Of a DNA stretch of 62,277 nt, positions 1 through 62,277 are shown piece by piece (within the stretch, counting starts at the first letter, position 1; each line of letters starts with the position of its first letter). Under the pieces are notes generated by a model. It was given only the letters and a program-made list of their open reading frames with translations, had not been told where the DNA came from and ran no database searches. The stretch is from Diadema antillarum (Eukaryota): contig NW_027271651.1 of assembly GCF_040938485.1 (NCBI RefSeq), forward strand, positions 248,001 to 310,277, read 5' to 3'. A program made the position numbers and the translations under genes.

Positions 1-11476: not shown

Positions 11477-14400
11477 GGTATCAACTGATGGGTCCGGACA
11501 ATCATTAAAACAGTCAAACATTTCCTGTCAGCATAGTAGGACTTCATCACAATAAGCAGGTTAATAAAAACAAGACTATCTCAGTTATCCTACAAAATCG
11601 CTACTGACGTAAACGAGTGAACACTGTTGTCTATTTATTACTTGAAAAATTTCAAAAAGATATTTCCAAAATTACATCCAACATTGATCTTATCACCTCC
11701 CCTTCTTTTGACAGCATGGGTTTATGCTGCAAAGTCAACCAATCAAATCAGAACAAGACGCGATGTCTGTTTTTTGATCTTCCTCCTCCCTCCCTTCCTT
11801 CTCTCCACCGCTCAGCTCTTCATCCATCCTCTCGAATTACAACGCTCCTGTAAGCGATATCAGTATTTAAAGCCGCCCTGTTCGTGATAAAGTCAGCCGC
11901 AATGATAATGCAAAGTGCTATTATTTTATCACCGATTTATGTTATTTATATTTCAATCTGAACTTTTCCCCTATGCACTTATTTCTTATCCCATTTAACA
12001 TATTCCTCATGAGTTGCATTTCAACAATTGGTGACGCAATAGTTAACTACTGCCTGGCTGAAAAAATATAATGTATTAAATATTGCACAGATTCTCGTAG
12101 ACATCTTCCCTTGTGTGGGTTTAGAGTTGTTTTAGTACATGTAGATTGTCTTCTTTCCGAATTGATATGAAAATGTGAATTTTCATAAGCTTTTCATATA
12201 CTTTGTGACACACAAGTTCAATTAACATTGTACAACAAAGTGTAACTACGTTTCCGATTGTGGCTTGCACAGAGGTTACATGGAAAAACGTCCGTGCCTA
12301 CACACCTACGCGAAGGCAAATCGAATACACACGCACGAGCATTCATGGTCTATCTAATGGCTCTCTCTTTCCTTCACTTGATGAGGTATGCTCTTCTTTT
12401 TTCACAAAGATTAAGGCTCTTCTTCAACATATTCTTTTTTCAAACATTTTATACGCCAGACAAAACATTATTTGTGGACTCAAATTTATGGTGCACTATA
12501 AAATAAGAACAGGAAGTGAAAACGTATGACAGTCTCTGCATAATTCCACCGTAAAAAGAAGTTTTCTATTTTGATGGTCTGTTGAGAATATCGCATATCT
12601 GTGTATATTGTGTAGGCTTGCGATACGCACTGTGATGTAGAATTTTCTGTTAGTTTGAGAAGGATTTTAACATACTAATACAAAAGGGGCAAGTCTGTAA
12701 TCTTGAGTGAGTAAACAAACCGAGGCAAACAGAAAAAAAAATGTAATAGCATCAGTAAGTGTTTGTATAAATTATCTATACCCTGTTGAGGAACACTTCG
12801 TGGTAAGATGGAGTAGTGTTGTTTTAACGTTTTCCAGACCCGTAATTCTTAACGAATTTTAGCCAATGCCATTTGGAGTTTCGTGTACATGTATTTACAA
12901 CCGAAAATAAACACAGAACTAACAATGGGATATAGTTCCGTGGTTGTGCAGATTTCTTTAAAAATAATTGCGTTTGGTCGTTCATTAAATAATATAGGCA
13001 ATTTAATATTGATTTCCGTCAAAGATATTCTGGAGAACCGGAAGCTTCTCAAAAGTTCCCTCAGCTTGCTTTTTTTCCTGGCAGTATTTCAAGTGAAAAT
13101 ACCGTTCGTATAAACTAAAAGCATGGGCCTTACTCGCCCCCAAATGCTCTTGTGTCATATAAGTAATCACTCATTGAAAGTTTTTAGACTACACCTGAAA
13201 ATGCGTGGGTAGATGAGGATATTGATAGAGATTATACTTCCTTTACAAGTTTGTTTTCAGCAAGCAAATAAGGGAGAAATTATCGAATTCTGGCTGCTGC
13301 GCGGGGCTCCACTTTCCGCACTATTTTCTTTTCTCCTCGTGAAATACAATCATAGTCAATTCGTGAATCCAAACATTCACTCGCAATCGACGAGTTTTCT
13401 GCCGAGCGTCAACAACAGACTTATAATCGGCTGTCTATTAAAAGTATCAATGACATGAAAGTTGCTTTGCAATCACTTTCTACTCAATAAGAAGATAACG
13501 GACAAGCCTTTATGCTTTTTTTTTCTCTCCATCTATTCGATACAGGCACTGCAAGTACCAGGGTCAGGGTCGTCTGGTTGATTTCCTGGCCGTTTTGTGG
13601 GGATTAGCAAAGCAAAGGACAACCGTCATGTGCATGCTATTCGTGCCAAGCGCAGTAAACTCCCATAATTCCCACACATCTGCCATCGGTGCTCACGACC
13701 TTCACGTTTAAGTCTACTGGATAACGGTGAAAAGGGTTACACGACACGCAAACGCATCCGTGGGACTAGCAAGTCATTGCCGCTGTCAGATTAAGGTGGG
13801 AGAGGTACAATACCGCCCCTGCAGAGGACAGATTAGCTAAGGTTGTGACACATTTCTCGATCAATATCTTCTGCGCTATTAGTATTCGTGTCCCGTTTGA
13901 CAATAGAGTCTCGGTCAGAGTCGCAAAACCAGGCAAAGGAAGTGCCTTCTTTCGATCAAAGTTCAGAGTAGGGGGTGAGAACCACGAAATAAAATACAAT
14001 CAGGTGGTCGAACAATTTCTGTAAGGTTAAAGGTGTACTAATTCTCAAATTGACTGTATTGAATAAAAGTAAGTTCAAATAAGCAGGCAGAATTAAGTCA
14101 AAATCTTAAAAAGATAATGCAGAGTTTTAAGTTCGGATGTTTTCACTGAACGGAGATATCATTTGAAACGAAAATCAGGATTAGATGAAGACTAGGTAAT
14201 ATAATGCTGCATCCTTACAACTAATCTGCCTAGTGATTGCAAACAAAAGTTCACTAATTTTCTTTTTTATTACAAAAAAACAAACAAAGAAGAAGTTCAA
14301 ACATTTCATCGTCAAATCAAAACAAATAAGCATCAAGTTATCATGTAATTGTAATGATTTAGCTATAGCGATCTAAGTCAATATGAGATTGCTAAATTAC

Positions 14401-14593
14401 TTTTGATATTTGAAAAAAAAATATATGATTTTATGTTTTTATAAACACACCTGTGGCAAAGTATTCGAGGCTATGGCATCACCGCCATGCCTGCAAAGGT
14501 ATTGCGGCTATAGGCCTATTACTGTTTACTGCTTTCTTTCCAAATAGGGCAAAAGTCGCCAGAGAACTTAAAATAAACGATGCAACGATGATT

Positions 14594-14639
<46 letters not shown>

Positions 14640-14785
14640 GTGCCAAAATGTAGAACGGTCTTCCAGACAATACAGTTTCCAGACAATGAATTAAAACAAA
14701 ACGCATCTATGTTTGAAAAGACGATGAATATATTATACAGTAATCTTCTGCATTGAACATGTTGAAGATTGTATGTTATCCTTTT

Positions 14786-14816
<31 letters not shown>

Positions 14817-14926
14817 GGTCGTTGCGTAACCTGAATTCATAATTGGTTTAATTTTCTTTGGTTTTTATTACGTGATTCTGTATGGTTTGATTTTGCCTTT
14901 TTGTCTGCTGAACAATTTACATAGTG

Positions 14927-14981
<55 letters not shown>

Positions 14982-16126
14982 TCAATGTGTGATTTTTAAA
15001 CTATACACGGTCTCACAGAAGAACAGCCATTAGCTGAAGGAAGTGAACGCTGGTGAAATGAAATGAAATAAACTCAACTCAACCCAACAAACAGCATGAT
15101 CAAGAGAGAAAGAACGATTCTCAGATACAAATCACGCTCTCCCTAAGCTCATGGAGAAGACACACAGCCCCTCCCCCCCCCCCACACACACACACAAACA
15201 CACAAACAGACAAATTTCCAGCATCAAGGTTGTTGGGATTTCATTATATTAGGTGAAGTATCATAAGTTTGTGTTATAACATAAAATCCAAGGGATATAC
15301 TAGTATGTGTTCGATGACGAATAACCAGTGTGATTATGATCCAATTATGGGAAATATAGATCTACAGCAGGCCTACTCACTCACGCTAGCGTACGCGCGC
15401 GCGCACACACACACACACACTCACTCAGTTTATCATATTCTGTAATATTCGAATTTTGTTCAATATCATCATCGTGTTCACAATGAGACAAACATACAAC
15501 TATTGTATGTATATCATACAAACAAACAAAAAGGTTTGTACAAAAACGTACGAATATGTATGCAACAGTCTTACAACACAAAATCAGACGTAAGCCTTAC
15601 AATGCAAAATTCATCTTAATCACTCACACACACATACACACGCACACACTCAAACTAACGACAAGAGTCTTGACCAAGACTACCACATCTAGTCATCACT
15701 CTGTTTCTCAAACGCTCATGGGAAGGCAGTATGTCGTCAGCCAGATAGCGAACACACCACCATAGCTGATCACTTCCGCAGAGAGGTTCCTGAACCGACT
15801 CATCGGGTGCTCTGTTTGCTGACACAACTGACAGAAATATGGACCCGCTGTGGGAACAACACGACAATAGGTTATAGATCATGATGCAGGGGGGAAGCTT
15901 CACCATTGTGGTCAATATTCATGGACGCACAAATTGATAGAGTCATTATACATTATGCTTGTAATGTTGTACATAGAGATCACATGAACATGAAATACAG
16001 AAAATGTTATGAGGAAGGCAACTATCAGACTTCCTATATACGCTGTCCAAATTACCACGTAACAATTCATAACGCTTGTAAACACCAGGACCACAAAATA
16101 CTTTTCGTCTTTGTTTTCATCGTTAA

Positions 16127-16235
16127 CAGGGGCGGATGCAGGAATTTCGGAAAGGGGGGGGGGCGCAAAATAAGAAAAAACTAAAAAAAAAAGGGGGGCG
16201 CGCGCCTGTTGCACCCCCAAATAGATTCGCCACTG
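16127..16235. mobile_element. GC-rich short TIR MITE with 5-bp TSD
   Basis: CAGGGGCGGAT ... ATTCGCCACTG, flanked by GTTAA (16122-26) and GTTAA (16236-40). Confidence 0.85.
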
Positions 16236-16814
16236 GTTAATGATGTCGGAAGTTTTGTAAGTGGCTACAAACTATTCTTCTCACCATCTAACCGACCTTA
16301 CTATTTCTGTGAGTTTCCGAAGGTGTAGAGGCTCTATAGTTTTACTTTGTCTTTGAACATTACGCCCATGAAATGATCGGATTGGTCGAAAGACTTAAAT
16401 GTGGGTAAAGCGTGACGGCGGTAGAATAGGACAAAACCTACCTGGCGTTGAAGGGAAATGACGTTTTTGGTCTCTACAATCTTGACAACTGACCGGAAAT
16501 GATCGTGGCATTTCCTGCAGGACTCCAGCAAAACATACACACACAAACACACGCATATATATACACACACAGCCATACACACATCACACACATATACACA
16601 CATACACACACAGAAATTCATTCTCCCTGAAGAATAGCGTGTAATGATCTTTTCTTAATGACGCAATCGAACAAATTGTGCAACTAATCGGTATGACTTA
16701 TTCTCTCTTTTATCTGATGATTACCAATTGTGGGTAGGACCTACATACTGACTTGACAGAACTGACCACATTTCATTCACAGAGAACTCGATATATTGAA
16801 AAGGAATTTATCAA

Positions 16815-17269
16815 AGGGATGACATTGTATTGGTAGAGGTGAGGATTCAGCCTTTAACATTTTGCAAGGTACGTAAAAAGCACTTTACGAAATGCTAAAG
16901 GGCATACAATTCTACGAGGAATTTAAAGTTCATTTGAGGTATCGAAAAACAAAGCAAAACAACGCGTTCATAATAAAGGGTGGGTCCCACCTTTTATTAG
17001 TATTGCTTTGTTTTGGATATCTCAGCGATTTCAAAGTTTATTTGACGAAGTTAACAAAGCGTTCCCGATAAAAGGTGGATTGTTTTTGATATCTCAGTGA
17101 TTTTGATACCAATTTTTCATCTTGATGAACTTTGATTTCTTCTCAGAAGTATAATTATTACACTCTGTCAAATTCCATAAGAGGTTTCTCATTATCTAAA
17201 GAATTAGCATATTGCAAAAAAAACCCTACAAACCTGTAGCACCATCTCAACTGAAACTGTACCATCCCT
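16815..17269. mobile_element. Older copy of the Kolobok-like foldback MITE at 38613
   Basis: AGGGATG...CATCCCT termini with degenerate flanks (TCAA/TCAT). Central palindrome TAATAAAGGGTGGG-T-CCCACCTTTTATTA (16971-16999) followed by TTTTGGATATCTCAGC, as at 38800. Confidence 0.7.
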
Positions 17270-18241
17270 TCATCAAAGAACCACAAAAATAGTGTAGAGA
17301 CAACATTGTTCTAAATGAGATTACGATGACGTGATAGTAATTAACTTGTTCCTTCCTTTCAATCAAAAGAAAAACATCAAACTTATTTTTATTATTAACT
17401 TTATCGGAAGGCAATGATAAAGCTTTCTTTTCTGTGTGATTCATGTACTTCCTTGTGTATGTTTGTAGGGCGGGATCCGTTTTGCTGTGTGTAGATCAAT
17501 CCACAGCGACCTTTTTTTTATTACTATGAGTTCCCGAAGACAAAAAAAAAAAAAAGCGAGACGAGACGTAGTAAAACTTAACCACCGGAACAATTTCAGC
17601 CACTTCTATATTTCAGCCAGTTCCCCGTCTGTATGGTGCTACTCTCATGGAAATCATACGACAATTTGGATTTCCATGCAGTCATTGGTTTGTTGGTTTG
17701 TCGATTTGTTTGTTTGTTTGTTTGTTTGTGTGTGTGTGTGTGTTTTTTTTTTTGGGGGGGGGCGTAAGGTGCGTCTCATGTCTAAATAGCTTGTTTTACT
17801 TTGCTCAACCAACGTCATGATTCACCACTGCGTATTTAAAATCAATTTAGGCATTCAACCGACATATAGGCCTTGCCACATACACACAGACACGCATATC
17901 CACACACACACACACGCACACACACACACACACAGATAGACAGACAGACAGACAGACACACAGACACACACATACATGCGAAGGTTAAAGAACGATTACG
18001 ATTAACACCACACTTTAGCTCTATTAAAATCACTGCCTCGAAAAGCAAAAGACCCTATCAACCGACAACAAGTCGTCGATGGAACAATATTGAGTTATCT
18101 CAGCTTCTAAATCACTGATACAGGATTCCTCTCCTCGGGACACGGGGGAAAAGAGGTTGATTCGAAGTCTCATTACGAGTGCAGATGTTGAATCCCTTTA
18201 ATTATTACCACCATTTTTGCAATAATTGGTGATTCTTGATA

Positions 18242-18668
18242 GGGTGATGTTCGTAATTCCGAAGGTTCGTTATTCCGAAACACTAAAATTCAAAAAACCT
18301 AGATGTTCGTTAATTTAAAAATGAAATGGGGTTCGTTAATCCGAACTTTCTGTGACGCTATTCTGAAGGTTCGTTATTCCGAAGGTACGTTAATCCGAAG
18401 ATGAAATATGGTTCGTTATTCCACAGGTTCTTTAATCCGAAAAGAAAATGAGGCTCGTTATTCTGAAAGTTCATTCTTATTCCGAAAATAAAATAAGATT
18501 CGTTACTCCGAATGTACATTTATCCAAAAATGATATAAGGTTCCGAAAATGAGAAGAAGTTGCAAATATCAATGGATTTTCACAAAAAGGAATCATACTT
18601 CGTTATGGGATTAACGAACATTATTTCATCTTCGGATTAACGAAACTTCGGAATAACGAACAGTAACC
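18242..18668. mobile_element. TA-flanked MITE built from TTCGTTA(T/A)TCCGAA subterminal repeats
   Basis: TA-GGGTGATGTTCGTAATTCCGAAG ... CTTCGGAATAACGAACAGTAACC-TA, with many internal copies of the TTCGTTATTCCGAA motif. Confidence 0.75.
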
Positions 18669-19054
18669 TATTCTTATATGATTATTGATATCTTTACCAT
18701 ATGGTTATATGAAGAGTATTTCATGGGGAAATTGTAAAAAACAAAAATTATATATAGAGAAGGATTATGTACTACACGATGTGAAGTTTTAAAATTTTCC
18801 TTTAATGATATTTTGTTCATGATATTGTTTAAAAAAAAAAGTTTAACAGTTTCTGTAAAAGCAATAACAGCTGGATATCAAGATGTTAGAATAGGTCCTT
18901 GTCTGTAAGTTATCAAATTGCGAAATGACCTGAGTAAGCATTCTAAATTACTTGGTTGTGCCATCATTTTGTGTTTGATCAAAATTCTCTAATAGCTGCT
19001 TGCATCAAATGATGTAAATTCCCCCTTCAAAATATATAATACACAGGAATCAAA

Positions 19055-19424
19055 GGAGGTCTCGGGTTCGAATCCCGATGAAAACCCATTTTCTTTGCTC
19101 AAAGTTTCGCTATTTATTATTACAATTGCTTCTGGTCAGTTTTTCCTTCATTGTTTCAAAATATATTACAAAAAGCTGCATCGCTTCGGCGATCCCTCAC
19201 ATTTATTCCAAAGTTGATTTACATCATTTGGGTTTATGTCAGGTTAATGTGTGTGTGTGGCACACATACACACACTGTACTAGTAGCTTCTGACCACACG
19301 AGCAAAGAGAGTTAAGGGTTTGGGACGAACACCGATCTAGGGCTTTCAATAGCTCAGTCGGTAGAGCACCGGTCTAGTAATCCGGAGGTCTCGGGTTCGA
19401 ATCCCGATGAAAACCCATTTTCTT
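19055..19424 (+). repeat. Head-to-tail tandem repeat (period 329 bp) containing a tRNA-derived head, running into a gap
   Basis: GGAGGTCTCGGGTTCGAATCCCGATGAAAACCCATTTTCTT occurs at 19055 and again at 19384. The N gap begins at 19425. Confidence 0.8.
19342..19417 (+). tRNA. tRNA-Thr(AGT)-like sequence, probably a SINE head or pseudogene
   Basis: A box TAGCTCAGTCGG, D stem GCTC/GAGC, anticodon arm CCGGT-CTAGTAA-TCCGG (one T:T mismatch) and T arm TCGGG-TTCGAAT-CCCGA. The acceptor stem GCTTTCA/TGAAAAC has a C:A mismatch and one extra A. TTTT follows at 19418. Confidence 0.6.
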
Positions 19425-20949
19425 NNNNNNNNNNNNNNNNNNNNNNNNNNNNNNNNNNNNNNNNNNNNNNNNNNNNNNNNNNNNNNNNNNNNNNNNNNNN
19501 NNNNNNNNNNNNNNNNNNNNNNNNNNNNNNNNNNNNNNNNNNNNNNNNNNNNNNGTTGTGTAATAAAAGCCACATTTACGTGAGCTAGGCGACGAGTTTG
19601 ATGTATCACGGAAATCAGAGGCATTATTTACCATTTGCAGATGAAACAAAAGCAGAGCTGTATATCACTTCAAAATAGTTCTAAAATTTGAACAACAGTT
19701 ATCAATTTTTTTTCCTACACTAAACCATCTATACAGTTATAGTTTAGTAAGAAAAGTAGTGATATCTCCTAATATTTTAGACTTTATTGCGAAATTTTTA
19801 TATGGTGGTTGCTTTGTAATACAACTTCGCCACCTTTTACCTCTCGTTTTTCTTCGCTCATAACAAAACGGTTTACTTCCTCTAACACTCATTCACATTA
19901 AAGTCAATGAGCTTCCAACGCAGTTAAAAGTGCAGATTCATGCGTAATGGCTTTTCCAAAGCGACTTGAATTGATATGACACATGATGTACACAGGACGG
20001 CAAGTTTTGTATTTTCAATCAACGTCAATTCTTCTGTATCTGTCAAGTTTAACGGAGAATTTCTTTTCAAATTCCGCTGATTTTTCTTCCTATAAGTGTT
20101 CAATACCTCTAGTTGTATGGACTCAATGGTAGTCTTGTTTAATCTCTCTTGCAGATGCAACGTTATCAATTGAGATTCGTTCTGACGTTCCTTGCTGAAG
20201 TTTGCAGTTGGTTTCGTGAGATCTTCATGATACAAAAAGAGGGTTTGTATTCAAATCTCATCTTTGTATAATCTGTGACATATTTCACTTTCCATTCCCT
20301 TTTTCAGTCGTCAAAGAGAAGACACCACAAATAAGAATCCATGCACTGACATAGACTAACCAAGTAAGACGAAAAGTAGGGAAGACGAAATAAGACGAAA
20401 AGTAACACTTGGTAAGTATACGGATTCGTGGAGGAATATCAAGCCACCTACAGTCCGTTGCCCCGTGTATTGTTATCGGTGTAAGCATATTCGCCAAACT
20501 TGATCGTCTTATCTTTCCTTTAAATTTGATCATCGAGATCTAATGGATAAACTGCTGTAGAATATTTTTAACCGCATAATTAAAATATAAGATTAAGTCA
20601 TTTAAAAATCAGTTCGAATGTTTTTACACATGTTTCCTCATTGACACACACACACACACATCTGCGACCTTTGGTTGACCGACTCTTGGTAATTATTACT
20701 ATGAGTACAACTTAAGTAGTATTTTGGTTCACGATTTTCCAAACACCCCCCCCCCCACCTCCCCTCACCCCACCCTCAGTCTTATCCCCTCTCTCGTTTC
20801 CTCACTTTACTGCAAATAGAACTTTAACTCTGACATCTCCGGATTAGGCCTCTTGACATAACTGTATTGTTATTTTCATACTCACTCCCCTACCTCCCCC
20901 CCTCCGCGAGATACAGTATATTCTTACACTACTAGTACACCACGCGTGT

Positions 20950-21293
20950 GAGTAAAAAAGAAGAAAGACGTCGTTGCGTTTTGCGTGATCGCTTTTGGCA
21001 GTTCTTACAGCGTGCGTAGGAAGACCCGCATTATTATCGTTGCTGGTTGCAAGTGACGAATAAACGATAGTCCACCTAAGTGAAGATACCGCCTTCTTGA
21101 CGTCAACTTCGCACTACGCTCGCTCAGTGGGACTCTAAATAGAATAGACTGAGCTGATTTCACTTGCCCTTGTAATACGTTATACGTAGTGTCTTTCGCT
21201 AAAACTTAGTGGAAGTAATAACATTTTGTGCCATGGATGGAGTACATGGCAAAGAGGCATACCCATCAATGTTGGAGATAAAGTGAACTGAGC
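20950..21293 (+). promoter_or_regulatory. Candidate CpG-rich promoter and non-coding first exon of the receptor gene
   Basis: Locally CpG-rich, with TGACGTCA at 21098-21105 and a good donor GAGC|GTAAGT at 21294. A matching acceptor TTCATCTATAG| ends at 22361, upstream of ATG 22443. The start coordinate is approximate. Confidence 0.35.
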
Positions 21294-22442
21294 GTAAGTA
21301 GACCTACATCACTCTTTTGCTATCAAAAGTATATCCCATAAAGCTACAGCACTGAGTAAAGATGAACAGTAATTATTTTTGTAGGCAACGATAAAAAAAT
21401 ATATATATATAGTTGCACGGGGTAATTAATGGCTTTTAGAAAATGTTTATATTATTTTCTTTGGCGTCTACTTCTTTATTTATCCGCCAACGTATAACCG
21501 ATTCATTGCGTTTATGTTAGTGCAGCTTTTAAGAATTAATTTACAAGGTAGACATAGTTGAAACATATTATATATCGTAAGGAGAGCGTCGCACAACGTT
21601 GCAATACACAGCTTTTAAATGTCATTACTTCAGGCTCAACGATGTTTTGCAGCGGCGTGTTTTTCTACACGTCATGTCAAATCCATTGAGATGCAATTCT
21701 GAAATACTGGGAAATTTCTAACCAAAAACACATCATTTCAAGGAATTGAACACTGTCATGTGATCACTTTGCCTATTTCTTCCTAAAATAGATGGGGGAA
21801 GTACTTTTTTGTACTTTTGTTGGCTTTTTCCGTTTTGCTTTGTTTTGTTTTGTTCTGTTTTGTTTTGTTTTGTTTTGTTTTGCTCCGTAGACAGTGTCAT
21901 GGGAAATATTATAACAGAAACCAGAGCGCCGGCTTCTGAGTCAAATTGCACAACGAGTTTATGGCCTGATGCGTTGCGGGCTATATAGCATTTGCACACA
22001 ATCATTGACCGTCATTCGCTCCTTTCCGAAATCGAGGAAAATCGAAAGGTTAGCTGGTGGTTATACCTCCCGACTGCAGGCTATTGTTCTTGCATGTATC
22101 GACCAGTGCGAAGCAGACAACCCACACTGCCTCTGCGTCCGGCGGAAAGAGCCGACGTGATTTTGACGCTGAAAGGCATTTTGAATGTCGATGTCACTTT
22201 TTAGGGTGAACGTTTCCAGTTTGAATCAAATTTTGCCACGGAATATCATGGGTTACTGCTATCTATGAGACGTTTTGTGTCGATGTTCCAGCCTTTGGTT
22301 CTTTGACAATTAAGCACTGAAATGTTACCATTCGTGTTTTTTTTATAAAATTCATCTATAGCTATACGTGGGGGGAAGCGGGCAAAAGGAAATCGCATGG
22401 TCTTCACACGCCCATTGGAGCTTTACACGGATAGCATACAGA

Positions 22443-22576
22443 ATGGCTCGGAGTTCTCATGACGCCGTGCTGTTACTGCAACTCCTGTGTTTGATCACCG
22501 GGGGCCTGGCGGCCACGGGGGGTGGTCCACCAGTGGACGACTGGCGGGGCATCTTCTCCAAGTTCATGTGCTCTTA
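22443..22576 (+). CDS. Type I Tyr-motif-rich receptor, coding exon 1 (signal peptide)
   Basis: MARSSHDAVLLLQLLCLITGGLAATGGGPPVDDWRGIFSKFMCS, with a hydrophobic core and small residues at a likely cleavage site. Donor TA|GTAAGT (phase 2). Confidence 0.8.
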
Positions 22577-23610
22577 GTAAGTACCAGTTTCTGTACCAGT
22601 ATAGCGCTTTTCAGCTATTTTTTTTTTCATCGGTGTTATATGCTGCCACTTATTCGTGTGTTGCCAAGTTAGTCTTAATTCACCAAAAGTTATCAGAATT
22701 TGCTATATCTTCGATTTAGATTAATAAAAATGTTCACGTTTCAGAAAGTTGAACAAGTTTCATTCCAGCACAGATACTGAATTCCGTATAAATGCATTAA
22801 AGCTAAGGAAGTCAGGGTTATTAGCAATATGACAACGGGATACCACCGCTGTGGCATTTAACAAGTGACGTCAAGCCAGCACTGTATAAAGGGCATGCGT
22901 TTATCAAGGCAACAAACTATAGACGTGCAACAGCTCAATGACAATAAGATAGCCATAAGCAACCCGCCCGTCCCCATACGAGGGAATACAATATGGCGGA
23001 GGGACTGTTGCTAGGTGAGCTGTACTGTGTTTCCGAGAACACTAGCAGTTTCATACATCATTCGACAAGCACATGACGACCGAGCAAGGTGATCACCTAA
23101 TCCCCGCCCAGATTTGAGGGAAGTGAAAAACTTTAGGTAGCCCCATATACCCAATGTCAGTAGACCTTAATCATAGGACTTTGGGCGAGAGGCCAAGAAA
23201 CTAGCGCGAATTGCTCATCCCTGCATAACGAAGAGCAAAACTGACATTTAGTTGCCTCTGGTTATCCACTAGGGACAACAACAACAACAACAATACAACA
23301 ATAACAGCAGCAAAAAAGACATCAAAATAGAATAGAGAAAATGCTAATAAGAATAATGACGCTAAAATTGCTGCGATTTTGTTGTGTTATGTTTTGTTTT
23401 TGTTTTGTTTTGTGTGTGTCTGTATGTGTTTGTGACTAATTGCACTCCGCTAACGTAATTTTTGGGTTCTTTGCGAGCTTTCCTGTGTGGTTAAGAGAGG
23501 GAAGGATATTTTGTATTAGACCAGCTCCGGGTCTGTGTTGATCGACTGGGAAGTAACGAGAAAAAAAAAGAGGTAAAAATGATGGAGAGATGTAGAAAGG
23601 AGAGAAAAAC

Positions 23611-23641
<31 letters not shown>

Positions 23642-24396
23642 GAAGGAGAAACAGAGAGATAAACGTACATCTGTTTGTTCGTTTTACGCCATCATTAATG
23701 ATAGCGGGATGTAATTTTGAATGTTTTCAGTGCAGGTGAAATAATGGTTCATGACCATTCCTAAATAGGTGTCTTCTCTGCATAGTGCTTCATTGAATAG
23801 ACCATACATAAACACATATTATACCCTTATAATGTACGTCTCATTTTGTCCGTCACAGACAGTCAATGTTGTTAACCAATTTTACTTGAGCTGGAGAAAA
23901 ACCGGGTTATGAGTTCATCTATGATTCATGCCATTTCCCCTTGGCAACGATAAGGGAAGCGGCGGTGGACGCGTGGATCAGTGTCAAAATTGTTGACCAC
24001 ATTACCGATGACTATGATCGCGGTGCGAAGCCGTGGAGCACAAATGCGCAAATTCATTCTAATTCCCCAAATTCAACCCATTCGAATTTTACCAGAGTGC
24101 CTGTTGACCTGTTAATTCGTGTGATACATGCAATATCCCCCTCCCACGCCCACACAAACTGTATCATACTATAGGCATAAACATTGAATATCTATAACTA
24201 TCGCATGTTATGTCTACTTAAGAAAATATGAAATTTATACAATATAGAAATAGATAAATTATGAGATAAAGAGATGGAAATATGAATTAACACGTCTATT
24301 ACATATTTTGTTTGTTTAAAAGGAAGTATGTTGGTTATATAGGCTCTCCCTTCCATTCAGCTACTTACTATGCATTCGGGAAGAGTTCAATGTTAT

Positions 24397-24440
<44 letters not shown>

Positions 24441-26188
24441 TTCTTGGTAGCTTTACATATGTATACGAGTAGATTGTATGCAAAGTGTATACTTTCTTAC
24501 TATGTCACATAAAGCCACAGAACAGTAGATACGTAGTACAAAATGCATGTATGACAAATCATATCAAGTATTAATAAAGACTTATATTTATTTAGTTTTT
24601 AGGAAGGCACGGCAAATGTGTAAGAATATAGCACCAATGATTTTTACAGACTTACTTCTCACAGCACGGGAAAACCTTATTTTACATGACATTGTGTACA
24701 TTCACTGTCAAATCACGAAATGTTATGCAGTTACGTATTGAGTAGTTGTAATTCTAAGATAGAGGCGTTTACACGTTTCATGTTAAGTTTTCACACACAC
24801 ACACATACTTGTGTAACGTACCACAGACCACTATACATGCTATACATCTTGAACAGTTTGAACTGAGAGCATTACATTATTATTTGCATCATGATGTTAG
24901 GGTCCCCCCCCCCCTTTCATATACGAAATATCAACAGATGGCTATCAATTTGCACTTCCAATAAATTATCTGTGATCCGTTGCAATAGATAGATGCAGTG
25001 TGAAATGAGTAATTTCTGTGTAGTTTTCGGGATCTGTCTTGCCTTATTTTGACCGCTTAAAAATCATTGTTCTCATCGTGGAGTCGATTTAGAGAGTTGG
25101 ACTCAAGTTTCATGTCGAGTTCATGACTCAGATAGAATTACTGCAATCAACTCCATAAAAAATAAAAGCAGCCGATTTATAATGAGGGTGCGCAATTCCT
25201 TTAAAGTATTTTTGTTTTCAGGTTCATGAAACCACATCGACAGCTATTTTCTCAGCATTCACACTTAAGACTTTTTTTTTTTGGGGGGGGGGGATTTCCA
25301 GATCTAGAGTCGTTTCCCCTGTCTGGTACGCAATTGAGGCTCAACGGCAGTTAGTCTTCTTCTTCTTCTTCTTCTTTTTCTGTGAAATAAGAGTCTATAA
25401 TGATTATATCTATTGTTTATTGAGAAAAGGTGTACGTGTCCCACTGGATCCTGTGAACAAAAAAAAAAAAAAAAACCCACACAATTCAACGAGTTACTGT
25501 CTTTTCACCACTTAAATGTATGATGACGTGAAAGTGAAGTCATCAGGTTTGGGAATAGCCTGCATTTTGAAACTAGTTTGCATCCAAACCATCGATAAAT
25601 TTGTCTCTTGTGAGAAGAAGAAGAAAGGCTCATGTACATCTCATCATTTTGCTTTGAACGTTGAAGGCTAAAACAATTTCGTAATGATGACTCTGTAAAG
25701 GTTGAATATGGGGGTATAGAGTTACCTCATTATTGACAAAGCGCGGTTTGATATCTTACGTACAAATGAATAGGAGTGTTGTGAGGAAATAACATCACCC
25801 TCTTATCGGACTGCTCATGGTTGTGATTATAGAGTTAATGTTTCGAGGAAATGTGCTGAGCATGTTGAACTTTAAAATTCCCCGACTTTGTCATTTTCCT
25901 TGTCCGATTTGTAAAACAAACAAACAAAAAGACTTACTTCACTTCGATTTCATCATTCAGTGGAGTTTCCCTCCAAAACCATTCCTCCACTAAATACCGT
26001 TTATGCCAATGGGATTGATAAACAAAGCGGGCATCATCCTTGTCACCCACTGATATTCCAAATCCTTTAATATCACTACTGTGTCGTTTTCCTCCTTTGT
26101 CGTTTTCCTGCTAGATTTGCTCTTTTGACCTGTTTCCGAAAACAGAATTAAAATAGCCAAACAGAAGGGAACAGAAAACAGCTTAGCT

Positions 26189-26227
<39 letters not shown>

Positions 26228-27666
26228 TTATTCGATATCGTCACTCATACTTCGGGCTCATGGTACCACCTAATTACTCAATCGAATTACAATATTGACA
26301 AGCGATACGTGAAGGAATTAGAGATGAATAACAGTAGTGGAAAAAGAAAAAGAGGAAAATGCAGACCAGTATGGGCGAGACAGCGGCAGTAATAAATATG
26401 ATCTATAATGCGACCATGCTTCCTTTTGAAAGAAATGTTGTCTCTAAACAGAAATTCAAATATGCAATATGTGCTCCTGTTTAAAAGTGACCAATGGACT
26501 TTGGGGAAGTTTTCATTGCTTGAAAACAGTTCTTTTCAATCTGAGACGAATTAATTGTCGAAGACTTTAAACATTTAGTATATCCAAAAAAAAAAAGAGT
26601 CGAATTGCTAATGCACCCAGGTTAATATAAGGTGAGATTTTCCTGCTTGTTTGAGCACTTTCATACACTATAGCATTGAAATGTCCCAAGCTGTTATCTG
26701 GGACATAAGATTGCACGCTTGACGGAACGGTGTGGCTATGAACTGAAAGGTGGGCCATTGTGACATCGACTGTGATCAACTTCCGGGATGACCCGTGTTG
26801 CGACATCCAGTACCAGCCATGCACAATAAATGGCTTTCTTTCCACCAGAAACCACAAAGGCTACTCCTATAACTGATACTGAGAAAAGGAAGCATATGAT
26901 GATGCATTGAACTTTATATCTATGCACCATGCTGAAGTTGATATTAAAATTGCCGAGGAGCTTTGCCAAGAGGCGATCAAATTTGTTTATAAATTAAAGT
27001 CCGCTAATGGTCGATGTGAGTTTAGGGTAACGTCGCAGTAAATGTTTGATTTGAACTTGATAAATATTCTTGTTGTGAGAATAATGTGATACAATTTATT
27101 GCATATTCTAAAACCATCTATTTAATGTAGTCATGGCATTGGGCGGTTGTTTTATCAAATGGCAGGCGTACTTCTTTTAGATACAACGTCAGCACATGTG
27201 AATTCCAGACGTAGACTGTCAAGAGCTCAGCTATGACGCTTCGTGTGACGTCCCTGTAGTGAGTCACCATGGAAATGAGAAATATGAATATACTTGGCCT
27301 TACTTTGACGAACTGAACTTCAATCTATATACGAACTCTAAGATTAAGCAACACAAAACAGTGTTCAAAGTTTTCGAGTCAAGGCTTACTCCATTCTGAG
27401 AAAATGAAAGCAAAACATCCTCCACATACAATAATATCAATCGCTTTAAGCTGTGTCGAATACATGTTTCCCTATCCACCCTGTGAAAATAGACAGTTGC
27501 TTTAAAAAAAATACTTCAGTGGACATCTCAGGTTTATGATTGCATTGATATAATTATTCTCAAAAGGCAAAGTGTTCTCCAGACAGAAATGATCACCACT
27601 TCTGTTTCATTATACTTTCGAAACATTTACTTCACATTATGTGTTAATAGTATGTAGCAATTAAGT

Positions 27667-28090
27667 GGTTCTTTCCAGGAACAATTAAGTCTTAAAAACA
27701 TTATGCGCTCACCGTGTTGCAAATTTATATCATCAAGATTAATCCTCTTAGGACTATCACCGTAAGATACCATTTACATTCTAGGTAAAATTGATTGTTG
27801 GTTTTACAAATAGGGATAAAAAGAAAAGGGTAGAGTCATAGAGCAACAAATAGGCAAAATATAGTGAGGTATACGTAACGGTTCTTTCCCGAAACAATTT
27901 ATTCTTAAAAACAGTATGCGCTCATTGTGTTGCAAATTTATATCATCAAGATTAATCCTCTTAGGACTATCACCGATCGAAAGATGTCATTTACATTCTA
28001 CGTACATTGGTCATTGATTGTACTAATAGGGTTAAAGGGAAAAGGGTAGAGTTATAGAGCAACAAAAAAGGCAGATATAGTGAGGATATA
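27667..28090. repeat. Diverged tandem duplication, period ~213 bp
   Basis: The copies start GGTTCTTTCC at 27667 and 27880 and share TGTTGCAAATTTATATCATCAAGATTAATCCTCTTAGGACTATCACCG exactly. A (TA)n run follows. Confidence 0.9.
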
Positions 28091-28093
28091 TAA

Positions 28094-28145
<52 letters not shown>

Positions 28146-30856
28146 CGGTCTAACAATTCTTCAAAGACATCAATCCAACATCCGTCTAAATCTGGTTGAA
28201 CTGCAGAACCGACAATAAGGCAAAGCACCTGTCTTCCTTTTTTATTCCTTTTTTTCTCTCTTGTCCCATCTTGTTTCGAGACAGAACAATGACAACAGCG
28301 TCATAAAAGTAACTACTCGCCCACCTATATACCCGCATAATTTTGCAGACTCCGTCGTATTGTTTCTGGACTGGATTGGTATATTCACGGACCCTATACT
28401 CCATGGTTGGCATAATGGGTTGAATTTGGAAGAAATTAGCGCAGTAGCATAACTAAAAATAGACAGAAATGTTGATATACTTCCGTACCTCACGTGGCTG
28501 AAAAAGATAGCCAGTATAAAGTATATGTGAACGCCGTGTAATGCCTTCCGAGTTGATAATGATCTTCGTGTATATGTTATGGTTTTGTTTGGGAGTGTCG
28601 TAATTACTGCGATGTCCGGCGATGACGTCAGTTTACGTGTGCAAAGAGAAACGTTATCTAGAGAACAACAGAAGTCAAGAACGTGAATGAAAGTATCTAA
28701 CAATAAATGTTTGAACTCAGTGTGCGATTTATTCCTCAAGGGCAGACGTCCTCTGTTTAATAAGTCTCGACGACTGAAAGAAAACTACTGTATTAGCATT
28801 TTGACATGGTCAATAAGAGTTCGCTGGTGCTTACAGCTCTCTTTCATTCTGTACTTTAGCAACGAATGATGAGTGTTTCGTTTCTAGAATTTTCTTTTAT
28901 ACGTTGTGGACAAAATATCTCCCAATATACGTAGGCTTCGCACAAGTAATATACTCTTTGATACAATAAAACTTTAAATGCTGCAAAATTATGAATGACG
29001 TTGTCGTAATCATGATGGAAATAATTATGTTCCTTCTTGGCAACAGTGTGTTTTTAAGCACATTAATTTGTAAAGGAATGGGTCGAGGTCTCAAATTTTG
29101 TCACTACAATTTACCAAAGAAAAGGTTGGAATTGTTAATCTGTAGAAGCACGGGATCTTTCTTGGATTTTGGCATAATCTGTAGTGATAGTCTGAGTAGT
29201 GGCACTTCACCCTTCTGAGGTATGACCAATGGTGCAAGAGATTGAAAGCGTCAAGATGAAACATATCTTGTACAACCCTCAGTTCTAATGGTAACCAGAC
29301 GAAAGACACCCAACCCAGTTAGCCACACTTCCAGCAAATATTTATGCGGTGATCTTTCTCTTGACTTAGCACAAGGATATAACTGCTAAGCGAGTTGATG
29401 TATCTCCTATCCCAGTATTCAAGAGGGCATTTTCGGTATAAACGGGACCATTATACCAGGCAATTGATCTGTGGACGTTAACGCCTTTCTTGAAGAACAG
29501 TGTTCATCTGAATTAAATAAGGAGGTTCATCAGTGATATTGTATCAATTATGTCAGCATACAGCGCCATTCCTCATACACTTGTAAAGAGGACCGACTAA
29601 ATTATTGAAACAGAGAATGACAGAAAAAAAATTAGAGATAAGTGACAGAACACATCAATATGATGCTGGTAGTGATTACAGCTTGGTGATGATGTTCAAA
29701 GTAGTCATGTGGTATTGCCAAAGCTGGTGGAACTATTTTCACTATCTCTGGATAAATGATTGTCAAAGATAAGTGCTGTCTATTTCATTTAAATTGTACT
29801 TTGCACGATATATTGATACTCTTTCTATATCCAAAGGAGAATAGAATGCGTAGTAAAATCTGTAACTGTCGTCAATGGAAAAAAATCCCAAGAAAACAAA
29901 TTAAGTGTTTTTAAAGAAAACCAGTGGAACTAAACGATTTGAGGCGTCATGAACCAAGTGGTAAGCTCACCATAAACTAAACAAAGGAAGCAGACAGAAT
30001 CTTAAAGTGGAAGTTTAAAACTGTGCCACCGTGTCAGATCAAGGAAATACAAGTGTCAAAGTCCAGATTCTTTTGGATGACAGTGACACCGAACTTCAAG
30101 GTGTGTTTTGATTTGAAGCAAAAAAAGGAAGCTGTCTCAAATAAGACGCAAAAAACACGACAACACGTTGTCGTGTCTCGCGTCTTCCTTCACGTCCGGC
30201 AAATGCAACACATCCACATTCCGAATTCATATTTCGTGTCAGAGTTGTCAAATCAATAAGGCTGCCTTCCGATGAAATCACGTCAATTCTATGTGTGTGA
30301 TTTTACTTTATTAATTGAAATTTGATGTGACTATCATTATGAAAGAGGAAAAGGATGCGATGATATTCTGATTCATAAATCTGTATAATTGATATTTAAG
30401 ATGACATATAAAAACAAAGCATATTAAATCTGATACTCGGAATGGTGGAAGTTTCATTACATAAACAAATCAACTCAAAATTATAAAGTTATGGAGCTGT
30501 GCTGTTCTCACCAAATGTATCGTAATGACATCAGATAGACCTAAATATTATGCAGCATAATGTTGTAACAACGCCCAATCATTCTACTGAGGGAATGGGA
30601 TACATTTAGATATTGGAATTCTATTGGAAAATCCAGACATTGGCATAAGTTCTACTTATGGAAGTATTACATTCTATTGTTTAAACCAATTGTTGCACGT
30701 AAAATGAAGATTGACCATCATTTCATCATCATCATCATTGGGATTACAACATAAACCACATAATTATGATTGGTCACGGCCAGGAATTACATCTTGTTGT
30801 GTTTTGTTGGTGTTGTTGTTGTTTCTGTTTTAATATATTGTTTTTGTTCATCTCAG

Positions 30857-30975
30857 CATGTCATGCCAAGGATGGTGCGACTGTACGAGAGCCCGCCAAG
30901 GCGGGATTGGAACCGAGATCACGCCATCAGACAATGATAATTGTCCAGCCGGCGATCAAACCGGCAATTTTACGT
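30857..30975 (+). CDS. Receptor coding exon 2 (Cys-rich ectodomain, part 1)
   Basis: Acceptor TCTCAG| and donor T|GTGAGT. 119 nt bridge phase 2 to phase 1: (Y)MSCQGWCDCTRARQGGIGTEITPSDNDNCPAGDQTGNFT(W). The supplied ORF track shows this region in a different frame. Confidence 0.8.
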
Positions 30976-31589
30976 GTGAGTTCCACATCCAACATACTCA
31001 TTTATGACCCTATGACATAGAACTGCTTTGTTATAAAATCTCAGCATTGTTATCTAGCCCAAAATCGTTTTCTGCTTATTTCTGACTGTTGACTGAATAT
31101 TGAGATAGCTAATTATTTTTAATGAATAATAACAAGTTAAGTTCCATGCATCTAAGACCAGAGAGAGTGGTTTCATTGTAACTATTTGCCTGCGGTAAGT
31201 ACTTTTGGCGTTGCAAATGTCCGTTTGATGTCATGTCATGTTGTCAAGTTTTTCAGTCACCTCATATTGCGACGATTTCAGTTCAGATTTTATTATGGAA
31301 GCAACTTTCCCTTGAAAACCTACCGTACAGCACCTGGAAAACCATTTAACCACCTTTGATCCGCCAGCTAGGGCAGTTGCCTAGAGGGTAGACGTCACAC
31401 GAGTTCATTGTCCCAGGCATACCCCGCAGAACCAACGAGGTACTGCTCCTTGGTAGAACATGGTTAAAGGCCCTCTGCAATGCAAATGCATGTAAACTTG
31501 TGCTGGTTTAAAATACAGGCCTATTTACCTTCGTCGTCACGTTTATGGCCAAATGAATATCTCAATACGTGTTATACATTTTATGATTT

Positions 31590-31880
31590 TTCGTCTATAT
31601 TTCTTCATATTACTTCGATCCATCCACAAACCCCCAAATTTCAAAACCAGGATTCTTCAGACGATATCATCTGTCAATCACTGCTAAATTACTGATATGA
31701 TTAATAAGAAACGTCGTATGGAAACTAACAAGTAATGCTCAATCATTCCAATGGCTTTTGGTAATCATGGGAAGTCATTTAGCAGTGATTGACAGATGAT
31801 GTCAATGGCAGAATCTTGGTTTGGAAGGTTTTTCTTTTGTAGATGGATCGAAGCAATTTGAAGAAATATATCAGAAAATC
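31590..31880. repeat. Degenerate long inverted repeat (foldback/MITE relic)
   Basis: Perfect 24-bp arms at 31666-31689 and 31777-31800. Outer arms TTTCTTCA.ATT.CTTCGATCCATC also pair. Confidence 0.75.
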
Positions 31881-32772
31881 TTATGTAAAATATATGGCTT
31901 GTATGGCACATGCTTAGATAGTCTTTCGGTCGTTTAGTGATGATCAGGGTAGATAAACATCAGTAGGGAAGAGAAATAGAAAAATCTTATAAAGTGTGAA
32001 TCTTATATTAGAGTATTCTTTTTGCCAAATAAAGGATAATCATTCAGGGTTCAATTGTATTATAAATATTGACACAAGTCAACATGCATTCACATTGCAA
32101 AGTAAAATGTGAAATATATCAATTTAGATATGATGAAAGATATAGAAAATGAAGGAGGAGCGAATGGGAAAGATGAAAGAGCTGCTGAACAAGAAGATGA
32201 TATATTTAAATGTTTACTTTTAATCACAATATTAGGCTTACTATTATTATGAAATTTAGTCACCCATGCTTTCTGTTTATATCGCAAGATTGCAAGATGT
32301 ATAACGTATACCAATCATCATTAACAAGTTCCTGCATTAACAGTCATAGCGAAAGAGTTTTGTTCGTGGGACTTTTCCTTTGGCATGTTAGGTATATCTT
32401 GCTCTTTATTGTTATATTGCATTCTATGTATGCAACGCTGGTCANNNNNNNNNNNNNNNNNNNNNNNNNNNNNNNNNNNNNNNNNNNNNNNNNNNNNNNN
32501 NNNNNNNNNNNNNNNNNNNNNNNNNNNNNNNNNNNNNNNNNNNNNNNNNNNNNNNNNNNNNNNNNNNNNNNNNNNNNNNNNNNNNNNNNNACTCTTTATG
32601 GCTACCCTGCTGACGGGACCCTGTATACGACAGTCTGAAGAGATTCAGAAAGGTATAAACTAAAGTACCATATCATCATTTGTTGTTGCTAAGTCTGAAG
32701 AGATTGAGAAAGGTATAAGCTAACGTATTATATCATTATTGGTTGTTGCTCTTGTTGTTGTTGTTTTTTCAG

Positions 32773-33028
32773 GGTTCAGTGATTGTGGAAATGTGCAAAC
32801 AGAGGGGAAAATATGCTACAGGTGGCGGCCGAGAACACCGGATCGGATATCCTACGTCCAGTGCGTAGCAAGAGAGGACGTCATGGTGTGTCTAATGAGG
32901 GAAGTGATGGACGGCGGTGCCGTGAGGTGGCGTGCCTCACTCACTGGCGAGGACAGGATCGACGTCGATGAGCTCTGCACCGGCGCCACCGGGGCACCTA
33001 CACTAGACAGCTGCAGCCTGTGCGACGG
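32773..33028 (+). CDS. Receptor coding exon 3 (Cys-rich ectodomain, part 2)
   Basis: Acceptor TTTTTCAG|GG and donor GG|GTAAGG. 256 nt, phase 1 to 2: FSDCGNVQTEGKICYRW...YVQCVAREDVMVCLM...DELCTGATGAPTLDSCSLCD. Confidence 0.85.
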
Positions 33029-33543
33029 GTAAGGATAATGGTTATAGAATTACAAATAATCATATCAAAATGATAATGATGATGATGGTGGTGATAGTGA
33101 TGATGATGATGATGATGAACGATGATGATGATGATGATATTGTTTGAATGATAACGAAGGATAATGATAGCTACAATAGTAATTACAGCAATAGTATAAT
33201 AATGAAAGCCACTTGAACTAAGCCATTGTTTTCCAGAAGGCCCTGCGTCATAGTAAGGATACCCAATCGGCTGCGAAATCGGATGGGGGTATGGGGTAGG
33301 GGAGGGGGCTGCAGCCGCACCCCTTTTTCCAGTACACCCTCACTCACGCGCGTGCACACACAAACACACAAAGACACATACACACATACACACATACACA
33401 CACTCTCTCGTATGTGTGTTTGCGTTTATATGTTGTGTGTAGTTGTCAATGCACATATTCGTACAGAAACACAACTATAATGTCTACGTTTATGAAGTAC
33501 TCTTCACAATAATTATAGTGGCCAACATCTCCATTCTCACCAG

Positions 33544-33716
33544 ATACGTCGAACCAAGCACACCGACTCCACCACCACTACGTCCACCGAGCAACCAAGG
33601 CGGAACGGAGGGGGAGGGAGACACCGACCCCACGTTTATCGCAGTGACGGGTTCGAGCAGCGTCCCTGGTGGAACATACAACTTTTCGGCTGACCCGGAC
33701 GGGGAGACTATCCCTG
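33544..33716 (+). CDS. Receptor coding exon 4 (Pro/Thr/Ser/Gly-rich stalk)
   Basis: Acceptor CTCACCAG|A and donor G|GTGAGT. 173 nt, phase 2 to 1: YVEPSTPTPPPLRPPSNQGG...YNFSADPDGETIP. Confidence 0.85.
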
Positions 33717-35332
33717 GTGAGTTATCTTGGCATGCACGTGATTAATGCTTCTTTCTTTCTTTCTTTCCCACGATACCGTATTATCCTTTTAGTGGACAAT
33801 ATCATATCAATCTACGTGCGAGATGAATTATGGCAGATCAAGTTTAGACATGCCAGACAGAATTGTACCCCGTGTGGTAGTCAGTTATTGTAGTGTGTGT
33901 TTTCTGCTATACACGGATATAGGAAATGCGGTCGACATTATTTCATCTGCTATTGTCTGAGAGGTGGCGTCTAGAACGGCTTCCGTCATATATTCCCGTT
34001 TACAGAAGTTACTTGTAATGGTCATTTCTTGAAACATCTTTGAACGTCATTTCCCTGAAACATGATCGGAAAATGCTGAGCTCGGAGATTCCCAGAAAAG
34101 GTCACTCTCATGACTGTTATGTCGAACGGGAGAGTGACTGCATCGTTTACTTCGTAGGCATGGGCGACGAAGGTCCATGTTAGCCCAAGGTGTAGTTTTG
34201 CAAAATCATGATCTAATCGACACTTCCATTTCTTCCTAAGAGGTAAACCAGAGTAACAGGGTTTGGGATAAGGAAAATGAAAGCAGACGATCGTATACTT
34301 TCCTGGCCGTGTCCAAGGTGAACAGAAACCCAAAGCACACGGCGGTCCAGACAAGGTTGTGGATTTCCTTCCTTCAAACATAGAAATCCTTGAAAGTGTC
34401 AGTATTGCATTATTCAATTGCAAAAACATCTGCCCTTCTAATTACATATCAATATAAAAATAAACATATATACATAAGATTACATACGAATGTAATATAT
34501 ATCATATACATATATATATATGTTTATGTATAAATATATATACATATGTACATACATACATACATGCATACATAAAAAATAGTAATGAATGTTTGTGTGT
34601 GTTTGTCCAGAGTGAATGAGAACGAGAGAGGCTAAAAACCCAGACCGCTTTGAATGTCTTGTCTTGTATAGACTAAGCCGCGTTTGTATAAGCTAGTTCG
34701 TACTTGACCGATACCATTTGCATGCAACTTAAGACTCGCCATCTTGAACTCATTGGTGGCGTGCAAACCTCTTCCATCAACGCTGATACTAACTGCAATT
34801 GCCTCATGAGTTCATTTACACGTCATTGTGGGAAGGGGGCTCTACCACTACCTTGGAAAAGATAGAAGGCAATGCTGCCTAAAATAGCTTTACAATGCGG
34901 TTAAACTTAGTCATGTAGATTCGCCGACCCACACGTGTTTTGCTACTGCTTCCAATATTCTTGTTATTTTTGCTAGAGCACTAACATGCTTAGCACTGTA
35001 AATGTCAACGTAAAATATGTCACATACTTCTGCAAAAGTTAACTTGCCCTTTTTTCGCTTTGTGGTTTAAAGTTTTGATACTCATACTTGCGCTATTACC
35101 AGTCGTGCCGTGTGAAATGAGGTTAACAAAAACTCCTATCCGGTTCTTGAAGGTGATATGGTAGATTTTAAACGGAATGTAATCCCTTGTGCGTGTCTCG
35201 AGAAAGCATATCATATTTTGGTCTATTTTGTGATTACCACACAAAGTAATACTCTCGATATTTTCCATTTTTGCTTAATTCAATTCCAATGTACTTTACT
35301 TGAATGTGTCTGTATGTCTCTTTTAAACACAG

Positions 35333-35474
35333 GCAATCTGAGAACAATAATAATCGTCGCTTTCTCAGTGGTCGGAGGCCTGGTGATCATCCTCGTGTTC
35401 GTCATATTTTGTCTGGTCTGCTACATCCGTAGGAAAATCAATGGACGAGTTCGAGACAACGATTCTTCCGTCAG
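35333..35474 (+). CDS. Receptor coding exon 5 (single TM helix)
   Basis: Acceptor ACACAG|GC and donor AG|GTAATG. 142 nt, phase 1 to 2: TIIIVAFSVVGGLVIILVFVIFCLVCYI followed by the positive-inside stop-transfer RRK. Confidence 0.9.
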
Positions 35475-37757
35475 GTAATGTATACTGCCGAGGCGCTTTG
35501 GCAACACATTCTTTAATATTCCCTGTTTAAAGCCCTCTCCCCCCATTTGTCCCACCCCCTCTTTCTCTTAACGTATCCTTTAAATGTAAGGGCAAAATGT
35601 GTGTTAAGCTGCTTTAGTCTGCTGAGGAAAGGCTTCACGTAAGAAAATTGTTTGTTTAAATGACTATTTCTACAGCGACGGGGGTTTTGCAGTTGCTGGA
35701 ATACAAAAAGTTCAGTTATCGCAACAACAACAAAAAAGTGTGGACGGAAAAAGCGTTATATCATGGCACGCTGTGTATAGTGCTTCCATTATGTTTACCA
35801 AATTCATAGCTCTTTGAAAAATATGGGATACTGCCTTTCAAGTCTGCAAGTTGTATATAATTTGGCAGACAAAAGGAATAATCATTCGTCCTAGAATCCC
35901 TACAGACAATCCACTTCAGATGTCTCCGGGTTCAAAATAATTCTGTGCAAGTATGTACTTGAAGAGCTTGAAGAGCAAGAAATTATCAAGCAGATGAAGG
36001 ATGGGGAACTTTGGGCTTTGGGATTTGCTGCAGCTTTTTCTACTTCGTCTACGGACAACTGGTTATGATGACGATGATGTACAGACAGTGATCGTAATGA
36101 GGAAATCACATACATTTTATTGCTTAACGAAATACATTGTTCTGTCGTATTCCTCTTCTCTTGAATATCGAATTACATTTTATTACATTGTTTACAATTT
36201 TGAGGATTGTTGCTCTTTTCTTCTCAAGGAAATCAGTAGAGACCTTTTTAATGTGTTCCAAGGACATCCAAGTTCACTCAATCTCTTTGACATTGGTTAA
36301 TGTTATAGCGACGTTTGGACTGTCTTTTTTTTTTTTGATTTTAGTTGGATTTGGTTTTTTTTAGCTTGTATGCAGAACGTGTGATATCCTGTGCATGCTC
36401 TGGTTCAATCATAGTGCATTCATCACTGTATGTGTGTATGTTGGTTTGCTGTTGATGGTGGTGGTGGTGTTAGTGTCAGTGATTGGAAAGGCATGAACAA
36501 AAGTGTGTGTGTGTGTGGGGGGGGGGTCACATTACTAGGGTCATAGTTTGACTTGACGTTTCTTGTTTCTGAATTTTTAACATTATGTTAGGGACCATGC
36601 GATTGAATACGAAGTAGCCTCCAGAGATAGATTTCTTCTCTCATGGAAATTGGTATACAGAATGGCCATCGGCCGCTTCGATATTTAGTCTCAAAGCTGG
36701 GGGAAAAACAACCTGAATGCACAGGAAGTTACTGGAATAAACAAGATAAAAAGGGAAAGTACTCTTGGCTATAGCCCAACTGTGTTTTACGAATTCTGAC
36801 GATATGTTTAAAAATAGCATGATATATCAGTGTTTATCGTGCGACTCGTCCTTTTTAGTTTATGATACGTGACTATATAGCACTGCGTGGATCTTGTTTC
36901 CGTTCATTATTCGTTCCTTCTCTGTAGTATATCCAAGGAGAATCTGTTCCACCTCCATGGTATATCGATGCCTGGATGCTTTATGTAAATGGCAACTCGG
37001 TTTCGTATATTCTGCCAGTACTTTGCTCCTTTTCTTCTCTATTCTGCTTTGTTTGTGTACCATTGTACTCTAACACACAATCATCTTGTATCCATATTCT
37101 AAGTTGTGAGTTTACTTTGGAGCCTTTTCCTAACAAGCCTATATTCTTGATTGGTCCCCCACAATGAATATTATTATGACTTTAAACTGTTATCATGGTA
37201 ATGATTGCCCTTTTTCTATGGAAATAACTGAAATGAAATGAAATGCTTACAATCAGTCTACCTATAAAGATGAAGGATTTTATCCCTGTTGGAATAATCA
37301 TTGCAGGTTGTATAGTGGGTATAATGGTGTACAGAATTATATGTCAGATGTACGAAAACACGGCTAAGAAAACTGGATCTAGGAATGGAGCGGCGTGGAG
37401 AAAACGCAGTGACCAGACATCAATGGATGTACTGGCATTTGCAGTGTAAACTTTGTATAAAGAAGAATATAGGAAATACTCAACATAACAAACTCTTGAC
37501 TTTAATTCAAATAGAGCTAATTCCTTTTGGTTTTTAGCTGTTTGGGGTTAATGATATTATGACGGTAGCTGATATATAAACACCTTTTTCGGTCTAACGG
37601 ATCTGCTGATGCCAAGATTTAATCTGTTCCACGTGTTTCAAATTTGCCCTATCAATTTGGACGTTATCTGGGCCGCTATCCCCTTGATACGTCATGTTAA
37701 CACCTCGGAATTTCCTTGGTTGTTTTTCGTTTGATTTTGCTTGTTTGTGTATTTGTT

Positions 37758-37809
<52 letters not shown>

Positions 37810-38084
37810 TTTGTTTTCTCACCTGGTCATGGCATGAAAGCTACAATTACCCAGAAGAGAATATGAGCAACTGGGTGGATGTCAAGGGCAGCTCATGCGT
37901 GGCACACGGTTATAGAGATATAAAATTGATACTCAAGATGGTCCCATAGGCAGGAGAGGTTGTGGGTTGCTCTTTTTTTTCACCCCTTTAAGTGACATAT
38001 CGCTTCCCTCGTGGCTTGCCACTTCCTGTGTAGATTGATAACATGCCCCTTAACACACCCAACGTCAATTTTCCCCCCATGCAG

Positions 38085-38173
38085 GGCGCACTACCGCTCA
38101 GGAGAAGTCAATCGGTACAGTGCGGTGCAGAATTCGCTGAGCACGAACAGAGCGAGTGTGGAGTCACGACCCG
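38085..38173 (+). CDS. Receptor coding exon 6 (juxtamembrane cytoplasmic)
   Basis: Acceptor CCCCATGCAG|G and donor G|GTAAGT. 89 nt, phase 2 to 1: AHYRSGEVNRYSAVQNSLSTNRASVESRP. Confidence 0.85.
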
Positions 38174-38612
38174 GTAAGTTTATATTCAGCCGTCCAATAG
38201 TCAGTTCGTAGTCGGCGCATATGCCGATTGCTTCACGTACACTTCTCTTGAAGAGGAGAAGTAATCATATCATCCGTGTTAACTAAGTTTGTACGTTCGG
38301 GACACCAGCGATATTTTCCCAATTATAGAAAAATGTACCGACTTTCCATTTCTAGTATCCAATGCAAATCTTAAGTATGACATTAAATGTAGCAATTAGA
38401 CATGCCTCGGTCCTGTAAACGCATTATGAATTAACGCTGTTATCATCCCAAGTGATCGAGGGAAAAATACCAGTGGAAGGAAAATGGACAAGAACTCATG
38501 CTTACTCACAAGAGTAACCAGTATTTACCATAAGAGCCGAGGTTCATTCATGCCCCAAGTCTGTTGCAGTTTCCATCATTTTTACAGCCTAGGCCCTAAT
38601 ATAATATCTTAA

Positions 38613-39001
38613 AGGGATGATGGTACAGTATTGGTGGAACTGAGAATCGGGCTTTTAACTTTTTGTGAGATACCAAGAAAACACTTATGATATAGTACAG
38701 AGCATACCATTTTAAGAGGAATTCAAAGTTTATTTGATGAAAATCGGGTTTGAAATGACTGAAACATCCAAAAACAAAATAAAACAAAGCGGTCGTACGT
38801 AATAAAGTGTGGGTCCCACACTTTATTAGAATCGCTCTTTTTTGGATATCTCAGCCATTTCAAAACCAATTTTCATCAAATAAACATTGAATTCCTCATA
38901 GAATTACATGTTCCTTCATATTTCATAAGAGTTTTCTCAATATCTCACCAAAAAATGTTAGAAACCTGAAATTAGGTCTCAACCAAAACTGTACGATCCC
39001 T
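38613..39001. mobile_element. Kolobok-like foldback MITE with TTAA TSD
   Basis: TTAA(38609-12)-AGGGAT...ATCCCT-TTAA(39002-05). Perfect central palindrome TAATAAAGTGTGGG-T-CCCACACTTTATTA at 38800-38828. Confidence 0.85.
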
Positions 39002-39068
39002 TTAAGGCGTATGGACAAGCTACAAATCATTGAGAATCCCTGTCTTGTCTTTGTTATCTTCTTTGCAG

Positions 39069-40684
39069 TGTTCAGCATATCTCCTCAGACTTCGATTGAG
39101 TCCGGCAGCCCTTCGACCAACAGGAAGTCCATGAAGAGCAAGAAGTCCCTGGCGTCTTCGACATGGTCAAGGAATCCCAGAAAGAGTTCCACTTTGACAG
39201 CATGCAATGGAGCGCCATACACCGAATACTATCCGGACCGAGGCGGCCCCAGCTACGCCGGTCTACAAACTGTAGTTAGCGACTCTGCCCTGGTCGGCAT
39301 GGCTCCATTCAGCATACTATCTGAATATCAGGAACCAGAAGTCGTGTTGCCTAAATCGTCGAATCCTCCACTCTTCGAGAGCTTCGGCTTAACGGCCTCA
39401 AGTTCCTCTCATTCATTCAAGCCTCCGGAATATGCTGAGCCCGAAGAAACAGTCAGAGGAGCTTCAACGCCCGTTTCCTACGATAGTTCTGGCGGTAGCG
39501 GTAAGAGCAAAAGGAATGAATCTTCGCGGGCTAGCGGGGAGATAACGCCAGACTCAGGAGTTGCCAAACACTTCAAACAAAAGTGCGAGGACACTACCAC
39601 GTCACCAACATCATCGATGTGGCGAGGACTGATGAAAGGGAAACAAAAGAAAGGTCCTTCGGCTTCTTGCAAGGTTACCTCTTCAGCCAGTCCCGACGGT
39701 CAAGTGGTGACACCGGGTAAAGAAGGTATTCTCTACCACGAACTTGTGCAAACCCTCAACAAGAAAAAGAAGAAACCTCTCACTGAAACAAACTCCACTC
39801 CGCCGTTAGAAACGGACGCTGAGAACCCTTACGCTGAAGTTGGGGAGGTTTCTTTTGAAAGTAGTTGTGACTTCACCACGGCAACCCGTCCGCGCAGCCA
39901 CAGTCAACCCATGGTGTCAACTTTATCAGGCTATCGGACCTACGAGGAAATTAAGCCATACTCTGTGAACAGCAAGGACAAATCAAAGCATTCCCACGAT
40001 GCAAACACGGCCACACATGAGAACCATCAATACTCTGTTCTCGAGGAATCAAAGGAAACGCCTTCAACACAGTACTTCGTGCTTGAAAATCCCGCCGACG
40101 ATATGGCGGCTCCTCAGTATTTTCAGCTTGAAAAACCTAACAGCTTACCGCTGAACAAGAAAAATACACCCAAGCGCACATTGGACACGGAAAAAATGCT
40201 ATACTCCGACCAGCATATGGACAAGACTGCTACAATCTACAAGAACGATACGTGTGCAGTAAAAGTGCCTGGGAGCAAGAATAAGACCTCCGACCGATGT
40301 ATCGACAGTGACAACGGACTTCCCCGCCAGTTACCCGTGTATTTCCAGTTGGAGCGATCACGTGAGCGAGCCAGCTTAGGATCCACGATCCAGGAATATA
40401 TGAGTTCCTCCGAAAACGTCTTCGCCAACGACGGGAATAGACTTCCAGAAGGGACGCTGACCTACTTTCCTGGTGGCAGGAAGAGGTCGTCGACCTACAG
40501 CCTCGAGGAGCAGGCCTACGACAAGCTGAACCGGAGTGCGAGGAGCAGTCGCAGGAGCAGCGGCAACCAGCTAGGGGCACCTCCTTCTACTGTGGATGGG
40601 GCCTACGCCATGCTCTCTCCCAGCGAGGAAACCAGCGTGCCGGTGAAGGGTGGGTCCCGCAGAAGCAAGAGTTTAAGGAAGTGA
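39069..40684 (+). CDS. Receptor coding exon 7 (long Ser-rich disordered tail with 23 Tyr)
   Basis: Acceptor CTTTGCAG|TG (phase 1) and a 1616-nt open frame to TGA. The spliced CDS totals 2529 nt = 842 aa. The ORF-track start at 39011 lies in the intron. Confidence 0.9.
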
Positions 40685-43600
40685 CGATACAAGCGTTGTG
40701 AATGGAAATAGCTTTAATGCGCATCTAATGCCAATATGTGTGCTGAAAAAATTTATATATAAAGTGCACTGCCTGATCCCTACTATGGCAAGATGAGTGG
40801 TGATGCTGCCCGCGACGTTGTGACCAAGTTCTGCTTCCAACAAATCAATGTGTGATAAGATAGAGGATAGGACAAGGTCATCGTGTTATCATTAGTCACT
40901 ACGTGGAAGCACTGGTTACTCTTCGAACAAGCTGTCAAGGACTCCATTAAACAGAACTGCTTTCGACAGCATTGCATTTTAAGATGAGTGAAAGTATTAA
41001 ATCCTACATAATACACAACATTTCAAATGCGAATAGCTGTTTGCATGCAACATGGTTGTTTCCATGTTAGCTATTTAATTGCACAATTTTTATTGTTGCG
41101 AGTCCTTAAGGAGCCAAAGGTTTCCAGCTTGAGATGACAGAAATAAGACTGTAATAGGCAATGATGCAACTTCCCCTGAACAGAACAACTTTGCTGAAAA
41201 TCTTTGGGTGTAATCATCAGGTTGCAATGGTTGCTACACATCATTATGTATTAAGTTGGCTACTGGTTATTATGCTTTTCAACATGACGCTGGTGCAACA
41301 GACAGATAGATTATACAACGGAAATGCACATGATGGAGATTCCATTTATATTCTTTAGTCTTAATAATGGTACAATATATGTCCCTGTTGACTGTTCTCT
41401 GTATATTGCAATGGGTACCGTATATACTGCTAAAACCACGACAAACAATCCAAATCCGTTGACAATGTCTAAAGCTAATTTGAGCACGCATATGGAAAAA
41501 TTACAGCGATGCGTGCAGGAAATTAGAAAAAAAAATGAAGAAGAACAAAATTAAATAGACATACTGCAGAGTCTTTGTGATTCTTGCCATACCAAGAGAG
41601 AGGAAGCGAGCTTAGGTACATGTATTAATAATTGGCAACCTGCGACACACAATTAGTAAAGCTCAAGTACTGCACTTAAACGAATATCATTCACTTCTGC
41701 GTTTACTAGTACATGTATCATCTATTGCACATTGCATTGAGTGAAGAAAAAGCAGAATTTCATTTAAGTGCTCGATGGAGATGCACCAACCGTCATGTAA
41801 TGTCGTATATGCAAAAGATACTGTGTTTCCTTCTACGCTTCCTTTTGCAGATAAAATTGGCCTACGTTGCCAATATATTAGTGGTGTTGAACGAGTATCT
41901 ATGGATTGTCTCATAACGACCATTAGTGGTTGTGCTCTTCGAAAAAAGGGGACACATACTTTGCGTGAATTTGGTGTCAACACTAGACAAGGACACTCAA
42001 CACGAACTATTACATGCAAAGAAAGCAAAGGAAAACATACATTCCATGTTCTAGGAGACAGGAACAGATATAGTGTATATAACTCTCATTCCTTCTATTG
42101 TCGGTGCGTAAAGGTGCAGTGTGAATTCATATTCTGCTCTTATTTAGTGCTTATCACATTACTGCCATCATACCTTAGATCTATATGTAACAAGCAAATT
42201 GTAAATATATCTTGTGCGCTGCACTTACGGATGAATATTTATCACGATTTCATGAATGGTAGTGTTGATAAAGCTGCACACAGAGCCCGTGACATTAGAT
42301 TACATTGTAGTTGAATATACAGAGTTTATATTACACCGTTTCACACATTTTCTATGGTGCTTGAGAAACCATGCGCATTCGCTGGTACAATATGAATAAT
42401 TATTATATTCTGTACAACGAGGACCACTGCGGAGCAGTCTGGTACAACCTACATGTAGGTGCTAAAACCTGTTTAAGTATGCTTTGCAAATGCACCGTGT
42501 CAATCCAATTTCAAGCCAGACAGACATGGGGGGACTGTGCATTTTTTTTATTTTTTCATTTACTATTTATCTTTTTTACTGATTATTTCAACAATCTCAT
42601 AAAAAAAAACCCCAACATGATATGAAACCAAAGTCGCTCAGACAGCAATACCACTCGTTAGATAAGCAGTCATTAAAGTATGTCGGAATGTGGCAGAATA
42701 TGCCTATAGACCTTGCCAAGGTTAAATACGCAACACAGGCACGGATTGCTGAAACTGAGAAAATAACATCAGGCCTAGAAGCAACCGTGATCATTTCAAG
42801 AAGAAATATGTAAAATAAAACATATTGTTTATGTCAAGTAACCAACACGAGGACTGATATTTCTTTGAAAGCTTTCATTCCAGATCAGAGCTCTTCATCT
42901 GTATGGAATGTAATGGGCAGGTTCAGTTATTGCCTCGGAACTTTTTTTCTGAAGTCATTGTGTGTGTGTGTGTGTGTGTGTAAGCATTCTATTTAGAATA
43001 CTTCCCCCCCCCCCCAAAAAAAAAAAAAAAAATAACAACCAAGCAAACAAACAAACAAGTGAACATGTCCAATATTCAAACAAATCCAACTGTTATGTGT
43101 GTAATACTCGTATTTCAACATATGAGCTGGAGACACTGTATTCTTTTAGAAGCGACAATGCTAAAACACACAAGTCCGAAAAAACGAAGATACTTCTGCA
43201 TGATATCTTTATTTTTCAAAGATTTTCAGACAAGAGTGTTATATTGCGCATGGATTCTTGTCAGTATCTGGGACTGATCGTCGTTCATTTAAGTTACATA
43301 TGCTTGGATTACTCAAGATATAGTATATTTATTTATCATTCAGAAAATGTTAATGCTACAGATATTGTAAGGATCGCTATGTATAATACAATATATATGT
43401 ACTGTTCATTTGCAATATACCGTATGCATGATGTTACCTATGCACCAAATAAAATATGTAATTATGCCAAACTATTAAAGACCTGTTGTTGTCTACTTAT
43501 TTCTTCTGCTGTTTCAAATCAGATATTTAAGGTGGTGTTTCAAAACTGATTGCAACTGATAGACACACATGTCAAACAAAACTTATATATATATATATAT

Positions 43601-43893
43601 ATACACTGTATATATATATATATATGTATACATACATATAATACATAGGATATACCTGTATATACACACTGTATACATATATGTGTGTGTCTGCGTGCAT
43701 GTGTGTGTATGTGTGTGTGTGTGTGTGTTTGTCTTCTTGTGTATATAAACTACATAAACAGTACATAAATTAGTATGTATAAAAATGGGGAGAAGATGGG
43801 AGAATGTTCACACAGATCAGGGAGGGGGTCCACCTCCCTGCACAGATCATTCCCCTTAAACTGCAAAACACGGATCTTACAATAGGCCTACAG

Positions 43894-44328
43894 CAGGGCT
43901 CCACACTAACTTTTATGTTTGGTGGCCCGATGGGGCCACCAAAATCCTCAATTTCAAATTTTTGGTAGCCCCGAAAAAAAAACCCCAATAAAAAACATTA
44001 AAATTTCTGTTTTTTAATGAGTGAAATATCTAAGTTTTATCATAGTAAGAATTGGAAGTTGAACATATCTAGAACCTACTCATAAACAAACATCAACAAA
44101 CTCGCAACACTCACTTTCAGGCACTCATTCAGTCCTTTTCATCTATCCTTTAAACAAATTTAACTGCTAATTTCCGGCAAAAAAAGTTACGAATTAATTG
44201 ACACACATTTCCAAAAATTTTGGTGGCCCGAGGCGGGCCACCAAATTTGCCCTTTTTAAAAATTTGGTGGCCCGACTTTCATTTTTGGTGGCCCCGGGCC
44301 ACCGGTCCACCGTTAGTGTCGAGCCCTG
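43894..44328. mobile_element. hAT-like MITE with 7-bp TSD
   Basis: TIRs CAGGGCTCCACACTAAC / GTTAGTGTCGAGCCCTG, flanked by CCTACAG (43887-93 and 44329-35). Repeated subterminal TGGTGGCCC / GGGCCACCA motifs. Confidence 0.85.
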
Positions 44329-46873
44329 CCTACAGACACCAAATCAGAGCTATAGGTGACACATCATGCTATCAAATAATATTACCCAGCAGTTACTAGC
44401 CCTTTAAATCGGCAAAGGGGATACTGTTTATTTCCTCATGAAGCAATTGCTCGAAGTTGCGACACCCATTGGCAAAACAAGTGGCCATCATGACGTATTA
44501 CTTACATAAACTGATGGTGTCTTCAGGCAGGCGAGATATAGGCCACTGACTGTGGAGGCCTAATAGGCCCTATGTTCGAACATTGTGTGTTAATTCTTTA
44601 GGGAATTACAATAATACAATGTATCTCAAAACCAATCCTCTTGAGTGCATGGTGTTTTGGTAGTAAAGTGCTTGTGTGCCGCGCAATAGCGGTTATTATT
44701 TCTAATTTGTTTTGTTTTGTCTCTGTTCAACTTTTGATACGCAGACACACACAAACAGGAAAACCACGTGGCCCATCCTGGAAAGAAAAAAAAGGAAGTG
44801 ATACGAGGTCAATGAGTCAGAGAGAGAAATGCTTCAATATCTACGCATCAATGTTGATAGAGACTTTCATGTCCACAGCATATGACGTGACGGCCAGCTG
44901 TCAAAAAAGATTGCAAGATGTGAACTGACATCCCATCAAAATATTTCAATTGATTTGATTTATTTACTGGTTCCTGTATTATCATTATACATGCACATAC
45001 ATTGTTGGTGCCATACATATACATAAACGTAAGTTGTTAACAAAATATTTTTTTCTTCATTGCCTTTACACAATGTACAGCAAAACGTATCAGCAGTACA
45101 ATAAATGATACAGTGGGGCTACAGCATAAGCATAACTTGATTTGCCTGCAGCCCCCATACATAATACACATCGGGAAGAAAATGGGTGGGAGGGATGACT
45201 TGCGTAGAGATAGGATAGTAGAAAGTGGAAAGGGAAAGGAGAGGTCTGTCTGCTTTCACTTAAGGTTTACAAAAAGTAAGTTCACCTGGATCACTGATCA
45301 GCAAGGCAAGACAAAATATTTTCTCACCGAGGTACAGGTGAACAGTTAATACAGTTCATGATCGGTTACATGATTACGTAATAGATTAAATGCGTCAACA
45401 TGTCTACGAAAGAATATGGTGATTGAAACGCAATAGAATTTAACTAAATTCAATAACTGTGCAATGACCCAACTTTTTTTTTTTCTTTGGGGGGGGGGGG
45501 GGGGAGTAAAATGTAACAGCACACTTATGGTACTAATCGTAATAATGATAACAAAGATAATGGCAATACAAATAAAGATATATATAATCATAAGAATGAT
45601 ATTGATCATCAATAATGATGACAATGATATGGATAGTCATAAAACCACAATGATCGTTATTACCATTACCACTGTAATCATTGTTATTACAATTATTCAA
45701 CAGTATATGAATAACAATTATTCAACAGTATATGAATAGTGATAATCATAATGGTAGTAATAATGATACTGAAAATAATCAGTCACAATCACTGTCACTC
45801 AATCAAAATCATCTTTCACACTGTTAGTCTGTTTTTCTTAGCAGCCTGGTCAGCAGTCTACATACAGTATGTAGTCATAGCCTTTTTTCAAAGAACCAGG
45901 ATTTCCAGTGGCATGTTATTAACAATCAACACTTATTAATATGGCAACAGCCCCCCCCCCCCCCCCCAACAAAAAAAAAAGGGAAACGAGGGGGAAAACC
46001 TAGATAAGAGTTTTGTAAATCAGACACACTTGGTATTTCCTGAATTGCAGCAGGTAATTCCTTGTTTTGAAAGTACATAACTATTCAGATGTTTGCTGAT
46101 TTAGTATAAAAGAACAGCTTCTGTCTGACATGGATCAAGATATCTTAATAATGCATAATGTCAATTTCATAGAGTGGAGAAACTATATAGGCATGCACAT
46201 CTTATGCAAAACAAATCAAATATATTACATTATATTGCATGCACAGATCATTTTGAGAACTGCCTTTTATGGTCCAACACATCAAAAAAAAGTTTGAAGC
46301 AAGTGATAACTTACCTACATGAGCAAGATAATTACTTTTGAGGAATTTAATCGATGCCACATTAAATGACTAAATCAAGAGCTGTTATTCATTGCCAAAT
46401 TTCACGAGAAACTCCTTAATGTGATATGTGGCATCTTTTCAATTCATTCTCCCTTTCAAAATTGCAAAATAATGGTGTATGGTTCACATTTATTGACAAA
46501 TCAAAGATGTGGCATATACATATACCTAGATATAAACTGTTCCCTGACTTAGCAACCTTTCATTAAAGGAACTGTTTACCACTGGGAGCAGTGATTGAAA
46601 AAAAGAAAGAAAGAAAAGAAATCACATTTGATGCATATGTGTAGGTCAGTTATATCACAAAACATCCTACCATATAAAATTTTGCAATAAAACCTAAAAT
46701 ATACGGAGATAACACTATTTTTCTCACTACACCATAACTGTAGACGGTTTAGTCTGGAAACAATTTTATTACAACCATTGTTCACATTTTGTGTATTTAA
46801 CAGTACTCAACATTGATTATACTGATTAACTTCTTTACTCTGGTTGTTTCTACCCCTAACTCACATTTTAGAA

Positions 46874-46963
46874 CTATTTTGAAGCACTATACAAGCTAGG
46901 ATTTTGTTTCATCTTCGAATGGTTAAACGATGCCTTTAAGAATGAAGAAATCAATCCACTTGT
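46874..46963 (-). CDS. Tentative terminal exon of the TRPM gene
   Basis: Pyrimidine-rich acceptor ...CTGTCAACCAG| in the required phase 0, reading TSGLISSFLKASFNHSKMKQNPSLYSASK*. There is no homology support. Confidence 0.3.
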   Translation of the reverse strand, partial: TSGLISSFLKASFNHSKMKQNPSLYSASK

Positions 46964-47089
46964 CTGGTTGACAGTGAGTTCAGAACAAGATACAATGTGT
47001 GCGACTGCTTCATGTCCAAGGCATAAAGGGTAGCAGCAATTGAGGTTGTTTCATTGCTATGTCAACCACTTTCAGGAGGAGTCACTTAC

Positions 47090-47132
47090 TGGTTCCAGGA
47101 TTTGATCCATTTTTGAGGAAAGCTCCGACACC
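47090..47132 (-). CDS. TRPM: TRPM exon (C-terminal coiled coil)
   Basis: CCATGCAG|G...CCA|GTAAGT. 43 nt, phase 2 to 0: (K)VSELSSKMDQILEP. Confidence 0.7.
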
Positions 47133-47459
47133 CTGCATGGTGGAATAGAGTGTCAAAAAAAAAATATTTCATGCATTAGTTTGGGACCATTTTCAGGTTC
47201 CCTATCTTTCGATTGCACAATGTATGTACAACATGTAGTTCCTCTGCATTATTTTCCAGGAACAATATTTTGTGTTTCTATTGTAGCTAAAAAAAACCAA
47301 AGAAATCATTACTTTCAGTTGCCAAACAGAACAAGGAAGTACGTACCTTTCAAGCATTACTCTGCAGATTTGATATACATTCCAGGGGCAAAAAACAAAC
47401 AAACAAACATACCAACCAGTAGACAAATAGAGACCACAAAACTGTGAGTCATCACTTAC

Positions 47460-47589
47460 TTTGCATAGACCTCCCCGATGCTGATATCCTCTGAATCTTC
47501 CTGTTCTTTTTCACTGAGGTATTTCAGCCAGACCTGCTCTTCAAAGTCCCACAACAGCCTGGACCCCTGAGAAGGCAGAACATAGGCCT
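47460..47589 (-). CDS. TRPM: TRPM exon (post-TRP helix)
   Basis: CCACACAG|AG...AA|GTAAGT. 130 nt, phase 1 to 2: ...SRLLWDFEEQVWLKYLSEKEQED..., resembling the TRPM 'L.DFEE.C...Y..EK' segment. Confidence 0.8.
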
Positions 47590-47822
47590 CTGTGTGGATA
47601 TTGAGTTTGACAACATAAGACAAAATTTGATGATTTATTCAGGTGAAATCTATGAAACTTTCCTTTGCCCAAATCCTAGCACTTAATGACCTGCTTTAGA
47701 AGACCTTCATATGCTGAAAATGGAGCTCATATATTTGTCACTGCTACGGCATTACAGCAGTTTTTGTGAGACTTCTTGATGTGACATGGTCATGGCAATT
47801 ATATAAAACACCATGACTGTTA

Positions 47823-49008
47823 AGCCCAAATTCACGAAGGTGGTACAATTGAAACCATGGTTTAAACCATGGACAAAGATCATAGTTTTTTTAATGGGGC
47901 GCCAAGTGTCACATGGCCTATTTCGTTACGAAATCAGCCATTTCATCGACGAAATTATCATTTCATAATGAAATGACTGATTTCGTAGTGAAATAGGCTA
48001 TGCGACACCTGGCACCCATAAAAAAAATATGGTCTTTGTCCATGGTTTAAACCATGGTTTCAATTGTACAGTGGAAACTCGATATAACGAGATGGTCGGG
48101 ACCGAGCCATTTTCCTCGTTATAGCCGATATCTCGTTATATCAGTAGGCATAAAATAAAGACATTAATTTGCACATGTGGGACTACCAATCATATTTCAA
48201 TCAATACTGATAACTTGATATTGTGTGTGAGGGAATTACTCACCTTTATGGGTAAGAAGATGTTTTTCGCCAAGGAAATCCAATATCAAGAATGTGTTTC
48301 TTATTAATTGTAGATGTTTGAATTTGTAAATTTATATAGCTTGCGATTGTATCAAGATCGTCTGTGGATTGGCATGTGGTTATCGTATGGGTGTGTGTTG
48401 TGTGGAAAGCTTGAATATGGTCTGCACAATGCTGTGTGTGTATGTGACACATTCTGTATGTACATTATGACTGCGTGTGTGTGAAGACGGGGAATTCCCT
48501 AAGTAGAAGGCCAATCACAGCATCAGATTGCCTCACACCTGCTAATCGTCATGATGATGTCATGTATACATATGGCCGTCCCAGCACATTTTCTGCATAT
48601 ATCAGTGTGCGTGCACACACACACTTCACACGTACAACATGCAGTGCTAGCTGGAGTGCACTGAAGAAAATGATTATGTGTATACAAGACAGTTTTTGGC
48701 GCATCAAGCTTTACAATCTCGGAAGATGATAGCACAGGCGAAGTAAAGCTTTACCGAAGGCATTTTGCTTTACCTCGCTCTAGCAGGTTTGATTGACTAT
48801 GTTTTTCTTTGTTTGGAAGTCACAAAATTTATCTCGTTATAGCAGTTATTTCGTTATAGCCGATCTCGCTATAAGAGTAGCATTTTACATAGACTTGTGT
48901 GGAAGGAAATTTGGGACCGAGAAAATTTCCTCGTTATAACCGATATCTCGTTATAGCAGTGTTCGTTATACCGAGTTTCCCCTGTACCACCTTTGTGAAT
49001 TCGGGCCT
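47823..49008. mobile_element. Near-fully palindromic Harbinger-like foldback MITE, interrupted by a Tc1/mariner-pogo-type MITE
   Basis: TA-AGCCCAAATTCACGAAGGTGGTACAATTGAAACCATGG... CCATGGTTTCAATTGTA[insert]CCACCTTTGTGAATTCGGGCCT-TA. Confidence 0.8.
48069..48984. mobile_element. Tc1/mariner(pogo)-like MITE, nested
   Basis: TA-CAGTGGAAACTCGATATAACGA ... TCGTTATACCGAGTTTCCCCTG-TA, with internal CGTTATAGC/ACCGATATCTCGTTATA repeats. Confidence 0.85.
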
Positions 49009-49970
49009 TAGTGTTTCAGTGCAATCACTCAAATAGGATGTGGCTCTGGAGTCCACTTCATTACATTTTCTGTAAAACTTCTAGTGTACACAGGAACTCT
49101 TGCCTCATGAAGCAAACTCACTGACAAGATATAATTATTATGCTTTGGGGGAAACTTGGGCAGAGGTAATCCTACACTTTAAACACATTATGCAGAATTG
49201 AGTTCAAATTACATCAGGGGTATCATATTCAGCTTCCTTCAGTTGAGAATGGATGAGGAGTGAGATGTCATGTGGTTCAGTCGCAAAGAGTTATCTGATG
49301 CCTTTGTGGGAATAACCCAGATGTTTCAGTGGAGGTGCATCTGAAGTTGAAATTGCTATAGGAAAATCTGCTGACTCTGTAGCAATTCTTGGTTCCCATG
49401 CACAGGAAACAAGAAGAAATTTTACTCTATGACGAAAAAACAAAAGGCTTGTTATTTGATATTACGTGATATTAACTTAGAAATCGAGACATGATCTGAA
49501 TTGAATTTCAATCACAATCGGGCAAGATACAGAATATTTGTCTGTGAATCTTTTGCATGTACGATTTTTGGATCTCCACACAACATTTTCTTTGAAAGTG
49601 AATATTCAAATGGTGACTCATAAGTCTACCTGATACATTTGTGGAAAAGGGGAAAATTTGGGGGGTTCTGTACATATCTACACTCAATTGAAAAAAAAAA
49701 ATTAACAATTCCCCTTATCAATTTTCCTCACAAAACGAAACACAATTCATTGTTGCTTTATCATTACAAATGTAAATGAAATGATGAACATAGTGACCGC
49801 TATCATGATTTTCCCAAAACAAGTCAACCATTCAAATCTTACAGCTTTCTTCTTATTTCTTCTTCACTATCAACTGCCATTCCACACATGACAGACCTGT
49901 ATTTGTCTTTTTTTTTTCTTTATAAGCTTCCTGCAACACTTTCCACTAATTAATATGTCAGGAAACTTGC

Positions 49971-50158
49971 CAAAGACAGGGCTCCTTTCAGGAGTTTTCT
50001 TGATGAGCGAAACCAGCCCGATGCAGATGGACCATGGAAGGAGCAGAAGGTTGAGAGGAGGAGGCAGGATGGGGCGCCGAGTGAACTCCATCACCAGGTG
50101 GTACTGCTGCACTTTCCAGTAGAGGCTGCTGTGTTCCTGGACCTGCGTGAATGTATTG
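49971..50158 (-). CDS. TRPM: TRPM exon (TRP box / TRP helix)
   Basis: (S)NTFTQVQEHSSLYWKVQQYHLVMEFTRRPILPPPLNLL, matching the TRPM 'WKFQRY..I.EY..RP.LPPP' signature. Acceptor CTCCCAG|; non-canonical donor TTTG|GCAAGT. Confidence 0.9.
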
Positions 50159-50387
50159 CTGGGAGGAGAAACATTCATCAAGAATATTAGATGGTCTACA
50201 TAACATTTATGTGAATATTGGTCAGTGATTGGTCATAATGCAACTATGTGACTAATGTAGTGAAGGATCAAAATTGTCACACTGTGAGCAGCAAAGTCAT
50301 GTCAGGTAACAGTTATATAATTTGACTGGTGGTTGACGAGGCTCTAACAAAATGATGTGTATCTATAATGTAGGAAACCATGTAATA

Positions 50388-50598
50388 CTGTACGAGCTGA
50401 AATCTTTGCGGTGGTTTTATTTTCGTGAATTTCGCGAATTGCCTTTGAACTGTGAAATTAACAGCATGCGAAAATAACAATGCGCAAATAACTTAGTTCA
50501 GTTAGGCCCTCGCAACCGCGAAATTAACAACACGTGAAAATGTCCTCCAAGTAGCAATTCGCGAAAACATCTGTACTCGAAAATTTCAGCTCGTACAG
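50388..50598. mobile_element. TA-flanked Tc1/mariner-like MITE
   Basis: TA-CTGTACGAGCTGAAAT ... ATTTCAGCTCGTACAG-TA; perfect 16-bp TIR. Confidence 0.85.
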
Positions 50599-51723
50599 TA
50601 TAACAAATATCGCCCTGTCTATCATTTCAATATACTGTATAACAATTAATGGTTCCTTGGGAGTTGTCTTTCCCTCTCGAGACATTTTCCCTCAGCACTG
50701 AACAATACCGAAAGAATTAATCCCTTGAAGAAAATATAACTTCCATGGGGATGTAACATGCAATATCACACCTTTAAAATGGGAATATCTGTATTGTATC
50801 ATCTGGTAGAGGGTCTTCTGAACAGTTGACATCTAGTTAAGAATTGGATAAACGCAGTCACATGATACTAGTATCTGGAGTATTTGGTATGTTTGTCCGT
50901 GGACAGAACATATTGAAATGTCATGTCCTATGTGTGCCTCTTTTACTCAATGGTAGTATGTTGCAATACCTCATATTCTTTAACTGTGTTTGATAAGACA
51001 AATGGCCAGTACAGGGAAAGTGTCGGAACACTTCTTAGCGCACAATCCAACTTAACATTCAGTGAAGAGTCGGGTGAAAGTCAGACAAACTCGTCTGTTT
51101 AACACACATCCTGGAAAACAGGAGAAGGATAACAACTAACGATCATTTGTGGTTCTTCCAAGGTAACATTAAACAGTCAGTGACCAGGAACCAAGAACTA
51201 GGAACAGGTGCACCATGCAAGAAGAGTTATAAAAAAAATCACTAGTGCTTCAGAAGGAGTAAAGCATGACTGAAAGCCATGCATAAGTTGTTAACAGATT
51301 TGGATGAAACTTAACAGGGAAGGTTGAGAATGACACAAGTAACAGATTAAATTTTGGTAGTGATCCTAGAATTTTTGGGAAATTTATGAAGGATTTTTGA
51401 TATTTTGGCCGGTAGGGTCAATGAACTTGGGAGTTCAAAGCTGCATATTTTTGAGGTTTTCATATGTGCACTAAAGTGCATGCTCTAGTTTCTGGTCCAG
51501 GGAGAGGCGCGCCACGCAGCTGGCATTGATGACATAACAAAAGGCTTCTATTTTGAGAAATCTGGCAATTTTCAGCATGCATACGTATGGGTAGAAATCA
51601 CTGATCTCTATGGAAGAACAAATCAGCAGTTGAAATGAGCTGAGAGTGCTTCTCTAGTTAGGTCATGTTTTGTACACTAGTCGGGCTAAATGGCTGGCAT
51701 TGCAGACAAAGTGATCCAATTAA

Positions 51724-51804
51724 CCCATTGAGGACGAGTCCCGAGTATAATTGGGCAAGCACGGGAAACATGTGTTGTAGCAAAGTCAAACCATCCTCAA
51801 TGGG
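51724..51804. mobile_element. ~80-bp piggyBac-like mini-MITE, copy 2
   Basis: TTAA-CCCATTGAGGA ... TCCTCAATGGG-TTGA. Confidence 0.75.
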
Positions 51805-52477
51805 TTGAGAGGCACTTCCTGCCTATGATACGGAACAATTTCTGTAATGACTTTGATGGTCAGACACCATTACTGTCACCCTATGAGTATCTATTTGCCT
51901 CCCTGATCTTGGTGACTTAGCGGGTGAGTTTACGGGCTATGTTTTTAAATGTGTGTCGAATGTATGCACAAAGCTGATAAGAAGTTAATAGAGTTAGTTG
52001 CAATTACTGCTCAATTATCTTGGTACCACAAAGTAAACAGAAGTATGCAATCTCTTCATGACTTCTACTTCTGTCTTATTTATCACAGAAAGGGAGAAAA
52101 AGAGAGATTGAGAGAGGGGAGAGTGATTTGTGACTCATGGTTACAGGCAGCGTGATCTCCTTGATACAATAATGTGATTTAAATTCCGATAGCCCTCCAT
52201 AATTGTTATGTAGACATAATTCCATATATAGATATTTATTTTGATTGCATAGATTAGCTCTCACTGTGAACATTGATGAATTTCAGAGTATAAATTGGTT
52301 GCCTGGTGTATATCCCTCTTAATTCTTTTTAATTTCCCCTTTCATATTTTTTAATAGATGAAAGTGAATGAGTTATGTTAATACTGCAGCTAATATTGAT
52401 AATAATGAAAAAGAAAGAAACATAGTTATTAAAGGTTCCAAGCAATAATGATCCACAAAATCCAAAGATAACGGTAA

Positions 52478-53172
52478 AACTAGAAATGTCGCTATGTGCG
52501 ACTGGTATGCCTCCACCATAATGCATGATTCTCCTAATAGGTCTATAGTACATGTGGACAATGTGTGATTATATTTTCACAAAATTTGCAAAATATTGAA
52601 ATGACATGTTTGTCACAAGTATATTGAATGCTTACCTTCCTTGACCTATGTTTAATTGGATGAATAGGAAAGCATGTATTTGGGGATTTAAGAACTTTAA
52701 CTTGACTTTGACACTTTCATAAGTTTATGCACTGAGTAATTTTCAAGGTATGGAGAAATTAAACTTTAGTTTATGGGTCTAACATCTGTAATATTATAAA
52801 AATATTTTATTTTTGTTATATCATAAGGACCTTTGTGACCTTTGACCTTTGACCCCAATATACCAGTGAATATTTGTCTTGTCATACTCTACCCTCACAC
52901 CAAGCTAAATGTTCATGTCTCATAGTATGTAAAATACTGTACCAAAAGGTTTTTTTTCACAAAATAACCTGTGACCTTTGACCTTTGACCCCATGACCCT
53001 AAAATCTAAACAAAGTATTATCCCCCCAGGATATACCCCATACCAAGTTTGATGTAAAACCACCACACGGTTCTTGAGATATCGACAAAAACAAAACGGG
53101 ACAGACGTACGGACGGACGGAAGACCCGAAAACATAATGCCTCCGGCCACTTCGTTGGCGGAGGCATAAAAA
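52478..53172 (+). mobile_element. Non-autonomous Helitron/Helentron (HINE-like) element
   Basis: 5' AACTAGAAATGTCGC..TATGCCTCC, internal TGACCTTTGACC repeats, a GACG microsatellite, and a 3' hairpin ATGCCTCCGGCCA-CTTCGT-TGGCGGAGGCAT (53137-53167) followed by an A run. Confidence 0.7.
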
Positions 53173-53959
53173 TGAACAATTGTTGATGCAGATGAGGCAA
53201 GTCACATTTGAGATTTGAGACTGCAGTTACCAATGCATACATGTACATGTGGTAAAGTGTGACTCTTTGTGAATACATGAGCCTTCCCAGTGCCCAGGCA
53301 TTTAGCTTAATTTGACCAGCTTTTTCATCAGTATTCAGTATTGGCAATCCATTAGAACTTGACCTACCTCACTGTAGATTAGAAAGCCCACTCAGGTGTA
53401 TCAAAGCACCTCCGATCAGTCAACAGGGAGGCCATGGTGACACAAAAGGGATTAGGGGGATTAGGTAATCTCTGTTCATTGACAATTGCTTTTCAGACCA
53501 ACGGCGTAAATCCGTACTGAGGAGTGGGGGGGATGATCGCCGATAGTCAGGTCACCATCACCACTATTACAAGCCCAACTGGACCNNNNNNNNNNNNNNN
53601 NNNNNNNNNNNNNNNNNNNNNNNNNNNNNNNNNNNNNNNNNNNNNNNNNNNNNNNNNNNNNNNNNNNNNNNNNNNNNNNNNNNNNNNNNNNNNNNNNNNN
53701 NNNNNNNNNNNNNNNNNNNNNNNNNNNNNNNNNNNNNNNNNNNNNNNNNNTCAAGACATAAGGGGGCACCTCGTGGAATAGTAATTTTCAGGGTGTGTAT
53801 GCTTATGCGTGCTTGCGTGTGTATGTGTGTGTGCGCGTGTGTGCGTGCGCTGTCAGTCTACAAACTTAATCAATACATAACGATATGTCATACATTCCAC
53901 AGCGCAGTCATTGAGCAACATTGTAAGTTTTTTAGAATGACGGTGGGAAACAACAAATT

Positions 53960-56410
53960 ACTTGGAGCAACATTGGGAGAATTGCATGAAAATTAAATGC
54001 GAGCGAGCGTTGAAAATTTTGACATTTTACAGTACAAAAAACTGCCGTTTGCAGCTATATTTTTTCGCTTTTGAAATTAAGGGGGTTGCGCACCGGGCTC
54101 AACTGCTGGCAATTACCGGCAGCAACATCAGGAGATCGGCATAACCATTAAATGCGAGCGAGCGAAGCGAGCGAGCTTGAAAATTTTGACATTTTACAGT
54201 CCAAAAACTGCCGTTTGTAACAATATTTTTTCGCTTTGGATATCAAGAAGGAGGAGAGGGGCGCACCGGGCGCAACTGCTGGCATTTACTGGCAGCAACG
54301 ATTAAATGCGAGCGAGCTTGAAATTTTGACATATTACAGTCCCAAAACTGCCGTTTGTAGCTATATTTTTTTGCTTTGGATATTAAGGGGGGCGCAACGA
54401 GCGTAACTGTTGCCAGTTACTTGCAGCAACATCAGGAGAATAGCATATAACGATTTAATGCGAGCGAGCGAAGCGAACGAGCTTGAAAATTTTGACATTC
54501 TAAAACCACAAAACTGCCGTTTGCAGCTATACTTATTCGCCTTGGAAATTAAGGGGGGGGGCACCGGGCAACTGCTGGCGATTACTGGCAGCAACATCGG
54601 GAGAATAGCATAACGATTAAATGCGAGCGAGCGAAGCGAGCGAGCTTGAAAATTTTGACATTTTACAGTCGCAAAACTACCGTTTGTAGCTTAATTTTTC
54701 GCTTTGGAAATTAAGGGGGGCGCACCGGGCGCAACTGATGGCAGTTACTGGCAGCAACATCAGGAGAATGGCATAACGATTAATTGCGAGCGAGCAAAGC
54801 GAGCGAGCGTGAAAATTTTGACATCTTGAAGTCCAAAAATTACCGTTTGTAGCTATACATTTTCGCTTTGGAAATTAAGGGGGCGCACCGGGTGCAACTG
54901 TGGGCAATTACTGGCAACAACATCGGGAGAATAGCATAACGATTAAATGCGAGCGAGCGAAGCGAGTGAGCTTGAAAATTTTGACATTTTACAGTCGCAA
55001 AACTACTGTTTGTAGCTTCATTTTTTCGCTTTGGAAATTAAGGGGGGGGGAGAACCGGGCGCAACAGCTGGCAGTCACTGGCAGCAACATCAGGAGAATG
55101 GCATAACGATTAAATGCGAGCGAGCAAAGCGAGCGAGCTTGAAAATTTTGACATTTTACAGTCGCAAAACTACTGTTTGTAGCTTCATTTTTTCGCTTTA
55201 GAAATTAAGGGGGGGGGGAGAACCAGGCGCAACTGATGGCAGTTACTGGCAGCAACATCAGGAGACTGGCATAACGATTAAATGCGAGCGAGCAAAGCGA
55301 GCGAGCTTGAAAATTTTGACATCTTAAAGTCCCAAAACTACCGTTTGTAGCTATACATTTTCGCTTTGGAAATTAAGGGGGCGCAACGGGTGCAACTGTG
55401 GGCAATTACTGGCAGCAACATCGGGAGAGTAGCATAACGATTAAATGCGAGCGAGCAAAGCGAGCGAGCTTGAAAATTTTGACATTTTACAGTCGCAACC
55501 CCCCGTTTGTAGCTTTATTCTTTCGCTTTGGAAATTAAGGGGGGGGGGGGAACCGGGCGCAACAGCTGGCAGTTACTGGCAGCAACATCAGGAAAATGGC
55601 ATAACGATTAAATGCGAGCGAGCAAAGCGAGGGAGCTTGAAAATCTTGACATTTTAAAGTCCAAAAACTACCGTTTGTATAGCTATACATTTTCGCTTTA
55701 TTTATTTATTTTTATTTATTTATTTCAATATTCTTTTAGCAGGGTAGCCCTTTCAGTTGGTTAACTGTTCTACCAAGGGGCCCTGCTCACATTATGTACA
55801 GATAAAAATGTCATGATCATCAAAGTAAAGTACAAACAATGAAATAACTTATACTACAAATGAACCACTACACCAAAACAAATATACAAACAAACTCAAA
55901 CATTGATACAATTACAGCTTAATAACAGCTTGATAGGGCAATCGGAAAAGTATTGCCACTTCACCTACCCCCCCCCCCCCTATTGTTATCATACAATGTC
56001 ATCAAATGTCATCAAATTTCGCTTTGGAAATTAAGGGGGCGCACCGGGTGCAACTGTGGGCAATTACTGGCAGCAACATCGGGAGAATAGCATTGCGATT
56101 AAATGCGAGCGAGCGAGCTTACAAATTTTGACATTTTACAGTACAAAAACTGCCGTTTGTAGCTATATTTTTTCGCCTTTGAAATTAGGGGGGGGGGCGC
56201 AACGGGCGCAACTGCTGTCAGTTACTGGCAGCAACATTAGGAGAATGGCTTAACGATTAAATGCGAGCGAGCGCAGCGAGGGAGCTTGGAAATTTTGACA
56301 TTTTACAGTCCAAAAACTGCCGTTTGTAGCTATTTTTTTCGCTTTGGAACTTTAGGGGGAGGGGGGCACAACGGGCGCAACTGCTGGCATTTACTGGCAG
56401 CAACATCTGG
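53960..56410 (+). repeat. ~13-14 tandem copies of a ~163-168-bp unit
   Basis: Anchor ATTAAATGCGAGCGAGC at about 53992, 54148, 54301, 54453, 54616, 54779, 54942, 55109, 55277, 55440, 55607, 56098 and 56257. Confidence 0.95.
55700..56016 (-). mobile_element. Retroposon (LINE/SINE) 3'-end fragment inserted into a satellite unit
   Basis: On the - strand it ends in a (TAAA)n tail. It is flanked by the 9-bp duplication TTTCGCTTT (55691-99 and 56017-25), and the satellite unit resumes exactly after it. Confidence 0.8.
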
Positions 56411-57111
56411 ATTTTTTTATTTTTTTTTTTTTTTTTGGGGGGGGGGGGAACCCTCCGTTAATTGAAGGTATCTAAATATCTCCACCCACGGAACTTTTGC
56501 ATTTTTTGAAACTGAAGTAACAGACCTGGTGCACACTTTAGATGAAACATTTTAAAATATGTTAATCTAAAGTGTATTTAGTAGAAATTACAAGGACTGA
56601 ACGGGGAGGCATTGGGTAGGCCTAACTCCCTCTTACACGAGGGAGATTTGTATTATTTTGCAGAATTGAAATTCAGCCATCTTTGGATGAAATATTTAGA
56701 CAGTTTTCAATCAAAAAAGTAAGAACATTTCCACATCTCGGGAGTTACGAGGAGCAAAATGATATGTTTGTCCCCAATACTTTTATGAGGTACCATCCCC
56801 CCCCCCCCCCATCGACGCCTCTGCATATCATGAGGGAGCTTTTGTACGTGAAAGATCTGCTGCACGCTCTTTGATAAAATACTAGGAAATACGTCAATCT
56901 CAAAAGTGTTCAAAGTCTATCGAAAGGGATCCAGTAGCGGAGCTTTTGCATGCTTATAATTGCAATTCAACGATCTTGTGCATAGTTCTGGCGGTATTTG
57001 GACAATTTTCCACAAATAAAATTCAAGATTTGTCCTCATCTCGGGAATTGCTTGGGGGACAAATGATTTGTCTGCCCCAACACTTCCGCAGGGGTGGGGC
57101 AAATTCCTCTT

Positions 57112-57153
<42 letters not shown>

Positions 57154-57767
57154 AGATAGATTCGACGCCCCTGATCATCCCTGGGTATGCCCATAGATGT
57201 ATCAGAGTCATCATCGTTTCAGGAATGATTCAGGAAAATGGAGGGGGGTTCAATTATGGCGGTATGGTTTTGTTATTGTTTGTTTTCGTACATAATTTGC
57301 AGATGGCCCCGAGTTGCTGTCGTCATAGCATGTTTACATGTAAGCCTATGCTATTTGACGTTGTCAACGTCTGGACCATACCTTTATACACCTATGTGGA
57401 TATTACTTTCTTCGCGAGCGAGCGAAGCGAGCGAGCGCTTGAGAAAATTATGTATACATTATCCTACATACAAGATGGAATACTGTTCAGATCTGTTACC
57501 TCTCTGAAGGCGGGCGTACGAACGACGTGCAATAAAAATATATCCAAATTGATAAAAGCACATTTCTGCTTCCTCCATTTTTTCCCCTCAAATTTCAGGG
57601 GGGGATGATTGTACAGGCCATCCCCCCCTCCTCCATTTCAGGGGGGGATATATCCCCCCATCCCCCCCGGGATTTACGCCCATGTTTCAGACACCTGTGG
57701 CAACTGGAAAACAAAGCACACCAATGATTAGCCATTTCCGTCAATCCCAAGAATCATCTCCCCTCAC

Positions 57768-57918
57768 CTGAACATGGCAATAAGGATGTTGAGTAGGAGG
57801 ACGTTGCTGATCATCATGTAGACTGCAAGGAGTGCCACGCCCACCCGTGGGAACTCAGGGCACCGACGCACCCCCGCCATGATCAGGGTGGCATTGGTGG
57901 AACAGTCCGTGTCAGGTT
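57768..57918 (-). CDS. TRPM: TRPM exon (pore loop with two Cys, and S6)
   Basis: GTCACAG|AA...AG|GTGAGG. 151 nt, phase 1 to 2: PDTDCSTN...RRCPEFPRVGVALLAVYMMISNVLLLNILIAMF. Confidence 0.95.
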
Positions 57919-58870
57919 CTGTGACAGAGAGGCACACACACAGTAGCACTGCAACATTACAGTACAATACAAACAGATGTTGGTAAAATATATCTATGAC
58001 CTCCCAAACTACAAAAACCCGGTGGAGTCACAGACATTTTAAAGCTGGGAATGCTGTAAAATAATTTCACTTGGCTCAAAAGTGAGGATATTGGTTCTTC
58101 AATCATAAAACGTTTGATATCAACAGTACCTCCTGCCCCAGTTTCAAACTCTAGGAATTACTTTTGAATTTGAAACCTTTCCATTTTCACAGAGCAAGCT
58201 AGTGTGGTATTTTAAACTGTTGTGATACATCTTACTGTCTGATTTTTTAGGCAGATGACTTCATCTTAGCCTTGCAAGTAGCGTTTTCTTAAAGTTGTGT
58301 TTATCCAGGGAAGATTCATTACTATTTCTGCAGTACCAGGCAAATAGGTAGCTAGTTAGTCAATTAGTTAGTTAGTGAGTTAGTGAGTGAGTGAATGAGT
58401 TAGTTAGTTATTTAGTTAGTTACATGCAGTTAGTTAGTGAGTTAGTGAGTGAGTGAATGAGTTAGTTAGTTATTTAGTTAGTTACATGCAGTTAGTTAGT
58501 TAGTTAGTTAGTTAGTTTGTTTGTTTGTTTATTTGTGTGTTTTTGTTTGTTTGTTTATGTATTTATTTGTTTGTTTGTTTTTGGTTAATGTTGCTGTTAT
58601 CATTTGAAATAAAGTGGAAAATGTTCTCTATATCACTGGTCTAAATTGGAAAGTGTAAAGCCTATAAAATTTCGTAAAATTTCAAAATATCTTTACCTTC
58701 CTTAGAAATGTGATGTTTAGTAACCCTATTATATTTTAACTGTAATGGGTCTGCAATCACAGCAAAAACAACAACAAACTAAACAATTTGCCGATCAGGG
58801 CACCCTCAGCATCTTTATGGGTGTGTCAATACACAAATGTTACCAGTCATTCCTATTTATGCCCACCTAC

Positions 58871-59039
58871 CTGGATCCAGAAAGGTTTCACCAAACATGT
58901 GGAAGTATGCTTGGAACAGAACGCCCCTAGCCAGGGCGTCTGGGTCCGTGGTGTTGGGATAGAGAATGGCTTGGGATGCGATGCCGTATCCAATGAGAAA
59001 CACAAACAGAACTCCAAGAAAGTACCACAGATCATTCAG
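58871..59039 (-). CDS. TRPM: TRPM exon (S5 and pore helix)
   Basis: CTTACAG|CTG...G|GTAGGT. 169 nt: LNDLWYFLGVLFVFLIGYGIASQAILYPN...QAYFHMFGE. Confidence 0.95.
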
Positions 59040-59566
59040 CTGTAAGTAGGATTGTGTGCAGAAATACAGATTTATTGGCAAAAACATCCCATTATCATCT
59101 ATGCATGTACATCAGATTTGAACTGATTTATCACCTCATATTTCACACCAAACATCTCATAAGGCCAGACAGATTACATATATATTTACATATAACATAT
59201 GATCTTGTTTTCAGTGTAGAAACAGAAGAGCATAAATTGTGCTGTGAAAACTGAAGGGATTAGCACCTTTCTGATCCTCAACTGATGATATCACAGTGAA
59301 AGTTTATGTGTTCTTCTTCACATTCACTGTCCAGTAGCATGACAAAATTGCTGCCATGATGTGGACCATTAACCTTTTACCTTAGCATATGCTGCCAAAA
59401 AACCTATGCCACTGTGGCAATGGTAAGCTGGTTGAAGTGTTTGTTTAATTGTCGTTTACCGTCCATGAAATAAAAAACGTAAATTCATCTAACCTATCCA
59501 AGTATGAAAAAATAACTTTCACAGAAACTTCTACTCCTTCAGTAACTCCTTCTACAGCAATCATAC

Positions 59567-59819
59567 CATATTCCTGATCATGACAAGGAGGGGACCAGCG
59601 TACTGGTGGGCAGTGAAGAACTGTAGACAGAGTCCTGACGTAGAGTGCCATCAGTGTGACGGCCAGAACCACCCTGGCTGACCCCAAGCTGGCGGCGGTC
59701 AGCTTCAGGACCATCCCCAGGGAAAAGCCCAGGAGGGTCAGGAGGTCCACTTGGTTCCAGGTGTCAGAGATCCAGGCCTTGGCTCGCTGTGACCAGGTGA
59801 GGGACCATCCTGCCTGGAT
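59567..59819 (-). pseudogene. TRPM: TRPM exon (S3, S4, S4-S5 linker) with a 4-nt frameshifting insertion
   Basis: CCATCAG|ATC...ATG|GTATGA. 253 nt between two phase-0 junctions. Removing 59624-59627 restores ...WNQVDLLTLL...LYVRTL-QFFTAHQYAGPLLVMIRNM. Confidence 0.75.
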
Positions 59820-60228
59820 CTGATGGACCGAGATGTGCAAAATACATACATTTTATGTGCTACATCAACACCCAACATAAACACCGAAATGAAAGAGTTC
59901 CACACACAAGATTTGTACTTTGCCCTATCAATTGATACAATGTATGTCAACAATCTCACTCAAACCTCACTCCAACTGACCAGAATTGAGCACTGGGTTC
60001 GCAGTTGTTATGATTACTGATTGACTTCAAGATTAGTATTGATGGTCGTGTGTTAGCTTACAGTGCTAAGAATTTTGTCACTGAAAGATATTTTGCACAC
60101 ACATATACTACCATTACTAATGACTTCTTATTTTGAATCTTAGAAGGGGATTGGAAAAAAAAGATGGAGGGGGTGGTTGGGTGTTCCCCATGGCATGGTC
60201 ATTATGGCCATCAAAAATTTGACTCCAC

Positions 60229-60357
60229 CTGGTCAAACTCTCTGAGGTAGAGGGCACCAACCCAGACGATGAGAACGATGTCAGCTGCGGAGGTCTGGAG
60301 GTTGAACTGGCAGAGGAGGATGTAGCTGTACAGAATAAGGAAGATAACATTCGAGAT
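60229..60357 (-). CDS. TRPM: TRPM exon (S1-S2)
   Basis: GGCACAG|ATC...CAG|GTGGAG. 129 nt, phase 0 to 0: ISNVIFLILYSYILLCQF...IVLIVWVGALYLREFDQ. Confidence 0.9.
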
Positions 60358-60854
60358 CTGTGCCAGAATGAAATGAGAGAAAAACAGAGAGATAGAGAGT
60401 GACTTTGAGAGATAAAGAGATATGGAGATTGTCAACCATGCATTCATGTGGCAACTCCATGTCATCAACTATTAACATTTTGAAGAATTCTTACCCATGT
60501 CCAAATGTGCTTTCTAGGCACCAGTACTGTATATATAATTGATAGTCAACTAGTCTCATTGAAATTGAATCAATGACACTTGATAGACAGACCTTCAGTA
60601 ATACTAAAGTACAGCCATTTAAAGTGGTTCAAACAAGAACAAACTCACCTCCATGTTACTCTTTTCTATTTTCACTCGCATCTCTCTTTCTTTCTCTTTA
60701 TCAGTCACCCTCTTCATAAAAAAAAGAAATATGTATTTCTAATTAAGAAGATGCATGTTCTAAGACTTTGTCTGTTAAAATCCCAATGTCATGGCCACTG
60801 AATTAGTGTTCAAATCAGTCAAAAACTGAAACAAATCTGATACTCTATGTTTAA

Positions 60855-61357
60855 AGGACAAGTCCACCTTCATATCATGCCGTCAATCCCTCGTTTGAGG
60901 CGAGACCCCACTTCCCACGAAGCTGATGGGGTGCTATACCTCGCTAAAGATTTTTCGTTTGGGAGTTGGGAGTCGAAGTATTTGTCTATTGCAAATTAAC
61001 TTTCTGCTCAGGCGTGACAAACCTGGAGGCCAAGCCAGGGTTTAATGACTCCAGCAGCTGTCGTATTACGTAAGAGCATGATAAGGATATGTGCCTGTGG
61101 CAGACCATTCAAAGTGAACTCAATTTTCTCTATCCTTTCTAAAGTTTTCAATTTTATATTCTATTGAGAAATTCTATGGTCATCCATTTTACACTTCGAA
61201 CGAAAAAAATTGACCCGTAAATAACGAAAATACAGGAATAAGAAGGAGAGCATTGCCAGTTTGCCGGTGCTGACAATGTGTAATGCACACGTACACACAC
61301 ACGCACCATGGAGCTACATAGCCCATGCCAAAACCAAAACAATCTCCTCCTCTCGCG

Positions 61358-61418
<61 letters not shown>

Positions 61419-62106
61419 TCGGCGCTGTGGCGATGACTGATGCATAGATTAGGCCAGAGTCAAGAAACAGGTGTTTTATATCTTTGGTTCTTAAGTCATT
61501 GATTGCCAAGATATACACTGGCATTATTTACGGGGGTGTAGCCTCTTCAAATGAGAGATTTGCGTCATGACATGTGGATTGAGTGAATGCAGCAATATTA
61601 GTAGAACACATCAGTGAAAGTTTGGGGAAAATCGGACAATCCGTTCAAAAGTTAGGAATTTTTAAAGTATCTGCGTAGTCACTGCTGGATCAGAAGACTA
61701 CTATAGTGTATGATGTCATATGCATACAACCATATAAAGAAAATAAAAAGAGAATTTCACAAAACTTTACTTTTTGAATTAAGTGCACATTTCTTCGACT
61801 TGTTACTGACATATGTTAAGGGTAAATATTATCCCCCTGCCTTCTGAAAGAGAGAAGTCAAGTGTTCTTTTGTTATGCGAGAAAAGTGAGAATATGTTGA
61901 ATTTCTTTATTCTTACTTTATATCGTTGTACTCATGTGACATCACAAGCTATAGTAGTCTTCTCATCCAGCCTTGAGTGAGCAGAAACTTCAAAAATTCA
62001 TAACTTTTGAACGGATTGTCCGATTTTCCTCAAACTCTTAATGATGTGCTCTACTAATATTGCTGCATTCACTCAACCCACATGTCTATGAAGGTGAACT
62101 TGTCCT
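60855..62106. mobile_element. Kolobok-like MITE (TTAA TSD) with a nested TIR element at ~60875-61570
   Basis: TTAA-AGGACAAGTCCACCTTCATA ... TATGAAGGTGAACTTGTCCT-TTAA. The left arm resumes at ~61570 (CATGTGGATTGAGTGAATGCAGC) after an insert with imperfect TIRs TCATG.CG..AATC.CTC.TTTGA. Confidence 0.8.
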
Positions 62107-62277
62107 TTAACTGCAGAGGGTTGCTGAGAGCAGATTGTACCATGTAAATCAGAGTATCTGGTAATAAATTGACATTTCATTACATGCATGTATACAAGAA
62201 GCATTTGATTTGAAATATTCTATCCTATAAAATCATCAGGAGTAGCCACTAGACAGCATCTTCTCTCTCTACGAACA

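What the first reader, a model, noticed from the sequence alone, without database searches (positions are those of the whole stretch)
22443..40684. Complete hidden 7-exon gene for an unrecognised single-pass receptor with a very Tyr-motif-rich tail
Seen: seven exons (134, 119, 256, 173, 142, 89 and 1616 nt) with GT-AG sites whose phases chain 2-1-2-1-2-1 with no stop, giving 842 aa. The order is signal peptide, 12-Cys ectodomain, P/T/S stalk, one TM with RRK, then a ~585-aa S/T/K/E-rich tail with 25 Tyr and no catalytic motif. Eleven Tyr are YxxL/I/V (YSAV, YAGL, YHEL, YAEV, YEEI, YSVL, YFVL, YFQL twice, YDKL, YAML), and ILYHEL fits the ITIM consensus. Established: non-catalytic tyrosine-phosphorylated receptors signal through such motifs by recruiting SH2 proteins (Syk/ZAP70, SHP-1/2, SHIP), and an ENPY motif occurs in MEGF10-type engulfment receptor tails. 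Inference: this is an uncharacterised invertebrate immune or recognition receptor acting as a large SH2-docking scaffold.
Basis: partly seen in the sequence, partly recalled or inferred. Interest (0 to 1): 0.82.

Follow-up and report, generated by a model that had tools for sequence, protein, structure and literature searches.

The report
Sea-urchin membrane protein with tyrosine-rich tail
The seven-exon gene is real and conserved in sea urchins, where databases already list it as an uncharacterised protein; its long floppy tail keeps its tyrosine docking motifs unusually well, so it probably works as a phosphotyrosine signalling scaffold, but an immune role is untested.

Summary
The window is Diadema antillarum (sea urchin). 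The seven exons, GT-AG sites, phases 2-1-2-1-2-1 and the 842-aa product all reproduce.

The S. purpuratus ortholog (LOC100892916, 819 aa) has seven coding exons with the same phase chain. The N run at 32445-32590 lies inside intron 2, so no reading frame crosses it. Lytechinus and Strongylocentrotus proteins align across exons 2 and 3 with nothing missing.

The gene is only partly "hidden". RefSeq lists it as "uncharacterized protein" in five urchin species.

No Pfam or PDB match was found. Exhaustive HMMER found relatives only in echinoids.

- **Conservation:** the tail is predicted disordered, yet it is better conserved than the ectodomain (49% against 29%).
- **Tyrosines:** Tyr is the most conserved tail residue (16 of 23 invariant in four lineages), and the +3 position after it is invariant at 14 of 16.
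- **Not supported:** the ITIM is not conserved, there is no NPxY, and no data bear on an immune role.
- **RNA:** reads tested no junction.

Best reading: an echinoid-restricted, non-catalytic, tyrosine-phosphorylated docking receptor. This function is inferred, not shown.

The parts
22443..22576 (+). Exon 1: start codon, signal peptide (hydrophobic core aa 6-27) and the first Cys of the ectodomain
   Evidence: good start context, upstream in-frame stop. tblastn with L. pictus P0002 hits 22467-22571 at E=0.001. Hydropathy.
30857..30975 (+). Exon 2: start of the Cys-rich domain (C-x3-C-x-C with WCDC)
   Evidence: The WCDC block is shared with Lytechinus and Strongylocentrotus. The D. setosum homolog is 91% identical against 85% in the flanks, keeps AG/GT, and carries a 3-nt in-frame deletion.
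32445..32590 (.). N run inside intron 2; not coding in this model
   Evidence: Orthologs align across exons 2-3 without missing residues.
32773..33028 (+). Exon 3: main part of the Cys-rich ectodomain. The RefSeq Diadema model starts at Met122 inside it.
   Evidence: (E=0.003).
33544..33716 (+). Exon 4: Pro/Thr/Ser-rich stalk with one N-glycosylation sequon (NFS)
   Evidence: Identical in RefSeq model P0001. 90% identical in D. setosum.
35333..35474 (+). Exon 5: transmembrane helix (aa ~233-257), juxtamembrane Cys pair (C254, C257) and YIRRK
   Evidence: The AF2 helix has pLDDT above 90. tblastn E=0.002.
38085..38173 (+). Exon 6: juxtamembrane tail with the conserved Tyr motif YSAV (YSTI in camarodont urchins)
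39069..40684 (+). Exon 7: 538 aa of predicted-disordered tail with 23 Tyr, then the stop codon
   Evidence: 48% identity to orthologs; pLDDT below 50. Run X1 has an exact contig at 39107-39495.
39821..39841 (+). ENPYAEV, invariant in all orthologs (pY-A-x-V, a Csk-SH2-type context; not NPxY)
39887..39958 (+). R-x-R-S-H-S-Q-P (14-3-3 mode-1 and basophilic-kinase pattern), followed by GYRTYEEIKP (YEEI, the optimal Src-family SH2 motif). Both are invariant.
40031..40129 (+). Three tandem Y-[FS]-x-L-E motifs spaced 10 and 11 residues apart (6-11 in orthologs); an ITAM-like pattern
   Evidence: ITAM pattern as defined in PMC6219719.
40229..40249 (+). ATIYKND: conserved Y-x-N (Grb2-SH2-type context)
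39323..39442 (+). Two conserved Y-x-x-P motifs: EYQEP, and PEYAEP (GEYIDP in camarodonts); a Crk/Nck/Abl-SH2-type context
40451..40552 (+). Most conserved C-terminal block: GTLT-[YF][FY]-PGGRKR..STYSLEEQAYDKLNRSARSSR
40946..40966 (+). ATTAAA at 40946. A contig of run X1 ends 20 nt later, so this is the likely end of the 3'UTR.
   Evidence: This is an inference.

Best explanation
This is the Diadema antillarum ortholog of an echinoid-restricted gene (S. purpuratus LOC100892916). It encodes a type I membrane glycoprotein.

Its parts, from outside to inside, are:
- a fast-evolving 12-Cys domain of unknown fold, about 145 aa;
- a mucin-like Pro/Thr/Ser stalk;
- one transmembrane helix with juxtamembrane cysteines;
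- a disordered cytoplasmic tail of about 585 aa with no enzymatic domain.

The tail most likely works as a multi-site phosphotyrosine docking scaffold, that is, a non-catalytic tyrosine-phosphorylated receptor. The proposed sequence of events is as follows. Ligand binding or clustering of the ectodomain lets Src-family kinases phosphorylate the conserved tyrosines. YEEI then holds the Src-family SH2 domain. Y-x-N, Y-x-x-P, the tandem YFxL pairs and Y-[AS]-x-[VI] recruit Grb2-, Crk/Nck-, Syk/SHP- and Csk-type SH2 proteins respectively. The invariant RSHSQP adds a Ser-phosphorylation-dependent 14-3-3 site.

Shown here: gene structure, orthology, predicted topology, predicted disorder, and motif conservation. 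Inferred only: phosphorylation, the identity of the partners, the ligand and the tissue.
For: **Gene**
- The exons and phases reproduce.
- The S. purpuratus ortholog has seven coding exons (143/128/247/149/139/77/1577) with the identical phase chain.
- Orthologs at 45-50% identity exist in Lytechinus, Strongylocentrotus and one unnamed ENA assembly.
- Exon 2 is conserved with splice sites and frame intact in D. setosum.

**No catalytic or known domain**
- Pfam and PDB are negative.

**Disorder**
- AF2 with the ortholog alignment gives pLDDT below 50 over nearly the whole tail, but above 90 for the TM helix.
- 76% of tail residues are disorder-promoting.

**Constraint on Tyr motifs**
- Tail identity between Diadema and S. 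purpuratus is 49%, against 29% for the Cys-rich domain.
- Tyr is the most conserved tail residue: 15 of 23 invariant against 32.5% overall, Fisher p=0.001.
- In four lineages, 16 of 23 Tyr are invariant, and the +3 position after them is invariant in 14 of 16, against 33% background.
- Invariant columns cluster within -3..+4 of these Tyr: 52% against 26%, p=2e-6.
- YxxL/I/V is enriched (p about 1e-4) and acidic residues are enriched near Tyr (p=0.02).
- The conserved contexts match known SH2 classes, and two have Pro at +3, which does not fit a YxxΦ sorting signal.
Against: - No phosphorylation, expression or binding data exist.
- No junction-spanning RNA was seen.
- Assigning motifs to SH2 classes rests on general consensus knowledge. 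Short motifs also arise by chance.
- Y and +3 conservation also fits YxxΦ endocytic signals for the motifs that end in L/I/V.
- The AF2 and ESM models rest on very shallow alignments, so low confidence is weak proof of disorder.
- Only about four independent lineages are available, so the conservation statistics have limited depth.
- RefSeq pipelines repeatedly produced the short form in Diadema and L. pictus. An internal promoter cannot be excluded.
Confidence: 0.55

Rival explanations
1. The conserved Tyr motifs are mainly YxxΦ sorting signals. The protein would then be a constitutively recycling or lysosome-targeted membrane glycoprotein (a cargo or adhesion/mucin-type protein), not a signalling scaffold.
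For: Many motifs are Y-x-x-L/I/V with an invariant +3. This is exactly what the AP-2 mu2 subunit reads (established knowledge). The protein also has a stalked, glycosylated ectodomain.
Against: Sorting needs one or two motifs, not 16 invariant Tyr. Several conserved contexts are not YxxΦ: YQEP, Y[AI][ED]P, Y[KQ]N and GPYTEYY. Acidic residues are enriched around Tyr, and an exact YEEI points to kinase and SH2 recognition.
Confidence: 0.15
2. The tail is a Ser/Thr-phosphorylated cytoskeletal or junctional linker, or a condensate-forming region. Its aromatic residues would act as "stickers", without phosphotyrosine signalling.
For: The tail is 16% Ser with a net charge of +15 and polybasic runs. 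It has invariant basophilic-kinase and 14-3-3 patterns (RxRSHSQP, RKRSST). It is predicted disordered.
Against: Phe is much less conserved than Tyr (5 of 13 against 15 of 23). Tyr-to-Phe exchange is rare, which argues for the hydroxyl group and not mere aromaticity. The strong +1/+3 conservation is typical of SH2 ligands.
Confidence: 0.12
3. In Diadema the real product is the short RefSeq form (720-726 aa) made from a promoter in intron 2, and exons 1-2 are not part of the Diadema transcript.
For: Three Diadema RefSeq models and one L. pictus model all start at the first Met in exon 3. No reads here span exons 1-2-3.
Against: The short form begins in the middle of the Cys-rich domain and has no signal peptide. 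Its start simply follows the first in-frame ATG, even when a polymorphism moves that ATG, as in P0009. This is typical of 5'-incomplete models. Exons 1 and 2 have intact ORFs, correct phases and good splice sites, and they match the full-length 819-aa orthologs. Exon 2 is under constraint in D. setosum.
Confidence: 0.1
4. The model is a chance chain of open exons and not a gene.
For: None beyond the absence of junction reads.
Against: Orthologs exist, the exon-intron structure is conserved, and RefSeq models are identical from exon 3 onward.
Confidence: 0.01

Closest known systems
S. purpuratus LOC100892916 (XP_030827928.1), L. variegatus LOC121410817, L. pictus LOC129257095, D. setosum XP_072174060.1, D. 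antillarum XP_071505355.1. All are RefSeq "uncharacterized protein".
   Same: These are true orthologs or the same gene. They share the seven coding exons, the phases, the architecture and the tail motifs.
   Different: The Diadema RefSeq models lack exons 1-2 and the first 121 aa. The ectodomain is only 27-29% identical between Diadema and camarodont urchins, and some Cys positions have moved.
Draper / CED-1 / MEGF10 engulfment receptors
   Same: Single-pass and non-catalytic, with a tail holding many Tyr, including a pattern that fits YxxI/L-x6-12-YxxI/L.
   Different: No EMI or EGF repeats (Pfam negative). No NPxY. No sequence similarity.
Transmembrane adaptor proteins (PAG/Cbp, LAT, LIME, SIT, SCIMP)
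   Same: A disordered tail that is a string of SH2-docking Tyr motifs, including Csk-type (Y-[AS]-x-[VI]) and Src-type (YEEI) contexts, plus cysteines at the cytoplasmic end of the TM helix.
   Different: Those proteins have almost no ectodomain, whereas this one has about 205 extracellular residues with a 12-Cys domain. There are no hits to their Pfam families. They are vertebrate families.
Ig-superfamily ITIM/ITAM immunoreceptors (for example SIRPα, PECAM-1, PZR)
   Same: The concept is the same: an ectodomain plus a Tyr-motif tail that recruits SH2 phosphatases or kinases.
   Different: No Ig domain. The single ITIM-like motif is not conserved.
MYCT1 (Pfam PF15179)
   Same: A weak sub-threshold match over the TM and juxtamembrane stretch (23.3 bits in D. 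setosum, 15.3 in L. pictus).
   Different: The scores are below the curated cut-off of 31.1 bits. The match covers a hydrophobic and Ser-rich stretch only and is probably compositional.

Membership tests
Echinoid LOC100892916 orthogroup (uncharacterised) | Significant full-length similarity to the orthologs | tested here: met
   E-values from 1e-92 to 1e-139, at 45-50% identity over the tail. The N-terminal exons align in order.
Echinoid LOC100892916 orthogroup (uncharacterised) | Same exon number and intron phases | tested here: met
   Seven coding exons with phases 2-1-2-1-2-1 in both S. purpuratus and the window.
CED-1/Draper/MEGF10 | EMI domain and EGF-like repeats in the ectodomain | tested here: not met
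   No Pfam hit in any exon or ortholog.
CED-1/Draper/MEGF10 | NPxY motif in the tail (binds CED-6/GULP) | tested here: not met
   There is no NP.Y in any of the five orthologs, only N-P-Y.
CED-1/Draper/MEGF10 | ITAM pattern YxxI/L-x6-12-YxxI/L (definition in PMC6219719) | tested here: met
   Tandem YFxL pairs spaced 6-11 residues apart occur in all orthologs. This is a pattern match only.
Transmembrane adaptor proteins (PAG, LAT, LIME, SIT, SCIMP) | Very short extracellular part | tested here: not met
   About 205 extracellular residues lie between the signal peptide and the TM helix.
Transmembrane adaptor proteins (PAG, LAT, LIME, SIT, SCIMP) | Juxtamembrane Cys pair for palmitoylation | tested here: inconclusive
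   Diadema has C-x-x-C (C254, C257) and camarodonts have CC at the cytoplasmic end of the TM helix. Acylation cannot be tested here.
Transmembrane adaptor proteins (PAG, LAT, LIME, SIT, SCIMP) | Sequence match to the family models | tested here: not met
   No Pfam PAG, LIME1, SIT or SCIMP hit for the target.
ITIM-bearing immunoreceptors | Conserved [SIVL]xYxx[LIV] motif and an Ig-type ectodomain | tested here: not met
   ILYHEL occurs only in Diadema, and the Tyr is Phe in three camarodont species. There is no Ig domain.
Non-catalytic tyrosine-phosphorylated receptors (a functional class) | Surface receptor without an enzymatic domain, with conserved tail Tyr | tested here: met
   Pfam is negative. 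Tyr is the most conserved tail residue, with an invariant +3 position.
Non-catalytic tyrosine-phosphorylated receptors (a functional class) | Tail actually phosphorylated by Src-family kinases and bound by SH2 proteins | not testable with these tools
   This needs phosphoproteomics or pull-downs.
MYCT1 (PF15179) | Score above Pfam's gathering cut-off | tested here: not met
   23.3, 15.3 and 10.8 bits against a cut-off of 31.1.

The most novel reading that the evidence does not exclude
This echinoid-only receptor could be the missing membrane-proximal docking site of a Src-family-kinase pathway in urchins. One example is the egg-surface scaffold upstream of SFK and PLCγ in the fertilisation Ca2+ rise, whose components are still incompletely known (PMC11593052). 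Another is a coelomocyte recognition receptor.

Its fast-evolving Cys-rich head would act as the recognition part. A single tail would combine Src-SH2 (YEEI), Csk-type, Grb2-type and Crk/Nck-type sites with ITAM-like pairs and a 14-3-3 site.
Probability: 0.05. Interest if true: 0.85.

Novelty: new variant of a known kind. Interest (0 to 1): 0.45.

Why it matters
If the reading holds, sea urchins carry a lineage-restricted receptor with a new type of ectodomain. Its tail would combine, in one chain, docking logic that vertebrates spread over several adaptor families.

The tail is better conserved than the folded-looking ectodomain, and conservation peaks at Tyr, +1 and +3. That pattern marks a concrete set of about 16 residues to mutate.

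In practical terms, the Diadema RefSeq models are missing the signal peptide and the first 121 residues, and the coordinates given here correct that. D. antillarum is a conservation-priority species with recent mass mortalities, so candidate surface receptors are of some applied interest. No immune link is shown.

Tried and rejected
1. **Known domains.** Pfam on every exon and on four orthologs, and PDB sequence searches of the ectodomain, gave nothing above threshold.
2. **Distant relatives.** Two word-indexed searches, one profile search and one exhaustive phmmer search over 1.84 billion representatives found only echinoid orthologs. The only other hits were compositional matches to fungal stalk-plus-TM proteins.
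3. **ESM Atlas.** Feature searches all scored 0.81 or less for the target, which is noise level. There was no usable structure.
4. **AlphaFold.** The L. pictus ectodomain folded without an alignment gave pLDDT 47, too poor for a fold search, so none was run.
5. **RNA support.** Only one small run was offered. It covers part of exon 7 and the 3'UTR and no junction.
6. **Neighbouring Tyr-rich tail exon as a paralog.** Homology to the target is not significant (E=0.06).
7. **A Diadema counterpart of S. purpuratus P0006 just downstream.** The weak hit at 41281-41340 lies in a frame full of stops.
8. **Literature.** No paper mentions the LOC or XP identifiers. No paper linking ENPY with MEGF10 was listed.
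9. **Alignment A2.** The short exon fragments aligned badly, so it was not used further.


Full report
**1. Source and observation**

The window is from the sea urchin Diadema antillarum. The translation of the last exon is 100% identical to RefSeq XP_071505355.1.

The joined CDS is 2529 nt and gives 842 aa plus a stop. All acceptors have pyrimidine tracts ending in CAG, and all donors are GTAAG, GTGAG or GTAAT. The ATG has A at -3 and G at +4, and an in-frame stop lies 28 codons upstream.

- 12 Cys in the mature ectodomain;
- two N-glycosylation sequons;
- 25 Tyr in a 583-aa tail;
- eleven YxxL/I/V motifs and one ITIM-like ILYHEL.

**2. The N run**

The N run at 32445-32590 lies in intron 2. 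It is 1469 nt downstream of the exon 2 donor and 182 nt upstream of the exon 3 acceptor, so no frame crosses it.

An unbiased tblastn of the full-length Lytechinus pictus ortholog against the window hits exons 1, 2, 3, 5 and 7 in order on the + strand. The query residues between the exon 2 and exon 3 hits are accounted for by the rest of exon 2. In S. purpuratus the homologous exons 2 and 3 are adjacent in the mRNA. No coding exon therefore needs to hide in the N run.

I did not look up the missing letters, and physical continuity was not tested with reads.

**3. Is it a gene?**

Yes.
- Orthologs exist in L. pictus, L. variegatus, S. purpuratus, D. setosum and one unnamed ENA assembly.
- I mapped S. 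purpuratus XP_030827928.1 (819 aa) exactly onto its locus L002. It has seven coding exons of 143/128/247/149/139/77/1577 nt with phases 2-1-2-1-2-1, the same chain as the Diadema model.
- In D. setosum (locus L001), exons 2-7 are 88-95% identical. Exon 2 is 91% identical against 85% for its flanks. It keeps both splice sites, and its only indel is 3 nt, which is in frame, whereas the flanking intron has indels of 2, 3 and 4 nt. Exon 1 lies beyond the fetched flank.

**4. "Hidden"?**

Only partly.

All three Diadema models (721, 726 and 720 aa) and one L. pictus model (721 aa) begin at the first in-frame Met of exon 3. In the second D. antillarum haplotype, a polymorphism moves that start a few codons upstream. 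This behaviour is typical of 5'-incomplete models. These forms would lack a signal peptide and would begin inside the Cys-rich domain.

The 819-aa models of S. purpuratus, L. variegatus and L. pictus contain homologs of exons 1 and 2.

**5. RNA evidence**

Only one small run (X1, 41 million letters, Logan contigs) was offered. On 35100-41000 it gives an exact 389-nt contig inside exon 7 (39107-39495) and a contig at 40801-40966. The second contig ends 20 nt after an ATTAAA at 40946. The unique intron sequence has no coverage.

That is compatible with RNA and with a 3'UTR of about 280 nt, but no junction was tested. A high-copy repeat at about 38640-39006 in intron 6 draws very deep coverage.

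**6. Anatomy**

| Residues | Feature | Evidence |
|---|---|---|
| 6-27 | Signal-peptide core | Hydropathy, |
| ~28-170 | Cys-rich region, predicted mostly β |; partly confident |
| 171-232 | Pro/Thr/Ser stalk | |
| ~233-257 | TM helix, pLDDT above 90, then YIRRK | |
| 260-842 | Cytoplasmic tail | |

Cysteines sit at the cytoplasmic end of the TM helix (C-x-x-C in Diadema, CC in camarodonts). The tail is 16% Ser and 76% disorder-promoting residues, with a net charge of +15. AF2 with the ortholog alignment gives pLDDT below 50 for nearly all of it. The ESM Atlas model of the L. pictus protein has pLDDT 0.35. The alignments are shallow, so this is supportive but not conclusive.

**7. Known families**

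There is none.
- Pfam is negative for every exon and ortholog.
- The best hit is a sub-threshold MYCT1 match on the TM and juxtamembrane stretch: 23.3 bits against a cut-off of 31.1.
- PDB sequence searches are negative.
- An exhaustive phmmer search of 1.84 billion representatives and a profile search find only echinoid orthologs.
- The gene is echinoid-restricted, or too diverged elsewhere to be recognised.

**8. Conservation pattern**

This is the key result.

| Region | Diadema vs S. purpuratus | S. purpuratus vs L. variegatus |
|---|---|---|
| Cys-rich domain | 29% | 64% |
| Stalk | 26% | 58.5% |
| Tail | 49% | 78% |

A predicted-disordered tail that is better conserved than a disulfide-rich ectodomain points to dense linear-motif constraint.

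- In the tail, Tyr is the most conserved residue: 15 of 23 invariant against 32.5% of all columns (Fisher p=0.001). Phe is invariant at 5 of 13.
- With four independent lineages, 16 of 23 Tyr are invariant.
- After these Tyr, position +3 is invariant in 14 of 16 and +1 in 10 of 16.
- Invariant columns are twice as dense within -3..+4 of these Tyr as elsewhere: 52% against 26%, p=2e-6.
- YxxL/I/V is enriched over composition (p about 1e-4), and acidic residues are enriched next to Tyr (p=0.02).

**9. Which motifs are conserved**

- GPY[TA]EYY
- SYAGLQ
- EYQEP, and Y-[AI]-[EDQ]-P (two Y-x-x-P)
- ENPYAEV
- RxRSHSQP
- GYRTYEEIKP
- Two or three tandem Y-F-x-L-E motifs spaced 6-11 residues apart
- ATIY[KQ]ND (Y-x-N)
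- YF[QE]L[ED]
- EYM
- The long C-terminal block ending in QAYD[KH]LNRSARSSR
- A C-terminal Y-x-x-[IL]

By established SH2 and PTB specificity (my knowledge, not tested here):
- YEEI is the optimal Src-family SH2 ligand.
- Y-x-N is Grb2-type.
- Y-x-x-P is Crk/Nck/Abl-type.
- Y-[AS]-x-[VI] is Csk-type.
- RSxSxP is the mode-1 14-3-3 motif.
- The tandem YFxL pairs fit the broad ITAM pattern used for Draper (YxxI/L-x6-12-YxxI/L; PMC6219719).

- ILYHEL has Phe in place of Tyr in three camarodont species.
- ENPY is N-P-Y, and no NPxY exists in any ortholog.

**10. Mechanism**

The best-supported reading is a non-catalytic, tyrosine-phosphorylated docking receptor. A variable Cys-rich head on a mucin-like stalk senses a ligand or is clustered. 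Src-family kinases then phosphorylate the tail. The tail assembles several SH2 adaptors and enzymes, and a Ser-phosphorylation and 14-3-3 switch is added.

Gene, topology and constraint are shown. Phosphorylation, partners, ligand and tissue are inferred.

The main rival is that the YxxΦ-like motifs act in sorting. It explains the +3 conservation, but not the number of Tyr, the Pro at +3, or the Y-x-N context.

An immune role is untested. The faster-evolving ectodomain, with shifting Cys positions, is compatible with a recognition function, but equally with relaxed constraint.

A speculative link is to the Src-family kinase and PLCγ pathway of echinoderm egg activation, whose membrane-proximal components are still incompletely known (PMC11593052).

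**11. Verdict**

- The gene is already in databases as an uncharacterised protein.
- It belongs to no characterised family. Functionally, it looks like a new, echinoid-restricted variant of the known class of Tyr-motif docking receptors.

Noticed in passing
window 2787-3605 (+): This is the last coding exon of an upstream neighbour gene. It is an open stretch of about 270 aa, acidic, with no Pfam hit, and dense in Tyr motifs (ENPYQI, VYAGV, LLYYEL, EYLEF, EYGKL, EYGHL, EYGQL, VYGSL). It is not significantly similar to the target tail (E=0.06). A weak syntenic hit (E=1e-6) lies about 8.5 kb upstream of the S. purpuratus ortholog (L002:1383-1598). Atlas features weakly resemble transmembrane adaptors (SCIMP, PAG, SIT, LIME), at scores of 0.72 or less for the named ones. 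So two adjacent genes have Tyr-motif tails.
   Followed up: partly
S. purpuratus protein P0006 (XP_011668078.1, LOC105440052); the stalk matches L002:16850-16990: This 171-aa model has a first ~45 aa nearly identical to the stalk exon of the S. purpuratus ortholog. It then continues into a different TM helix (a weak CD3-zeta TM hit, below cut-off) and a short tail. The tail has a canonically spaced ITAM pattern (YTSL-x8-YEDI) plus VEYENL and VYESPI. The rest of the model is not within 10 kb of the ortholog. It could be a paralog sharing a duplicated stalk exon, or a chimeric old model.
   Followed up: partly
window 59445-59840 (-); D. setosum L001:28285-30502 (-): The downstream neighbour on the opposite strand is a TRPM2-like ion channel in D. 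setosum (Pfam TRPM2, Ion_trans on the called gene). The window ORF with TM-like sequence is probably one of its exons, although Pfam gave no hit on that ORF alone.
   Followed up: partly
window 38640-39006 (intron 6): This is a high-copy repeat. Contigs of run X1 pile up here to a word depth of about 1300, with many variants and loose ends, while the unique intron sequence has zero coverage.
   Followed up: no
window 1947-2729 (-): A 260-aa ORF lies on the minus strand inside the neighbour's last intron. By eye it resembles the C-terminal part of a non-LTR retrotransposon ORF2, but Pfam gave no hit at E<=0.01, so this is unverified.
   Followed up: partly
window 5573-5709, 19425-19554, 32445-32590, 53586-53750: There are four N runs of 130-165 letters at roughly 14-kb to 21-kb spacing. 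Only the third lies inside the gene, in intron 2.
   Followed up: no
RefSeq models P0001, P0009, P0010, P0012: NCBI models of this gene in D. antillarum (both haplotypes), D. setosum and the newer L. pictus release all start at the first Met of exon 3. They lack the signal peptide. This is a recurring 5' truncation and is worth flagging to annotators.
   Followed up: yes
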